The notes: a model not told the origin generated them from the letters alone. Positions 1-64,000 are shown, counted from the first letter of the stretch. The stretch: 64,000 nt of DNA from an uncultured delta proteobacterium (GCA_903907985.1 CAIVQG010000026.1:3045-67044); one strand, 5' to 3'. Numbers and translations are program-made.

Positions 1-872
1 TGCATGCCGAAACCAATGCCCGCAATGGGATGATCTTTAATTACCTCGATTGTCAGATGGTTCATTTTGATTCGGGTGTCTTTTGTAAAACCATCTATTG
101 TAATTCTCTCTTTTGCCGGCATAAGAAGAATTGCTGATATAACTATTATAATGAAAAATATATTTTTCTTATTGTGAAAACATAAAATTACCAGTGCTGC
201 AAGCAAGCCAAGCATAGCTCCTCTGGCTTGAGTCATTAATGTTGTAATAGTCATAATGAAGAAGCAACTTAGAGGCAATATTTTATAAAATATATTTTTG
301 CTTTTACTTAAAAATTGCAAACTAAGACAAATTCCAAATATGGTAATAAAATTAAGATAGTTACTGGACATACCCGCAGAAACTAACCCTAGTCTTGTCG
401 AAAAGGGATGATTGTCGATGAAATAGAAGCTCGCAACAGCCGCTAAAGAAAACAACATTGAGCTGGCAATAACAATCACAGATAGAATTTCAAGCCTCTT
501 TTGTGAATTGAAATAATTCACCAGTAAATAAAAAAAGATTATATATTTAAGCAAATGAGCGTGCAAATCATGAAAAGTATTTTTAAAATCAAGCGTGAAG
601 AACAAGCCGAAAACTGACCAGATGAAAAATAAAACGAAAGGCAAAGTAAGCGGTGATCGCAATATGAAATCAGTTTTTCTAAAAAAGAATAATATGATTA
701 GAAAAAAAAGAGAAAGGTAAAAACAAATTTCACTTAGGGCAGAAAAGGGCAGGGGATTTAAAAAAACGAAAAGACCTATCAAAAAAGGGATGGAGAAATT
801 CAATGCTTTATAAATTTTCTCAGCTTTTTCTGTTCTTGCTATGGCTCTTAATATAGAAGCAATATTCGTCAT
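1..872 (-). CDS. O-antigen ligase family protein (WaaL-like), partial, runs off the window start
   Basis: Not in the ORF track; translated by hand from ATG at 872 (GGAAGG upstream): MTNIASILRA..., multi-TM hydrophobic, with TQARGAMLG and R...IKDHPIAGIGFG motifs typical of Wzy_C/WaaL. Confidence 0.8.
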   Translation of the reverse strand, partial: MTNIASILRAIARTEKAEKIYKALNFSIPFLIGLFVFLNPLPFSALSEICFYLSLFFLIILFFFRKTDFILRSPLTLPFVLFFIWSVFGLFFTLDFKNTFHDLHAHLLKYIIFFYLLVNYFNSQKRLEILSVIVIASSMLFSLAAVASFYFIDNHPFSTRLGLVSAGMSSNYLNFITIFGICLSLQFLSKSKNIFYKILPLSCFFIMTITTLMTQARGAMLGLLAALVILCFHNKKNIFFIIIVISAILLMPAKERITIDGFTKDTRIKMNHLTIEVIKDHPIAGIGFGM

Positions 873-1000
873 ATTATCAATATTTTACCTTCCAATCATA
901 TTGTTTATTCTAAAAGTCACCGTAAATCCCGTAATTAGATTTGCAGCATCTATCAAGTTATGCTTATATTAATAATTAATAGCTATCAAGGAGATTATGA

Positions 1001-2017
1001 ATGGTTAAATATAAACAACTTATAGAGAGTGTTTTCTTGCGGATACTTTTAATTAGGAAATTTATTAATGCTGTCCTCCGCAATCTATTATTACCCTCTA
1101 TCCAACAAAAAGAGTATATCTCTGAACTAAGAACAACTTTTCGCAAAATTCCCCCCCTTGAATCGGCAAAGGAGCTCTTGCCGGATATAGCATGGTTAAG
1201 CCATATGAATGCTTTGAAAGATAATGTGGCAAATCGAGATCCGAGAAGGTTTCTTAGGTGGGATGTTATTACGGGAACAATGTTTACCGGGAATGCCCCA
1301 TATATTTCAACGGAACTGAATTATCTAAAAAATCATGCGGATTGGAATATGCGTTGGACTTCGGTAATCGAGGAGTCATCTGTTGGTCACCCAGTATTGT
1401 GCCCCTTTTATCCTCAGAGTAGTGGCAATTTAATTCATAATGCTTATCATGTGGCTCAATTTGAAGAGAAGACTGAAATTAAGATTCATAATATGGATTA
1501 TGTCTTTGAGTTCGGAGGTGGGTATGGGAGCATGTGTCGATTGTTGTTTAATTTAGGATTCAAGGGGAGATATATAATTTTCGATTTGCATCCATTTTCT
1601 GCACTGCAAAAATATTTTCTTAAGAATATAGGTTTGCCTGTGCTGTCATCAAATACTTTTAACAAACAAGAAACAGGTATATTGTGCTTATCAGATATTC
1701 GAGAGCTAAAAGCTTTATTTGCAGAGAATAAAGAGAAAAGCAAATCGGTTTTTATTGCTACATGGTCAATAAGCGAGTCACCCATTAGTGTTAGGGAGTT
1801 AATTTTACCGCACATTATAGATTTTAGCTCATTTCTTATTGCATATCAGGACATATTTGGAGGAACAAACAATCTTGATTATTTTAGGAATTGGCAGAAT
1901 GCCCACACAGATGTTACATGGCATAGTTCGAAAATAGAACACATACCCGGCAATAATTATCTTTTCGGAGCAAATTTAAATAATATTACAAATGAATTCT
2001 ATGACCGCAGGCAATAA
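1001..2017 (+). CDS. Putative sugar O-methyltransferase (NanM-like family)
   Basis: SAM motif VFEFGGGYG, YIIFDL, FIATWSISE; GGAG RBS upstream. Confidence 0.65.
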   Translation: MVKYKQLIESVFLRILLIRKFINAVLRNLLLPSIQQKEYISELRTTFRKIPPLESAKELLPDIAWLSHMNALKDNVANRDPRRFLRWDVITGTMFTGNAPYISTELNYLKNHADWNMRWTSVIEESSVGHPVLCPFYPQSSGNLIHNAYHVAQFEEKTEIKIHNMDYVFEFGGGYGSMCRLLFNLGFKGRYIIFDLHPFSALQKYFLKNIGLPVLSSNTFNKQETGILCLSDIRELKALFAENKEKSKSVFIATWSISESPISVRELILPHIIDFSSFLIAYQDIFGGTNNLDYFRNWQNAHTDVTWHSSKIEHIPGNNYLFGANLNNITNEFYDRRQ

Positions 2018-2061
2018 TTACATTACAATACTTCTGGCAACAGACGAGATAGGTTTTCAAA

Positions 2062-2703
2062 TTGATTAAAAAAAATAATATTATTTATAAAACGCATAAG
2101 AAAGTAAAAGAAGCGATAAGCGCCCGTAAAAAAATTATTCTTTGGCATTTAACTGGAAGGTCTATCCCGCCGCCGCATGTCGTAAAACAAAACATCATTA
2201 AATATTATGCGACAAACTTCAGACTGCTCAACTTTGTTGAGACAGGGACATATATGGGCGAAATGATCGATGCCATTCTGAAAAATTTTCCTAGAATAGT
2301 TTCCATTGAATTAGATCCGGCATTAGCTGAGCGGGCAAAAAACAAATTTTCTTCTTATGGCCATGTTACAATTCTTCAAGGCGATAGCGCGCAGGTATTG
2401 CCATCCGTCATTACGAATATAACCCGGCCTTGCTTATTCTGGCTGGATGCCCATTATTCCGGTGGTGTTACTTCTCAAGGTGAATTGGAAACACCAATTG
2501 CCAAGGAACTAAAAATTATTCTGGATCATCCTTGTACTGATCATGTTATTCTTATTGATGATGCGCGTGCATTTACGGGACAAAATAACTATCCGACACT
2601 AATGGAAGTAGAGAAAATGGTTCTTGCAAAAAGAAGTGATTGGTTGATGGAAGTTGATGCGGATGTGATTCGTCTTCACAAGAGAATCAAACAAAAACAA
2701 TAG
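2062..2703 (+). CDS. Class I SAM-dependent methyltransferase-like protein
   Basis: FVETGTYMG, SIELD, LQGDS, FWLDAHYSG, ILIDDAR motifs; TTG start. Confidence 0.6.
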   Translation: MIKKNNIIYKTHKKVKEAISARKKIILWHLTGRSIPPPHVVKQNIIKYYATNFRLLNFVETGTYMGEMIDAILKNFPRIVSIELDPALAERAKNKFSSYGHVTILQGDSAQVLPSVITNITRPCLFWLDAHYSGGVTSQGELETPIAKELKIILDHPCTDHVILIDDARAFTGQNNYPTLMEVEKMVLAKRSDWLMEVDADVIRLHKRIKQKQ

Positions 2704-2732
2704 CTCATAATCTTGAAACAACAGGTGATTGA

Positions 2733-3503
2733 TTGGGAAAAGCTCCTCTTTCCATAGCTATCATAACGAAGAATGAAGAAGAGAATATTCGATCTTGCCT
2801 GCAGAGCATTGCTTTTGCCCGGCAGATCGTTGTAGTTGATTCCGGAAGTGCCGATGGAACGTTGCAAATTGCCGCCGAGTTTGGTTGTGATATCTACAAA
2901 GAGTCCTGGTTGGGATTCGGTCCGCAAAAGCAACTGGCTATAGATAAATGCCGTGAACAGTGGATTTTGGTGATTGATGCCGATGAACGGATTCCTCAAG
3001 AAACAGCGGATGCCATAAGAGCTGTTATATCCAATCCCGGAATGAAAGAGGCGGGATTCAGCTTTCCCCGCAAAAACTTTTTTCAGGGCCGCTGGATCAA
3101 ACATGCCGGCTGGTGGCCTGATCGAATTATCCGGTTATTCCGGAAAGAATCAGGCCGGATGACCGAGGCCGCCGTTCATGAAGCAGTGGAAGTTGACGGC
3201 ATCGTTGGCGCCTTAGATGTTCCCATTGAACATTTTACGGAAAGCCGTTTGAGCAAAATTCTGCAAAAGATTGATAGATATTCTTCACTGGGAGCCCAGG
3301 AAGCATTTAAAGAAGGCAAACGCTCGTCAACTGGCTCAGCTTTCCTGCGAGCATTCTTCACTTTCTTTCAGGATTATTTTCTACGTAGGGGTTTCCTCGA
3401 TGGCATGCCCGGGCTCACCCTGGCTGTTACCGATTCCGTCAACAAATTTTTTAAATATGCGAAATTAAGTGAACTTACCAGAATCAACCATGGCGGTAAT
3501 TAA
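2733..3503 (+). CDS. GT2 glycosyltransferase, WaaE/KdtX-like LPS core glucosyltransferase
   Basis: IITKNEE, VVDSGSADGT, WLGFGPQKQ, IDADER, WWPD..RLF, VHE, GFLDG motifs. Confidence 0.85.
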   Translation: MGKAPLSIAIITKNEEENIRSCLQSIAFARQIVVVDSGSADGTLQIAAEFGCDIYKESWLGFGPQKQLAIDKCREQWILVIDADERIPQETADAIRAVISNPGMKEAGFSFPRKNFFQGRWIKHAGWWPDRIIRLFRKESGRMTEAAVHEAVEVDGIVGALDVPIEHFTESRLSKILQKIDRYSSLGAQEAFKEGKRSSTGSAFLRAFFTFFQDYFLRRGFLDGMPGLTLAVTDSVNKFFKYAKLSELTRINHGGN

Positions 3504-3506
3504 ACG

Positions 3507-4454
3507 ATGAAAGAGCGCGATGGTGATAAACAACCTAATCAAATTGATGTATCCATAGTCATTGTTAACTGGAACACAAAAGATCTTTTGAAAAATTGTC
3601 TCAACTCCGTCTATCAAACTATAAACAACTTAACATTCGAGATCATAGTAGTTGATAATGCCTCTTCTGACGGCTCTCTAGAAATGCTGGAACGTGATTT
3701 CCCTCAGGCAATCAGAATTTGTAATCAGGAGAATAAAGGGTTTGGCGCGGCCAATAATCAGGCCTTTGCTGTTATGAAAGGCAAATACGCCTTGCTTTTG
3801 AATACGGATGCCTTGTTGACGCCGAAAGCTGTAAATAAATTGTGGACTTTTTGTGAAGCAAATAATCAGGCTGCGATTGTCTGCGGGCAACTTTTAAATG
3901 CTGACGGGAGCAAACAAAACTCTATCGCGTCATTTCCGAATTTGCTGACATTGGCCACCAATACATCACTGCTGGAGTATTTATTCCCCAATAAATTCCC
4001 CAGCAAAAGATATGAACGTGAAAGGCCTATTGAAGTTGATTCGGCTGTAGGCGCCTGTATGATGATTCGGAAAAAGGCATTGGATGAAACCGGTGTTTTT
4101 GATGAGCGCTACTTTTTCTTTTTTGAAGAAACTGATCTGGCTTATGCAATGAAACAAGCTGACTGGAAAACATATCACATTCCGGATGCCTATATTTATC
4201 ATTTGCAGGGGCAAAGTATTGGTAATAATATTCGATCAAGAATTGAATTTTATCGGTCGCGTTATCAATTCCTGCGAAAATGGCACAGCCGTGCTTATTA
4301 CATTTGCGCAAGCGGAATAATCTTTATTCGCCTGTTTGTTAACTGGGTGTCAGCCGGCATAGCAAGCGCAGTTACTTTAGGTCTCGTTAAAAAAAACCGG
4401 CAAAAATTTGCTGTTTATTTCCGGTTGATTTTTTGGCATTTTAGACGAGATTGA
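3507..4454 (+). CDS. GT2 glycosyltransferase (rhamnosyltransferase-like)
   Basis: IVIVNWN, VVDNASSDGS, NKGFGAANN, LLNTD, FDERYFFFFEETDL. Confidence 0.85.
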   Translation: MKERDGDKQPNQIDVSIVIVNWNTKDLLKNCLNSVYQTINNLTFEIIVVDNASSDGSLEMLERDFPQAIRICNQENKGFGAANNQAFAVMKGKYALLLNTDALLTPKAVNKLWTFCEANNQAAIVCGQLLNADGSKQNSIASFPNLLTLATNTSLLEYLFPNKFPSKRYERERPIEVDSAVGACMMIRKKALDETGVFDERYFFFFEETDLAYAMKQADWKTYHIPDAYIYHLQGQSIGNNIRSRIEFYRSRYQFLRKWHSRAYYICASGIIFIRLFVNWVSAGIASAVTLGLVKKNRQKFAVYFRLIFWHFRRD

Positions 4455-4548
4455 CGGAAAGTTAGTGCTGAGCTTGCTTTTAGAGGGGAATGCGATTTGA
4501 TATGTGCATTTCCCGAATACATTATACAATATATTCCATTGTCACCAC

Positions 4549-4574
4549 TTAGTCATTCCCTTGCGAATGACTAA
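4549..4574. repeat. Perfect 10-bp inverted repeat TTAGTCATTC-N6-GAATGACTAA
   Basis: Read directly; the stem extends imperfectly outward (TTGTC at 4539 pairs with GACAA at 4578). Confidence 0.8.
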
Positions 4575-4704
4575 TGAGACAAGGTAATCCAGGAAAAACA
4601 ATTATAGACTGTCCAATCATGATCTGAGGCCACAATAAACCAGAAGGTCACATGAGTTGGCAAATAACAAAGGTGCTGGTTTTGTGCATCTTCAAAGCCG
4701 CCGC

Positions 4705-4733
4705 TTGACAAATAGTCCGATGAGTAGTATTGT
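4705..4733 (+). promoter_or_regulatory. sigma70-type promoter of the TA operon
   Basis: TTGACA (4705-4710), 17 nt, TATTGT (4728-4733), 29 nt before the antitoxin ATG. Confidence 0.7.
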
Positions 4734-4762
4734 AAATAACACTAACAAAAGGATTATTAAAT

Positions 4763-5020
4763 ATGACGCAAATAATTACAGCCAATGAATTAAAGACCAA
4801 GGGTGTTTCTATTTTGAATGGCGATACTGCCGATGGATCAGAAATAATTATAACAGTTAGGGGGAAAAATAAATATGTTGTTCTTCCCATCGAGAAATAT
4901 AATTATTTGCGAGAATGTGAATTAGAAACAGCCTTACTGGAAACCAGAAGAGATATTAAAGAAGGAAAATTTACCAAAGAGTCCGTGGAAAAACATATTA
5001 AGAGAATAACTCGTGGCTGA
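4763..5020 (+). CDS. Type II antitoxin, Phd/YefM family
   Basis: 85 aa; ITANELK...IITVRGKNKYVVL N-terminal Phd fold pattern; overlaps the toxin start. Confidence 0.85.
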   Translation: MTQIITANELKTKGVSILNGDTADGSEIIITVRGKNKYVVLPIEKYNYLRECELETALLETRRDIKEGKFTKESVEKHIKRITRG

Positions 5021-5285
5021 AATATTTTATACCGATAGTTATATAAAGCGAGCTAAAAAATTTATAAAGAAACATCCTGAATTAATATCTCAATACGAAA
5101 AAACATTAAAATTAATAGAACTGAATACCTATCACCCTTCATTACGATTACATAAATTGCAAGGGAAATTGGCTGAATTATATTCCGTTTCTATTAATAT
5201 TTCTTATCGTATTTCTTTGGATTTTTTGATTGAAGATAACAAAATAATTCCAGTTGATACTGGCAGTCATGATGATATTTATTAG
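5013..5285 (+). CDS. Type II toxin, RelE/StbE/YafQ-like mRNA interferase
   Basis: 90 aa; HPSLRLHKLQG, SVSINISYRI, C-terminal GSHDDIY; translationally coupled to the antitoxin. Confidence 0.85.
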   Translation: MAEIFYTDSYIKRAKKFIKKHPELISQYEKTLKLIELNTYHPSLRLHKLQGKLAELYSVSINISYRISLDFLIEDNKIIPVDTGSHDDIY

Positions 5286-5401
5286 TGAGACTCCAGTTAC
5301 GAAAGCGCAGCGTCTAACCTAACTGTCACGAGTTGGAATTGGCCAGACGAGCTATCCCGCTTCAGCGGCGGCAGTCAAAATTTTGTATTAAGAGGTGAGC
5401 A

Positions 5402-6160
5402 ATGGAAGATTTATATGCTATCTGTAAAAGTTTTGCCGATCCTGTTTTTATAATTTTTATTCTGCTTTTCGTTGCTTTAATTCTCTGTCTTCGCGGCAGT
5501 AAAAAAAAGATTGGCATCTTGATTTTAGGCTTGGCTATTCTCTTGCTCTATGGATTAAGTATTGCACCTGTTGCCAATTATTTAGCCTACGACCTGGAAA
5601 AAGATTATTTACGCTCTCCAACTCCGGCAGAGAAAAAGATCGATGCAATTGTTATTTTGGGTGGTGGTGCTGATGATATTAATTCTCTAAATAGCACTTT
5701 TGCAACGGAAGCATCTTCAGCCCGGTTACTTCATGGAGTTGAAATTTTTAATAAATATGGGGCAAGATATTTTGTCTGTTCAGGCAAGGGAGCAGGCAGA
5801 AGGTCTGAAGGTGAAGTACTGGGGCAGATGGCATTATCACTGGGCGTGCCGAAGGAAAAAATACGAATTGATGCCAAATCGAATAATACTTGGGAGCACG
5901 CAGTAGAGCTCAATAAGATGTTTGCGGACAAAAACATTTATATTGGAATTGTTACCTCCGGTTATCATATGAAGAGGAGTGAAAAAGAATTTAAAAAATA
6001 TTTTAGCAATGTTGTGCCGCTACCTGCATCTTATTCATATTCTTCACCGTCAGGGGAAAATGTGCTGAAGTATATTCCACAAACGGCAGCACTGAATGCA
6101 ACAGCGACAGCATTAAGAGAGATAATCGGATCAATCTGGTACGAAATAAAAGCTATATGA
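5402..6160 (+). CDS. YdcF/DUF218 family membrane protein (ElyC-like)
   Basis: N-terminal TM helices, DAIVILGGG, RLLHG, SNNTWEHA, VTSGYHMKRS, LREIIG. Confidence 0.85.
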   Translation: MEDLYAICKSFADPVFIIFILLFVALILCLRGSKKKIGILILGLAILLLYGLSIAPVANYLAYDLEKDYLRSPTPAEKKIDAIVILGGGADDINSLNSTFATEASSARLLHGVEIFNKYGARYFVCSGKGAGRRSEGEVLGQMALSLGVPKEKIRIDAKSNNTWEHAVELNKMFADKNIYIGIVTSGYHMKRSEKEFKKYFSNVVPLPASYSYSSPSGENVLKYIPQTAALNATATALREIIGSIWYEIKAI

Positions 6161-6237
6161 ATAAAGCTTGCTCCAATTATACAAAAATCTGCGTATTTCC
6201 CTTGACTTTACGTAATAATTTCATTAAATATCATTGC

Positions 6238-6252
6238 GTTCAAGTTATGAAC
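6238..6252. promoter_or_regulatory. Palindrome GTTCA-N5-TGAAC, candidate operator upstream of the MarR regulator
   Basis: Read directly; lies between a TTGACT -35-like box (6202) and the ATG at 6266. Confidence 0.45.
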
Positions 6253-6265
6253 ACAAGCGATTTTT

Positions 6266-6643
6266 ATGGCAATTCACTTGAAAAAAAATTCCGAAGTTGA
6301 AGAAACCCTTATGGTTCTTCGCGAAATAGACACAAAGCCTCAGTTGACTCAGAGGGAGTTGTCTGCACGTTTGGGGTTGAGTCTGGGTAAAATAAACTTT
6401 TTGATAAAAGCAATGATTGAGAAGGGATTGATTAAGACAGAAAACTTCAAAAACTCCAAGAATAAAAACGCCTATTTGTACGTGCTTACACCAATGGGTA
6501 TCGAAGAAAAAACAAAAACCACCTATCGTTTCCTGAAGAGAAAGATAGACGAATATGAAAAACTGGAAATAGAAATCAAGCAATTGAAAAAAGAAGTTGG
6601 TCATCACGATTTTCCGGATAAAGGTCGGAATAGTATTTTGTAG
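6266..6643 (+). CDS. MarR family EPS-associated transcriptional regulator
   Basis: TQRELSARLGLSLGKINF, ENFKNSKNKNAYLYVLTPMG, FLKRKIDEYE: signature of the EPS-associated MarR family. Confidence 0.92.
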   Translation: MAIHLKKNSEVEETLMVLREIDTKPQLTQRELSARLGLSLGKINFLIKAMIEKGLIKTENFKNSKNKNAYLYVLTPMGIEEKTKTTYRFLKRKIDEYEKLEIEIKQLKKEVGHHDFPDKGRNSIL

Positions 6644-6695
6644 CGCGGGATAGAATATTTTAACTATTTGTAAAAAAACTAATTGTTGTTTGTGG

Positions 6696-6726
6696 ATGCA
6701 TGTAGATGTAAGCCAGAGGGCGGAGC
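6696..6726 (+). promoter_or_regulatory. JUMPstart/ops-like element
   Basis: ATGCATGTAGATGTAAGCCAGAGGGCGGAGC resembles the enterobacterial JUMPstart (…GGTAGCTGTTAAGCCAGGGGCGGTAGC) but lacks the T of GGCGGTAG; sits at the head of the O-antigen block. Confidence 0.45.
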
Positions 6727-6883
6727 TGTAAAAGGTGAGAGGTTTGAACAACGGCATATTTCAGAGTAATGGATGGTTTCCCAATTTTTTCGAGAATTGC
6801 ATTTCAGTTTTTGCCGCTGAATTGGCTTTGCATCAGATAAAAGGATTATGAAGAGTTCATTTCACCCCCACATACAACCTGAT

Positions 6884-6964
6884 TTATCCCGGAATCCCGG
6901 GTTTTCCGTGCATTGGACGCGCACCTCCCTGAGTTACGCCGGTTTGAGTATCTTTGAAGCCCAT
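6884..6964 (-). pseudogene. 26-aa ORF, probable fused N- and C-terminal remnant of the transposase
   Basis: MGFKDTQTGVTQGGARPMHGKPGIPG with strong promoter and SD, between the TIRs; the transposase assignment is inference. Confidence 0.5.
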
Positions 6965-6993
6965 GATTCCTCCAAAAGGTTTTATTTGAATGA

Positions 6994-7022
6994 ATTATAC
7001 CAGAAAGGCAGATGTTTGTCAA
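6994..7022 (-). promoter_or_regulatory. Perfect consensus sigma70 promoter with extended -10, inside the miniature element
   Basis: Minus strand: TTGACA, 17-nt spacer ending TGG, TATAAT; followed by GGAGG (6969-6973) and ATG at 6964. Confidence 0.85.
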
Positions 7023-7137
7023 AATATATATATAATAATATCAACGTATTATGTTTAAATAAGGCAATTTTTCAATGAAATTCTGTTGCATGAAAAAGGA
7101 AATTTCTTGTCTAGTTGTGCAAAGGTCTCAAGTCATT

Positions 7138-7698
7138 GTGAAACGTTTTGTTGATTTTTTGTTGGCTTTAATTTTAATACTTATTGCGTCTATACCCATT
7201 TTAATAATTGTGTTTATGGTGAGGAGTACTTCTCGTGGGCCAGCCATATATTGGTCGGATCGAGTCGGCAAGAATAACAGAATATTCCGGATGCCGAAAT
7301 TTCGCACAATGCGCGTTGATACTCCGCTAGTTGCAACACACCTCCTGCAAAATGTTGAAAGTTTTCTAACACCTGTTGGTCCTTTCTTACGCAAAACAAG
7401 TCTCGATGAGTTGCCTCAATTGTGGAGTGTGCTAAAGGGAGATATGAGTTTTGTAGGTCCTCGCCCAGCTCTTTTTAATCAAGATGATTTAATTAAACTG
7501 AGAACAGAGAGAGGAATATCGCAATTGACTCCTGGAGTCACTGGTTGGGCACAAATTAACGGCCGAGATGATTTGCCGATTCCAGTTAAGGTGTCGTATG
7601 ATGAGTTTTATATGAAGCATCAAACATTTATTTTTGATATAAAAATTATTTGGCGAACCGTTTTCAAAGTGATTAAAAAGGAAGGCGTAGCTCATTAG
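7138..7698 (+). CDS. Initiating phosphoglycosyl transferase (bacterial sugar transferase, PglC-like)
   Basis: KRFVD, KFRTM, FLRKTSLDELPQL, GDMSFVGPRP, PGVTGWAQINGR. Likely GTG start at 7138; the extension to 7075 is miniature-element sequence. Confidence 0.92.
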   Translation: MKRFVDFLLALILILIASIPILIIVFMVRSTSRGPAIYWSDRVGKNNRIFRMPKFRTMRVDTPLVATHLLQNVESFLTPVGPFLRKTSLDELPQLWSVLKGDMSFVGPRPALFNQDDLIKLRTERGISQLTPGVTGWAQINGRDDLPIPVKVSYDEFYMKHQTFIFDIKIIWRTVFKVIKKEGVAH

Positions 7699-7699
7699 T

Positions 7700-9604
7700 A
7701 TGAATTTGCATCCTCAATTAAAAAATCCAAAATTTTATCTTATGATAGTCAGCGATTCTGTCATTTTTGTCGTAGTTTACATAGTTGCATATTTGTTTCG
7801 CTTTGAACTATCTTTTGCACAATTACATATTAGTCATATATGGAATGTAATTGTCTGGTCTATTCCTCTTAAATTGTTAGTATTCTTTTTCTTTGGACTT
7901 TACCGCGGAATGTGGCGTTTTACAAGCGTTAGAGATTTTTGGCGCTTGGCGCAGGCTTGCTTTTTGTCCACATTATTAATTATGTTTATTATCCTTTCTG
8001 CGAGTAGATTTGAGGGATATTCCCGCGCGGTATTTTTAGCCGATGGTGTTCTCACTTTTCTATTTACCGGCGGGTTACGTATGACCATACGATCTTACTT
8101 TGCCATTTATAGTAACCCCAAAATTGTTCCTAATTCCTATCCTAAAATTAATTCTAAAAAGATTCTAATTATTGGAGCTGGTGCAGCTGGGGAAAAAATA
8201 TTACGGGAAATATTTGATAATTACCAATTGCATTACCATGTTAATGGATTCATTGACGATGATCCCGGAAAGCAGGGGCGGTCGATTCACGGTATTCCTG
8301 TATTAGGTAACGTTGATAATTTGGCAGACGTTTTGGAAAAAGAGGAAGTACATGAAATACTTATTGCTATTCCTTCTGCTCGTGGTGAACAAATACGGCA
8401 TATTATTGAAGCCTGCAAAAATTGTAGTGTTTCCTATAAAATTGTTCCAGGAATTGGGGAACTTATTGATGGTCGCATAAGTGTAAAAGTTCTGCGTGAT
8501 ATAAGCTACGAAGACCTTTTAGGGCGTCCACCAGTTCAATTGGATATCAGTGGTATTCGTAATTATCTTGATGGTAAAACAGTCCTAATAACAGGATGCG
8601 GCGGGTCAATTGGTTCTGAGCTGTGTCGCCAAGTGATAAAATATCAACCGCGTTCAATTGTCTTAATGGACGCCAGCGAAACAAATTTATTCAATATTCA
8701 AATGGAACTACAAAATGAAATGTACTATCGCAAATGCGAAGCAGTGCTGGGAAATGTGCAAAATGTGCATTTGATGAATGAAGTATTTAATAAATTCAAG
8801 CCACAGGTTGTTTTCAACGCTGCAGCTTATAAGCATGTACCAATGATCGAAAAAAATCCCTGGGAGGCAGTATTTAATAATATTATTGGCAGCCGTGTTG
8901 CTATGGAGATGGCAATTAAACACCATGTAGAACGTTTTGTTCTCGTATCAACTGATAAGGCGGTGCGGCCGACAAATGTTATGGGTGCAAGCAAACGAGT
9001 GACTGAGCTTATTATGCAATCTCTTCAGGGAAACAATACTCGCTTAATGGCGGTAAGATTCGGTAACGTAATTGGTTCATCGGGTTCAGTAATACCAATT
9101 TTCAGAAGACAAATTGAACAGGGAGGGCCGATAACAGTTACTCATCCAGAGGTGAACAGATATTTTATGACCATTCCGGAAGCATCACAGATGATCCTAC
9201 AGGCGGGTGCAATGGGCGAGGGTGGAGAGGTCTTTATTTTAAGGATGGGTACGCCAGTGAAAATAGTAGATATGGCGAGCGATTTGATTCGCCTTTCGGG
9301 AAAAGAGCCGGGTATTGATATAAAAATTATTTTTACCGGTTTGCGAGAGGGAGAAAAACTTTATGAGGAGCTCGTAGCGGTCGGCGAAGATATTTCGCCT
9401 ACGGGGCATGAAAAGATTATGGTGCTGCGCTCAAATCAGGACATGAATGATCCCAAGATAGTAAAGGAATCAAGGGAAATATTAGAAAAGAAAATTGATG
9501 AACTGGTAAAAGATGCTTTAAGTCGTGATGCAAAAGCGATTAAGAAAAAGCTAAAAGAGATAGTTCCCGAATACATGCCACAGGAAAATGATGCTGTTCT
9601 TTAA
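7700..9604 (+). CDS. Membrane-bound UDP-GlcNAc 4,6-dehydratase (PglF/WbpM/CapD family)
   Basis: N-terminal TM helices, EDLLGR, ITGCGGSIGSE, AAYKHVP, STDKAVRPTNVMGASKR, VRFGNV, GEKLYEEL. Confidence 0.93.
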   Translation: MNLHPQLKNPKFYLMIVSDSVIFVVVYIVAYLFRFELSFAQLHISHIWNVIVWSIPLKLLVFFFFGLYRGMWRFTSVRDFWRLAQACFLSTLLIMFIILSASRFEGYSRAVFLADGVLTFLFTGGLRMTIRSYFAIYSNPKIVPNSYPKINSKKILIIGAGAAGEKILREIFDNYQLHYHVNGFIDDDPGKQGRSIHGIPVLGNVDNLADVLEKEEVHEILIAIPSARGEQIRHIIEACKNCSVSYKIVPGIGELIDGRISVKVLRDISYEDLLGRPPVQLDISGIRNYLDGKTVLITGCGGSIGSELCRQVIKYQPRSIVLMDASETNLFNIQMELQNEMYYRKCEAVLGNVQNVHLMNEVFNKFKPQVVFNAAAYKHVPMIEKNPWEAVFNNIIGSRVAMEMAIKHHVERFVLVSTDKAVRPTNVMGASKRVTELIMQSLQGNNTRLMAVRFGNVIGSSGSVIPIFRRQIEQGGPITVTHPEVNRYFMTIPEASQMILQAGAMGEGGEVFILRMGTPVKIVDMASDLIRLSGKEPGIDIKIIFTGLREGEKLYEELVAVGEDISPTGHEKIMVLRSNQDMNDPKIVKESREILEKKIDELVKDALSRDAKAIKKKLKEIVPEYMPQENDAVL

Positions 9605-9655
9605 AAATATGAATCATTTATATTATATCCACTATTTTCTATAAAAAACCGGCCA

Positions 9656-10732
9656 ATGTCAATTTCAGCTAACCATAAAATCAGCATTAGGATAAAAAGA
9701 ATATTGGTTATTCAACTAGGCGATATTGGGGATATTGTCTGGGCCATTCCAGCTTTCTGCTCAGTAAGCGCAGCCTTTCCTCAAGCTGCTCTTTCAGTTC
9801 TTACAAGGAAGCCCAATGGTGATTTGCTTTTAGACGATCATAATATCAAAAATGTTTTTCAAATAGGTGAAGATGGTAGGTTCAGTGAGTTGCGTTTAAT
9901 AAAAAGATTACGTCAGGAAAAGTTTGATTTAGTCTTTGATCTGCGAGCAGATGACAGAGGAGCCATTACTGCTTATCTTAGCGGTGCAAAAATCAGGGCA
10001 GGCCTTTATTATCCGGGATTAAAATGGCGTAATCTCATGTTTACACATCTTGTTCAACCTGCTCCTGCACAGGACAGAATTCGTGGTGCTGCGGAACAAT
10101 CGTTAAAAATAATCCGTGGTTTTGGTATTGAAGCGGTGATTTCAACTCCCCGAATATTGGTTACTGAACGAATACAAAACACAATTAAAGAATTTTTGCT
10201 AAGGGAAAAAATCGAATCGAAGATCGGTTGGGTAAGTATAAACCCTTTTTCCCGCTGGACTTACAAAGAATGGAGCACAGATAAATGGAGGCAGTTGGCA
10301 TTATTTGTCTGGCAAAAATATGAAATGCCAATATTAATAATCGGATCCGCAGAAGAAAAACAGCGTGCTGATGAATTAGCATCTGCTGGTTATTCTCCTA
10401 TGTATAATATTGCTGGCCAAATATCTCTCCGAGATGTGGCTGGTCTTCTGCAAAGGAGTATTTTGCATATTGGCGTTGATAGTGCGGCGCCGCATATTGC
10501 GGCAGCGGTAGGAACTCCTACATTAACAATTTACGGGCCTTCTGATTGGCAAGATTGGTCTCCGCCAGGGGATAAAAATAAAGTTGTATTGCCGGACATG
10601 GATTGTTCCCCATGTTATCAAAAAGGATGCCACGGTAGTGGTCGCAGCGAGTGCCTTGAAAATTTGACCGTTACCAAAGTTCAAAATGCCGTAGAAAAAA
10701 TGATAGATGACCTTGTATTGTTTAAATCATGA
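9656..10732 (+). CDS. GT9 heptosyltransferase (WaaQ/RfaQ-like)
   Basis: LGDIGDIV, KEWS, IGVDSAAPHIAAAVGTP, CSPC motifs. Confidence 0.85.
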   Translation: MSISANHKISIRIKRILVIQLGDIGDIVWAIPAFCSVSAAFPQAALSVLTRKPNGDLLLDDHNIKNVFQIGEDGRFSELRLIKRLRQEKFDLVFDLRADDRGAITAYLSGAKIRAGLYYPGLKWRNLMFTHLVQPAPAQDRIRGAAEQSLKIIRGFGIEAVISTPRILVTERIQNTIKEFLLREKIESKIGWVSINPFSRWTYKEWSTDKWRQLALFVWQKYEMPILIIGSAEEKQRADELASAGYSPMYNIAGQISLRDVAGLLQRSILHIGVDSAAPHIAAAVGTPTLTIYGPSDWQDWSPPGDKNKVVLPDMDCSPCYQKGCHGSGRSECLENLTVTKVQNAVEKMIDDLVLFKS

Positions 10733-10938
10733 AAAATCTGTAATGTGCTGGAAGTCCACTTAAGGCCGAAATTAATGAAGTAAAAATAATCGTTTAATTT
10801 TATAGTATTTTTACTTTATTTTATAATAATAATGGCAGTTTGGATGTTGCTAGGTGTGATTGGGCCAAATCCTTATAACAAAGAAAGCAAGAGGATGGCG
10901 ATTCAATAAGGCTATAAACACTTAAGAGGGTAAACTCA

Positions 10939-12189
10939 ATGAATGATAAAGAAAAAAGAAACAAAATTAATTCCGATACAAATCATTTAATAATATGCCG
11001 AGATAATGAAATGAACATATCTGATTTTTTAGATATAATTTGGAGACGCAAAATACTAATTTTAGTTTTATTTATTGCTTCTGTCGCAATCGCTACCTTG
11101 ATTGTAAATAACATGAAGCCAATATATAGAACATCTGCAAAAATAACTGGAGGAATAATTTATGGTGAGCAGAACGGAGATTTTAATTATAGAGATTCTC
11201 CAGAAAATATTTTAAAGGTTGTTAATGCGAATATGTTCACAGATGGCATAATTAAGTCGCTTCGGTTAAATATAGATTATTACAATAATCTTGTTTTTAA
11301 AGGTGAATTATCAAGCCATTCAAATGTCATAACTGTATTTTATGATGACTCTGATAAAGCAAGTGGTGTGAAAATCTTAGAAGCAAATCTTGAGAGATTG
11401 GATGAATATTATAAAAGCGTAAATATTTCTAAAAAACTAAACATGCAAAAACAGTATTATTCACAGAAGCAGATATTATTAACCAAGATGGCTAATATAA
11501 AGAGAAAGATATCTCTACGGAATTACAAATTATCAAGTGACATAAACAATATACAAAAGAGATATAATTTGGAAAATAATAAATTGGCAAACCAAGGAAA
11601 AGAAATTCAAGCTACATTGGATATGATTAAACAAGAGGAAGAAAATCTCAAAATACAACTAAAAAATATTGATATTGATATTAAATACATAGAAGACCAA
11701 AGGAATAAATTAATAAATAACAATGATAGTATTGGTTCTAATGCATTGTTAATTAGTCTATTACATTCTAATAAAATTAACAATAATGCTCTATCCTATT
11801 CAATAAGCAAAATCAGAGGGGAACAAATATTCAAGGCAGGAGAATTACGAAATAATCAGTTCGAGCTTAACGAAACAAAAATAAAATATGATGAAGGGTT
11901 GTTTAATATAAATAGGGAATTTGAGTTAGATATAATAATTTATAATGAAGAATTGTCTGCTATGCAATCGCAGCTTGATCAAATAAATGAGTGGTTTAGA
12001 TTACAAGAAACAAGAATAGTGGAATATCCCGTAGGCATTAGCATTCTACAGAAGCCAATAACGAATTTGGAACCGGTAAGGCCGCAGAAAATCAAGTTGA
12101 TAGCTCTTGCGGGGCTAGCATCACTTCTATTGGGCATATTGCTTGCTACTCTATTGGAATACATTAAGAGATCACGGGAAATTGCATAA
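10939..12189 (+). CDS. Wzz-like O-antigen chain length determinant
   Basis: N-terminal DFLDIIWRRK-TM-KPIY, long coiled coil, C-terminal PVRPQK-TM with GILL. Confidence 0.8.
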   Translation: MNDKEKRNKINSDTNHLIICRDNEMNISDFLDIIWRRKILILVLFIASVAIATLIVNNMKPIYRTSAKITGGIIYGEQNGDFNYRDSPENILKVVNANMFTDGIIKSLRLNIDYYNNLVFKGELSSHSNVITVFYDDSDKASGVKILEANLERLDEYYKSVNISKKLNMQKQYYSQKQILLTKMANIKRKISLRNYKLSSDINNIQKRYNLENNKLANQGKEIQATLDMIKQEEENLKIQLKNIDIDIKYIEDQRNKLINNNDSIGSNALLISLLHSNKINNNALSYSISKIRGEQIFKAGELRNNQFELNETKIKYDEGLFNINREFELDIIIYNEELSAMQSQLDQINEWFRLQETRIVEYPVGISILQKPITNLEPVRPQKIKLIALAGLASLLLGILLATLLEYIKRSREIA

Positions 12190-12349
12190 ATGGTTATAAG
12201 TTAATGTTAATTTCACGACATAATATTAAAGGAAATACGGTTACATTATATCATATCCTACTACTAACTAATATATGGGCGAGATGTGATCGGTGACATT
12301 TTTACTGCATATCTTATATGAATACTGAAATAAAGAGGAGAAAAGAATA

Positions 12350-13366
12350 ATGGATTTGGATAACAAAACTATTCTCATTACCGGAGGTACCGGATCGCTT
12401 GGTAAGCAGATGGTTAAAACTATTCTAGAAAATTATAAACCCAAAAAGCTTATCATCTTTTCCAGGGATGAACTTAAACAGTTTGAAATGGCCCAGACTT
12501 ATTCAATAGCTAAATATCCCTGCCTTCGTTATTTTATTGGCGATGTACGTGATCAGGATAGGTTGTACGAGGCATTTCACGGTGTTGATTATGTCATACA
12601 TGCCGCTGCCCTGAAACAAGTGCCCACTGCTGAATATAATCCATTTGAAGCAATTAAAACCAATGTGTTAGGTGCTCAGAATGTTATAAGAGCTTCAATT
12701 AATCAAAATGTTAAGAAAGTTATTGCTTTAAGCACTGACAAAGCTGCGAATCCAATAAATCTTTATGGTGCATCTAAACTTTGTTCGGATAAGCTTTTTG
12801 TTGCCGGTAATGTAATGAGCGGTTATGAAAGGACCATTTTTTCAGTTGTACGTTATGGGAATGTTCTTGGCAGCCGTGGTTCCGTCATACCTTACTTCAT
12901 AAAAAGCAGATCCAGTTCAGTACTTAAGATAACAGATTCCAGAATGACTAGATTTTTTATAACAATTCAACAGGCGGTCGATTTTGTGCTTAGATGTTTG
13001 TCGATGATGCTTGGGGGCGAAATTTTTGTTCCCAAAATACCCAGCGCTAAAATAATCGATGTGGCAAGAGCAATTGCACCGGACGCCAGCATTGAGTATA
13101 TAGGAATACGTCCGGGAGAAAAGCTTCATGAAGTTTTAGTGCCTGAAGATGAAGCGAGACATACTATTGAATTAGACGATCACTTTATTATTGAACCGGA
13201 TTTCGACTTTTGGCAAATAAAGAAAGATAATAAAAAAGACAAAAGTGGTAAGCAATGTCCAGACGATTTTCGTTATTCCAGCGATAATAACCCGCAATGG
13301 CTGTCCGGTGAGGGCATAATAGATCTTTTTAATACATATTGTGAGATGAATAATGTCACCGAATAA
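12350..13366 (+). CDS. pseB: UDP-N-acetylglucosamine 4,6-dehydratase (inverting)
   Basis: ITGGTGSLG, SRDELKQ, AALKQVPTAEYNP, STDKAANPINLYGASK, VRYGNVLGSRGS. Confidence 0.95.
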   Translation: MDLDNKTILITGGTGSLGKQMVKTILENYKPKKLIIFSRDELKQFEMAQTYSIAKYPCLRYFIGDVRDQDRLYEAFHGVDYVIHAAALKQVPTAEYNPFEAIKTNVLGAQNVIRASINQNVKKVIALSTDKAANPINLYGASKLCSDKLFVAGNVMSGYERTIFSVVRYGNVLGSRGSVIPYFIKSRSSSVLKITDSRMTRFFITIQQAVDFVLRCLSMMLGGEIFVPKIPSAKIIDVARAIAPDASIEYIGIRPGEKLHEVLVPEDEARHTIELDDHFIIEPDFDFWQIKKDNKKDKSGKQCPDDFRYSSDNNPQWLSGEGIIDLFNTYCEMNNVTE

Positions 13367-14501
13367 AAAAATACCATACGGGCGGCATTCTATTGACCAG
13401 GAAGATATTCAAGCAGTTGTTGAGGTATTGAAGTCTGATTGGCTTACCACGGGTCCGCTTATAGATCAATTTGAGAAAGTTTTTTCTGAGTTTGTTGGAG
13501 CGAAATACGCAGTTGCTGTGAACAGTGGGACAGCAGCTCTTCATGCCGCTATGTTTGCTATTGGCATTGTTCCGGGGGATGAGGTTGTTGTGCCGGCAAT
13601 GACTTTTGCGGCGACAGCTAATTGCGTTGCTTTTCAGGGAGGAACTCCTGTTTTTGCAGATGTTGATCCCGGGAGCCTTACATTAGATCCCTCATCCGTC
13701 AAGGCCAGAATATCACCTAAAACCAAGGCAATAATCGCAGTTGACTATGCCGGACAACCTTGCAATTATGATGCCCTTGCGGAAATTGCCTTGAGCAATA
13801 ACCTTATTCTGGTAGCAGATGCCTGCCATTCACTGGGCGGCAGTTATAAGCAAAATTCCGTTGGTTCCCTTGCCGAGCTCAATGCTTTTAGTTTTCATCC
13901 CGTCAAACATATTACAACAGGAGAAGGAGGCATGATTACAACAAGTGATCAGAGGCTGGCGGAACGCATGAGAATTTTTCGTAATCATGGAATATCTACG
14001 GACCACCACCAAAGAGAGGCTCAGGGATCATGGTTCTATGAGATGACCGATTTGGGGTACAACTACAGGATAACGGATTTTCAATGTGCATTGGGTATGA
14101 GTCAACTTAAGAAGTTGCCATCATGGATTAAGCGTAGGCATGAAATAGCCCGTAGATACAATGAAGCTTTTAATGAATGTCCTCAAATAAAACCTCTATT
14201 GGTTAGAGATGATGTCTTGCATGCCTATCACTTATATGTGGTACGCTTAAACTTTGAGGGTACGAACCTGAACCGCAATATGATTTTTAAACAACTTAGA
14301 GAAAAAGGTATAGGCGTCAATGTTCACTATATTCCTGTTCACCTACACCCTTTTTACAGAATTAAATTCAAAACAGCTCCCGGATTGTGTCCCGTATCTG
14401 AAGCTGCTTATAATGAAATTATCTCTCTTCCTATGTTTCCCGATCTGTCCGACGACGATCTGGGGGAAGTAATAGATGGCCTTATAAACTTATTCAGTTA
14501 A
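13353..14501 (+). CDS. pseC: UDP-4-amino-4,6-dideoxy-N-acetyl-beta-L-altrosamine transaminase
   Basis: IPYGRH, DACHSLG, SFHPVKHITTGEGG, GYNYRITD, VNVHYIPVH; follows pseB. Confidence 0.93.
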   Translation: MSPNKKIPYGRHSIDQEDIQAVVEVLKSDWLTTGPLIDQFEKVFSEFVGAKYAVAVNSGTAALHAAMFAIGIVPGDEVVVPAMTFAATANCVAFQGGTPVFADVDPGSLTLDPSSVKARISPKTKAIIAVDYAGQPCNYDALAEIALSNNLILVADACHSLGGSYKQNSVGSLAELNAFSFHPVKHITTGEGGMITTSDQRLAERMRIFRNHGISTDHHQREAQGSWFYEMTDLGYNYRITDFQCALGMSQLKKLPSWIKRRHEIARRYNEAFNECPQIKPLLVRDDVLHAYHLYVVRLNFEGTNLNRNMIFKQLREKGIGVNVHYIPVHLHPFYRIKFKTAPGLCPVSEAAYNEIISLPMFPDLSDDDLGEVIDGLINLFS

Positions 14502-14561
14502 TAATATCTCTATTTTTATCCATCTATTACTAAAGACATAATAAAAGGGCATTTTAAGATA

Positions 14562-15629
14562 ATGAATTTGTATATAAGAGCGGATGCCGATTCAAAAATC
14601 GGCATCGGACATATAATGCGTTGCATTGCTCTAGCTCAGGCTTGGCAGAATAGAGGTGGAAATGTTACTTTTATAAGCCGTTGCAAAAGTATTCCGCTGA
14701 AACAAAAAATCCAGGAGGAAGGTTTCAATTTAGTTCCACTGGATGGAGTTTGTCCTGACCCAACTGACCTTAAATCGATACTGGAAGTTTTAAAAGAAAA
14801 CCAAACCGTTAATACGGAAAACTGGTTTGTCCTGGATGGCTATCATTTTACACCATATTATCAGAAAGCAATACATGATACCGGCATGCAACTTCTGGTT
14901 ATCGACGATATGAATCATTTAATTCATTATCATGCTGATATAATTATCAATCAGAATAGCCATGCTCGAGAATTAACTTATAATTGCGCTGAAGACACAA
15001 TTTTACTCAAGGGCGCCTCTTATGTCTTTTTGCGTAGAGAATTCCTGAAATATCGGAGCTTCAAACGCCAGATACCGGAATGTGCGAAAAATATCCTTGT
15101 AAGCCTGGGCGGAGCCGATCCGGACAATGTAACGAAAAAAGTTATTCAGGCGCTTAATCTGCTGAGTAGCAAATTACAGATGGAAATCAATATTGTTGTT
15201 GGGCCTGCGAACTTGCATAAAGAGCAGATAAAATCTGCTTTGGAATCAACCGGGTTAAATTACAATTTATTAGTTAATCCTTCCGATATGGTGGATTTAA
15301 TGGCCGATGCAGATTTGGCAATATCTGCAGGAGGGGGCACATATTGGGAGCTTGCTTATATGGGGGTACCCTCCATAATGATCATTCTTGCAGAAAATCA
15401 GAAAGCTGGTGCCGAAGAATTGGGAAAAGCAAGAATTGTTCTTAATCTTGGTTGGCATAATTCATTATCAATAGAAAGCCTGGCCCAAGCCATCTTCTCC
15501 ACGGCTATTTCCGCGCAGGCAAGATTAGATATGATTCAAAAAGGGCGGGATCTGATTGATGGCAATGGGGCAGCGGTGACTATAGACGCAATGAAATCAT
15601 GTGCTGCAAGGGAGAGAAAAACAGCATGA
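14562..15629 (+). CDS. pseG: UDP-2,4-diacetamido-2,4,6-trideoxy-beta-L-altropyranose hydrolase
   Basis: IRADADSKIGIGHIMRC, LDGYH, LGGADP, ISAGGGTYWE, AENQ, IDGNG. Confidence 0.92.
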   Translation: MNLYIRADADSKIGIGHIMRCIALAQAWQNRGGNVTFISRCKSIPLKQKIQEEGFNLVPLDGVCPDPTDLKSILEVLKENQTVNTENWFVLDGYHFTPYYQKAIHDTGMQLLVIDDMNHLIHYHADIIINQNSHARELTYNCAEDTILLKGASYVFLRREFLKYRSFKRQIPECAKNILVSLGGADPDNVTKKVIQALNLLSSKLQMEINIVVGPANLHKEQIKSALESTGLNYNLLVNPSDMVDLMADADLAISAGGGTYWELAYMGVPSIMIILAENQKAGAEELGKARIVLNLGWHNSLSIESLAQAIFSTAISAQARLDMIQKGRDLIDGNGAAVTIDAMKSCAARERKTA

Positions 15630-16390
15630 ATGTCGGGATGATGCAGCCGACTTTCATGCCGTGGCTAGGTCTTTTTGAATTAATTTGTAAATCTGACATA
15701 TTTATATTACTCGATGATTTCCAATTTTCAGTCCAAAGTTGGGATCAGCGAAATAGACTTTTTGTGAATAAGAATCAAGTTGATTGGTACACAATTCCCA
15801 TACAGAAATCAGAATCTTTTTTAAAACCTTTTAATAGAGCAATTATAAACGAATCTGTTCCCTGGCGATCGAAAATGCTGAAACGCATCCAGCAGAATTA
15901 TTCCAAGGCTGGTTATTATAGTGAAATATATCCCATTGTGGAAAAATGGCTTCTAACAATAAAGCAGTCATTGGCCGAACAAAACATCCTTTTTATTAAA
16001 AGCATATGTAGTTGCCTCAATATTAATTGTGAATTCCGCAATAGTTCGGATTATCCATCAACAAATAAAAGATCAATTAGGGTTCTTGAACTGCTTCGGT
16101 GGTGTCTGGCTACGCGTTATTATTCTGCAAATGGTTCTTTTGAATATATGTATGAAGATAGTGTTTTTCCTGTGCATGACATAGATATTATGTTTCAGGA
16201 TTTTCGGCATATACCGTATAAGCAGGTCGGATCGCCGAATGAATTTGTTCCTTACTTATCAGTAATAGATGCGCTGATGAATACAGGGCCGGCAACGACG
16301 TATGAATTGATTAAACAAGGCACTGTGCGATGGTTGACCTGGGAAGAAAGAATGGTTAATCGCAGCCAAGCCGAAGGTGTTCATTCATAA
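15626..16390 (+). CDS. WbqC family protein
   Basis: MQPTFMPWLG, DDFQF..W..RN, LSVIDALMN; ATG at 15626 overlaps the pseG stop (ATGA). Confidence 0.88.
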   Translation: MNVGMMQPTFMPWLGLFELICKSDIFILLDDFQFSVQSWDQRNRLFVNKNQVDWYTIPIQKSESFLKPFNRAIINESVPWRSKMLKRIQQNYSKAGYYSEIYPIVEKWLLTIKQSLAEQNILFIKSICSCLNINCEFRNSSDYPSTNKRSIRVLELLRWCLATRYYSANGSFEYMYEDSVFPVHDIDIMFQDFRHIPYKQVGSPNEFVPYLSVIDALMNTGPATTYELIKQGTVRWLTWEERMVNRSQAEGVHS

Positions 16391-16401
16391 AGGACGTTTA
16401 A

Positions 16402-17091
16402 ATGGTATATGTATTAGCAACATCTCATGCATGGAATGAAGAGCTGTCTCAGGAAGTCGAGATTGCGACAGGTCATTCGGTAATATTAATAAACAAGAAA
16501 GAAGATTTGAGTAATTATAATCTTCAAAAGATAGGGCCGCGATACATATTTTTTCCACATTGGTCTTATATAGTACCACCTCAAATATATAATAAATTTG
16601 AGTGTGTAATATTTCATATGACAGATGTGCCTTTTGGACGTGGCGGGAGTCCTTTGCAGAATTTAATATCGCGTGGAATCTACGAGACGAAAATTACGGC
16701 TTTAAAATGTCAATCAGAGATAGACGCAGGCCCCGTGTACATGAAAAAACCGCTTTCTCTTTTTGGTACTGCGGAGGAAATCTATTTAAGGGCATCCAGA
16801 ATTGTAAGAGATATGATTATTGAAATTATAAATAAGGAGCCAGTGCCTCAAGAACAAAAAGGAGTGGCAACTAATTTTACCAGACGTAAACCGGAAGAAG
16901 GTAATATCAATAATTTATGTGAACTCGAAGAAGTTTTCGACTACATTAGAATGCTAGATGCGGAAGGATATCCTCCCGCCTTTCTGGAAACTGAAAAATT
17001 CAAATTCGAGTTTAAAAGAGCAAGCCTTAAGTTCAATAAGATAATTGCTGATGTTATAATAACTAAAAAAAGCGAGGATATTAAATCATAG
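16402..17091 (+). CDS. Sugar N-formyltransferase (Fmt-like)
   Basis: FFPHWS, VIFHMTDVPFGRGGSPLQNLI, IDAGP, IRMLDAEGYP. Confidence 0.85.
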   Translation: MVYVLATSHAWNEELSQEVEIATGHSVILINKKEDLSNYNLQKIGPRYIFFPHWSYIVPPQIYNKFECVIFHMTDVPFGRGGSPLQNLISRGIYETKITALKCQSEIDAGPVYMKKPLSLFGTAEEIYLRASRIVRDMIIEIINKEPVPQEQKGVATNFTRRKPEEGNINNLCELEEVFDYIRMLDAEGYPPAFLETEKFKFEFKRASLKFNKIIADVIITKKSEDIKS

Positions 17092-17092
17092 C

Positions 17093-17779
17093 ATGAATAA
17101 AATACTTGTTATTGCAGCGCATCCCGATGATGAAGTGTTGGGCTGTGGTGGAACCATAGCTCAACATTGTGTTAATGGCGACGAAGTGCATATTTTAATA
17201 ATGGCCGAAGGCATAACAAGCCGAGATATGAATAGAGATGTTTCAGGGCGCCATTCTGATTTGGAGATTCTAAAGAAAGCAGCTTATGCGGCAAAGGAAA
17301 TTCTGGGTGCGTCATCACTAACAATTGAAAATTATCCGGATAATAGATTAGACTCAATAGATATGATCGAAATCATAAAGAAGATTGAGTTTAACATTCA
17401 AAAATATAATCCCAGTATTATCTATACTCATTATGCCGGCGATTTAAATTTAGATCACAAGATAGTTAACAATGCCGTTGCCGTTGCCTGTAGGCCTTTG
17501 CCGGGGGCAGCAGTAAAAACAATATTGTTTTTTGAAATTCCTTCCAGTACGGAATGGCAGATAATCGGTAGTGGGGCTTCATTTTCTCCTAACTGGTTTG
17601 TTGATATTGAGGAGACATTCGCTATCAAAATGAAAGCTTTGGAATGCTACTCAAGTGAATTAAGGCCATGGCCGCATCCAAGATCACCGGAGGCAATACG
17701 TCATTTGGCTTCCTGGCGTGGCGCATCGGTTGGGGTTGAATGTGCTGAAGCATTTGTTCTGGGAAGAAATATTGGTTAA
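17093..17779 (+). CDS. PIG-L/LmbE family N-acetyl sugar deacetylase
   Basis: AAHPDDEVLGCGG, YTH..D...DH, AEAF. Confidence 0.9.
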   Translation: MNKILVIAAHPDDEVLGCGGTIAQHCVNGDEVHILIMAEGITSRDMNRDVSGRHSDLEILKKAAYAAKEILGASSLTIENYPDNRLDSIDMIEIIKKIEFNIQKYNPSIIYTHYAGDLNLDHKIVNNAVAVACRPLPGAAVKTILFFEIPSSTEWQIIGSGASFSPNWFVDIEETFAIKMKALECYSSELRPWPHPRSPEAIRHLASWRGASVGVECAEAFVLGRNIG

Positions 17780-17845
17780 TAAAGCATTGCTGATGAAACC
17801 TGTGAAATTGATTAAAAGGTATGACGCCCTTATGTGGAGGATTGT

Positions 17846-18391
17846 ATGGTAGAATCGGGTAATTTTTACGGCTTTTTAGAAAGCGAAAGACTATATTTGC
17901 GGGCAGTTCTGCCGAATGATGCCAATGAAGCATATTGTAGGTGGATGAATGATCCTGAAGTTAATAAATATCTAGAGAGTCGTTTTTATCCACATACGCA
18001 GGAAACGTTAAGAGATTATGTAACTGGCAAACTTGGGGATGTGGAGAGTCCGTTCTTCGCGATTGTATTAAAAAAAGGTGATCGGCATATTGGAAACATT
18101 AAGCTGGGCCCGATAAATACGATCCATCGTTTTGCGGATATTGGTATCATAATCGGGGAGCGGGACTGCTGGGGCAAAGGTTATGCAACGGAGGCCATTC
18201 GTTTAATAGTCAAATATGCATTTGATACACTTAATCTTCATAAAGTTACGGCCGGTTTTTACGAACCAAATTTGCAAAGCATGAAAGCATTTGCCAACGC
18301 TGGTTTTTCCCAGGAAGGAGTTCGCAAGAGCCATTGTTATTGTGATGGAAAGTATGTCGACGATATTCTTTTCGGGCTTGTTCGCAGCTGA
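17846..18391 (+). CDS. GNAT N-acyltransferase (RimJ/RimL-like; likely PseH counterpart)
   Basis: HIGNIKLGPI, WGKGYATEA, LNLHKVTAG; ATG at 17846 follows GGAGG (ORF track starts 17834). Confidence 0.82.
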   Translation: MVESGNFYGFLESERLYLRAVLPNDANEAYCRWMNDPEVNKYLESRFYPHTQETLRDYVTGKLGDVESPFFAIVLKKGDRHIGNIKLGPINTIHRFADIGIIIGERDCWGKGYATEAIRLIVKYAFDTLNLHKVTAGFYEPNLQSMKAFANAGFSQEGVRKSHCYCDGKYVDDILFGLVRS

Positions 18392-18484
18392 AAGATGTTT
18401 CGCTAACTTCAACCTCAATCAAATTTCCCTGATATTAGTCGGGGATGTATAGAGTGTAGATAATCAAGTTAGTTGGAGGATTCA

Positions 18485-19804
18485 ATGAGTACGATAAAAA
18501 GTCAGGAGATGCAAAAACGTGCAAAACAGCGGATACCCGGCATGACGCAGCTTCTTTCCAAGCGACCGGACCAATTTTCACTGGGTGTATGGCCGGGGTA
18601 TTACAGCAAAGCTAAAGGTGTAGAGGTCTGGGATCTGGATGGCAACCTATATGTAGATATGTGTATTGGTGGTATCGGTGCCAATGTGCTTGGATATGCT
18701 GATGATGATGTAGATAAAGCAGTCTGCGAGGCGATAAAAAACGGTTCAAGCTCGTCTCTCAATTGTCCGGAAGAAATTGAGCTTGCCGACCTCTTATGCG
18801 AGATACATCCCTGGGCGGATAAAGTACGCTATGCCCGCTCCGGCGGAGAGTCAATGACGATAGCGGTCAGGATTGCCCGTGCGCAAACCGGTAAGGATAA
18901 AGTGGCCTTTTGTGGATATCATGGGTGGCATGACTGGTACTTGTCGGCAAATTTAGGCACTGAAAACGCATTAGGCGAGCATTTGTTGACAGGGCTTGAT
19001 CCCCGTGGGGTCCCGAAAGGTCTAACCGGAACTGCGCTGCCGTTTCGCTACAATCATATAGAAGAACTAAAAGAAATTATTGCGAACAATAAAAACGAAC
19101 TGGCTGCAATAGTTATGGAGCCGATTCGCGATGATGAACCCGATGCCGGGTTTTTTGATGAGATACGCGCTTTGGCAGATGAAACAAAAGCTGTTTTTAT
19201 AATTGATGAAATTTCTGCGGGGTTTCGTATGAATTCAGGTGGCGCCCATCTCATTTATAATATCCAGCCTGATATAGCAGTTTTTTCCAAAGCTTTGGGA
19301 AATGGCTATCCTATCGCTGCTATTATTGGTAAGGGCGATATTATGGATGCTGTACAAAAGACATTTATCAGCAGCACCATGTGGACAGAGCGTATTGGAC
19401 CAACAGCCGCACTGGCAACATTAAAGAAACATCGCTCATTGGATGCAGGAAAACATCTCGTGTCGATTGGAAAACTAATTCAGGAAGGTTGGGTAAGGTT
19501 GGCTGAAAAGAATGATTTGAAGATTCATGCTGGTGGAATTCCTCCGCTTAGTCATTTTTCGTTCGAATATTATAATAACAGTCTGGCATTAAAAGCTCTT
19601 TTCGTTCAGTTAATGCTTGATAAAGGTTTTTTGGCTTCAACATCTTTCTACTCCATGTATGCACACCAGCAGAAACATGTTGAAAGTTATCTCCATGCGG
19701 TCGATGAAGTATTTAAAGTAATTTCTCGGGCAATTAAACAGGGTGATGTTGAGCAAAAGCTAAAAGGAAAGCCTGCCGTGGCCGGTTTTAAGCGTCTTAC
19801 ATAA
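18485..19804 (+). CDS. Class III PLP aminotransferase (glutamate-1-semialdehyde aminomutase-like)
   Basis: WDLDGN, GYHGWHDW, IDEISAGFR, FSKALGNGYPI (PLP Lys); ATG at 18485 follows GGAGG. Confidence 0.9.
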   Translation: MSTIKSQEMQKRAKQRIPGMTQLLSKRPDQFSLGVWPGYYSKAKGVEVWDLDGNLYVDMCIGGIGANVLGYADDDVDKAVCEAIKNGSSSSLNCPEEIELADLLCEIHPWADKVRYARSGGESMTIAVRIARAQTGKDKVAFCGYHGWHDWYLSANLGTENALGEHLLTGLDPRGVPKGLTGTALPFRYNHIEELKEIIANNKNELAAIVMEPIRDDEPDAGFFDEIRALADETKAVFIIDEISAGFRMNSGGAHLIYNIQPDIAVFSKALGNGYPIAAIIGKGDIMDAVQKTFISSTMWTERIGPTAALATLKKHRSLDAGKHLVSIGKLIQEGWVRLAEKNDLKIHAGGIPPLSHFSFEYYNNSLALKALFVQLMLDKGFLASTSFYSMYAHQQKHVESYLHAVDEVFKVISRAIKQGDVEQKLKGKPAVAGFKRLT

Positions 19805-19813
19805 AAACATCTT

Positions 19814-20722
19814 ATGGTCACACTACCTGCCACATGTTCTCTTGTTTTAGGAACAGCACAACTTGGATTTCCTTATGGAATAGCTAATGCCAAGGGGCAG
19901 CCTGACCAGAAGACTGTAACAGATATAATTCAAAAAGCGTGGGATAATGGTATCAGAGAATTTGACACGGCCCAAGACTATGGGGCCAGCGAAAAAGTGC
20001 TGGGGATTGCTTTTGCGAAAATAGGTATTTTGGAAGAAGCAGGCGTTATCAGTAAGATCAATCCTGAACTGGACCACTGTAATCTGCTCACTATGTCTAA
20101 GGCTCTGGATGAATCACAAAAAAAATTAGGGGTTCCATGTCTTTCCGGCCTGATGCTCCACAAAGAAGATATGCTTTGCCAATGGTCAAATGGGCTTGGC
20201 GATATTTTAAGGGGTTTTGTTGCTGCGGGGAAAGTTAAAAAAATAGGGGTATCGGTTTATTCGCCTGAAAAAGCCTTAGAAGCATTAAGAATGGAAGGGA
20301 CTGATATGATTCAAATCCCTTCTAATATTCTTGACAGAAGGTTTGAGAGGGCGAAAGTATTCCAAGTGGCAGCAGAAAAAAAGAAACAGGTTTATATCCG
20401 CAGTGTTTTCCTTCAAGGGCTTATTCTTATGGATTCGAAAGACCTTCCGGCACATATGTCTTTTGCCGGGCCGGTGCTTGATAAAATTAAATCTCTTTCT
20501 CGTGACATGAGTTTAACAAGACATGAACTGGCCCTGGGATATCTCAAAGAAAGATTTCCGGAGGCAAAACTGATTATAGGTGTGGAAACACCTGAGCAAG
20601 TAATAGAAAATGTGATGAGTTGGAAAAGAAAAACGGCAGTAGATTTAATTCCGTTAGTTTCGAAATACTTCGATCAGGTTGATGAAAAGATTTTAAATCC
20701 CTCATTATGGAGTATTAAATGA
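19814..20722 (+). CDS. Aldo/keto reductase
   Basis: LGTAQLG, FDTAQDYGASE, KIGVSVY, RSVFLQG. Confidence 0.9.
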   Translation: MVTLPATCSLVLGTAQLGFPYGIANAKGQPDQKTVTDIIQKAWDNGIREFDTAQDYGASEKVLGIAFAKIGILEEAGVISKINPELDHCNLLTMSKALDESQKKLGVPCLSGLMLHKEDMLCQWSNGLGDILRGFVAAGKVKKIGVSVYSPEKALEALRMEGTDMIQIPSNILDRRFERAKVFQVAAEKKKQVYIRSVFLQGLILMDSKDLPAHMSFAGPVLDKIKSLSRDMSLTRHELALGYLKERFPEAKLIIGVETPEQVIENVMSWKRKTAVDLIPLVSKYFDQVDEKILNPSLWSIK

Positions 20723-21510
20723 TAGCTGCATTTATTCAAGCCAGACTGTCTTCAACACGTTTTCCGGGTAAAGTTCTCAAGCCTATTTTGGGAAGACCGA
20801 TGTTGGAGATGCAGATTGAACGCGTTAAGCTTTGTGAAACAATTGATCGTGTTGTCGTTGTTACAAGCACGCATCCCGATGATCAACAGATTGTCAACCT
20901 ATGTAAACAGATTAATACGGATGTTTTTTGCGGAAATCTGGAGAACGTTCTTGATCGATTTTATCAGGCGGCAAAAAAGTTCAAACCGGATCACGTTGTT
21001 CGGCTTACAGGGGATTGTCCTCTGATTGATCCTAAAGCTGTAGACAACATGGTGCAGCTTTACCTGGAACAAGATGGCGATTATGGAACTAATTGCATGC
21101 CGCCGACATATCCGGATGGTCTTGATGCAGAGATTTTTTCTTATAGGGCTCTTGAACTTGCAATCAACGAGGCGTTTCTGCCGTCTCATCTGGAGCATAT
21201 ATCGCTCTTCTTTGAAGAACAGCCGGAACGGTTTAAAATAGTAAATTTTGCCAATAATGCCGATCTTTCTTATCTGCGGTGGACGGTTGATGAGCCGGAA
21301 GACTTTGAATTTGTGAAAAATGTGTTTGAGGCTCTTTATCCTTCCAACCAGTTATTTGGCATGGCTGATGTTTTAGAGCTGTTAAGAAAAAGGCCGGAAT
21401 TAACTTCATTAAACAAACATTTTATCAGGAACGAAGGCCTTATCAAAGCGAAGGAAAAAGATACTGCTTTCCTTGAGCATGGTGGTGCATTGAAAAAACC
21501 TAACGGCTGA
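20719..21510 (+). CDS. Acylneuraminate cytidylyltransferase, SpsF type (PseF counterpart)
   Basis: IQARLSSTRFPGKVL, VRLTGDCPLIDP, RWTVDEPED. Confidence 0.88.
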   Translation: MIAAFIQARLSSTRFPGKVLKPILGRPMLEMQIERVKLCETIDRVVVVTSTHPDDQQIVNLCKQINTDVFCGNLENVLDRFYQAAKKFKPDHVVRLTGDCPLIDPKAVDNMVQLYLEQDGDYGTNCMPPTYPDGLDAEIFSYRALELAINEAFLPSHLEHISLFFEEQPERFKIVNFANNADLSYLRWTVDEPEDFEFVKNVFEALYPSNQLFGMADVLELLRKRPELTSLNKHFIRNEGLIKAKEKDTAFLEHGGALKKPNG

Positions 21511-21538
21511 GTTTAATAACCAAAAAGGTGGCCTAATT

Positions 21539-22582
21539 ATGTGTATGATATTAAATAAGAGAAAAATTTGTGCCGGAAAACCAGTTTATATTATTGCCGA
21601 AATGTCGGCAAATCACAACCAGCACTTGGATCGGGCAATTAAAATTATTGAAGCTGCCAAGGATTCAGGAGCGGATGCTGTGAAAATTCAGACTTATACC
21701 CCGGATACAATGACCATTGATTCCGCAAATGAATGCTTTCAGATTAAAGGCACTATCTGGGAAGGGGAAAATCTATACAAACTGTATCAAGAAGCTTTTA
21801 CACCATGGGAATGGTCGCCGAAATTGAAAGAAGTCTGTGATAAACTTGGGATGGATTTTTTTTCAACACCATTTGATTTGTCAGCGGTTGATTTTCTGGA
21901 GCGGCTTAATATTACGGCTTACAAGGTAGCTTCTTTTGAATTGGTAGATATACCTTTGCTGAAGAAAATTGCAGCAACAGGCAAGCCGATCATCATGTCC
22001 ACCGGGATGGCAACATTGGCGGAGATAGATGAAGCTGTTCAAACAATTTATAATTCAGGCAATAATCAGTTGGCATTGCTTAAATGTACAAGCGCCTATC
22101 CGGCGCCACCCGAAGAAATGAATTTGAGAACGATTCCTCATCTTTCCGAGGCCTATAATATTCCTGTAGGTCTCTCTGATCACACATTAGGAAGTGCTGC
22201 TGCCATGGCGGCAGTTGCTCTTGGTGCTTGCATTATAGAGAAGCATCTGACCTTAACTCGCAGCGATCCCGGCCCTGATAGTGCGTTCTCTACGGAACCC
22301 GCTGAATTTAAGGCTATGGTAGATGATATCAGAACTGTGGAAAAGGCCTTAGGTATGGTTTGTTATGAGCTTACGGAGAAACAGAAGGAGAATCGTGTAT
22401 TCCGGAGATCTCTTTTTGTGGTTAAAGACTTAAAGAAAGGCGATTATTTCTCTAATGAAAATGTCAGGTCCATAAGACCGGGTCACGGAATGCATACTCG
22501 ATATCTGGAAGAAATTCTAGGTCGGAAAGCCACGAAGGATATTGAAAAGGGAACGCCATTGAATTGGGACATGGTGGGATGA
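21539..22582 (+). CDS. pseI: Pseudaminic acid synthase
   Basis: IAEMSANHN, KIQTYTPDT, STPFD, KVASFE, LKCTSAYP, GLSDHT, C-terminal SAF/antifreeze-like domain. Confidence 0.95.
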   Translation: MCMILNKRKICAGKPVYIIAEMSANHNQHLDRAIKIIEAAKDSGADAVKIQTYTPDTMTIDSANECFQIKGTIWEGENLYKLYQEAFTPWEWSPKLKEVCDKLGMDFFSTPFDLSAVDFLERLNITAYKVASFELVDIPLLKKIAATGKPIIMSTGMATLAEIDEAVQTIYNSGNNQLALLKCTSAYPAPPEEMNLRTIPHLSEAYNIPVGLSDHTLGSAAAMAAVALGACIIEKHLTLTRSDPGPDSAFSTEPAEFKAMVDDIRTVEKALGMVCYELTEKQKENRVFRRSLFVVKDLKKGDYFSNENVRSIRPGHGMHTRYLEEILGRKATKDIEKGTPLNWDMVG

Positions 22583-22676
22583 TTGCCCGCCGCTGGACAT
22601 GAGAACATTTCTCAGGCGTCAAATTAATTTTGCGAAGCTTAGTGAAAACGCATTAAATATCAGATAGAGAGAGTAG

Positions 22677-23678
22677 ATGATAAATGTAAAAACAAGAAGT
22701 ATTTCTCCAGAGTTGCCGGGAACCGATAAAAAACTGGGTCCGGTTTTTCATGATGAAAAATGGATAGCATACCGGAAAAAATGGGATGAATATCCTGCTT
22801 ATGGAATTGTAGATAAAGTCCCCCTGCAGATTGATCTGTTTGCAGTTGATATATGCAATCTGAAATGCCCCATGTGCCCGAGGCAGGTTTTCATTCCCGG
22901 TAAGGGATATATGGATTTTAGTTTTGTTAAGGCAGTAATAGATCAGGCGACGGAGCATGGTTTGTGTGCTTTGAACTTTGCTGGTTTAGGAGAACCAACG
23001 TTGTATCCTGAACTTTTTGCAGTAATTAGATATGCAAAAGAAAAAGGTGTTGTCGATGTAAATATGCACACGAACGGTACCAGACTGGGCACGGCATTTA
23101 ATAAGAATCTCATTGAATCAGGTCTGGACAGGCTCATTATCTCACTCGATAGTGCCGATAAAGAGCGCTACGAAAGAATCAGGGTGGGTGCCAAATTTGA
23201 AAAGGTCTATGCGGCAGTTGAAGATTTAATAAAGCAGCGCAACGAGCATCCCCAAACCAGACTGCATATTAAAGCAAATTTTATTGAAATGGATGAAAGC
23301 GATCCCACGGAGAAGAACAAATTCATATCTTACTGGGAGAACAAATTGGATCGCATAGCGATTTTGCGATACCTTGATTGTCAATCAGAAGAGGAAGAGC
23401 TTTATCATAAAGCAAATTATAATCAGGATGATAATTTCTGCTGTCCGGAATTATGGCGCCGATTGGTTATATTAAGTGATGGCACAGCAACACTTTGTCC
23501 GCGTGATATGAAAAAAAGGTATGTCATTGGTGATATCGACAAACAAACGGTTTCCGAGATCTGGGAAGGTGTGATGATGCAAAAAGCAAGAGACCTTCAC
23601 CGGAATGGCCGTTTTAAAGAATTGGATTTATGTAAAGATTGTCCGGATTCTTATGAAAAGAAAAGTGTTGTAGAATGA
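22677..23678 (+). CDS. Radical SAM protein with SPASM/twitch domain
   Basis: CNLKCPMC, GLGEP; C-terminal C-P-ELW...DGTATLC...CKDC. Confidence 0.9.
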   Translation: MINVKTRSISPELPGTDKKLGPVFHDEKWIAYRKKWDEYPAYGIVDKVPLQIDLFAVDICNLKCPMCPRQVFIPGKGYMDFSFVKAVIDQATEHGLCALNFAGLGEPTLYPELFAVIRYAKEKGVVDVNMHTNGTRLGTAFNKNLIESGLDRLIISLDSADKERYERIRVGAKFEKVYAAVEDLIKQRNEHPQTRLHIKANFIEMDESDPTEKNKFISYWENKLDRIAILRYLDCQSEEEELYHKANYNQDDNFCCPELWRRLVILSDGTATLCPRDMKKRYVIGDIDKQTVSEIWEGVMMQKARDLHRNGRFKELDLCKDCPDSYEKKSVVE

Positions 23679-24685
23679 AGATCAAGAAGAACTGGGAAAT
23701 CAAGGCTTCTCTTTTAACAAAAGCTCGTAATCTTTATAGGAAGGGTGGTTTAAACCCCGCATTTTATCTTTATAGATATCGCTTTAGTGCACTGGCTGAC
23801 AAATTCAAGATAGGGAAATATCCTCTGGACGTAATTGCGGAAACCTCAAATATTTGTAACCTGCGCTGTACGATGTGTTTTCAGAGTGATGAAGCATTGC
23901 CTGTTTTGAAGACCACAAAAGTTTCACTAATGGCAATGGATACTTTTAAAAAAATTGCCGATGAGTGTGCAAGTTATAAAATTCCCGCCCTAAAACTGAA
24001 CTGGCGGGGAGAGCCCATGTTAAATAAGAACTTTACTGAAATGTTGAGATATGCCAAAGGCAAAGGCATTTTGGAGGTTACTTCTTTAACCAATGGAACA
24101 TTGATGAATGAAAATATCTGCCGGGAAATTGTAGCGGCAAAGATGGACCAGCTTGTTATTTCGATTGATGGATTTACCAAAGAAACATACGAAAAAATCA
24201 GGGTTGGCGCCGATTATGATGAAGTAATTAACAATATAAATAACTTGATAGGTATAAGGGGAAAATCAAGAAAACCCTTTATCCGATTGCAATATACAGA
24301 ATCTGAAATTAATAAACACGAAACTTCCTCATTTTATCAGTATTGGAACAAGAAGGTTGACGAAATTACAGTTTCCTACTGCCAGGATTTCGGCTCTCTC
24401 GGGAAAAATAATCCTGATGAAGTGCCAATTCATTCATTCTTTTGTCAACAGCCTTTTCAACGCTTAGTTATTATGGCAGACGGCACAGTAACTGTGTGTG
24501 CAACTGATGTAATGGGGGACATCTCTATCGGGAATATTTATGAAGATAGCCTGGAGCATCTCTGGAATGGTTCTAAAATAAACAAGTTACGAGAACAGCA
24601 TAAATCCGGTAGATATTACGAAAATTCAATGTGCCGAATATGTGCACATAATCGTTTCAATGCAAACAAGCAAGCTGGTCGTTAG
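23675..24685 (+). CDS. Radical SAM protein with SPASM/twitch domain
   Basis: CNLRCTMC, WRGEP; C-terminal CQQPF...DGTVTVC...CRIC. Confidence 0.9.
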   Translation: MKIKKNWEIKASLLTKARNLYRKGGLNPAFYLYRYRFSALADKFKIGKYPLDVIAETSNICNLRCTMCFQSDEALPVLKTTKVSLMAMDTFKKIADECASYKIPALKLNWRGEPMLNKNFTEMLRYAKGKGILEVTSLTNGTLMNENICREIVAAKMDQLVISIDGFTKETYEKIRVGADYDEVINNINNLIGIRGKSRKPFIRLQYTESEINKHETSSFYQYWNKKVDEITVSYCQDFGSLGKNNPDEVPIHSFFCQQPFQRLVIMADGTVTVCATDVMGDISIGNIYEDSLEHLWNGSKINKLREQHKSGRYYENSMCRICAHNRFNANKQAGR

Positions 24686-24713
24686 TTTTATACATTATTG
24701 GCAGGTGTGGTAA

Positions 24714-26561
24714 TTGATAAATAATAGTGTCCGTATTTTAAATACGGAATACAGATATATTTTTCTTGTTCAAAATCGTGATTATTGGAATGCATGTCCA
24801 TTTGAATATGATCTTGAAAAAGACCTTGTATTATCTTTTGATTTTGCCGTTGTTAATTTGGTCAAGTCTAAGGGAGGAGAAGCGCAGTACATTGATCATA
24901 TCGTCAGTAGCGAAATAATGGAAAGCTACAATTACAAGACATATGATTTCTTCGCTCATTGGCATTATAATGCAAACAAAGAGGATATTTTTAGTTATAA
25001 AGGAATCGAAGTAGGAAGTGCTTTTAGGATAGAGATATGGAACGACCTTACATTTTACGTACGAATATTCATAAATGTACATGAATTATTAAAAAGCATT
25101 AAATATGAGAGAATTTATGCTGGGATTGATGATCCCGTCGTCAATGATGTTCTTGAATTTCTCAAGATTGCTAACACCAAATGGCCGAAAAAGAATAATA
25201 AAGGTTCATCTGAATATTATTTCCCGATTTTTAAATGGATGGACGACGCCCTTCATCCATCTGATATCAAGTACAAGGCGAGAATATTTATTCTTAGAGT
25301 ATTGAATAAAATATTCAGCCTTATAAGAAAACTGTTCTGCAAGATAAATGACAAAAAGTATGTGTATGTTGAGTGGTATCATCCGACTAAGGACATTATC
25401 TCCGCTCTGAAAAGGTCAAATGCTGTCAATACAGTGCAGAGTGATTTTAGCGGTATAAATAGTATAAAAGACTTATTTAACGGACTAAATCTTCCTATAC
25501 CTGTTTCTCTAAATGCTGATTGTAGTGATATTGCAACACAAGAAATAATAAAGAGATTTAATGAAGAAAAATGTGCAACTTTATTTATTGATGAAACAGA
25601 TATAAGTAATGAGCTTCATAAGTTAATTATTAAAAGAATTTCACCTCTTGTAGCTAAATCGTTTAAAATAGTTGATGCCATAATAAAGTTTTTTAACGAT
25701 AAAAGGCTCTGTCTTATGATTACAATGGCCAGCATTGGAGTAGTAAATCGATTAATGATTAACTACTGCAATAAAAACAATGTTACCGTTTATATGATCA
25801 TTAATGGATGGCTGGGAAATTCCTTTCTTGATGAGGCTAAATCAGGCGGCACCTGGATCAATTCATATAGCGACGCGATAAAAAAGAACTATTTTATGGG
25901 TATGGATAATATAGTTTGCCTCGGAGACCCACGTATGGACAAATTTGCAATGTCTATCGTAGTAAGAAAAATAGATTATAACAAGCCAACTATCGGGATA
26001 GGCGCGTCAGGATTTACTAATGTTGATTTGAACTGTTATCTTGCAATTGAATTTGAATTTTTGAATGATGTGATGAATGCATTCAGGAAACTGAAGGAAA
26101 TGGGCAGAGAGATGAATATTATAATAAAAATTCGTCAAAACGGCTACATTGAACAATACGAGAAATTTCTTCAGGAGTACTACCCGGATATGTCAGTGAG
26201 CCTTTTTGATTCTATACCGATAAATCAGATTTATGAAAGAGTTGATTTTTTCATATCCATTTATTCACAAAGTCTTTTTGAAGCTTCATGTCTGGGAATA
26301 CCAGTTTTGTACTATAAAAATGATACACAGTATTTTCAACCTCCGTTCGATGGTGAATCCGAAATCGTCACGGGATTTACACCGGATGATCTTATAAGCA
26401 AGATAGAAGCCTTTTATAACCGTGATGCAATCTATGACTCGTTTAAAGAGAAAAAAATAATGGGAAAATATATTGGCCCTTTGGATGGACAAAATCTAAA
26501 ACGTAACATGGATTTCATTTATTCTTTGATGCCTGACGATCATGTTAAGACTGCTCATTAA
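24714..26561 (+). CDS. Hypothetical protein with GT-B-like C-terminus; candidate nonulosonate transferase
   Basis: 615-aa intact ORF; CLGDPRMD, IIIKIR, SQSLFEASCLGIPV resemble GT-B C-terminal motifs; between the pse genes and wzx. Confidence 0.5.
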   Translation: MINNSVRILNTEYRYIFLVQNRDYWNACPFEYDLEKDLVLSFDFAVVNLVKSKGGEAQYIDHIVSSEIMESYNYKTYDFFAHWHYNANKEDIFSYKGIEVGSAFRIEIWNDLTFYVRIFINVHELLKSIKYERIYAGIDDPVVNDVLEFLKIANTKWPKKNNKGSSEYYFPIFKWMDDALHPSDIKYKARIFILRVLNKIFSLIRKLFCKINDKKYVYVEWYHPTKDIISALKRSNAVNTVQSDFSGINSIKDLFNGLNLPIPVSLNADCSDIATQEIIKRFNEEKCATLFIDETDISNELHKLIIKRISPLVAKSFKIVDAIIKFFNDKRLCLMITMASIGVVNRLMINYCNKNNVTVYMIINGWLGNSFLDEAKSGGTWINSYSDAIKKNYFMGMDNIVCLGDPRMDKFAMSIVVRKIDYNKPTIGIGASGFTNVDLNCYLAIEFEFLNDVMNAFRKLKEMGREMNIIIKIRQNGYIEQYEKFLQEYYPDMSVSLFDSIPINQIYERVDFFISIYSQSLFEASCLGIPVLYYKNDTQYFQPPFDGESEIVTGFTPDDLISKIEAFYNRDAIYDSFKEKKIMGKYIGPLDGQNLKRNMDFIYSLMPDDHVKTAH

Positions 26562-26668
26562 AGTTTCTTGTTTTACCGCTGGTAGTTTTCTGTCGTTTTA
26601 ACCTGTTGATTTTTTCCTGGTTCACGGAATTTTTCGGGGACCAACCACTCGGGAATCTTAAACAAAAC

Positions 26669-28225
26669 ATGTCTGAAGTAAAAAATAATAATTCTGAAGA
26701 TTCTTTTAAAAAAAGATATTCTTTTAAATTGATAACTAATATTATTGGATTAGGTATCGGCTTAATAACGCAATCTATCGTTCCCCGGGCATTAGGTCCT
26801 GCTTCATATGGGAACTTTTCTTTTCTTACCAGCTTCTTCTGGTCTGTTGCCGGTTTTTTAAACTTCAATTCATCCACTTTTTTTTATACAAAGTTGTCAC
26901 AGAAGCAAGATGATAAAACATTAGTGGGATTTTATTTTTATTTTGTCTTAATCATTGGTTTATTTCTGGGAGTGATTTTAGCTTTCCCGGTAGTGCTTGG
27001 TTATAATGAAATTATATGGCCGGAACAGAAATTTATTTTTGTGATTCTTGGTGCCATCTGGGCGTATATGTCATTTTATGTGATGATTTTAGTAGACATG
27101 TCCGATGCGTATGGTTTGACTGTTAAATCTGAAAAGGTCAATACAGTCCTGAAAATTGTTGGTTTAACCATAATTTTAATAATGTTCTGGAAAAATTGGT
27201 TTTCCCTTCTTAATTATTTTTTGTATCACCTATTAATTTTGGCACTTTCGATAAGTGCGTTAATTTATATTATTTTTAAAAATAAAAAATCTCTTTCTCC
27301 TTTCTGGCGATTGGATAATGCACAGGTTAAAAAATATGCGAAAGATTTTTCGAAGTTTTGTGCTCCATTGATAGTATTTACATTTTTGGGAGTTGTTGCC
27401 CAGATATTAGAGAGATGGTTTTTGCAGACCTTTTCCGGCAGTGTTAAACAGGGCTTCTTCGCATTGTCTTCTCAAGTTGCCAGTATTTCTTTTCTATTCA
27501 CTTCAGCAGTAATGCCGCTTGTTTTACGGGATCAAGCCATCTCTTTTGGAAACAAGGATTTAGAAAGGTCGCAAAAAATTTTTAAACGTTCAACTTTTAC
27601 ACTTTATTTATTAACGACATTTTTTTGTTGTTTTATTGCTGTTGAGGCAAAAACAGTCTTGCTTTTTTTTGGCGGTCAGGCCTATTCAGAAGCATTAGTG
27701 CCTCTGGCTATTATGTCTTTATATCCTATCCATCAGACTTATGGACAATTGAACGGCAATTTTTTTTTTGCAACAGAACGCGTAGTAGCATATCGGAATA
27801 TTGGACTGATTTTTATATTTATAGGTATACCAATAACATTCTTTTTGTTAGGTCCTGAAAAATATGGTGCTTTGCAGTATGGCGCGACAGGCTTGGCATT
27901 AAAAATGGTCGGCCTTCAGATTATAAGCACAAATGTACAGCTTTGGTTTAATGTTAAATATTTAAAAATATCCTTCAAAGAGTTTTTGGTTAACCAGATT
28001 GCCTGTTTTTCAATATGTATGCTTACTGCCCTTGCATGCTCTTATGCCGTTGATGAAATATTAAAGAGTTTCCATTTTTCTATCCGATTCCTAATTTCGG
28101 GGCTTTTCTATTCATCATGTATGCTTGTTTTAATAATAAAAAAACCGAATGTGTTTTCATTGGAAGAAGAGGATGTTTTAAAAGTACTCAATTACGTTAA
28201 AGGGAAATTGGCATTCCAGCGATAA
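26669..28225 (+). CDS. wzx: O-antigen flippase
   Basis: About 12-14 TM segments, PRALGPASYG, G.F.L pattern; start uncertain (26606 TTG or 26669 ATG). Confidence 0.85.
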   Translation: MSEVKNNNSEDSFKKRYSFKLITNIIGLGIGLITQSIVPRALGPASYGNFSFLTSFFWSVAGFLNFNSSTFFYTKLSQKQDDKTLVGFYFYFVLIIGLFLGVILAFPVVLGYNEIIWPEQKFIFVILGAIWAYMSFYVMILVDMSDAYGLTVKSEKVNTVLKIVGLTIILIMFWKNWFSLLNYFLYHLLILALSISALIYIIFKNKKSLSPFWRLDNAQVKKYAKDFSKFCAPLIVFTFLGVVAQILERWFLQTFSGSVKQGFFALSSQVASISFLFTSAVMPLVLRDQAISFGNKDLERSQKIFKRSTFTLYLLTTFFCCFIAVEAKTVLLFFGGQAYSEALVPLAIMSLYPIHQTYGQLNGNFFFATERVVAYRNIGLIFIFIGIPITFFLLGPEKYGALQYGATGLALKMVGLQIISTNVQLWFNVKYLKISFKEFLVNQIACFSICMLTALACSYAVDEILKSFHFSIRFLISGLFYSSCMLVLIIKKPNVFSLEEEDVLKVLNYVKGKLAFQR

Positions 28226-28920
28226 TGAATTCATTAATTAAATATACATGGATGCAATTTAAAGAGTTTATTGTTTCTGCCCGTTTACAGGCAAAAATGG
28301 AAAGGAAATATCCAACATGCCTTTTCTATCCGGGCGCGATTGTAGATGATATTTCCAGACTCGGAAAATACAATGTAATTTTTCAGAAATCAATAATTAT
28401 TGATTCGGTTATTGGAGACCACACATTTATACAAAAAAATTCACAGGTAATATGTGCAGAAATAGGAAAGTTCTGTTCTATAGCCGGGGGAGTGAAGATA
28501 GGTCTTGGACGACATCCGCTGACTTTTGTAAGTACTCATCCGGCATTTTATTCTGCAACACAACCGCTTGCCAAAACATTCTGCCAGTCCGACGTTTTTT
28601 CCCCTTTCCAGCGCACGTCTATCGGTCATGATGTATGGATCGGAGAAAGCGCCATGATCGTTGACGGAATAAAGATAGGTATTGGTGCGGTTGTAGCTGC
28701 AGGTGCCGTGGTTACTAAGGATGTGCCTCCTTATGCAATTGTGGCAGGAGTTCCGGCAAAAATAATAAAATACCGTTTTGACGAAGAGACAAAGAAACAG
28801 CTTCTGCAATCAAAGTGGTGGGATATGGACGAGGATGTTCTTCGGAATCATTACAAGTTGTTTATGAATGCGAAGACATTTGTTACAACAAATATTCTAA
28901 ATAATAGAGAGGGTCTATAG
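28225..28920 (+). CDS. CatB-related left-handed beta-helix O-acetyltransferase
   Basis: IGKFCSIA, H...VSTHP, IGHDVWIG, GAVVTKDVPPYAIVAGVPA. Confidence 0.9.
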   Translation: MNSLIKYTWMQFKEFIVSARLQAKMERKYPTCLFYPGAIVDDISRLGKYNVIFQKSIIIDSVIGDHTFIQKNSQVICAEIGKFCSIAGGVKIGLGRHPLTFVSTHPAFYSATQPLAKTFCQSDVFSPFQRTSIGHDVWIGESAMIVDGIKIGIGAVVAAGAVVTKDVPPYAIVAGVPAKIIKYRFDEETKKQLLQSKWWDMDEDVLRNHYKLFMNAKTFVTTNILNNREGL

Positions 28921-30695
28921 TGAAACGTTGCATATTGAGTATGACAACCAGTGGGCATGGCGTCGGCTGTGCTTTGTGCCTGGATGGGAAAATTGTAGCA
29001 GCAAATACTTTAGAGAGATTGACCAGAAAAAAGTACGATATAATGTTACCGATATCGAAAACTGACATGAAGACATTTGGATGGAATTCAAATCCCACGG
29101 TTTATCTGGAAAATCTTGATTTGCCTTTCGATTTGATTAATGACTACTCGGATATAGATTTTAACGATATAGAATCCTTCCATGTCCTTATAAATCATGT
29201 GTTGGATGCGGGTGGCGTTGAACTGAAGGATGTTGATGCTGTGACATACAGTTATCGTCACAACGAAAAAGCAAAGAAATATTTTACTGACAATAATCCA
29301 AAAATAAATTTCATTGTTCCGGAGCATCATTATTCCCATGCCTGCCAGGCGTTTCTTCCATCTTCTTTTGAAGATGCGGCCATTATGATAATCGACGGTC
29401 AAGGAGTCCCTCTTAAGCGAGCCGGTTATGATCAGCTTTCCGGATGTTTGGCTTATGGCAAGGGTAATTCGATAAAAATACTGAGAGAGTTTTCCGCCAG
29501 ACAAAGCCTTGGTGGATTATACTCCCAGATAACAAAATTATGTGGTTTTAAGACGAACGAAGAATGCAAGACTATGGGGTTGGCATCTTACGGAAAACCC
29601 GAATATTACGATATGATAAAAGAGCACATTCATTATAATAAATTAGAATTTAATATAAATAATTGGCGCAGTTTATTAAAAAGGGGATTATTACCGGAAA
29701 GGCACCTTTATTCTCTTGGAAAGGCACCTTCAATTTTTAGCCAATTTCAAAGTCGCGGGAAAAACGAGCCAATCGAACAGGAGCATATTAATATTGCATT
29801 TGCGGGACAGAAAATTATTGAGGATGTAATGACATATCTTGCCAACTGGTTGTATGAAAAAACAGGGTCTAAAAATCTTTGTATTGCCGGTGGGGTAGGT
29901 CTAAATTGTGTAGCTAATTATAAGGTCTTGGAAAACACAAAATTCGAAAATATCTTTATTTATCCCAATGCCGGAGATAATGGACTGGCAGTTGGTCAGG
30001 CGCTTTATGCTCATAATATAATTGACGGATTTTCAAGAGAATATGTTGCCAAACATGATTATCTTGGTAAAGAATATACGTCAGAAGACGTGCTCAAGGC
30101 TGTAGATAAATATAGAAATAAAGACGGCATAAAAATAGAAAAATATAATGACATGGCTGGTCTATACAGCATAATGGCTGGCGCTATTGCTGACGGGAAA
30201 ATCACGAGTTGGTGGCAAGGGAGAAGTGAATTCGGTCCACGTTCCTTAGGCAACAGAAGTATATTGGCAGATCCCCGGCGCAAGGATATGCAAGATATCC
30301 TGAACTCAAGAGTGAAATTCAGAGAAGGATTCAGGCCGTTTACGCCTTCTGTCCTTAAAGAACACGCCCATGAATATTTTACTCTCGACATTGATTCACC
30401 TTTTATGCTGCTTGCCCCTTATGTCCAGCCTGGTAAAGAAGATGTTGTGCCTGCAATAACTCATGTTGATAAAACCGCAAGGGTGCAAACAGTCACAAGA
30501 GATGTGAATGAACGGTATTATGATCTAATTAAAGAATTTGAAAAAATAACCGGGATTCCGCTGCTCTTGAATACATCTTTTAATGTTGCCGGCGAACCTA
30601 TTGTTGAGACACCGGAAGATGCAATAAAATGTTTTCTTTCAACTGATATTGATGTTCTTGGCATTGATTGTTTTATGCTCACTAAAATTAAATGA
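28920..30695 (+). CDS. O-carbamoyltransferase (NodU/CmcH/TobZ family)
   Basis: EHHYSHA, IDGQG, KTMGLASYG, AGGVGLNC, AGDNG, EFGPRSLGNRS, FRPF, NTSFNVAGEP. Confidence 0.93.
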   Translation: MKRCILSMTTSGHGVGCALCLDGKIVAANTLERLTRKKYDIMLPISKTDMKTFGWNSNPTVYLENLDLPFDLINDYSDIDFNDIESFHVLINHVLDAGGVELKDVDAVTYSYRHNEKAKKYFTDNNPKINFIVPEHHYSHACQAFLPSSFEDAAIMIIDGQGVPLKRAGYDQLSGCLAYGKGNSIKILREFSARQSLGGLYSQITKLCGFKTNEECKTMGLASYGKPEYYDMIKEHIHYNKLEFNINNWRSLLKRGLLPERHLYSLGKAPSIFSQFQSRGKNEPIEQEHINIAFAGQKIIEDVMTYLANWLYEKTGSKNLCIAGGVGLNCVANYKVLENTKFENIFIYPNAGDNGLAVGQALYAHNIIDGFSREYVAKHDYLGKEYTSEDVLKAVDKYRNKDGIKIEKYNDMAGLYSIMAGAIADGKITSWWQGRSEFGPRSLGNRSILADPRRKDMQDILNSRVKFREGFRPFTPSVLKEHAHEYFTLDIDSPFMLLAPYVQPGKEDVVPAITHVDKTARVQTVTRDVNERYYDLIKEFEKITGIPLLLNTSFNVAGEPIVETPEDAIKCFLSTDIDVLGIDCFMLTKIK

Positions 30696-30704
30696 GGATT
30701 ATAT

Positions 30705-31520
30705 GTGAATAAAGAGGAGCACTTGAATAATTGGATTCTTAGACAAACTGAATGCAGTATATTGCAGTTTGATAAATCAATGGCAACTCACTATCCCGAA
30801 TCTGTTGCATATCTAAAAAATTCTGAAGCATTTTATAAGAGGATTGTTGAGCAAAGTAATTATCTGGATGCCATTCAGATTATTAATTGGAATGAATATC
30901 TTCAGAGTGATTCAACTGTATTAGATTTAGGGGGCGGAGTTGGCTGGTTAAGTGCTTATCTGTCCAAATATGATAGTGTAAAGACAATATACAATCTGGA
31001 TACCAGTAAATTTTTTCTGAATGAGATGATGCCTGAAATGATTCAGCTGATGAGCGGCAGGCCCGAAAAGATTGTTCCTATAGAAGGATTGTTTTACCCG
31101 CTGCTTTTTGAAGATAAATCTATTGATGTTGTAGTGGCGTCCTCGTCATTTCACCATGCGGATAACCTCGAAAAATTATTAAGGGAAGTAGGTAGAATAT
31201 TAAAAGACAATGGATTGCTTTTTATTCTCAATGAAACCCCTTATCCATATTTTAAATACACAATTTCAATAATCAGGGTCTTCTTATCAATCATGCGTAA
31301 TACTTTAATTCGAAAATATGAATCTATTTCACCACAGTTATCATCAAGCGGAATCTTGTACGACCCTTATCTGAATGATAGGGCCTATCCTAAATGGTAC
31401 TGGGAAAAAGTTATTGAAAGCTCCGGTTTATCCATCATAGAGTCTGTTAACACTGGCTTGCCGACATTAAAAAATAGTAGCGGAATAGGTCTAATGCATT
31501 TTGTCTGTAAAAAAATATAA
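30705..31520 (+). CDS. Class I SAM-dependent methyltransferase
   Basis: VLDLGGGVG, SIDVV..SSFHH, RILKDNG. Confidence 0.85.
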   Translation: MNKEEHLNNWILRQTECSILQFDKSMATHYPESVAYLKNSEAFYKRIVEQSNYLDAIQIINWNEYLQSDSTVLDLGGGVGWLSAYLSKYDSVKTIYNLDTSKFFLNEMMPEMIQLMSGRPEKIVPIEGLFYPLLFEDKSIDVVVASSSFHHADNLEKLLREVGRILKDNGLLFILNETPYPYFKYTISIIRVFLSIMRNTLIRKYESISPQLSSSGILYDPYLNDRAYPKWYWEKVIESSGLSIIESVNTGLPTLKNSSGIGLMHFVCKKI

Positions 31521-31533
31521 TGGTAATTATTGC

Positions 31534-33024
31534 ATGCAAACAGTCCGTGTAGCATTAGTTTCGTTTTTGGTGAACAGCATCAATATCAGGACACTTGCTT
31601 CCTATATCAAGGCTGATAGCTATGAGACGTACTGTTTTTTTTGCCCTGATTCATTTAATGAGTCTAATCTGGCAGAGCTAATCCGCATTTTAAAGGAAAA
31701 GGAAATAGGTCTCATCGGTATCAGTCTGGTGACAGATGATTATCAATCAGCTGTTGAGTTGACCAGCGCAATAAAAAAAGAAATCAATATACCCGTTATC
31801 TGGGGAGGAGCCCATGTTAACGTCATGCCCGAGGAATGTTTACTCCATGCGGATATGATTTGCAGAGGCGAAGGAGAAGAAGCCCTTCTTGATCTTGTAA
31901 AAGTTCTGTCAACACAGGAAAAAATAATACCTGATATAAAGAATATTTGGTTTAAAACAGAAAACGGTATTGTAAAAAATGAATTACGAAGCCTCGAAGA
32001 AAATCTCGACAAATATCCTTTCCCCGATTTTGATTTGTCTTCCCAGTATGTGATGAATGCAAAGGGATTTGAACAATTGCGTGAAGAACATTTAAATGGT
32101 GAATACAGTTTAATGAGTTCCCGCGGTTGCCCATATAGTTGTAATTATTGCTACAATAGCTATCGCAGAAAACATTATCATGGGAAAGGTAAATACCTAA
32201 GAAAGAGAAGTATTGAAAATGTTATTCAAGAACTCATTCAAGCAAAGCAGATATTTAAGAATTTATCGCAAGTTAATTTTTGGGATGATAGTTTTGTGGC
32301 ACGCAAGGTCGATGAATTCAACTTGTTCAGTGATTTGTATGCAAAGAAAATTAAACTGCCATTTTTTGCCTTAATCGAACCGATGGCATTTGATTATGAA
32401 AAGATCAAGCTTCTAAAAAAATGTGGATTGAGCAAACTTCAGGTAGGGATACAATCCGGGAGTGAGCGAGTAAACCGCGATGTATACAATAGACCGGTGT
32501 CCAATAAGAAAATTGTCGAGGTAGCTCATCTTATAAAGCAGTTAGGGGTTGCGGCAGTGTATGATTTCATCTTCAACAATCCCTATGAAAAAAGTGAAGA
32601 TATTAAGCAAACCATTGAATTGTTGCTTAAGTTTCCCAGGCCTCTTTATTTACAAGGATATAATCTGATTTTCTATCCCGGGACGATAATTACGGAGAAA
32701 GCCCTGGCCGATGGTTTTATCACTGATAATAGTGCTGATATTTTTTCTAGTATTCAAAATCCCGTCAATTCGCCTACTGCAATGAAAACTGGTGCGGTCG
32801 TCAGTAACCGCTTCTACTCAGTTAATTATGATTCAAAAGAAAAGGACTATCTGAATTTAGTATTTTCTCTTCTGTGCTTTAACTATATTCCACATTGGCT
32901 CATTGGATTTTTTATCAGATCAGAGTCGCGATTCCATGAGCTGTTAATTAAAACAATAATTAAATCATATGAAAAATTATCTCAACTGAAGAGAGCCAAA
33001 TTGTTTGTTGAAAAATGTGCGTAA
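31534..33024 (+). CDS. Cobalamin-binding radical SAM protein
   Basis: N-terminal B12-binding domain (VIWGGAH, RGEGE), SRGCPYSCNYC, FWDDSF, VGIQSGS; start 31534 (ORF track 31501). Confidence 0.9.
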   Translation: MQTVRVALVSFLVNSINIRTLASYIKADSYETYCFFCPDSFNESNLAELIRILKEKEIGLIGISLVTDDYQSAVELTSAIKKEINIPVIWGGAHVNVMPEECLLHADMICRGEGEEALLDLVKVLSTQEKIIPDIKNIWFKTENGIVKNELRSLEENLDKYPFPDFDLSSQYVMNAKGFEQLREEHLNGEYSLMSSRGCPYSCNYCYNSYRRKHYHGKGKYLRKRSIENVIQELIQAKQIFKNLSQVNFWDDSFVARKVDEFNLFSDLYAKKIKLPFFALIEPMAFDYEKIKLLKKCGLSKLQVGIQSGSERVNRDVYNRPVSNKKIVEVAHLIKQLGVAAVYDFIFNNPYEKSEDIKQTIELLLKFPRPLYLQGYNLIFYPGTIITEKALADGFITDNSADIFSSIQNPVNSPTAMKTGAVVSNRFYSVNYDSKEKDYLNLVFSLLCFNYIPHWLIGFFIRSESRFHELLIKTIIKSYEKLSQLKRAKLFVEKCA

Positions 33025-33054
33025 TAATATTTCAGATAGTTACAAATTATTCAG

Positions 33055-34038
33055 TTGGTCCTCTTAATCATGTGCCATGAGTCCTTAAATTTAAATCACG
33101 GAAAGGACGCCGAATTCTATGATAATTGGTATGCAAGTGGATATATGGATGAGTGGCCCGCTGATAAAAAAGAGCGTATCTTTGAAATTATCACTGCATT
33201 GAATCTTCCCGAAACCGGAGAGGCTCTTGATTATGGATGTGGTAATGGAGTTTTTACAGAAGTAATAAAAAAAGCCTTACCCCGCTGGAATGTATTCGGG
33301 TGTGATATAAGTTCTGTTGCTATCGATAATGCCCGGAATCGGTATTCGGACTGCACATTTTTTGTGCCATCTGACAACAATCCCATTAATAGAAAATTCG
33401 ACTTCCTGTTGTCACATCACGTCTTAGAGCATGTATCTAATATTGCTGATTCCTGGAAGGATATTAACCAGTATGTGAAAAAAAATGCTTCTCTCTTAAT
33501 CATATTACCTTGTGGTAACCAGGGAAGTTTTGAGCACAGGATGTGTATGCTTAAAAAAGATGGAATTGATTATAATTCAGGTGGCCGGTTTTTTTTTGAG
33601 GATAAAAGTCATCTCAGAAGATTGACAACAAAACAAATGAACGATTTTGCCATCCTGTATGGCTTTACATTAGCAGACGATTATTATAGCAGTCAATTCT
33701 ACGGTGCAATTAATTGGATTACTTCTTCAAGTATTTCCTTTATAATTAATTCAACAAGGATTGAAAAAACTATAGATACAATTGCCGCTTTAGAGATGAT
33801 GGGTTTACGCCTATTATTATCATTGTTAAAAATATTAAGATTTCCAGCTAATACTATAGATTATAAAAAGCAATTGATGAGTCGGGGGAAATATTATTTC
33901 CTTTCTGTTGCGCTCTTAATGTTTTATCCCCTGTCAAAAATTACCAATTTCTATTTACAGCATAAGTCGGATTTGGAATGGAAAAATGATAGAAACAAAA
34001 AAAACGGGAGTGAGATGTATCTTTATTATGAAAGATAA
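33055..34038 (+). CDS. Class I SAM-dependent methyltransferase
   Basis: ALDYGCGNG, GCDIS, HHVLEHV; start may be ATG 33070. Confidence 0.85.
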   Translation: MVLLIMCHESLNLNHGKDAEFYDNWYASGYMDEWPADKKERIFEIITALNLPETGEALDYGCGNGVFTEVIKKALPRWNVFGCDISSVAIDNARNRYSDCTFFVPSDNNPINRKFDFLLSHHVLEHVSNIADSWKDINQYVKKNASLLIILPCGNQGSFEHRMCMLKKDGIDYNSGGRFFFEDKSHLRRLTTKQMNDFAILYGFTLADDYYSSQFYGAINWITSSSISFIINSTRIEKTIDTIAALEMMGLRLLLSLLKILRFPANTIDYKKQLMSRGKYYFLSVALLMFYPLSKITNFYLQHKSDLEWKNDRNKKNGSEMYLYYER

Positions 34039-34057
34039 TATATTTCAGCATGTTTAA

Positions 34058-35029
34058 ATGAATGATCTTGTGAGTATAATAGTGACTAGCTACAACCATG
34101 CAGAATATTTGGATCAGCGCATGGAGAGCCTGCTTAATCAAACATATCCGAATATCGAAATCATAGTAGTCGATGATTGTTCGACCGATTGTAGTGCTGT
34201 CATTCTAAATAAATACAATAATCTTCCTCATGTACAAATTGTATTGCTAAGTGAAAATCATGGTCATGCGAATGCTTCTAATTTGGGTATCAGTTTGAGT
34301 CATGGTGATTTTCTGATGTTTGCCGAATGTGACGATTTCAATGAACCAACTCATGTAAAGACACTGCTTGATAACATGATCAATGATGAAAATGTCGGAG
34401 TGGCATATTGTAGAAGTAAAATTGTAGATGAAAAAGGCAGAGTAATAGGGGACGATTTTGAAGGACAGCAGAAGTCGTTTAAAAAACTATGTTCACATAA
34501 TACGATAATTCCAAGACATAAAATGCAACGGTTCTTGTTAGGTTCCTGCATTATACCCAATATGAGCGCTGCTATGATCAGAAAAAAACATGTTGATCAT
34601 ATAAAAGGTTTTTGCTCAACGTATAAAGTCTGTGCTGACTGGGATTTTTGGTGTCGAATTGCCGATGCTTGCGATTTCTTTTATGCATCTGAGTCATTAA
34701 ATAATTTCAGAACTCATGATACTACCGTCAGAAGTACTTCTAAGGCCGATGTGCTGGTATCAGAAGTATTTCAACTTTTATACAATGCCGCTGCAAGAAC
34801 TGAATTGACTGGAATTGAAAGGTGTATATTTAGAATCAATATGGGTTATGTTTTGGCTTTTTACATTACCCACAATTGCCTTGGAAAATTTAAGAATATT
34901 ATGAACGTATTGAAAATAGGGATGTCGTTTGAAAAGCCTATTATTTTTTACTTGTTATTTGGTTTTCCAAAAGTGCTGTTCCAAAGATTTAATCCGAAGT
35001 TTTTTGCATTATTCAATCCGGCAAAATAA
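34058..35029 (+). CDS. GT2 glycosyltransferase
   Basis: VSIIVTSYN, VVDDCSTD, FAECDD, DWDFW. Confidence 0.88.
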   Translation: MNDLVSIIVTSYNHAEYLDQRMESLLNQTYPNIEIIVVDDCSTDCSAVILNKYNNLPHVQIVLLSENHGHANASNLGISLSHGDFLMFAECDDFNEPTHVKTLLDNMINDENVGVAYCRSKIVDEKGRVIGDDFEGQQKSFKKLCSHNTIIPRHKMQRFLLGSCIIPNMSAAMIRKKHVDHIKGFCSTYKVCADWDFWCRIADACDFFYASESLNNFRTHDTTVRSTSKADVLVSEVFQLLYNAAARTELTGIERCIFRINMGYVLAFYITHNCLGKFKNIMNVLKIGMSFEKPIIFYLLFGFPKVLFQRFNPKFFALFNPAK

Positions 35030-35051
35030 AACAAAATAATTAGTTGTCTGA

Positions 35052-35879
35052 ATGAACTCACCATTAGTATCAATAATTGTACCCTCATATAATGCTTCGC
35101 AATATTTGCCGGAAATGATCGATTCCGTAATAAATCAGACTTATCGGAACTGGGAAATGTTAATCGTTGACGATGGGTCAACAGATAACACTTTATCTAT
35201 AGCTCAAGGTTTTGCAGCTAAAGATCCAAGGATTAAGGTTTTTCCGCTAGGCTATAACAGTGGTGGCCCCGCAAAACCTAGAAATTACGCTATGCAGATT
35301 GCCGAAGGAAGTTATCTTGCTTTTCTAGATGCTGATGATCTTTGGTTGCCGCAAAAACTTGAGAAACAGGTTGAGTTCTTAGAAAACAATCAAGATATTT
35401 TTTTGTTATATTCAAAATGTATAATCGAAAGAAATGGTGTCCAATTGGGCATAGCTCCACAAAAACCCCAAAAGGGACATATTTTTAATTATTTATTCTT
35501 GCATTTCAATATAATAGATTGTTTAACAGTCGTTATGAGAAATAGAAAAGAAAAAAATATTTATTTTTTTGATGAAGATAGAAGACTTATTGCAGTTGAG
35601 GATTTTGCAATGTGGGTATTTATTTCTTACTATGAAAAAATATCATTTATAGACGAACCTCTGGCAATTTATAGGGTACACTCAAAAGGAATATCGTTTG
35701 GAGCATTTTCCAATTTTAAAAAATGCAAATTAGTTTTAAAAAAATTTAGTCCATTTGTGGCTAAATTAACATTATACAAGGCATTATTTAATTTTTATCG
35801 AACGCTGATATATGTTGGTATTATGGTTACATTGATTTCGGTAAAGAAAATTATTGTAGACGGCGCTATCAATAAGTAA
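35052..35879 (+). CDS. GT2 glycosyltransferase
   Basis: VSIIVPSYN, VDDGSTD, PAKPRN, FLDADD, VEDF. Confidence 0.9.
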   Translation: MNSPLVSIIVPSYNASQYLPEMIDSVINQTYRNWEMLIVDDGSTDNTLSIAQGFAAKDPRIKVFPLGYNSGGPAKPRNYAMQIAEGSYLAFLDADDLWLPQKLEKQVEFLENNQDIFLLYSKCIIERNGVQLGIAPQKPQKGHIFNYLFLHFNIIDCLTVVMRNRKEKNIYFFDEDRRLIAVEDFAMWVFISYYEKISFIDEPLAIYRVHSKGISFGAFSNFKKCKLVLKKFSPFVAKLTLYKALFNFYRTLIYVGIMVTLISVKKIIVDGAINK

Positions 35880-35907
35880 ATTATTTATTCCCAAAGAGGA
35901 TTATCAC

Positions 35908-36792
35908 GTGAAAATGTCATTCATTATAGCGTCAATTGACAGAGACCAAGAACTGCAACAATGCATTACTTCTATTGAAAAAGCGCATGAATACAGACAG
36001 GATATTTCAATAGAGATTTTGGTTGTTATCCAAAAAACTAAACAAGAAAAAAAGATAAATATCCGTTATCCTCAATATATTGCTTTCTACTACATAGATG
36101 GCGTTGGTTTGTCTTTGGCTAGAAATTTTGCAATTGGAAAATGTAAAGGAGATTACCTTGTATTTATAGACGATGACGCAACAATCAGCGAAACTTTTAT
36201 TGAAATATTGTTAAAAAATATTTCAAGATTTAATAATGTTAATGCATTTTGTGGCAAGCTTATCGATTCTGCGCAAAACATTCCTTTTTCACCTCTTTTT
36301 TTGCGCGACAAAGTTAAAAAGTTAAATCGATTTGATTACCAGTATTTCATGGGTAGTGCTCATGTATTAAGCAGAAGAGTAATTAACAAAATAGGGTGTT
36401 ACGATGAAAACTTTGGTGTGGGTGCGAAGTATTATGGTTCCGAAGAAAGCGACATTTTTTTTCGATTAAAGGCGGCTAATGAGCACGTATTATATTTACC
36501 CGATTTAATTTTTTTCCACCCTATCCCTAAAGCGCTTCCTCTCTATGTATATAATTATGCATATGCATTTGGAGCGGTTCTTACAAAAAGTTCTCTCAAC
36601 GATAAAGCCTATTTATTTGTGTACGGTATTATAGCTATGAAAATAGCAGCAAAAGCATTTATTCGAATATTACAGAAATTGCTTCTGAAGGGTATATATA
36701 AAGAAAAAGATGAAAAATACCATTATAGTTCTGTGCTAAATGGAACATTTCAAGGAATTAAAGATTTCATCTGTAGAGAAAGCAGTTCTTGA
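35908..36792 (+). CDS. GT2 glycosyltransferase
   Basis: GLSLARN, VFIDDD, YDENFGVG...SEESD. Confidence 0.85.
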   Translation: MKMSFIIASIDRDQELQQCITSIEKAHEYRQDISIEILVVIQKTKQEKKINIRYPQYIAFYYIDGVGLSLARNFAIGKCKGDYLVFIDDDATISETFIEILLKNISRFNNVNAFCGKLIDSAQNIPFSPLFLRDKVKKLNRFDYQYFMGSAHVLSRRVINKIGCYDENFGVGAKYYGSEESDIFFRLKAANEHVLYLPDLIFFHPIPKALPLYVYNYAYAFGAVLTKSSLNDKAYLFVYGIIAMKIAAKAFIRILQKLLLKGIYKEKDEKYHYSSVLNGTFQGIKDFICRESSS

Positions 36793-36901
36793 ATTCTAGA
36801 ATTATTTCCTACAAACAATTAATTACCTTAAGATGTCTGAATCCAAGGACTCTCTGGTTGCCAATAAATCAATGCTTGTGATCGTATAACTATAAATAAA
36901 T

Positions 36902-38452
36902 ATGAATAATCAGATACAAACTGTTCTAGTAAATACTAAACATGTGTGGTGCATATTAATGGCAATTGTCCTTTTAGGTTTGGCTATAAGGTTATATGGC
37001 GTTAATATGCCGTTAGTTGAAAGTCATCAAGTGCGCCAGGCCCAGACGGCAATGATGGCTCGTAATTTATTCGATGATAATATGGATATATTTCATACTC
37101 GCCTTGATTATTTTGGTAATGTTCCTGGCTATATTATAATGGAATTTCCTTTAATGCACGGTATAGCGGCGTTGCTATATTATCTCTTCGGGGTGCATGA
37201 GACAATCGGTCGACTTGTAAACGTATCTTTTTCCATCGGAGCTATGTTCTTAATGTTTGGCCTCGCACGTCAATTTTTACCAGTAGTTGGTGCTTTTGCA
37301 GCATTGGCTTTGTATGCATTTTCGCCGATGAATATTTTCTTTAGCCGGGCATTTATGCCGGAAGCATCAATGATGTTTTTTATCGTAGGCGCAATTTATT
37401 TTTTTTTAAAATGGTTAGACAGACAAACTCTGCTTTTATACTCGACTGCAATAATATTTGCGGCCTTTGCCTGCTTGACGAAGCCAACTGCAGCCATATT
37501 ATTTGTGCCAATACTTACCGCTTGGTTTCTTAAATATAGGTGGACACTGTTTAGACGATCTGAATTCTGGCTTTACATGTTGTTGGCGACGGTACCATTA
37601 ATTTTTTGGGGTGCTTATGCTAACTACTTCAATGCAATGCAATCTTATATTCCAAGTGGCTTTGGCGGTAATTGGCTAGAGCTGATTAAATCGCGGGGTA
37701 TCACCAATCACTGGTTTGATCCTGCGTTTTACGTATTTGTGGGAGGGTCAATTATCCTTATCCTCTTGACTCCGCTTGGTTTTGCAGGTACGGCTATTGG
37801 AGTATTTATATGTACGGGTGATCGATGTAGGATATTATATTTATGGTTGGGTGCAATAATTGTTTATTTCTTTGTATTTTCCGGAGCAAATGCTGGGCAT
37901 ATATATTATCATTTACCGCTTCTTCCACTAGCGGCAATTTTTTTCGGTTTTGCAGTCGAATGGCTTCTGCATAAAAAAGACTTCTTAAAGGAAATATTTA
38001 AAAGGAAATCAATTGTCTGGTTGGGGTCAGGTCTTCTTCTGGCAATTTTTATTTCCTATGGAATAGGTTATTATAAATATTTTCAATATATGTACAGCAA
38101 CAGAATGCCTTATGTATTGGAAGTTTCTGAAATTATTAAAAAGCTAGCACCCCCAAATCTAGTTGTTGTTTTGAACCAGCCGGGCGCTGAACCAACTGTG
38201 TTTTCGTATTATTCTCAAAGCAAAGTATTTTTTTTTAGACCTTTACTCGAATACGATTCAATTGCAGACATAGAATATCTACGCACTCAAGGAGCGACAA
38301 CATATGTGGCATTAGATACGAAATATGGTAGTGGCGTTCATGAGACACAAAAAAATAAATTATTCTGGCAATATTTAAATAAGAAATACAAACTGGTTAT
38401 GTTAACTAGTCACTATATGGTTGTTGACTTAAAAGATGGAGGTAGGAAATGA
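36902..38452 (+). CDS. GT-C fold membrane glycosyltransferase (ArnT/GT39/GT83-like)
   Basis: More than 10 TM segments; RQAQTAMMARN, MEFPL, SRAFMPE, LTKP, YYHLPL. Confidence 0.82.
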   Translation: MNNQIQTVLVNTKHVWCILMAIVLLGLAIRLYGVNMPLVESHQVRQAQTAMMARNLFDDNMDIFHTRLDYFGNVPGYIIMEFPLMHGIAALLYYLFGVHETIGRLVNVSFSIGAMFLMFGLARQFLPVVGAFAALALYAFSPMNIFFSRAFMPEASMMFFIVGAIYFFLKWLDRQTLLLYSTAIIFAAFACLTKPTAAILFVPILTAWFLKYRWTLFRRSEFWLYMLLATVPLIFWGAYANYFNAMQSYIPSGFGGNWLELIKSRGITNHWFDPAFYVFVGGSIILILLTPLGFAGTAIGVFICTGDRCRILYLWLGAIIVYFFVFSGANAGHIYYHLPLLPLAAIFFGFAVEWLLHKKDFLKEIFKRKSIVWLGSGLLLAIFISYGIGYYKYFQYMYSNRMPYVLEVSEIIKKLAPPNLVVVLNQPGAEPTVFSYYSQSKVFFFRPLLEYDSIADIEYLRTQGATTYVALDTKYGSGVHETQKNKLFWQYLNKKYKLVMLTSHYMVVDLKDGGRK

Positions 38453-38889
38453 CGATACCACAATTATTCGAAGGTGGCCTTGCCATGGATGATCGCGGTG
38501 AAGTTGGATTTGCAAATGATTTTAAATTTGACGGGGTAAAACGTTTTTATTCTGTTGCTAATTACAGATCTGGTTTTATTCGGGCTTGGCATGCCCACAA
38601 ACGGGAGTCTAAATATGTGACGGTTGTAAAAGGATCGGCACTGGTTGGAGCGGTCGAGGTCGATAATTGGGAAAATCCATCGAAGGACAGCAAAGTATGG
38701 CGCTATGTCCTTGCGGAGCACAAACCTTCTGTACTTTTTATTCCAGCCGGATATGCAAATGGTTTTATGTCTCTTACTGCAGACACAAAACTGATTTTCT
38801 TTTCCACATCATCTCTTGAAGAAACGCAAGGTGATGATATCCGTTTTGATGCTTACTACTGGAATCCATGGCAGATACTAGAACGATAG
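38449..38889 (+). CDS. Cupin NDP-sugar 3,5-epimerase family protein (RmlC-like)
   Basis: DDRG, IRAWHAH, LFIPAGYANGF, DDIRF. Confidence 0.82.
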   Translation: MTIPQLFEGGLAMDDRGEVGFANDFKFDGVKRFYSVANYRSGFIRAWHAHKRESKYVTVVKGSALVGAVEVDNWENPSKDSKVWRYVLAEHKPSVLFIPAGYANGFMSLTADTKLIFFSTSSLEETQGDDIRFDAYYWNPWQILER

Positions 38890-38962
38890 AAGTTTTAATG
38901 TTGCAAAGCTTATCAGAGCTAAATATCATTGTTTATATAAAAGCTGTAATGGAGGTGTCGTT

Positions 38963-39937
38963 ATTAAAGTCTTAATTGTTGGTGGGGCTGGTTATATTGG
39001 AGGTGCCCTTACAGACATATTGATCAAGTCAGAGCATGATATTCTTGTATATGACTTGTTGTTATATGAGGAATCATACAGGAAACCAATTCCGTTTATC
39101 TATGGCGATATCCGCGATAAAGCTAAACTAAAGCCATACCTGGATTGGGCCGATGTCGTTGTCTGGTTGGCAGCTTTGGTTGGCGATCCCGCTTGTACTT
39201 TAAATGAGTCATTGACAGTCGATATTAACACTAACAGCATTCAATTTTTGAAGGATAATTTCAAAGGTCGAATTATTTACATGTCATCTTGCTCTGTATA
39301 TGGGGCAGGAGATGATGTTCTAACTGAAAACTCGAAGCTAAGACCTCTTTCTTTATATGCAAAAGGAAAAATTGAAGCTGAAGAAATACTAGCGGATTCA
39401 AAGGCTATATGCTTCAGGCTTGGAACATTGCAGGGAATCAGCGATTGTTTCTCAAGAATCAGATTTGATCTGGTTGTGAACACTCTGGTAATGAGGGCTG
39501 TTTTTCACAACAAAGTTGTTGTCTTTGGGGGTGAGCAGTATCGTCCGCTCTTGCACGTTCGTGATGTTGCTAAAGCAATTTCTATGGTCCTTGATAAGGA
39601 GAATACCGGCATCTATAATTTGCATACCGAAAATATGGCTATTATTGATATGGCTAAGCGGATTCAGAGTTATTTCCCGGAATTGGGAATTGATGCAACC
39701 GAAGCTATGTTTCAAGATAACAGAAATTATAAGGTCTCAAGTAATAAGGCTCGAAAAGAATGGGGATTTAATCCTACCTTAACTATTGATGATGCCATTA
39801 TTGAATTAAAAGAACTCCTGGAGCAGGGTCGGGTGAAAAATGCGTTTCTTAATCGTTTTTCAAACTATCTGTATCTTCGACCTTTGGTAGAAGAGCATGT
39901 CTCACCACTTGGCAAAGAAATAAAGATGAATTTATGA
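38963..39937 (+). CDS. NAD-dependent epimerase/reductase (extended SDR), probable ATT start
   Basis: In-frame (I)KVLIVGGAGYIG lies upstream of the ORF-track start 39020; SSCSVYG, YAKGK, RFDLVVN, RPLLHV. Confidence 0.88.
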   Translation: MKVLIVGGAGYIGGALTDILIKSEHDILVYDLLLYEESYRKPIPFIYGDIRDKAKLKPYLDWADVVVWLAALVGDPACTLNESLTVDINTNSIQFLKDNFKGRIIYMSSCSVYGAGDDVLTENSKLRPLSLYAKGKIEAEEILADSKAICFRLGTLQGISDCFSRIRFDLVVNTLVMRAVFHNKVVVFGGEQYRPLLHVRDVAKAISMVLDKENTGIYNLHTENMAIIDMAKRIQSYFPELGIDATEAMFQDNRNYKVSSNKARKEWGFNPTLTIDDAIIELKELLEQGRVKNAFLNRFSNYLYLRPLVEEHVSPLGKEIKMNL

Positions 39938-39949
39938 GGTCGTTTATTT

Positions 39950-40675
39950 ATGAATGAACTTTCTATATTAGTGCCATGTCCATCAAATATTGATTCTCTT
40001 CCAGGTTTTATAGATGTTTTAAGCCAGTATCTGATGACAAACCCGGCTGATGCAGAAGTTATCATAATAACGAATGAGAATGAAAAATCAATCATTTCCG
40101 TTGCTGATTATATCCAGAAAAAATACCCCTGGTTGAAGTTGCGTTTGCTGCAAAAAAAAGGTGAATCCAATCCCTATGGTGCATTAATTCGTTTTGGGTT
40201 GGCCTATTCATTAAGCCGCTATGCTGTTATAGTTTCACCTTATGGGGAAGATGACATCAGCATTATTAATGAAATGCTAGGGTTAATAAGAAAAGGCGCT
40301 CAAGTGGTACAGGCTAGTCGATATTCTTCGCCAGATGATTGGAGCACAGTTCCAGTAAGATTTCGAATTTATCAGTATGTGTACCGTTTTTTAACAAAAT
40401 TAATGACAGGACTCAATATAAGCGATTCAACCTATGGGTTTAAAATGTTTGACAGAGTATTTATTCAATCATTGGGATTGATGCAAAACGGTTACAGCAT
40501 TTGTCCTGAAATTACCCTTAAAGCTCTTCTTGCCGGAGGTAAAGTTACTTATATATCATCTCGATTTAAGACCATACCTTTTAATAAAGGGTTTAGGCTA
40601 TATAAAGAAGGAGCAGGGTACGCTTGGCTATTGATTAGAAGTTTTCTCCATAGAATAGGCATCTTTTGGTTTTAA
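39950..40675 (+). CDS. Degenerate DPM1-like GT2 protein lacking donor-binding motifs
   Basis: Retains ASRY and SDSTYGFK; DDGS and DxD positions read ITNE and VSPY. Confidence 0.65.
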   Translation: MNELSILVPCPSNIDSLPGFIDVLSQYLMTNPADAEVIIITNENEKSIISVADYIQKKYPWLKLRLLQKKGESNPYGALIRFGLAYSLSRYAVIVSPYGEDDISIINEMLGLIRKGAQVVQASRYSSPDDWSTVPVRFRIYQYVYRFLTKLMTGLNISDSTYGFKMFDRVFIQSLGLMQNGYSICPEITLKALLAGGKVTYISSRFKTIPFNKGFRLYKEGAGYAWLLIRSFLHRIGIFWF

Positions 40676-40697
40676 CCATTTTTGATAATCAGAATTA

Positions 40698-41513
40698 TTG
40701 CTTAAAGTAGTTACCGATATAAGGAGCTATTGCATATCCATGTGTGCAAAAAAGGATATTACCGCCTCGGGACTAAGCTTTTGTGTAGTTATTCCAGTTT
40801 ATAACGAATCAGCAGGTGTGGATAAGTGTATCCGTTCTGTTTGTAATAGACTGAACTCCTTACCATACCGAACAGCACTCATTGTTGTTGATGATGGCAG
40901 TTCAGATGATACAGGCCTGATTTTGAAGAGACTGGTAGCAGAATTTGCTGAATTACACGTTTTAAGTCATAATAAAAACTTGGGTTACGGAAGCGCGCTC
41001 AAAAGCGGGACCAAACGTGCTGCTGAAATGGGTTTTGAGTATGTTCTTTTTATGGATAGTGATTTGACAAATGATCCTATGTATTTACCGTTATTCGTAG
41101 AAAAGATGAAGCAAGGATATGATGTTATCAAAGCGTCGCGTTATATAGATGGAGGAAGAGTATCTGGAGTTCCAGTATGGAGAACAATTGTATCAGTAAT
41201 TGGCAATCGAGTGGCTATGATGCTATATCGTTTGCCGATTAGAGATTGTACAAATGGTTTTCGTGCAGTTAAAACAGATATTTTATGTCGATTGCATTTA
41301 CAGGAAAATGGATTCGCAATCATAATGGAAGAACTCTATCAGGTAAAATTTCTTGCAAGGACCTTTTGTGAAGTTTCTTATACATTGGGTGCACGAGCAA
41401 AATCAGACCGTCCTTCCAGCTTTGCTTATCATCCTAAAGTTTTTTTTGTTTATTTAAAGTATGCGATAAAAAGCTTTCTGAAAATTGTTCCACCGCGACT
41501 ACAATTGTTATAA
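40698..41513 (+). CDS. Polyprenol-phosphate glycosyltransferase (DPM1/GtrB-like GT2)
   Basis: VIPVYNE, VVDDGSSD, NLGYGSA, FMDSDL, ASRY, DCTNGFRA; start may be ATG 40740. Confidence 0.88.
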   Translation: MLKVVTDIRSYCISMCAKKDITASGLSFCVVIPVYNESAGVDKCIRSVCNRLNSLPYRTALIVVDDGSSDDTGLILKRLVAEFAELHVLSHNKNLGYGSALKSGTKRAAEMGFEYVLFMDSDLTNDPMYLPLFVEKMKQGYDVIKASRYIDGGRVSGVPVWRTIVSVIGNRVAMMLYRLPIRDCTNGFRAVKTDILCRLHLQENGFAIIMEELYQVKFLARTFCEVSYTLGARAKSDRPSSFAYHPKVFFVYLKYAIKSFLKIVPPRLQLL

Positions 41514-41526
41514 GGAGTTTATATTT

Positions 41527-42726
41527 ATGGCTAGAACAATATGCAGAGGATGTGAAAGTAACAATTTGGAAATATTCCTTGATTTGGGGATGATGCCTTT
41601 AGCCGGTGGATTCCTGTCAGGTGTAGGGGCCATTGCAAAGGAAAATCTTTATCCATTACCAATACACGTGTGTAGAGAATGTGGTTTGGTACAAATATTG
41701 GAAGCGATTGATCCGGAGATCCTTTTTCAGGATTATTCGTTTTCATCCAGTACTGTAGGGCCTCTGATCCAACACTTTACAAACTATGCTAAATGGCTGG
41801 ATGATAAATTGTCTCCCAAGTTAATTGTAGAATTTGGTTGTAATGATGGTATTTTGCTCAAGCCACTTAAGCAATTGGGTATCAAAGTGTGCGGGGTTGA
41901 TATGTCGGATAACATCACTGAAATGGCCCGTAATGAAGGTTTGGATGTTATTTCTGGATCGTTTGATGAAACTATAGCTGAATCAATCAGACAGCGGTTG
42001 GGAGAAGCTGATGTTGTGACGGGCAGTAATGCATTTGCCCACAACGATAAGCCGGAGATTATTCTGAGAGCTGCCCGACAAATTCTAAAACCAAATGGCC
42101 ATCTCTGTCTGGAAGTGATGTATGCCGGTGACTTATTGGAAATGATTCAATGGGATACGTTATATCATGAGCATCTTACTTTCTATTGTCTTACGACTCT
42201 CGCTGTTCTGCTCAAACGCTATGGGTTCAATGTTGTTGATGCTGAAAGAATACCGATGCACGGTGGTTCGCTTCGTGTAGTAGCGACCCAAAATTATAAT
42301 CAAGTACCCAGCCCAAAAGTAATGGAAATCTTGGCTTATGAAACGGAAAAAGCATTAGCTGATCCTGCAACATGGATGAAGTTTGGCCAGAATATTGGTC
42401 GTAAGATAAATGTAGTAAGAGAAACTCTTGGTAAGCTGAGCCAAAATAGTCGTATATGGGGTTATGGAGCAGCGGGTAAAGCCACGTTATGGGTAAACGC
42501 TTGCGGGATGAATTATCTGGAGGCTATGGTGGATGCATCTCCTCTGCGGGCAGGTAAACTGATGCCCGGGACACATACACCAATTGTTTTTCCGGAAAAA
42601 CTAAAAGATAATCCTCCTGACTATATTTTTGTTACTGCATGGAACTACGCCGATCTTATTAGATCTAATGAGCAATGGTTCAGGGGAATTTGGGTGACAC
42701 CATTGCCGGAATTAAGATTATTTTAG
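41527..42726 (+). CDS. NDP-hexose C-methyltransferase family protein
   Basis: Zn finger CRGC...CREC, EFGCNDG, YHEH, MHGGS, GYGAAGK, AWNY; ATG at 41527 follows AAGGAG. Confidence 0.9.
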   Translation: MARTICRGCESNNLEIFLDLGMMPLAGGFLSGVGAIAKENLYPLPIHVCRECGLVQILEAIDPEILFQDYSFSSSTVGPLIQHFTNYAKWLDDKLSPKLIVEFGCNDGILLKPLKQLGIKVCGVDMSDNITEMARNEGLDVISGSFDETIAESIRQRLGEADVVTGSNAFAHNDKPEIILRAARQILKPNGHLCLEVMYAGDLLEMIQWDTLYHEHLTFYCLTTLAVLLKRYGFNVVDAERIPMHGGSLRVVATQNYNQVPSPKVMEILAYETEKALADPATWMKFGQNIGRKINVVRETLGKLSQNSRIWGYGAAGKATLWVNACGMNYLEAMVDASPLRAGKLMPGTHTPIVFPEKLKDNPPDYIFVTAWNYADLIRSNEQWFRGIWVTPLPELRLF

Positions 42727-42800
42727 AACACCTGGAAAGGTTTTTCGTCTATGACTATGATTATGATTTTCCGTAATTCACTTTTTAGTAGTTATTTAAG

Positions 42801-43691
42801 ATGACCAGAGTGCTTGTTCTCGGGAGTAAGGGGATACTCGGCCAAATGGTTTTCCGTTTTTTGTCGAGATGTGATGGGGTAGATGTCGAGCACACTTGCC
42901 GTGCTCAAAAATCTGATCCTTCTTATTTTGATGTCGAAGATGGACTTGGTAGATTATTCCAAATTATAGAACATTATGGTCCATTTGATTATTTTATAAA
43001 TTGTATTGGAATAACGAGCAATGAAATTGACGAAACAAATTCAAAATCAGTGCAGCGGGCTATTTTGGTTAATTCGCTATTCCCACATGAACTTGCAGGT
43101 TTAGCCAGGGAGATCGGGGTGCGTGTTATTCATATATCTACGGATGGTGTTTTTGCCAGAGATGCAGGTGAATGTATGGAGGACAGTCCTCAACAATGTT
43201 TTGACATTTATGGAAAAACTAAAAGCCTGGGCGAAGTAACTGAGACTGGATTTGTGAATTTGCGCTGTTCAATTATTGGACCTGATGATATTAATAAAAA
43301 AGGATTGTTGGAATGGTTCTATAATCAACCTCAGGGAGCAGAGGTTTCTGGTTACACAAACCATTTGTGGAACGGGGTAACGACTCTTCAATTTGCAAAG
43401 TTATGTTATAAATTAATATTGAATGATTCCTTTGATGCGGTTCGTGATGAAGCACATGTCCATCATTTTTGTCCCAATCAGCCCTTATCTAAATTTGAAC
43501 TGTTGCAATTATTTCAATCGATATTCAGACCGGATGTCAAAATTACACCATTTACAGATCAGAAACAGCGGGTCTCCAGAATATTAGGTACGCGCTATTA
43601 TAAACTGAAAAAATTATTTGATGAAGGACAAAATATACAAAATGCAATAAATGAATTAATAACAGAAATGAAAGATAGGAGAAAAAAATGA
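42801..43691 (+). CDS. RmlD-like NDP-4-keto-6-deoxyhexose reductase
   Basis: LGSKGILG, INCIG, HISTDGVF, YGKTKSLGE, WNGVT. Confidence 0.85.
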   Translation: MTRVLVLGSKGILGQMVFRFLSRCDGVDVEHTCRAQKSDPSYFDVEDGLGRLFQIIEHYGPFDYFINCIGITSNEIDETNSKSVQRAILVNSLFPHELAGLAREIGVRVIHISTDGVFARDAGECMEDSPQQCFDIYGKTKSLGEVTETGFVNLRCSIIGPDDINKKGLLEWFYNQPQGAEVSGYTNHLWNGVTTLQFAKLCYKLILNDSFDAVRDEAHVHHFCPNQPLSKFELLQLFQSIFRPDVKITPFTDQKQRVSRILGTRYYKLKKLFDEGQNIQNAINELITEMKDRRKK

Positions 43692-44872
43692 ATAAGAAGC
43701 GACTTGCTATTATCCTTGGAATAAGACCTGATGTTATTCGTGCCAGCCTAATCCTCAACTCGATTCGAACTACGAAGGAATTTGATGTGAAATTCATCTG
43801 GTCCGGCCAACATTATTCGGACAATTTAAAAGATGTCTTTTTTAGAGAGTTAGGTATAGCTCCCCCGGACATAGAGTTGGGTGCCGGAGGTAACACAGAT
43901 GCGGAAACATCTGCTGCCGTGATTTCTCTGCTTTATCCTGTATTAAAAGAGATGCAGCCGGAGGCAGTGGTGTTTTTAGGGGACACAAATACGGTTATGG
44001 GTTGTTTAGCTGCTGCACAACTCAACATTCCCATCGTTCATATCGAGGGATGTATGCGGTCCTATGATTGGCGTATGCCGGAAGAAAAGTATCGAGGAAC
44101 AATTGATCATTTATCCGATGTGATTTATACATATTTTGAAGAATATAAAAAGCAGGGTATTGCTGAAGGTCTCAATCCCAAGAGAATTGTTCTTGTCCAA
44201 AACTTGATTGTGGATGTTTTGAATGCTTACTATTTTGCAAAAAAAGATTTCTATGATAAAATGGCAACCGACGATTATTTTAGAAAACGCGGAATTGAAC
44301 GCGGTCAATATTATTTAATGACATGCCATCGGCGCGAAAATGTTCACATTCGCGAATCTTTTGAGAATGTTTTGTCTTTGATCCGTGCGACAAATCGCAA
44401 AGTATATTTTCCGGCTAGTTATCGGACGCAGAAAGTACTTAAAGAATATGGATTGTCGCTTCCTGAAAACGTTATTATGGTTGATCCTATCGGGTACCAG
44501 GAAATGTTGTTATTGATGGTCAACTCCAGAGGAGTTATTACAGATTCTGGTACTGTAGTTGAAGAGACATGTGTTTTGCAGGTGCCATCGCTGCAGATAC
44601 GTAAGGCTACGGAACGCCCACAGGTGTATGATGCCGGTTCAAGTGTGAAATTCGATCCAAGCCGACCAGATCTATATCCTCATGATGAGCTATATAGAAA
44701 ATTTGAAAATCTATATGGTAAGACATGGGAACACAATCTGGGCGATGGCAAAGCTTCGGAACGCATAGTTAACGATTTATTAAATCGTCTCAGAAACGAC
44801 GGATTTCACATGCACAAGCCAGAGGATTACCATTTGGAAATAACACGTTCTTATCGAGAAGATGGATTGTAA
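43688..44872 (+). CDS. UDP-N-acetylhexosamine 2-epimerase, non-hydrolysing (FnlC/QnlB/WecB family)
   Basis: GIRPD, SGQHY, LGDTNT, HIEG.MRS, MPEE, HRREN, TDSGTVVEE, TERP. Confidence 0.88.
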   Translation: MNKKRLAIILGIRPDVIRASLILNSIRTTKEFDVKFIWSGQHYSDNLKDVFFRELGIAPPDIELGAGGNTDAETSAAVISLLYPVLKEMQPEAVVFLGDTNTVMGCLAAAQLNIPIVHIEGCMRSYDWRMPEEKYRGTIDHLSDVIYTYFEEYKKQGIAEGLNPKRIVLVQNLIVDVLNAYYFAKKDFYDKMATDDYFRKRGIERGQYYLMTCHRRENVHIRESFENVLSLIRATNRKVYFPASYRTQKVLKEYGLSLPENVIMVDPIGYQEMLLLMVNSRGVITDSGTVVEETCVLQVPSLQIRKATERPQVYDAGSSVKFDPSRPDLYPHDELYRKFENLYGKTWEHNLGDGKASERIVNDLLNRLRNDGFHMHKPEDYHLEITRSYREDGL

Positions 44873-44999
44873 TAAAATATACGTTCTTGAAGGATATTTA
44901 TAACCTTGAGCAACATTATTTGTGCTGATAGCTCATTGGCCAGAAATGCTGCAAAGATAAGTCTGATCAGAACTTGATTTTTAAAGGGTACATATTTCG

Positions 45000-45419
45000 A
45001 TGATAGAAAGAATTACTCACAATGATAATCTCATGGCTATAATAGTGAGGAAAAACTTTAAAAAAGATGGAATATCATTTATTACTTCTAATGATTCTTC
45101 CCTTCAGTTAGGCTATATGAGCCATCCTGCCGGCCACATAATTAAGCCACATATGCATCATCCTGTTTATAGAGAGACAGTTGGCACTCAGGAGGTGTTG
45201 ATCATTCAAAAAGGTCGGATTCGGATTGACTTCTATTCTTTTGACAAGGAATATCTAGAAAGCAGAGAACTATCGGAAGGTGACGTAATATTGTTGGTCA
45301 GTTCCGGACACGGAATGACTACATTGGAACCTCTCACTATGATTGAGGTAAAGAACGGCCCTTACCGCCCGGAAGAAGACAAGGAGAAGTTCGAAGGGAA
45401 GCATCATGATACCCGTTAA
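45000..45419 (+). CDS. Small cupin-fold protein
   Basis: PHMH...TQEVL, GDVILL...GHG, IEVKNGPY; coupled to the downstream aminotransferase. Confidence 0.7.
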   Translation: MIERITHNDNLMAIIVRKNFKKDGISFITSNDSSLQLGYMSHPAGHIIKPHMHHPVYRETVGTQEVLIIQKGRIRIDFYSFDKEYLESRELSEGDVILLVSSGHGMTTLEPLTMIEVKNGPYRPEEDKEKFEGKHHDTR

Positions 45420-46527
45420 CCAACCACTTCTAAATGGCCGTGAAAAAGAACTGCTCTGCGAGTGCATCGAGACTGGCTGGATTTCTTCTGATGGGCCATT
45501 TGTAAAAGAATTCGAGAATAAGTTTAGCAACTATATTGGTTCTGAATACGGAATAGCAGTATGCAACGGCACTGCTGCTATTGAAACAGCTTTATTTGCT
45601 GCTGGTATTAACTGTGGCGATGAAGTCATTATGCCCTCTTTCACAATTATATCTTGTGCTTTAGCGGTTCTTCGTTTGCGGGCAGTACCAGTTCTTGTAG
45701 ATGTTGAACCTGATACATGGAACATGAATACTGATCAAATTGAGGCACGAATAACGGGAAAAACCAAGGCTATTATGCCAGTACATATATATGGTCATCC
45801 TGTGGATATGGATCCTGTTTTAGAAATTGCAAAAAAAAATAATCTTCTGGTTATCGAGGATGCTGCGGAAGTTCATGGTGCGGAATATAAAGGAAATAAA
45901 TGCGGTAGCCTCGGAAATATAAGCTCTTGGTCGTTTTATGCAAATAAGATTATAACTACGGGCGAAGGCGGAATGGTTCTTACTTCAGATCCAAATATGG
46001 CAAAACGTGCTGCATCGTATCGGAATTTATCCTTTCGTTCCGAGAAAAGATTCTATCATACTGAAATGGGGTACAACTTCAGGATGACTAATATGCAAGC
46101 TGCCATTGGTATTGCACAAATGGATCGCATTGAGGAGTTTGTTCACATAAAGAGGAGATTAGGAGAATATTATCGCAATAAACTTTCAGGATATAAGGGA
46201 ATAAAATGTCAAGTAGAAAAACCATGGGCCAAAACAGTATATTGGATGTATTGTATAGAATTGGCAAAGGAAACAGGCCTTGATGCAGATTCCATGATGA
46301 AAGCACTAGCCAAAAAAAATATTGGAACACGGCCGTTTTTTTTTGGTTTACATGAACAACCAGTTTTAAAGGATCTAGGTTTATTTAAGGGAGAATGCTA
46401 TCCGGTAACTGAGAGTATCTCACGTCAAGGTTTATATTTGCCATCAGGGTTAACGCTTACGGAAAAACAGATAGACGAAGTGGCTGAAGCTGTTGGAGAT
46501 ATTATGTCGAATAGGACAGGAGTATGA
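45406..46527 (+). CDS. DegT/DnrJ family aminotransferase (GDP-perosamine synthase-like)
   Basis: GWISS.G, EDAAEVHG, SFYANKIITTGEGG, GYNFRMTN. Confidence 0.9.
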   Translation: MIPVNQPLLNGREKELLCECIETGWISSDGPFVKEFENKFSNYIGSEYGIAVCNGTAAIETALFAAGINCGDEVIMPSFTIISCALAVLRLRAVPVLVDVEPDTWNMNTDQIEARITGKTKAIMPVHIYGHPVDMDPVLEIAKKNNLLVIEDAAEVHGAEYKGNKCGSLGNISSWSFYANKIITTGEGGMVLTSDPNMAKRAASYRNLSFRSEKRFYHTEMGYNFRMTNMQAAIGIAQMDRIEEFVHIKRRLGEYYRNKLSGYKGIKCQVEKPWAKTVYWMYCIELAKETGLDADSMMKALAKKNIGTRPFFFGLHEQPVLKDLGLFKGECYPVTESISRQGLYLPSGLTLTEKQIDEVAEAVGDIMSNRTGV

Positions 46528-46581
46528 TTGCTGAAGCAGTTAAAGTGCCTCAATCTATAGAAAGGATATATACACAATACT

Positions 46582-47793
46582 ATGATGGAAATAATAAGAT
46601 ACACAAAATGCCGTCTTTGTGGATCCAGTGATTTGCGTGATGTGTTTTCTCTGGGTGAACAATATATTAATGACTTTGTGTTGCCCGAAAATATTGGTAA
46701 GGGATTGAAGGCGCCTCTTGATTTGATGGTGTGCGACAATTGTTCGCTATTACAGCTGCGCCATACTGCCCCGCAGGAATTACTATATGCCCGCCATTAC
46801 TGGTACCGTTCAGGTATAACTTCTACTATGCGCTATGCGTTGCGAAATATTACGGAACAAGTAGAGGCGATGGTGCCTCTGCATGCAGGTGATGTAGTAT
46901 TGGATATAGGTGCAAATGACGGCACAATGCTTGCCAGCTATACTTCGAAAGGTATCTACCGTGTTGGTTGTGAGCCGGCTAACAACTTGATTGAATTGTT
47001 GAAGAAAAACGCCGATTATGTGATGCATGATTTTTGGGATTATGATCGCTACATGACACTTGCAGATCAATGGGGCTTCGGTAAGGCGAAAGTTATTACA
47101 GCTATCGGTATGTTCTACGATTTGGATGACCCTAATAAATTCATCAAAGACGCTCAACGCGCTTTAGCTGATGATGGCATCTTCGTTGCTCAATTAATGT
47201 GTTTGACTCCTATGCTGAAAAATAATGATATAGGTAATATATGTCATGAACACTTGGAATACTATTCGCTTAATTCTCTGAAGTACTTATTTGAGTCGAA
47301 TGGGCTTGAAATGTTTAAAGTTGAAGAAAACGATATAAATGGCGGAAGTTATCGAATTTTTGCCCGTCAGTATAAAGGTACGGGTATTTCCTTTGAAGAA
47401 AATATAACGCCGGATGCAATTATGGAATTTGCTGAGCGTATTGATTATAATCGTGATCTTTGTGTGAAGTTTATCAAGGAACAGGTGTCACAAGGGAAAA
47501 AAGTTTATGTCTATGGTGCATCGACTAAGGGCAATGTGATTCTTCAATATTATGGATTGAATAATACCTTGATTACGGCTGCTGCCGAGCGCAGCCCCGA
47601 GAAATGGGGTAAATACACTATTGGTACTTGGATACCGATAGTGTCTGAAGAAGAGGCCAGAAAAGCTCAACCTGATTATTTTTTAGTATTGCCTTATGCT
47701 TTTTTCCCAGAATTTTATGAACGCGAAAAAGAATGGCGTTTGCATGGCGGTAAGTTTATAGTTCCACTACCAGAGTTTAAAGTGGTGCCATGA
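46582..47793 (+). CDS. NDP-hexose C-methyltransferase family protein (second copy)
   Basis: CRLC...CDNC, YWYRSG, DIGANDG, CHEHLEYY, NGGS, YGASTKGN. Confidence 0.9.
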   Translation: MMEIIRYTKCRLCGSSDLRDVFSLGEQYINDFVLPENIGKGLKAPLDLMVCDNCSLLQLRHTAPQELLYARHYWYRSGITSTMRYALRNITEQVEAMVPLHAGDVVLDIGANDGTMLASYTSKGIYRVGCEPANNLIELLKKNADYVMHDFWDYDRYMTLADQWGFGKAKVITAIGMFYDLDDPNKFIKDAQRALADDGIFVAQLMCLTPMLKNNDIGNICHEHLEYYSLNSLKYLFESNGLEMFKVEENDINGGSYRIFARQYKGTGISFEENITPDAIMEFAERIDYNRDLCVKFIKEQVSQGKKVYVYGASTKGNVILQYYGLNNTLITAAAERSPEKWGKYTIGTWIPIVSEEEARKAQPDYFLVLPYAFFPEFYEREKEWRLHGGKFIVPLPEFKVVP

Positions 47794-48236
47794 GTTTTAT
47801 TCAGACTGAAACCTATAAGCAGATTATCGAAGTTTTACCAATTCTTTGCGTAGATGTAGTAATAAAGAGCGGGCAGGGCAAGTATTTATTAGTAAAACGT
47901 GAAAACGAACCCAAAAGAGGACACTGGTGGGTGATCGGTGGCAGGGTGCTGAAAGGAGAAACATGTGAAGAAGCTGCCTTTCGTAAGATTCGGGAAGAAG
48001 TTTCTCTAAATGCTAAGGCTGTTTATCCAATTGGCTTTTTTGAATTGGTAACCGGCGTCCACCCTTTTGGACTGGAATTACAATACCATGCAGTTAGCAT
48101 CGTTTATGAGACTTTAATTGATGATAGCCAGGAAGTTAAATTGGATTCACAGAGTGTGGCATGGATTTATGCTTCAGAACTTCCCGAAGATTTCAATATC
48201 AAGTATTTTAATGCTTGCGAACTGGTAAAAAAATGA
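47790..48236 (+). CDS. NUDIX hydrolase, GDP-mannose mannosyl hydrolase-like
   Basis: PILCVD, KRENEP..G.WW.IGGRVLKGE...RKIREE. Confidence 0.82.
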   Translation: MSFIQTETYKQIIEVLPILCVDVVIKSGQGKYLLVKRENEPKRGHWWVIGGRVLKGETCEEAAFRKIREEVSLNAKAVYPIGFFELVTGVHPFGLELQYHAVSIVYETLIDDSQEVKLDSQSVAWIYASELPEDFNIKYFNACELVKK

Positions 48237-48264
48237 CCAGGGATAATCACATATAAAGAGGATT

Positions 48265-49242
48265 ATGAAAAAAGCCTTAATACTAGGTGTGACAGGGCAG
48301 GACGGTAGTTATCTTGCGGAGATATTGCTTGAAAAGGGCTATGAAGTTCATGGAATGATTCGCCGTTCAGCGACTGGCAATACGCGAAATATAGATCACC
48401 TGATTCAAAACCCTGAACTGTTTAACAGTAGATTTTTCCTTTGTCGGGGTGATCTCTCAGATCCGACTTCACTTTACAGAATTATTAATTCTATCAGGCC
48501 GCACGAAATTTATAACGAAGCAGATCAGGATCATGTAGGATGGAGCTATGATATGGTCGGTTTCTCTGCAGATATAACAGGGGCAGCTGTTGGTAGAATT
48601 TTAGAAATCATCAGACAGGTTGATACATCTATGCGATACTTTCAGCCTTGCACCTCTAATATGTTTGGTAAGACTGCGAGCCTTAAACAAAATGAAACAA
48701 CTCCTTTTAATCCACAGAGTCCATATGCGTGTGCTAAGGTAATGGCTTATTATCTTACCCGCTATTATCGGAATGCATTTGGAATATTTGCATCAAACGC
48801 TATTTTTTACAATCATGAGTCGCCCAGACGTATGCCGGAATATTTGACACGCAAAGTCACGCAGGCTGTAGCAAGAATATCCCGGGGCAGGCAAGACAAT
48901 CTTGTTTTGGGTGACATGAATGCACGTATTGATTGGGGTTATGCTCGAGAATATATGGAGGCTGCTTGGCAGATAATGCAACTGGATATACCCGATGATT
49001 TTATTATTGCAACTGGTGAGGCACATTCAGTTAAAGAATGGGTTGAAGAAGCATTTGCCGTTGTAAGTCTGGAACCTGATAAATATGTAGCAACTGATCC
49101 TAAATTGCTCAGACCGACCAATACATCTACATTGGTGGGTGATATTGAAAAGGCCGGCAAGACATTTAGATTTGAGCCAAAGGTTAAATTTAAAGAACTA
49201 GTCAAGATCATGGTTGAGGCTGACATGGAAAGAGAAAGTTAA
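48265..49242 (+). CDS. gmd: GDP-mannose 4,6-dehydratase-like protein (catalytic Glu replaced by Asn)
   Basis: GVTGQDGSYLA, SPYACAK, NHESPRR, TRKVT, DWGYA; QPCTSNMFG instead of QASTSELFG. Confidence 0.8.
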   Translation: MKKALILGVTGQDGSYLAEILLEKGYEVHGMIRRSATGNTRNIDHLIQNPELFNSRFFLCRGDLSDPTSLYRIINSIRPHEIYNEADQDHVGWSYDMVGFSADITGAAVGRILEIIRQVDTSMRYFQPCTSNMFGKTASLKQNETTPFNPQSPYACAKVMAYYLTRYYRNAFGIFASNAIFYNHESPRRMPEYLTRKVTQAVARISRGRQDNLVLGDMNARIDWGYAREYMEAAWQIMQLDIPDDFIIATGEAHSVKEWVEEAFAVVSLEPDKYVATDPKLLRPTNTSTLVGDIEKAGKTFRFEPKVKFKELVKIMVEADMERES

Positions 49243-49243
49243 A

Positions 49244-50311
49244 ATGCAAACAGAAACTAACGAAACAGAAAATTCATCCAGTAAAATAAAAATTTCCGTG
49301 TGTATAACTACTCGTAACCGTGACCGTTTTATCGGTGAGTCACTTGAAAGTGTCATATCTCAGGCTAATGATAATATTGAAATTGTCGTTGTTGACGGTG
49401 CATCCACGGATGATACTACGGAAGTCATACGGAAATATCAGCAAAAATTTAGAAATTTAATCTACTATCGCGGTGAAGAAAATTTTGGTGTCGATAAAGA
49501 TATGGCAAAATGCATTGAGCTTTCGCGCGGAGAGTATTGCTGGTTATTTTCAGATGATGACATGCTTAAACCGGGGGCAATTAATAGAATTTTAAAAGAA
49601 ATTGAATCAAAATATGAAATTTATCTATGCAATGTAACGGCATGCAGTCTTCAAATGCAACCCATATATGATAGATTTTGGCTTTCTGCCGATGTTAAAG
49701 ATAGAGTTTTTAATCTTCATAATAAAAATGAGTTAATAGAATACTGCAATAAAGCAAATTCAATCGGTGCACTCTTTAGTTTTTGGAGTTCGATTGTACT
49801 GCGTCGTGAAGAGTGGAATAAAACAGGGTTTCTTGATGAGTTTGACGGATCAGCTTACGAGTCTGCTTCCGTGCTTCTTTCTTTTATTAAGCGAAAATGC
49901 AGGCTTAAGTACATTAGAAATTCTCTTATCTTATGGCGTAATGACAATGAGAGTTTTCAAAATGAAGGAGGATTAGTAAAAAGATTTCTGCTTGATTTTG
50001 ACGGCTATCTGCAACTGGCAGATAAATATTTCTCAGATGATAAAGACGAGAGAAATGCGTTTTTAAGGGTTATGACACGCGAACATCCATGGTATACAAT
50101 AATTAATGTGACATCTTTTATCGACAGCCCCGAAGAATGGAGGATGTTTAAAGATAAATTACTTAAGGTTGGTTATAACCACGGAATGGTTGATATTTGC
50201 TATGTTCTGGGAAGGTATAAAAATCTTGTGTCTTTGGCTGTCAAGATGAAACGAAAGATAGTTAAGAGCCCTACAATACGGAAAATTGCCTCATTATTAT
50301 CTTGGAAGTAA
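49244..50311 (+). CDS. GT2 glycosyltransferase (dideoxyhexosyl/abequosyltransferase-like)
   Basis: SVCITTRNR, VDGASTD, NFGVDKD, WLFSDDD; ATG at 49244 follows the gmd stop. Confidence 0.85.
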   Translation: MQTETNETENSSSKIKISVCITTRNRDRFIGESLESVISQANDNIEIVVVDGASTDDTTEVIRKYQQKFRNLIYYRGEENFGVDKDMAKCIELSRGEYCWLFSDDDMLKPGAINRILKEIESKYEIYLCNVTACSLQMQPIYDRFWLSADVKDRVFNLHNKNELIEYCNKANSIGALFSFWSSIVLRREEWNKTGFLDEFDGSAYESASVLLSFIKRKCRLKYIRNSLILWRNDNESFQNEGGLVKRFLLDFDGYLQLADKYFSDDKDERNAFLRVMTREHPWYTIINVTSFIDSPEEWRMFKDKLLKVGYNHGMVDICYVLGRYKNLVSLAVKMKRKIVKSPTIRKIASLLSWK

Positions 50312-50468
50312 ATTAAATATTAAAAAATCTCTAAACTCTTTGTTCGAAAATTAATTTCTAGCTATTATAAGAGTGTTGGACAATTTAACTGTACGTGAGC
50401 AGCATTTCCATCAAACCTCGACTCCCATAAAAGACAAAGCGGCATTAGCCATTAAGATATTTTTATAA

Positions 50469-51740
50469 ATGATACAGCTTTTTAACTACTTAATTGTTTC
50501 TAATATTTTTACAGGCGGATTTGTTTTTTCGACATTTTTGCCATTTTCGTTTCAAATTGGTTACATTATTATAATATGCTTTTTGATTGCATATATTTTC
50601 TATTATCAAAATATAGTTATAAATTTCAATTTTCTGGTTATATTAATAGCTGTAACTTTTTTTTCTATTCTAAATGTATGCCTTGAAAACGTTTCCCTGC
50701 TTTTTGTGGCAAAACAGGTAATAGGCATTCTAATAACAGGAATTGCATATTATCTGTTAATTAAAGTAAATAATTGCGAAATTGAAAAGTTATTTAAAAT
50801 TTATATTAAACTTGCTGTAATCGTGGCAGGCATCGGAATTTTTCAGGAAGTTAGTTTTTTAATAGGGTTCAAAAGTGGATATGATTACAGCAATATAATT
50901 AAGATGTGGGGATTTACGCCTACTGAATTTGGAATGTTGAGAGTTAACTCTATTTTCATGGAGCCATCTCATTTTGCAATTTCGATGGTTCCAGCTTTTT
51001 TTGTTTCAATAATAAGTATTTCTAGAAAAAACTATCTTAATTTAAATTCGCAGTGGGGAAGTGTAATAATCATTGTAAGTTATATTTTAACTTTTTCAGT
51101 ATTTGCATACGTTGCAATCTTTATAAGTATTTTATTCATTTTTTTTAATGTTAATAACTTTAAAAAATTATTATTACCTTTGATAATATTACCTATATTT
51201 GTTTTTATTACATATAATATACCAGATATAAAAATGAGGGTTGACGATACAATAGGAATTGGTACTGGTTCGATAAAACCAAGTAAAGCACATCTAAGTT
51301 CTTATTCGATAATTAGCAACGCTTTTATTTCTTATAAAAGTTTTATTGATAATCCTTTGTTTGGTCGCGGTCTAGGCAGTCATCCAATGTCATATGATGA
51401 ATTTATTGGTTCAGGTGTTTCTATTGGGGTTGGTTTAGAAGATGCTACGATTGTAAATAAAGATGATGCAGGTTCTCTTTTTCTCAGACTGGTTTCTGAA
51501 ACAGGGCTATTCGGTATTATTGTTGTTCTTTATTTTTTGTTTGGATTTCGCCTTAAAATGAGTGATAAAAATGAGTTACAGATAATAAACAACGCAATAT
51601 TTATTTTGTTCATATTGCAATTATTCAAACAGGGGCATTATTTCTATAATGGATTGTTCTTCTTTATATGGGTGTATTATTTTGCATATAAGATTTCTAA
51701 TAAGCCGAATTTATTTTGTTATCATAGCAATTCTATTTGA
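50469..51740 (+). CDS. wzy: O-antigen polymerase
   Basis: About 11 TM segments, very AT-rich; RVNSIFMEPS, NPLFGRGLG, SETGLFG. Confidence 0.72.
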   Translation: MIQLFNYLIVSNIFTGGFVFSTFLPFSFQIGYIIIICFLIAYIFYYQNIVINFNFLVILIAVTFFSILNVCLENVSLLFVAKQVIGILITGIAYYLLIKVNNCEIEKLFKIYIKLAVIVAGIGIFQEVSFLIGFKSGYDYSNIIKMWGFTPTEFGMLRVNSIFMEPSHFAISMVPAFFVSIISISRKNYLNLNSQWGSVIIIVSYILTFSVFAYVAIFISILFIFFNVNNFKKLLLPLIILPIFVFITYNIPDIKMRVDDTIGIGTGSIKPSKAHLSSYSIISNAFISYKSFIDNPLFGRGLGSHPMSYDEFIGSGVSIGVGLEDATIVNKDDAGSLFLRLVSETGLFGIIVVLYFLFGFRLKMSDKNELQIINNAIFILFILQLFKQGHYFYNGLFFFIWVYYFAYKISNKPNLFCYHSNSI

Positions 51741-51793
51741 ATCTTTCTTGTGACAGGATTGTTTGATAATGCCTTTTTTCTAAATCCATCCAA

Positions 51794-52933
51794 GTGTTTT
51801 GGAGAAGACTATTGAGAAAAATTATTGTAGTTTCCGCTGTTAACTTGGTTGAAGGCGGGCCCTTAACAATATTACATAATTGTCTTGAATATTTATCCAT
51901 AAATTTAGTTAATAAATATGAAATCATCGCGCTTGTAAATAGAAAAGAGTTGTGCCCGTTTGAAAGTATAAAATGCCTGGAATTTCCAAAATCAAAAAAA
52001 GCGTGGTTAAATCGTTTGTATTATGAATATTATTATTTTAATAAACTGTCAAAACGATTAAAACCCCTTCTATGGTTATCCCTTCACGATATAACACCAA
52101 GAGTTATGTCTGATCGATTGGCAGTGTATTGTCATAATGCTTCACCTTTTTACAAAGCAAACTTTCATGTTTTTCAATTGGATCCTAAATTTATGTTATT
52201 TAATTTGTTTTATCAATTTTTGTATTCTATTAATATAAACAGGAATATGTATGTTATTGTTCAGCAGGACTGGATGCGACAGGAGTTTATTAAACGATTC
52301 AGACTAAAAAACGTTATAGTTGCGCATCCAGAATATACTGACAATTTTGATACCTTTTCTCTCAACAAGTCTGATTTATTTACTTTTATCTATCCTGCTT
52401 TTCCCCGTGTTTTTAAAAATTTTGATGTTATTTGCTCTGCCGCTGAAAGGCTATATTTAAAAGGGATATCAAATTTCAAAATAATTTTAACAATAGATGG
52501 CAGTGAAAACAAATATTCTCGGTCAATCTACAAGCAATTTAAACACCTTCCTGTTCTATGTTTTGTTGGGTTGCAACCAAAAAACAAAATCCTTGAATAT
52601 TATCGAATTTCTGATTGCTTGATTTTTCCTTCAAAATTAGAAACATGGGGATTGCCTATTACCGAGTTCAAAAAATATGATAAACCTATTCTCCTTGCCA
52701 ATTTGCCCTATGCTCGTGAAACAGTCGGAAAATATAGCAAAGTCAAATTTTTCTCCTCTGATAACTCTGAGGAACTGGCTTGTTCTATGGAATCGTTGAT
52801 AAATAAAACTCTGGAGTTTGATCCAGTGCATGCAGGAACTATTAAGCAGCCATACGCTCAAAACTGGGAGCAGTTGTTTGATATTTTGCTTTCGGAACAA
52901 CCGGATGCTGTAAGTGTGAAAGACAACTGCTAA
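51794..52933 (+). CDS. GT4 glycosyltransferase
   Basis: EGGPLTIL, YPAFPRVFKN, FPSKLETWGLPITE; start may be TTG 51812. Confidence 0.88.
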   Translation: MFWRRLLRKIIVVSAVNLVEGGPLTILHNCLEYLSINLVNKYEIIALVNRKELCPFESIKCLEFPKSKKAWLNRLYYEYYYFNKLSKRLKPLLWLSLHDITPRVMSDRLAVYCHNASPFYKANFHVFQLDPKFMLFNLFYQFLYSININRNMYVIVQQDWMRQEFIKRFRLKNVIVAHPEYTDNFDTFSLNKSDLFTFIYPAFPRVFKNFDVICSAAERLYLKGISNFKIILTIDGSENKYSRSIYKQFKHLPVLCFVGLQPKNKILEYYRISDCLIFPSKLETWGLPITEFKKYDKPILLANLPYARETVGKYSKVKFFSSDNSEELACSMESLINKTLEFDPVHAGTIKQPYAQNWEQLFDILLSEQPDAVSVKDNC

Positions 52934-53706
52934 TGTTGGATTGTAGTGCATCAATCGTAGCTTACAATAATCAATTTAAAATGCTTAGAACATCTGCAGA
53001 GAGTTTTCTTTCCAGTTCCTTGAATACCCGGTTGTACATTGTTGATAATTCGCCCCATCCAGTCTTAAAAAATGTATTTAATGATTTACCTGTTGAATAC
53101 TATTTTTACGGTCAAAATGTAGGCTATGGCCGAGCCCATAATTGGGCCATTAAAAATGGAAAAGAAAGCCGTTATCATCTTATCATGAATCCCGATATCA
53201 TTATAACGCCAGGTGCAATTGAATCACTCGTAAATTTTATGGATAATAATGAAGATGTAGGTATGGTCTGTCCTCACGTAATAAACGAAGATGGAACAGA
53301 CCAATATCTCAATAAGCGTTATCCGAAAGTATTTGACCTTTTTGCCCGTCGTTTTATTCCGAATTTCCTTCACTTTTTATTTAAACATCGTATGGACCGC
53401 TATGAGATGAAGGACCTTGGGTACGATAAAATCTGTGATGTTGAAGTTGTAAGCGGAGCATTTATGCTTTGTAGAAAAGAAATACTGAAAGCACTTGAAG
53501 GTTTTGATCCCAGATATTTTATGTATTTTGAGGACTTTGATCTGAGCCGAAGGTTACAGCAACATGGTTACCGAACAGTATATTATCCGAACGCAACGGT
53601 TATGCACTTGTGGGAACGGGCGGCTCATAAAAATGTGAGAATGACAATAATATTTATTGTAAATATGTGCCGCTATTTCAATAAGTGGGGTTGGAAATGG
53701 TTCTAA
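52933..53706 (+). CDS. GT2 glycosyltransferase (WbbL-like)
   Basis: IVDNS, NVGYGRAHN, MNPD, SGAFML, FDPRYFMYFEDFDL. Confidence 0.9.
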   Translation: MLDCSASIVAYNNQFKMLRTSAESFLSSSLNTRLYIVDNSPHPVLKNVFNDLPVEYYFYGQNVGYGRAHNWAIKNGKESRYHLIMNPDIIITPGAIESLVNFMDNNEDVGMVCPHVINEDGTDQYLNKRYPKVFDLFARRFIPNFLHFLFKHRMDRYEMKDLGYDKICDVEVVSGAFMLCRKEILKALEGFDPRYFMYFEDFDLSRRLQQHGYRTVYYPNATVMHLWERAAHKNVRMTIIFIVNMCRYFNKWGWKWF

Positions 53707-53719
53707 GTTTTATTATAAT

Positions 53720-54724
53720 ATGAATTACAATCCTCTTGTTCTTGTAACTGGTGCAACCGGAGTACTCGGGCCTTCTGTGGTTGCGGAATTGGTTAAGGCG
53801 AACTATAGGATCCGAACTCTTTCCCTTGACCATCCTGCGGTTGGCATCTTGCCTGTAAAAGTTGAGACTTGCGTAGGTGATGTCACTGATCGTAATACTG
53901 TGCAGGATGCAATGGTTAATGTTGATGCTGTTATTCATTTGGCAGCTTTATTGCACATTACGAATCCCCCGTCTAATATGCGAATTAAATATGAAAAAGT
54001 TAATGTTGGAGGAACAGCAAATGTTGTTGATGCAGCAGTTAAATCTGGGGTCAGGCGGGTTGTTTTTTTCAGTACGATTGCCGTTTATGGCAATACAAAG
54101 GGTCAAGTTGTAAATGAGAACACAGAACCCCATCCTGATACTATTTATGGTGAGACAAAGCTTGCAGCTGAACATCTTGTTCTAAAAGCAAGAGACGCCT
54201 ATGGTCGCCCCTTGGGAACAGTGCTTCGTTTAGCGGCAGTATATGGTTCGAGAATTAAGGGTAATTATCAGCAATTATTGAGGGCGTTGAATAGTGGTTG
54301 GTTTATTCCTGTTGGTAATGGCTTGAATCGGCGCACTTTGATTTATGATAAAGACGTTGCACACGCTGCGTTTCTAGCATTACAACATCCGGTGGCGGCC
54401 GGAAAAGTATTTAATGTGTCCGACGGGAAGATTCATAGCATGCAATACATTATTTCTACAATGTGTCAGGCCCTTGATCGAAAGGCACCATATGTGTATT
54501 TACCGGCTGGCCATGTTCGTTCTGCAATTAAAATAATCGAAAAAGCGGCGCATGTGATCGGATTACAATCACCAATTAGTTGTTCCTTGCTTGATAAATA
54601 TATGGAAGATCTTGCAGTAGAAGCGAAACTCATTCAAGAAGAGCTTCGATTTGCACCCAAGTTCGATTTGTATTCAGGTTGGCGAGAAGCAGTGCAAGAA
54701 ATGCGGAATCTATATGAGTTATAA
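53720..54724 (+). CDS. NAD-dependent epimerase/reductase (WbpV/WbpK-like)
   Basis: VTGATGVLG, HLAALLH, STIAVYG, YGETK, VYG..IKGN, NRR. Confidence 0.82.
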   Translation: MNYNPLVLVTGATGVLGPSVVAELVKANYRIRTLSLDHPAVGILPVKVETCVGDVTDRNTVQDAMVNVDAVIHLAALLHITNPPSNMRIKYEKVNVGGTANVVDAAVKSGVRRVVFFSTIAVYGNTKGQVVNENTEPHPDTIYGETKLAAEHLVLKARDAYGRPLGTVLRLAAVYGSRIKGNYQQLLRALNSGWFIPVGNGLNRRTLIYDKDVAHAAFLALQHPVAAGKVFNVSDGKIHSMQYIISTMCQALDRKAPYVYLPAGHVRSAIKIIEKAAHVIGLQSPISCSLLDKYMEDLAVEAKLIQEELRFAPKFDLYSGWREAVQEMRNLYEL

Positions 54725-54799
54725 AAAATATGACATCATCATGTGATAGTCGGTGATAATGCCGGATAATGCTGCAATTTGAAAGGAATAGCTATATAA

Positions 54800-55774
<975 letters not shown>

Positions 55775-55848
55775 TTCGTTTTATATAATGGCAAATGAGG
55801 TTGAATATGGTTTGCAATATTAATGTTGGCTGCTTAGTGTAATATTTC

Positions 55849-56016
55849 TCAAAGCTTTTTTGCTTCCTCAATAAGCATGACCGGAATATCATTTTTTACC
55901 TCAAAAAGCAATTTACACTGGTCGCATATTATCCCGCCTGATTTTTCATCCCATCGAACAGTGCCGTGACATTGCGGGCACGCCAGAATTTCCAGAAGTT
56001 TTTCATTTATTGCCAT
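55849..56016 (-). CDS. Trm112/YcaR family protein
   Basis: Not in the ORF track; 55 aa MAINEKLLEILACPQCHG...CDQC...NDIPVMLIEEAKKL, GGAGG RBS. Confidence 0.9.
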   Translation of the reverse strand: MAINEKLLEILACPQCHGTVRWDEKSGGIICDQCKLLFEVKNDIPVMLIEEAKKL

Positions 56017-57046
56017 CTTTTCCTCCTTTTAATCTCTCTTCAATTGCTGCCATAACCTGTTGGGGTGAAATATCCTGCATGCACTTTTTTGTCGAACAAT
56101 TTTTTAAAAAGCATGGGCTGCACGGCAGGTCAGTGCTAATTATCGTGTGCCCTTCGCCATAAGGGCCGGTTCTTTTAGGATCGGTTGGCCCGAAAAGTGC
56201 GATGACCGGAGTTCCGACGGCTGCTGCCAGATGCATCGGGCCGGAGTCGGTTGTTATTACCAACAGTGCTTTCTTGTAAAGATAAGCCAGCTCAGTCAAC
56301 GTCGTTTCCCCGCCTAAGTTTCCTCCCTTTGATTTCATCAAGGTAAGGATCTTTTCTATTGATCCTTTTTCACTTCCTGTAAAAACAACTTCTATGTTTA
56401 ACTTTGCTATAATTGCATCCGCCAGCCGGGCAAATTTCTCATTATCCCAGAGTTTTGTCTCCCAGTAAGCAACGGGGTTGATAGCAATAAACTTTTTGTT
56501 TTCCAGACCATTATTTTCCAAAGTGGACTGAACTCTTGCCTTGGCATCATTATCGGAGGGTAAAGTAAATTCCGGACTGACGATTTTGGCACCGCGATAA
56601 CGCGGAAAATCGAGATAGCGGTCAACGGCGTGTTTGTTCATATCTTCAGGGATTTTTTCGTTGTAGAACAGGCCGCTTAATTCCTGGAGCGAATCATAGC
56701 CCAGTTTTCTTTTGCCGCTGCTCAATAAAACAATCAACGCACTCTTGAACAGACCGTGAAAATCAATGACCAGATCATAAGGACGAGTCCGCAATTCTCG
56801 AAGAAAAGATCGAATCTCCCGCAAAGGACGGCAAATTTCACCATTTGAAAAATCTTTGAGCCAGCTTTTGCGCCGCGAAATCAGCACTGTGTTCAGATGA
56901 GGATGATTCTGCACGAGTCCTGCCGCCGCTTCTTCCACTACCCAGGTTATATGAGCGTCAGGATAAAGTTTTCTTAACGCCGCCAGAGACGGCAGTGTGT
57001 GAATTACATCCCCGATGGCGCTGAGCTTTACGATCAGAATATTCAT
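56003..57046 (-). CDS. GT9 LPS heptosyltransferase (WaaC-like)
   Basis: IVKLSAIGDVIHTLP, DFHGLFKS, TKLW, TDSGPMHLAAAVGTP. Confidence 0.88.
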   Translation of the reverse strand: MNILIVKLSAIGDVIHTLPSLAALRKLYPDAHITWVVEEAAAGLVQNHPHLNTVLISRRKSWLKDFSNGEICRPLREIRSFLRELRTRPYDLVIDFHGLFKSALIVLLSSGKRKLGYDSLQELSGLFYNEKIPEDMNKHAVDRYLDFPRYRGAKIVSPEFTLPSDNDAKARVQSTLENNGLENKKFIAINPVAYWETKLWDNEKFARLADAIIAKLNIEVVFTGSEKGSIEKILTLMKSKGGNLGGETTLTELAYLYKKALLVITTDSGPMHLAAAVGTPVIALFGPTDPKRTGPYGEGHTIISTDLPCSPCFLKNCSTKKCMQDISPQQVMAAIEERLKGGKDGNK

Positions 57047-57639
57047 TTGCTATTCTTCCGGTCTTTTAAAATCCACTGCACAGCTTCCAGGATATCGGCG
57101 GCAATAAAATCCGGTGTATTTTCCGGCGTTGCCGTGTCCGGTCCGTCATCCTGCAGTAAATCCTCGCCATATCCTGTTTTTACTAAAATCCCCTTTGCTC
57201 CCACTTTTCTGGCTGTTTCCATATCTATAAATCTGTCACCAACAAAATAGGAATTTGCTAAATCGATATTCAACTCCTCTGAGGCTTGCAGGAGCAATCC
57301 CGGAGCCGGTTTGCGGCAGTTGCAGTTTTGTAAATATACGCCATTGCCTTCTTTGGGATGGTGCGGGCAATAATAGAATTTGTCGATAATTGCACCCTTT
57401 TTCTGCAAATCCGCAAGCAGGCTGTTGTTCACGGTATGGACAAATTCTTCGGTGAAGAAGCCTCTTGCCACACCGGCCTGATTGCTGATAACGACGGCTT
57501 TCATGCCGTTTAAATTGATTAATTTTATTGCTTCATAGGCCGTCGGAATAATCTTGAGTTTCTCCAGGCTATCCAGATAACCCACTTCCTCATTAATTGT
57601 TCCGTCCCGGTCCAGAAAAACAGCTATATTTCTTTTCAT
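57043..57639 (-). CDS. gmhB: D-glycero-D-manno-heptose 1,7-bisphosphate phosphatase
   Basis: FLDRDGTI, SNQAG, YCPHHP, CNCRKP, VGD. Confidence 0.92.
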   Translation of the reverse strand: MKRNIAVFLDRDGTINEEVGYLDSLEKLKIIPTAYEAIKLINLNGMKAVVISNQAGVARGFFTEEFVHTVNNSLLADLQKKGAIIDKFYYCPHHPKEGNGVYLQNCNCRKPAPGLLLQASEELNIDLANSYFVGDRFIDMETARKVGAKGILVKTGYGEDLLQDDGPDTATPENTPDFIAADILEAVQWILKDRKNSK

Positions 57640-58703
57640 GATTTCAAATCCAGGTCTTTTCTTAATATTTCTTGTGCAACTTGCCAGACGGCTTCAACGG
57701 AAATCAATTCCATGCAACGAAAATCGGAAGGACATGTTTCTTTTAAACAGGGGCTGCAAGACACTTCCTGATGTACGACTATGGACTGCTTACCGGCGGG
57801 CGAAGTAGTTTGCGGGTTAGTCGAGCCGAAGATGGCAATTGTCGGAATATTTAATGCGCCGGCGATATGCATGAGGCCGGAGTCATTGCTGATAAACAGG
57901 CGGCATTGCGAAATTAAGTAAACTGCTTCTTTTAAATCGGTTATGCCCGCAAGGTTAAGTACGCTGGTTTGGGCAAGTCTGCGCACATCTTCTGATGTGC
58001 CCCAGTCAGATTTGCCGCCCAGTAAAATTATTTGGCAGTTAAACATCGAGGCAATTTTATCGGCTACTGCAGCAAATCTCTCCGGGAACCATCTTTTGGC
58101 CGGGCCGTAGGTAGCTCCGGGGGCAATGCCGATTATTTCTTTTTTGACGTCAGGGATATATTCTTGTAAGACGCTTTGAGCATCATGCCGGTTGATTTTT
58201 GTTTCCAGGTGCATTTCTTTATTTACGGCAATACAACCCAGAGCTTTAACCATTTCGAGATAATAATCTATCTGATGCAGCTTTTTAATTTCCTTGTTGC
58301 GCTGTACGCGGTGTGTCAGCAGAATTCCGCGTCCATCCGAATTGTACCCTGCGCGCCGGGGAATACCGGCGGCAAAGGACATTATTGCCGCTTCGATGGC
58401 ATTTTGTAAAAGAACCGCCAAGTCAAATTTCTTTTTCTTCAGTAATTTAGCCAGATGCAAGACACCCAACACATTATCATATTCATTTTCGTAAATAATG
58501 ACTTCATCGATACTGGTAAATAACTTGTAAATATCGGCCACCCATGGTTTGGCCAGTACCGCGATATGTGCCTGCGGATATGTCGCCCGGATGGAATAAA
58601 CGGCAGGAATTGTTAAAATCGCATCGCCAATCCAGTTCGTTGCGCGAATCAGGATTTTATTGATTCCTTCCGGCGGTAATTTCTTGTTAATTTTCAGTTT
58701 CAC
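57636..58703 (-). CDS. waaF: LPS heptosyltransferase II
   Basis: RATNWIGDA, PGATYGPAKRW, SNDSGLMH, FGST. Confidence 0.92.
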   Translation of the reverse strand: MKLKINKKLPPEGINKILIRATNWIGDAILTIPAVYSIRATYPQAHIAVLAKPWVADIYKLFTSIDEVIIYENEYDNVLGVLHLAKLLKKKKFDLAVLLQNAIEAAIMSFAAGIPRRAGYNSDGRGILLTHRVQRNKEIKKLHQIDYYLEMVKALGCIAVNKEMHLETKINRHDAQSVLQEYIPDVKKEIIGIAPGATYGPAKRWFPERFAAVADKIASMFNCQIILLGGKSDWGTSEDVRRLAQTSVLNLAGITDLKEAVYLISQCRLFISNDSGLMHIAGALNIPTIAIFGSTNPQTTSPAGKQSIVVHQEVSCSPCLKETCPSDFRCMELISVEAVWQVAQEILRKDLDLKS

Positions 58704-59580
58704 TTAAGGTTACCTTCTTTGCCTGGCAGGGCTTTGTCTTCCAGCGCTGATGCACCCAGAACCATTGTTCAGGTGACTTGCGAATTTCTTCTTCGATGAT
58801 CTTAGTGAAGTTTTGCGTATTGATCAAGACATCATTATTGCGGTCGCCTGTGCGAATAATTTCCACTTTTGGGCCTATCTCCAGAAGATATTTACCGCCG
58901 GGCAGGCGCCGGGTAAAAGCAGGCAGTACCGGTGCATCTGTATGCAATGCCAGGAGAGCCAATCCGGAGGTTGTGCAAGCCCTGCGGCCGAAAAAATTCA
59001 CGAATGCTCCATCGTACCAGGCAACGTTTTGATCAATAAGCATACTTATAGTGGCGCCTTTTTTTAAGAGCCGGATTACCGGCCGCATGGCGTTTTCCTT
59101 GGAAAGAGAGACATTGCCGTACGATGCCCGCACACGGGTGATGTTGTCCTCTAGAAAAGGACTGTCGAGGATCCGGTAAAGGAAGACAAACGGCTGTGCT
59201 GTTATTGCCAGTGCTGCGTTCCCTATTTCCCAGTTACCGAAGTGCCCGCCAAAAAGCAGTACTCCTTTCCCCTCGCCGCAGGCTTCTGCATAATTATCCA
59301 GTCCTTTGATGATAACCGACTTATGTAAATTGTATTTGTTTATATAGGGAATCTCAATAAATTCAGCAGCAACTATAGCAAAGCTCAAATACGAACTCCT
59401 CGCAATTTTTTTAATTTCCCCGAGATGCTTTTCGGGAAATGCCCGCATTAAATTATGAATAGCAATGAGACGGTGTTTCAAGGAGAGATGATAAAAAGCT
59501 CCGCCCAGGGCGATAGTACAAAACTTGCGCAGGATCAAAGGAATCAGTCTTACCAATTTAAAAGCAATAGTCTGCTGCAC
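58687..59580 (-). CDS. lpxL: Lipid A secondary acyltransferase (LpxL/HtrB family)
   Basis: HFGNWE, IDQN, FFG, PEQWFWVHQRWK. Confidence 0.88.
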   Translation of the reverse strand: MQQTIAFKLVRLIPLILRKFCTIALGGAFYHLSLKHRLIAIHNLMRAFPEKHLGEIKKIARSSYLSFAIVAAEFIEIPYINKYNLHKSVIIKGLDNYAEACGEGKGVLLFGGHFGNWEIGNAALAITAQPFVFLYRILDSPFLEDNITRVRASYGNVSLSKENAMRPVIRLLKKGATISMLIDQNVAWYDGAFVNFFGRRACTTSGLALLALHTDAPVLPAFTRRLPGGKYLLEIGPKVEIIRTGDRNNDVLINTQNFTKIIEEEIRKSPEQWFWVHQRWKTKPCQAKKVTLSETEN

Positions 59581-59651
59581 GTTTAGTCCTTATTCGGTCG
59601 GGCATGCGCCGGATTCCGTCCCACAAAAGCGGGACTCCACCTTCAGCCTAT

Positions 59652-59681
59652 GTAGGGTGGATGAAGCGAAGCGCATCCACC
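59652..59681 (+). repeat. GTAG-type REP palindrome
   Basis: GTAG + GGTGGATG-N10-CATCCACC (perfect 8-bp stem) in the lpxK-lpxL spacer. Confidence 0.75.
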
Positions 59682-59688
59682 AACTGCT

Positions 59689-60807
59689 TCAGCCCTCAGT
59701 CTTCAGTCTATCTTTTTCCAATTTTCCCAAAATAAAATTTTTCAATGAATTTTCATTAGGAACCATTGCCAGTTCTACGCGCAATAAATAAATATCATTT
59801 AGAAATTCGGTAAATTCCTGCAGTCGCATGCCGTCTTTTTCCGTCGTAATAAGAAGATCGGCATTGCTTTTTGAAAAATTACTGCGAATATTCTTCAGTT
59901 CTTTGGGGCTGTAACGATGATGGTCAGGGAAAATATCAAAAGATATGATTTGGGCGCCGGCCGCCTTTATTGTTTTTTTAAATGAATCCGGCTGGGCAAT
60001 GCCGGCAAAGGCACAAACATTTTTATCCTTCAATTCTGCAAGCGTTAATTGTACGCTGTAGTCTCCTTTGATAACATCGACAGGTCTGTGCGAGCTTTCG
60101 AAAACAGAAATATTTTCCGCTGCGGCTAATTTAGCGATAGTTGTGTTTATCTTTGTTGCCTCATTAGTTCTCGTCAGAATAAAGGCATCGGCCCGGTGCA
60201 ATGCGGCCAGAGGCTCTCGCAAACTGCCCCGCGGCAGCATATGGCCGTTTCCGAATGGCACCTGACTGTCCAGCAGCAAAATATTAATATCGCGGAATAT
60301 TTGTCGGTGCTGAAAAGCATCATCGCAAATAAGGACATTGGCGCCGAATTTATCAATGGCTGTCTTGCCGGTTAAGACTCTTTTGGGACCGGTGATTACC
60401 GGAATCCCTCGTAGTGACCGGGCTATTAAATACGGTTCATCTCCGGCAATGGTGCTGGATGAAATAATATTATTGCCGTCGGAAACTATAGTCACTGGCT
60501 GAGAATTTTTGCTGCCATATCCCCGGCTTAAAACCGTCGGCTTAAAACCATGTTGCTGCAGCATCTGGGCGAGCCAAATGACACAGGGTGTTTTCCCCGT
60601 TCCGCCCACCGTGATATTACCGACGCTGATTACCGGGCAGGGAAGTTTTACTTCCCGGAAAATCTTATAATCGTAAAGCCAGTTGCGCAAATTGATAATC
60701 AGGCGGTAAGGCAGAGAAACAGCATATAATAATGTTTTGGTCGGACTGAAACGGTTGTCGCTTCCGTCATCATTCCATATCCTTTGCCAATTGTCCGTTT
60801 TTTGCAT
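59689..60807 (-). CDS. lpxK: Tetraacyldisaccharide 4'-kinase
   Basis: SVGNITVGGTGKTP, LSRGYG, GDEP, DDAFQH, LPRGSLRE, FPDHH, TTEKD; likely ATG at 60807 (ORF track 60906). Confidence 0.95.
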   Translation of the reverse strand: MQKTDNWQRIWNDDGSDNRFSPTKTLLYAVSLPYRLIINLRNWLYDYKIFREVKLPCPVISVGNITVGGTGKTPCVIWLAQMLQQHGFKPTVLSRGYGSKNSQPVTIVSDGNNIISSSTIAGDEPYLIARSLRGIPVITGPKRVLTGKTAIDKFGANVLICDDAFQHRQIFRDINILLLDSQVPFGNGHMLPRGSLREPLAALHRADAFILTRTNEATKINTTIAKLAAAENISVFESSHRPVDVIKGDYSVQLTLAELKDKNVCAFAGIAQPDSFKKTIKAAGAQIISFDIFPDHHRYSPKELKNIRSNFSKSNADLLITTEKDGMRLQEFTEFLNDIYLLRVELAMVPNENSLKNFILGKLEKDRLKTEG

Positions 60808-62533
60808 TATTTCCTTCATCTTTGAACTGCAAATTATAAAGTCGGAAATATTCGCCCTTTTTCGCCAGCAGTGTTTCATGGTTGCCTTCTTCGACAATTT
60901 CACCATTAACTAAGGCGATTATTCTATCCGCATTGCGAATTGTGGAAAGACGGTGCGCAATAACCAGGGTTGTCCGCCCTTTCATTAGATTATCCAATGC
61001 TTCCTGTACTTCAATTTCCGCTTCGGTATCGAGCGAAGATGTTGCCTCGTCCAGAATCAAAATGGGGGCATTTTTCAGTAGAGCCCGGGCAATAGAAATT
61101 CTTTGCTTTTCTCCACCGGACAGTTTTGTGCCCAGTTCACCGATGTTGGTATCGTACTGCTTCGGCAGTTGCATGATGAAGTCATGGGCGTTGGCCGCTT
61201 TAGCGGCATTAATTACATCAGCTTCAGTGCGGTCAATATCACCATAAGCAATATTGTTTCTTACGGTATCGTTAAAGAGTATCGTTTGTTGCGTGACGAT
61301 GGCAATCTGGCTGCGCAGCGATTGCAGAGTCACATCACGGATGTCACGGCCGTCTATAAGAACGCGGCCATCAGAGACATCGTAAAAACGAGGGATTAGA
61401 TTAACGAGAGATGTTTTCCCTCCACCGCTCATACCCACAAAAGCGATAACTTCACCGGCTTGGATGGAAAGAGTAATATTTTTCAAAACAGGAGTCTGCT
61501 CATAGCAAAAAGAAACATTTTCAACATCAATGCTATGGGTAATCGGTGGAAGTTGAGGAGCTCCTGGCTTATCCATGATGTCAGGCACACGATCAATTAT
61601 ACTGAATACCCGATCAGCACCGGCTATGCCTTGCTGGATGGTGTTGTTGACGTTGGTGAGTCTTTTTACCGGCTCATAAAGCATTAAGAGTGCGGCGAGA
61701 AACGAGAAAAATGTGCCGGGAGTGGAATTGCCTTGAACAACATTATAACCACCGTAAAAGATCACAGCAGCGATACCCAGTCCGCCCAGGAATTCCATCA
61801 GTGGGTGGGAAATGGCATTGACGGAAACTGCCTTCATGTTCAAGGTGAAGAGTCGTTCGTTTTCTTCAGCAAAGCGATTATTTTCATACTTTTCCATGCC
61901 GAAGGCTTTCACGATGCGAGTTCCGGAAATGGTTTCCTGCAAAAGCGTGCTTAACGTCCCCATGGTAATTTGTGTCGATGTGGCAACGGTGCGCATTTTC
62001 TTTCCCAGCCGGGCAATAGGATATATAGTGAGCGGGAAAACAATCACAGCAATAATGGCCAGTTTCCAGTCTGTATAAAAAATAACACAAATCAGTGAAA
62101 CAAGAGTGACCGTGTCTTTAATCAGACTGGTAACAGCTTCAGAAGACGCCGATTGGATAGAAACAACATCATTAGTAATTCTCGACATGAGTATGCCGGT
62201 CGGATTATTGGTAAAAAAAGATAAGGATTGTTTTTGGATTTGTTCATAGAGTTTATTGCGTAAGTTGGTGACAATTCGCAGGCCGATAAAGCTCATTAAA
62301 ATTGCTTGTCCGTAATTGCAGATACCTTTAAGAAGAAAAATCACGATGACGGCAAGCGGAATCCATTTTAGCGTGGCAGGATTTTTATTCAGGAAGATGT
62401 CGTCCAGAACTGGTTTAACTAAAACAGCTAATGATGATTGCAGCGCTCCGGCGATGATCATGCAAATCATGGCAAGGGTAAAGCGCACGTAATAAGGTTT
62501 GGCTAGCCTCAAGAGGCGTTTAAATATTTCCAT
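60770..62533 (-). CDS. msbA: Lipid A export ABC transporter
   Basis: TM domain plus GMSGGGKT, LSGGEKQR, ILDEATSSLD, IAHRLST; between lpxB and lpxK. Confidence 0.95.
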   Translation of the reverse strand: MEIFKRLLRLAKPYYVRFTLAMICMIIAGALQSSLAVLVKPVLDDIFLNKNPATLKWIPLAVIVIFLLKGICNYGQAILMSFIGLRIVTNLRNKLYEQIQKQSLSFFTNNPTGILMSRITNDVVSIQSASSEAVTSLIKDTVTLVSLICVIFYTDWKLAIIAVIVFPLTIYPIARLGKKMRTVATSTQITMGTLSTLLQETISGTRIVKAFGMEKYENNRFAEENERLFTLNMKAVSVNAISHPLMEFLGGLGIAAVIFYGGYNVVQGNSTPGTFFSFLAALLMLYEPVKRLTNVNNTIQQGIAGADRVFSIIDRVPDIMDKPGAPQLPPITHSIDVENVSFCYEQTPVLKNITLSIQAGEVIAFVGMSGGGKTSLVNLIPRFYDVSDGRVLIDGRDIRDVTLQSLRSQIAIVTQQTILFNDTVRNNIAYGDIDRTEADVINAAKAANAHDFIMQLPKQYDTNIGELGTKLSGGEKQRISIARALLKNAPILILDEATSSLDTEAEIEVQEALDNLMKGRTTLVIAHRLSTIRNADRIIALVNGEIVEEGNHETLLAKKGEYFRLYNLQFKDEGNNAKNGQLAKDME

Positions 62534-62541
62534 ATTTCCTT

Positions 62542-63678
62542 CTATAGCATATCACAAGCAAGTTTAGCAGCTCTTATTGCCGCCCCGGGATTTCCCAATT
62601 TTGCCCGAATTTCCGCTAAATCTTTTATGATTTCCTGCTTTCTTTGTGGATCGTTTAAAATTGCCAGCGCCTCTTCGGCAATGCGCTGACTATTAGCTTC
62701 ATTTTGAATCAGTTCAGGAACAATTGTTTTTCCGGCAATGATGTTAACTATGCCGATATTTTTAACTTTGATAATCATTTTGCCTATCAAATAAGTAAGT
62801 GGTGATATCTTGTAAATAATAATCATGGGAACGCCTAAAAGGGCTGTTTCCAGTGTTGCCGTGCCGGAGGCAACTACTGCCAGATCAGTGCAAGAAATTG
62901 CATCGTAGGTATGGCCGCTGATAACAGTAACTTTTAGGTTGTATCCGGCAATGATATCAGCGATTGTTTTTTCTTCCAGCGTGTCGGCTAGAGGCAGCAA
63001 AAATTGTATATCTGGTATTTGCTTAGCTAAAAGTTCTCCCGCCTGTAGCATTTCCGGCAGTAATTTTTCAACTTCAGAAATCCGGCTGCCGGGGAGAAGT
63101 CCGATGGTTGTTTTATTGCCGGGAAGATTAAATTTTTGTCTTGATTCAGGCTTTGAATAATTCGGTTTTACTAAATCCAGCAAGGGATGTCCGACATAAT
63201 CAACATGGAAATTTTCCTGTTGATAAGTTTCAACTTCAAAAGGAAGAATGACGGCCATTTTATTTACATATTTTTTGATTTTCCTGATTCGGCCTTTGCG
63301 CGATGCCCATACCTGCGGGCTTATGTAATAAAAAACTTTAATTCCTTTTTTATGGACTGCTTTAGCCAGACGCAGATTAAAACCGGCATAATCAATTAAA
63401 ATAACCAGGTCAGGCTGAACATCATTCAGTGATTTCTTCAGTAAATTCATTACATATATAAACTTGCCCAATTTGGAGATCACCTCGGTTAAACCTACAA
63501 CGGCCATTTCAGAAGCATTAGCCACCAGTTTTACTCCGGCTTCGCGAAGCCCATTACCGCCGATGCCATAGAAATTAATCGTAGGCTCAATCTTTAACAT
63601 TTCCTGCACAAGGCTGGCGCCATGCATATCACCTGATGCTTCACCGGCAATGATCATTATAGTTTTAGTTTTTGTCAT
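62542..63678 (-). CDS. lpxB: Lipid A disaccharide synthase
   Basis: IAGEASGD, IDYAGFN, SPQVWA, ILPFE, VGHPL, LPGSR, SGTATLE, VPELIQ. Confidence 0.96.
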   Translation of the reverse strand: MTKTKTIMIIAGEASGDMHGASLVQEMLKIEPTINFYGIGGNGLREAGVKLVANASEMAVVGLTEVISKLGKFIYVMNLLKKSLNDVQPDLVILIDYAGFNLRLAKAVHKKGIKVFYYISPQVWASRKGRIRKIKKYVNKMAVILPFEVETYQQENFHVDYVGHPLLDLVKPNYSKPESRQKFNLPGNKTTIGLLPGSRISEVEKLLPEMLQAGELLAKQIPDIQFLLPLADTLEEKTIADIIAGYNLKVTVISGHTYDAISCTDLAVVASGTATLETALLGVPMIIIYKISPLTYLIGKMIIKVKNIGIVNIIAGKTIVPELIQNEANSQRIAEEALAILNDPQRKQEIIKDLAEIRAKLGNPGAAIRAAKLACDML

Positions 63679-63690
63679 GGGAATTTTTCT

Positions 63691-64000
63691 TCAAAAGGCA
63701 CGGTTAATTACATTGGTAATCAACTGGATTTCATCACTTGTTAATTCCGGAAACATGGGCAGAGAAAGGACATTCTGGGCGCACATCTCGCTTACCGGCA
63801 GTTTTGTAGAATTATTATATAATTTAAGAAAAACTTCCTGCTGATGCAGAGGCACCGGATAATAAACGGCAGAAGCTATATTGTTTTCCGTCAGGGCATT
63901 AGCAATAACATCGCGCTTTGACGAACGGATTGTAAACTGGTGGAAAACGTGTTCGCTGCCTTCAGTCACTGTTGGCAGAATAATATCTTTATTTTGAAGG
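63691..64000 (-). CDS. DegT family aminotransferase, C-terminal part (GnnB-like by position), runs off the window end
   Basis: HVFHQFTI, YYPVPLHQQ, VLSLPMFPEL; immediately upstream of lpxB. Confidence 0.8.
   Translation of the reverse strand, partial: LQNKDIILPTVTEGSEHVFHQFTIRSSKRDVIANALTENNIASAVYYPVPLHQQEVFLKLYNNSTKLPVSEMCAQNVLSLPMFPELTSDEIQLITNVINRAF

Follow-up and report, generated by a model that had tools for sequence, protein, structure and literature searches.

A class III aminotransferase, an aldo-keto reductase and two radical SAM proteins, all encoded next to a nonulosonate synthase, raise the question whether these enzymes act in one pathway to an unusual sugar or belong to separate systems. 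The genes, for which the first-pass annotation had proposed a single redox pathway, lie within the window, as we call the whole 64,000-nt stretch of DNA analyzed here. This interpretation is supported only partly, since the four genes fall into two separable modules: the type of the radical SAM proteins and their co-occurrence with NeuB are in favor of nonulosonate redox chemistry, while the unity of the four genes does not hold.

Structure of the operon

Positions 12.3-24.7 kb of the window are occupied by a Pse operon, located within a long surface-polysaccharide locus with all genes on one strand. The source is an uncultured lake bacterium (a delta proteobacterium). The operon is assigned to the Pse type because PseB, PseC and PseG, encoded upstream, pass the equivalog cut-offs. 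The genes are:

12350..13366, + strand: pseB, UDP-GlcNAc 4,6-dehydratase (inverting); NCBIfam TIGR03589, 512.7 bits against a cut-off of 407.75
13353..14501, + strand: pseC, DegT-type aminotransferase; TIGR03588, 468.8 bits against 423.5
14562..15629, + strand: pseG, UDP-sugar hydrolase; TIGR03590, 232.6 bits against 153.55
15599..16390, + strand: WbqC-like protein, no assigned role; Pfam PF08889, 198 bits
16402..17091, + strand: formyltransferase-like protein; Pfam Formyl_trans_C_2, 91 bits, with weak ArnA/Fmt matches
17093..17779, + strand: PIG-L family de-N-acetylase; Pfam PF02585, 91.6 bits
17834..18391, + strand: GNAT N-acetyltransferase, candidate PseH; Pfam Acetyltransf_3, 96 bits
18473..19804, + strand: AT3, GSAM-like class III PLP aminotransferase; Pfam Aminotran_3, 133.4 bits against 30.5
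19814..20722, + strand: AKR, aldo-keto reductase; Pfam Aldo_ket_red, 90.8 bits against 24
20719..21510, + strand: CTF, SpsF-type CTP_transf_3 cytidylyltransferase; Pfam, 105 bits
21539..22582, + strand: pseI, pseudaminic acid synthase; NCBIfam TIGR03586, 507.5 bits against 340.25
22677..23678, + strand: rSAM1, BtrN-like radical SAM protein with one predicted 4-Cys auxiliary cluster; Pfam Radical_SAM and SPASM
23675..24685, + strand: rSAM2, paralogue of rSAM1 with an identical Cys pattern; Pfam Radical_SAM and SPASM
24714..26561, + strand: 615-aa protein, candidate nonulosonate transferase; ESM Atlas look-alikes, a lead only

The six ORFs AT3-AKR-CTF-pseI-rSAM1-rSAM2 (18473-24685) are all intact, lie on the plus strand and match Pfam above cut-off, which bears out the coupling of this gene set to the cytidylyltransferase and pseI noticed at first pass. 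AKR and CTF overlap by 4 bp, as do rSAM1 and rSAM2. The start codon of AT3 is TTG at 18473, with an ATG at codon 5 (18485). PseI also matches the Pfam domains NeuB (325 bits) and SAF. Among the canonical six CMP-Pse enzymes, PseB, PseC, PseG and PseI are above cut-off, PseH is represented by the GNAT protein below it (43.6 bits with the PseH model, cut-off 93.1), and CTF is found in place of PseF. Moreover, both the PIG-L deacetylase gene and the formyltransferase-like gene are situated between pseG and pseI.

The AT3-AKR-CTF module

The closest relative of AT3 is GSAM. In the alignment with GSAM 2hoy, K273 of AT3 stands at the Lys of LGKIIGGG that we take to bind PLP, and the C-6' aminoglycoside aminotransferase 7lm0 is also matched (E 5.6e-36), in agreement with the initial class III assignment and its relation to sugar aminotransferases. 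AT3 as HemL itself (glutamate-1-semialdehyde 2,1-aminomutase) was considered and rejected, as the HemL models give 264.5 against 486 and 205.7 against 527.3, and the context is a Pse operon. In AKR, residues D51, Y56, K81 and H116, picked out by eye in the translation, presumably form the Asp/Tyr/Lys/His tetrad of aldo-keto reductases.

CTF matches PDB entry 6oew, "cytidylyltransferase" (E 4.7e-42), and fails the PseF model (TIGR03584, 32 bits against 205.7). The CTP_transf_3 matches in its own genome are three: KdsB, CTF and one weak match of 32 bits. Since the genome holds no other candidate, CTF is the probable CMP-Pse synthetase of the operon, in the stead of PseF. Among the AT3-seeded loci with a length of 10 kb or more, 29 have a CTF-type gene, and just 2 of these have a PseF-type gene as well; in locus L129 the two types occur together, and CTF may thus have a job other than that of PseF there. 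CTF shares the CTP_transf_3 subtype with B. subtilis SpsF, and, according to the available text of PMC7439481, the transfer of legionaminic acid requires spsF while its synthesis does not. The overlap of CTF with AKR, the preceding AT3 and the fusions to them in other genomes are not described for B. subtilis spsF.

Co-occurrence was analyzed in 39 AT3-seeded metagenome loci, each at least 10 kb long. PseI is present in 32 of them, PseB and CTF in 29 each, PseC in 28 and AKR in 22, and any relative of the radical SAM proteins in 4. Among 40 relatives, 4 have an AT3 orthologue no farther than about 3.5 kb from NeuB. Single-ORF fusions are CTF-AT3 (six cases), CTF-PseG (three), and AKR-CTF, CTF-AKR and AKR-NeuB-like (one each); an AKR-CTF fusion is also documented in the accessible part of PMC7371886. 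Hence AT3-AKR-CTF is a widespread module of Pse clusters, separable from the radical SAM genes, and CTF, taken at first for a mere neighbor, is by virtue of the fusions a member of the AT3/AKR unit.

In other lineages a Gfo/Idh/MocA oxidoreductase is encoded between CTF and the class III aminotransferase (4 of 4 genes scanned), so that AT3 is partnered by its own NAD(P) oxidoreductase wherever examined, AKR here and Gfo/Idh/MocA elsewhere. The carbonyl could thus be supplied or consumed without a radical enzyme, and the NAD(P) oxidoreductase is the more likely carbonyl partner of AT3. Pairs of an oxidoreductase and an aminotransferase converting a sugar hydroxyl to an amine are KdnB/KdnA (Kdo8N), WbpB/WbpE and NeoQ/NeoB. 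Like them, AKR/AT3 pairs an oxidoreductase using NAD(P) with a PLP-dependent aminotransferase near a sugar-activating enzyme; it differs in the closeness of AT3 to GSAM and in the oxidoreductase type (AKR, or Gfo/Idh/MocA in other lineages). No third amino group on a nonulosonate was found in the literature searched.

The radical SAM proteins

rSAM1 and rSAM2 are paralogues (30% identity, E 3e-44). The CX3CX2C motif (CNLKCPMC in rSAM1, CNLRCTMC in rSAM2) is 99-100% conserved over 107 family rows, and the common segment YE(R/K)IRVGA, seen already at first pass, reads YERIRVGA and YEKIRVGA, respectively. The sole invariant cysteines are C60/C64/C67 and C256/C274/C319/C322 in 48 relatives of rSAM1, and C61/C65/C68 and C257/C275/C320/C323 in 25 relatives of rSAM2; due to this conservation, the cysteine sets listed in the first-pass annotation are not a matter of chance. 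The conserved C-terminal cysteines number exactly four per protein, too few for a second SPASM cluster, and probably bind one auxiliary cluster. Although the match to the Pfam SPASM model covers the whole model, the seven-Cys SPASM pattern was not found, only these four being conserved.

The predicted models are confident (pLDDT 92 for rSAM1 and 87 for rSAM2), and the best Foldseek match of both is BtrN (4m7t; E 5e-13 and 2e-12, TM by target 0.73), with a narrow lead, the E-values of SuiB, BlsE, DesII, anSME and SkfB differing by no more than one to two orders of magnitude. In the sequence comparison with PDB, rSAM1 has its best match in the auxiliary domain of BtrN (E 1.7e-9), and for rSAM2 BtrN ranks just fourth. 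Judged by sequence and predicted fold, both are BtrN-like radical SAM proteins with a single auxiliary cluster, consistent with the twitch type ascribed to them earlier. BtrN, the butirosin 2-deoxy-scyllo-inosamine dehydrogenase, likewise has CX3CX2C and one auxiliary cluster with four Cys, and its substrate is small and carbohydrate-like, not a peptide. The differences are the low identity (only 16-19%), the context (nonulosonate for rSAM1 and rSAM2, aminoglycoside for BtrN) and an extra N-terminal segment of about 50 residues. This segment contains a conserved Tyr-Arg pair, is modeled in rSAM1 as a strand and two helices, and in our judgement of the model is not recognizable as a peptide-binding domain.

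HygY and SpeY are a twitch radical SAM sugar epimerase and dehydrogenase, respectively; they perform on sugar carbinols the kind of chemistry proposed here. Twitch-type radical SAM epimerases are known to need an extra Cys as the hydrogen donor. Against such a reaction, no conserved spare Cys is seen in the 48 relatives of rSAM1 or the 25 of rSAM2, and the donor Cys of the epimerase has no conserved counterpart in either protein. A second Cys beside C274, present in 73% of the wider family, is absent from both.

Genomic context of the radical SAM family

The family comprises 570 clusters at 50% identity (E<=1e-30), with members also in archaea and in alphaproteobacterial loci. Of 80 genome loci seeded with the radical SAM proteins, 65 contain a cytidylyltransferase homologue (within 3 kb in 54, directly adjacent in 37), which is the most frequent immediate neighbor, with NeuB second. 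The expected association with nonulosonate synthases is indeed observed: NeuB is present in 50-51 loci, in 42 of them no more than 3 kb away, where chance alone would give about 0.4% per 21 kb, as calculated from 24 NeuB matches in approximately 117 Mb. NeuB was not seen in 29 loci, many of them short contigs. In the sister clade of rSAM2 (12 rows) NeuB is nearby in all 12. AT3 and AKR are encoded in 15 and 5 of the 80 loci, respectively. The loci span Pse- and Leg-type clusters (L041 being Leg-type), and fusion partners are NeuB-SAF, CTP_transf_3, GNAT, hexapeptide acyltransferase, FkbM methyltransferase and 2-hydroxyacid dehydrogenase.

From the NeuB and CTP_transf_3 neighborhood we propose a nonulosonate-associated radical SAM family. 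It is large, is found beside nonulosonate genes in many anaerobes and probably makes sugars not yet described; the system did not appear in the literature searched, in accordance with its presumed novelty.

Possible function and alternatives

The reading that we find somewhat probable is that the Pse operon carries two accessory modules, with rSAM1 and rSAM2 performing radical hydrogen abstraction on the nonulosonate around CMP activation. CTF would activate Pse to CMP-Pse, standing in for PseF, and AKR and AT3 beside it would be an NAD(P)-linked carbonyl/amine pair, by which a nonulosonate hydroxyl could be oxidized and then transaminated, or the reverse. Each radical SAM protein would hold one auxiliary [4Fe-4S] cluster with Cys as all ligands, and the 5'-deoxyadenosyl radical would remove a hydrogen atom at one carbon of the nonulosonate, its CMP form or its immediate precursor. 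Either the electron would then pass to the auxiliary cluster, leaving a ketone (dehydrogenation), or a hydrogen would be given back on the opposite face (epimerization). The presence of two paralogues suggests two positions or two successive steps. The analysis shows the gene identities, the conserved motifs, the predicted fold, the co-occurrence, the gene fusions and the lack of a second PseF candidate; the substrates, the direction of AKR/AT3 and the type of radical chemistry are what we infer here. A ketone made by rSAM1 or rSAM2 could feed AT3 or AKR in this operon, but neither module shows such coupling in general.

Indeed, the originally proposed pathway seems rather unlikely. In it, rSAM1 and rSAM2 would carry out an oxygen-independent oxidation of Pse carbinols, and of the resulting ketones one would be aminated by AT3 and the other reduced by AKR with inversion, the four genes jointly yielding one epimeric or extra-amino nonulosonate. 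Such a sequence has a precedent in 2-deoxystreptamine synthesis, where BtrN is followed by an aminotransferase; the predicted fold is BtrN-like, and two radical SAM proteins tidily match two carbonyl-using enzymes. Moreover, the window and closely related orthologous loci from other phyla (L004, L006 and L097, as well as L008, though cut at rSAM1) have the four genes together in the same order. An obligatory pathway is nevertheless contradicted by the counts of AT3 loci with a radical SAM gene (4 of 39) and of radical SAM loci with AT3 or AKR (15 and 5 of 80), as well as by the oxidoreductase that AT3 has of its own; in the published material at hand, the AT3-AKR-CTF trio is listed without a radical SAM protein in a Legionella Sg6 Pse cluster and in Vibrio, where CTF-AKR is one fused protein.

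An action of rSAM1 and rSAM2 earlier or elsewhere, on a nucleotide-linked 4-amino/4-acetamido hexose or an N-acyl substituent and not on a finished nonulosonate carbinol, is in our view quite improbable. The reaction could be an elimination of the DesII/AprD4/BlsE type, the formation of a carbon-carbon bond or a chain extension. The best matches of the predicted structures include DesII and BlsE, and the fusions to N-acyltransferases (GNAT, hexapeptide) and the FkbM methyltransferase would equally fit the hexose-nucleotide stage or an N-acyl group, with the 2-hydroxyacid dehydrogenase fusion pointing the same way. sp3 C-methylation by radical SAM proteins usually requires a cobalamin domain, which rSAM1 and rSAM2 lack. 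The cytidylyltransferase as the commonest immediate neighbor (37 of 80 adjacent), followed by NeuB, and the existence of a NeuB-rSAM fusion also argue against an early step. In its favor are the alphaproteobacterial loci carrying the family, and a Magnetospirillum preprint that, in its available portion, describes a CMP-ulosonic acid whose backbone is longer by one carbon, the enzyme being unassigned.

Finally, rSAM1 and rSAM2 could, like most SPASM/twitch enzymes, be peptide, protein or cofactor maturases, and merely be located in a glycan locus, which we consider very improbable. The full-length SPASM match, the high structural ranks of SuiB, anSME, SkfB and CteB with the predicted models, and the best NCBIfam matches, all of them maturase models far below cut-off, are consistent with it, as is the status of spiroSPASM (see below) as a spirochete core gene. 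However, no plausible ORF for a RiPP precursor was found in the gaps beside the radical SAM genes, which are just 94 bp and 28 bp (the sole small ORF in the flanks, 22599-22667, encodes 22 aa without Cys), the modeled N-terminal 50 residues do not resemble a peptide-binding domain, and co-occurrence and fusion with NeuB and cytidylyltransferases extend across phyla.

Related proteins and neighboring genes

The N-terminal half of spiroSPASM (NCBIfam TIGR04321, positions 22-226) matches CTF, and its C-terminal half (positions 233-506) matches rSAM1 and rSAM2, every score being under the cut-off of 250. As a near-universal, single-copy gene it is present in 181 of the 201 Spirochaetota genomes, some of them just 1.0-1.5 Mb in size, hence its role is probably different, and a cytidylyltransferase-like domain combined with a radical SAM domain is not always nonulosonate-related.

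The window shares its deacetylase and formyltransferase-like genes with the cluster of Ca. Kuenenia stuttgartiensis, where, according to the sections of the SugarBase preprint at hand, such genes are connected with CMP-nonulosonates that bear a free amine and a formylated one. In the same sections the Kuenenia cluster is described as Leg-like, unlike the Pse operon of the window, and a radical SAM protein, an AKR and a class III aminotransferase are unmentioned.

The 615-aa protein encoded downstream of rSAM2 has no Pfam or NCBIfam matches. Its look-alikes in the ESM Atlas are LIC12162, Capsule_synth and Glyphos_transf, and in locus L006 its orthologue (61%) follows rSAM2.

The pseudaminic acid operon and its surroundings

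The window contains a run of polysaccharide genes on one strand, extending from ~9.6 kb to 55.8 kb and including genes for a heptosyltransferase, a Wzz-like protein, several GT2 proteins, a PMT_2/ArnT-like protein, a sugar C-methyltransferase and a UDP-GlcNAc 2-epimerase. As PseB, PseC, PseG and PseI each score above the respective NCBIfam equivalog cut-off, a pseudaminic acid (Pse) operon lies inside this run, with the following genes.

Genes of the Pse operon and its tailoring region (window coordinates)
12350-13366, +, PseB (NCBIfam equivalog)
13353-14501, +, PseC (NCBIfam equivalog)
14562-15629, +, PseG (NCBIfam equivalog)
15599-17779, +, WbqC-like, formyltransferase-like and PIG-L deacetylase genes, between pseG and pseI
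17834-18391, +, GNAT, between pseG and pseI
18473-19804, +, AT3 (GSAM-like class III PLP aminotransferase)
19814-20722, +, AKR (aldo-keto reductase)
20719-21510, +, CTF (SpsF-type cytidylyltransferase of the CTP_transf_3 family)
21539-22582, +, PseI, nonulosonate synthase (NCBIfam equivalog)
22677-23678, +, rSAM1 (BtrN-like radical SAM protein), 3' of pseI
23675-24685, +, rSAM2 (paralogous radical SAM protein), 3' of rSAM1
28225-34038, hexapeptide acyltransferase, NodU-like carbamoyltransferase, methyltransferase, B12-binding radical SAM protein (31501-33024), second methyltransferase

AKR overlaps CTF, and rSAM1 overlaps rSAM2, by 4 bp in each case. The genes flagged by the first-pass annotation near 18485-24685 are present, and every motif it described there was found.

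The pair of formyltransferase-like and PIG-L genes recurs in loci of other genomes and metagenomes (L004, L006, L097, L121, L130, L147 and L173). According to a 2026 SugarBase preprint, the CMP-nonulosonates of Ca. Kuenenia have a free amine and a formylated one, and in-cluster deacetylase and formyltransferase are inferred there to act at the CMP-sugar level, with which the two genes of the window would agree.

Downstream of rSAM2, a 615-aa protein (24714-26561), kept in the same position in L006, has no Pfam, NCBIfam or PDB sequence match, and its look-alikes in the ESM Atlas carry LIC12162, Capsule_synth or Glyphos_transf families, which makes it a candidate nonulosonate transferase. The next, 539-aa protein (26606-28225) matches no Pfam or NCBIfam family; it resembles, by eye, a multi-pass membrane protein, possibly a flippase or polymerase, and has a counterpart in L006 with 49% identity. 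Judging from the tailoring genes in 28225-34038, the glycan may be O-carbamoylated and C- or O-methylated. The polysaccharide locus ends at 56003-63678, where the genes flip to the minus strand and the G+C content rises from ~0.35-0.40 to 0.45.

AT3, AKR and CTF as a separate unit

AT3 retains the PLP lysine, is not HemL by score, and matches aminoglycoside C-6' aminotransferases (E 5.6e-36), while the Asp/Tyr/Lys/His pattern of AKR was recognized by eye. A metagenome scan seeded with AT3 yielded 80 loci (50-79% identity), and the counts below refer to the 39 of them that are 10 kb or longer. Among these, PseI/NeuB occurs in 32, PseB in 29, PseC in 28, CTF in 29 and AKR in 22 loci, and a relative of rSAM1 or rSAM2 in only 4. 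Single-ORF fusions were observed for CTF-AT3 (six cases), AKR and CTF in either order (two), AKR and a NeuB-like protein (one), and CTF-PseG (three). Of 40 genomes related to that of the window (G202-G241), four have an AT3 orthologue (55-70% identity), and in all four its contig also has a NeuB match at most ~3.5 kb away. By these neighbourhoods and fusions, AT3, AKR and CTF form a self-contained unit apart from the radical SAM proteins.

The same set of genes is listed for two published clusters. The Pse-type cluster of Legionella pneumophila serogroup 6 contains a GSAM-like gene, a cytidylyltransferase and an aryl-alcohol-dehydrogenase-like oxidoreductase, with no radical SAM listed in the available part of the source (PMC3694923), and a Vibrio cluster encodes a cytidylyltransferase-AKR fusion, suggested by its authors as a NeuA replacement, again with no radical SAM in the part of the report at hand (PMC7371886). 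The unit is common, in some cases fused, and found in Legionella and Vibrio clusters.

A second module with a class III aminotransferase recurs in L078 (9449-15720), L082 and L072, in the order radical SAM, cytidylyltransferase, second NeuB-like gene, CTF-type gene, ~335-aa gene, aminotransferase. The first cytidylyltransferase is lacking from the same order in L042 and L045, and the order is partly preserved in L015 and L033; in L042, the module is followed by genes for an SDR, a methyltransferase and a Maf flagellin glycosyltransferase. The ~335-aa gene encodes a Gfo/Idh/MocA NAD(P) oxidoreductase in all four cases scanned. Together with AKR in the AT3 unit, this indicates that the class III aminotransferase is always accompanied by a predicted nicotinamide-dependent redox partner, either AKR or Gfo/Idh/MocA (AKR itself in 22 of the 39 AT3 loci). 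A nicotinamide-dependent oxidoreductase with an aminotransferase is the usual route for exchange between a sugar hydroxyl and an amine (WbpB/WbpE, KdnB/KdnA, NeoQ/NeoB).

CTF as the probable CMP-Pse synthetase

The only CTP_transf_3 matches in the window's genome are KdsB (contig 60), CTF and one weak match, so the possibility that CTF merely accompanies an overlooked PseF was rejected for this genome. Moreover, only two of the 29 CTF-bearing AT3 loci have a PseF-type gene as well, and in Bacillus subtilis spsF is required for legionaminic acid transfer and dispensable for its synthesis (PMC7439481). From the lack of another PseF candidate, the rarity of PseF-type genes in CTF loci and the spsF precedent, we infer that CTF is the CMP-Pse synthetase. 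In L129, one of the two loci with both genes, the CTF-type gene is possibly additional to the PseF-type one.

Sequence and predicted structure of rSAM1 and rSAM2

The paralogues rSAM1 and rSAM2 are 30% identical. Among 48 relatives of rSAM1 and 25 relatives of rSAM2, cysteine is invariant only at the CX3CX2C triad and at four C-terminal positions, and the same three-plus-four pattern is seen across 107 family members. Four C-terminal cysteines would suffice for one auxiliary cluster, as opposed to two in a full SPASM domain, and the Pfam SPASM model matches both proteins despite this reduced set. No NCBIfam model comes near its cut-off for either protein.

AlphaFold models (pLDDT 92.2 for rSAM1 and 86.6 for rSAM2) both have BtrN (4m7t) as the first Foldseek match in PDB, with E 5.3e-13 and 2.2e-12, respectively, and TM by target 0.73; the lead is narrow, with SuiB, BlsE, DesII, anSME, SkfB and MoaA close behind. 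In sequence searches of the PDB, rSAM1 has its best match in the BtrN auxiliary domain (E 1.7e-9), which ranks only fourth for rSAM2.

In 73% of the 107 family members, a second cysteine directly follows the auxiliary-cluster cysteine corresponding to C274 of rSAM1; this column is occupied by Pro in rSAM1 and, as read from the translation, by Ala in rSAM2. A role of the two proteins as RiPP maturases was rejected, as the 94-bp gap between pseI and rSAM1 holds only a 22-aa ORF (22599-22667) with no cysteine, which is probably not a gene.

Distribution and genomic context of the radical SAM family

The family is large: HMMER, run exhaustively against 1.84 billion representatives, gives 570 clusters at E<=1e-30, 7,928 at 1e-10 and 26,688 at 1e-3. 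Relatives of rSAM1 at 60-83% identity are numerous in metagenomes and in MAGs named Omnitrophota, PVC group, Syntrophus, Thermodesulfobacteriota and Oligoflexia. Carriers among 80 rSAM1-seeded loci from species-representative genomes include Clostridia, Campylobacterota, Alphaproteobacteria, Spirochaetales, Thermodesulfobacteriota, candidate phyla and archaea (Nanoarchaeota, Hadarchaeota, Methanosarcinales).

In these 80 loci, a NeuB-family gene is found in the flank of 51 (ORF blastp) or 50 (tblastn), lying within 3 kb in 42; if only loci of at least 15 kb are considered, NeuB is present in 38 of 50. The background is low: 24 NeuB matches in 41 genomes of the window's order, ~117 Mb as the sum of rounded sizes, mean that a random 21-kb stretch would hold one ~0.4% of the time. 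A homologue of the CTP_transf_3 cytidylyltransferase is even more frequent (65 of 80 loci); in 54 loci it is no more than 3 kb away, and in 37 it is the immediate neighbour, with at most 400 bp in between.

In a FastTree phylogeny that includes 107 members of the family, rSAM1 and rSAM2 belong to separate tight clades of seven and five members, and all 12 members of the sister clade of rSAM2 have NeuB nearby. One locus, L075, encodes a NeuB-SAF-rSAM fusion. Among seven family representatives of long or odd length that were scanned, two have no extra domain, and each of the other five has a different added one: CTP_transf_3, 2-hydroxyacid dehydrogenase, FkbM methyltransferase, GNAT or hexapeptide acyltransferase. 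A word-indexed search for longer fused forms of rSAM1 returned one weak unrelated match. The family is present in clusters of both the Pse and the legionaminic acid (Leg) type, as exemplified by L041 from Sulfurospirillum, with LegB/C/H/I/G-like genes and the order PtmE-like, rSAM, cytidylyltransferase, rSAM, and by L066 from Sporofaciens, with rSAM, CTF, PIG-L, NeuB, PseG-like and WbqC genes. The neighbourhoods and the fusions with NeuB and cytidylyltransferase thus assign the family to nonulosonate biosynthesis as its predicted role, with the CMP-activating enzyme as its apparent closest partner.

The cytidylyltransferase-like radical SAM/SPASM fusion spiroSPASM (TIGR04321) was rejected as a nonulosonate-specific link between CTF and the radical SAM proteins, being near-universal in Spirochaetota: it scores above the cut-off, in single copy, in 181 of 201 genomes (G001-G201) and is a core gene of the phylum, present even in genomes of 1.0-1.5 Mb.

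NeuB is common in the window's genus (9 of 12 other genomes). Orthologues of rSAM1 were found in none of the 40 relatives G202-G241, four of which have only paralogues with 27-32% identity, and the closest orthologues of the cluster come from Omnitrophota, PVC-group and Planctomycetales MAGs. The absence of rSAM1 and rarity of AT3 in relatives, together with the closest orthologues in other phyla, fit horizontal transfer of the cluster.

Proposed chemistry

In the first module, CTF would activate the nonulosonate, and AKR and AT3 would exchange a hydroxyl and an amino group via a ketone at the stage of CMP activation. In the second one, rSAM1 and rSAM2 would each abstract hydrogen from a carbon of the nonulosonate, its CMP form or an immediate precursor, leading to dehydrogenation, as in BtrN, or to epimerization. 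Sugar-modifying twitch radical SAM enzymes are already known. The lack of a conserved spare cysteine in rSAM1 and rSAM2 weakly favours dehydrogenation, while the lack of a dedicated reductase or aminotransferase near most family members weakly favours a redox-neutral outcome.

The first-pass annotation treated AT3, AKR, rSAM1 and rSAM2 as one coupled nonulosonate redox pathway, in which products of the radical SAM proteins would be passed to AT3 and AKR. The set AT3-AKR-CTF-PseI-rSAM1-rSAM2 is indeed passed on as a block in L004, L006 and L097 (in L008 as far as the contig reaches), and the coupling may hold in the window's operon. However, it is not general to either module: radical SAM relatives occur in only 4 of the 39 AT3 loci, and relatives of AT3 and AKR occur in 15 and 5 of the 80 radical SAM loci, respectively. 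We consider such coupling unlikely. A bolder reading, which we hold less likely than not, is that the family of rSAM1 and rSAM2 is an unrecognized class of oxygen-independent enzymes tailoring CMP-nonulosonates, transferred among anaerobic bacteria and archaea and making keto, epimeric, deoxy or chain-extended backbones; acting here with AKR, AT3 and CTF, it might yield an undescribed nonulosonate with an extra amino group or an inverted centre.

Nonulosonic acids are found on flagella, S-layers, capsules and O-antigens, and they shape phage and immune recognition. To our knowledge, NAD-dependent enzymes account for the backbone diversity known so far. If a large family of radical SAM proteins is linked to the synthases and cytidylyltransferases of these acids, anaerobes and archaea would have a further enzymatic route to them and probably sugars that are new; if the tailoring role is true, there would be backbone variants missed by the current Pse/Leg typing. 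Neither the AT3-AKR-CTF unit nor a radical SAM family dedicated to nonulosonate clusters was found described in the main texts of the open literature searched, and the same search returned nothing on a nonulosonic acid with a triamino backbone; a published table for Campylobacter fetus lists two phase-variable radical SAM genes with no assigned role. In Magnetospirillum, a CMP-ulosonic acid whose backbone is longer by one carbon has been reported, with no enzyme named in the available part of the source (2026 SugarBase preprint); it may serve as a lead for the alphaproteobacterial members of the family.

Searches for sequencing runs with the window's sequence found no RNA run and five DNA runs, which are lake or freshwater metagenomes from two studies, one of these possibly being the source of the sequence. 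The window's genome has a second glycan locus, L095 (contig 35, 10000-29999), with genes for RfbH, an SDR, a nucleotidyltransferase, a methyltransferase and three tandem radical SAM/SPASM proteins (6707-9943), as well as a B12-radical SAM protein, a methyltransferase, a TPP enzyme and a 305-aa NeuB-like protein that has no SAF domain.
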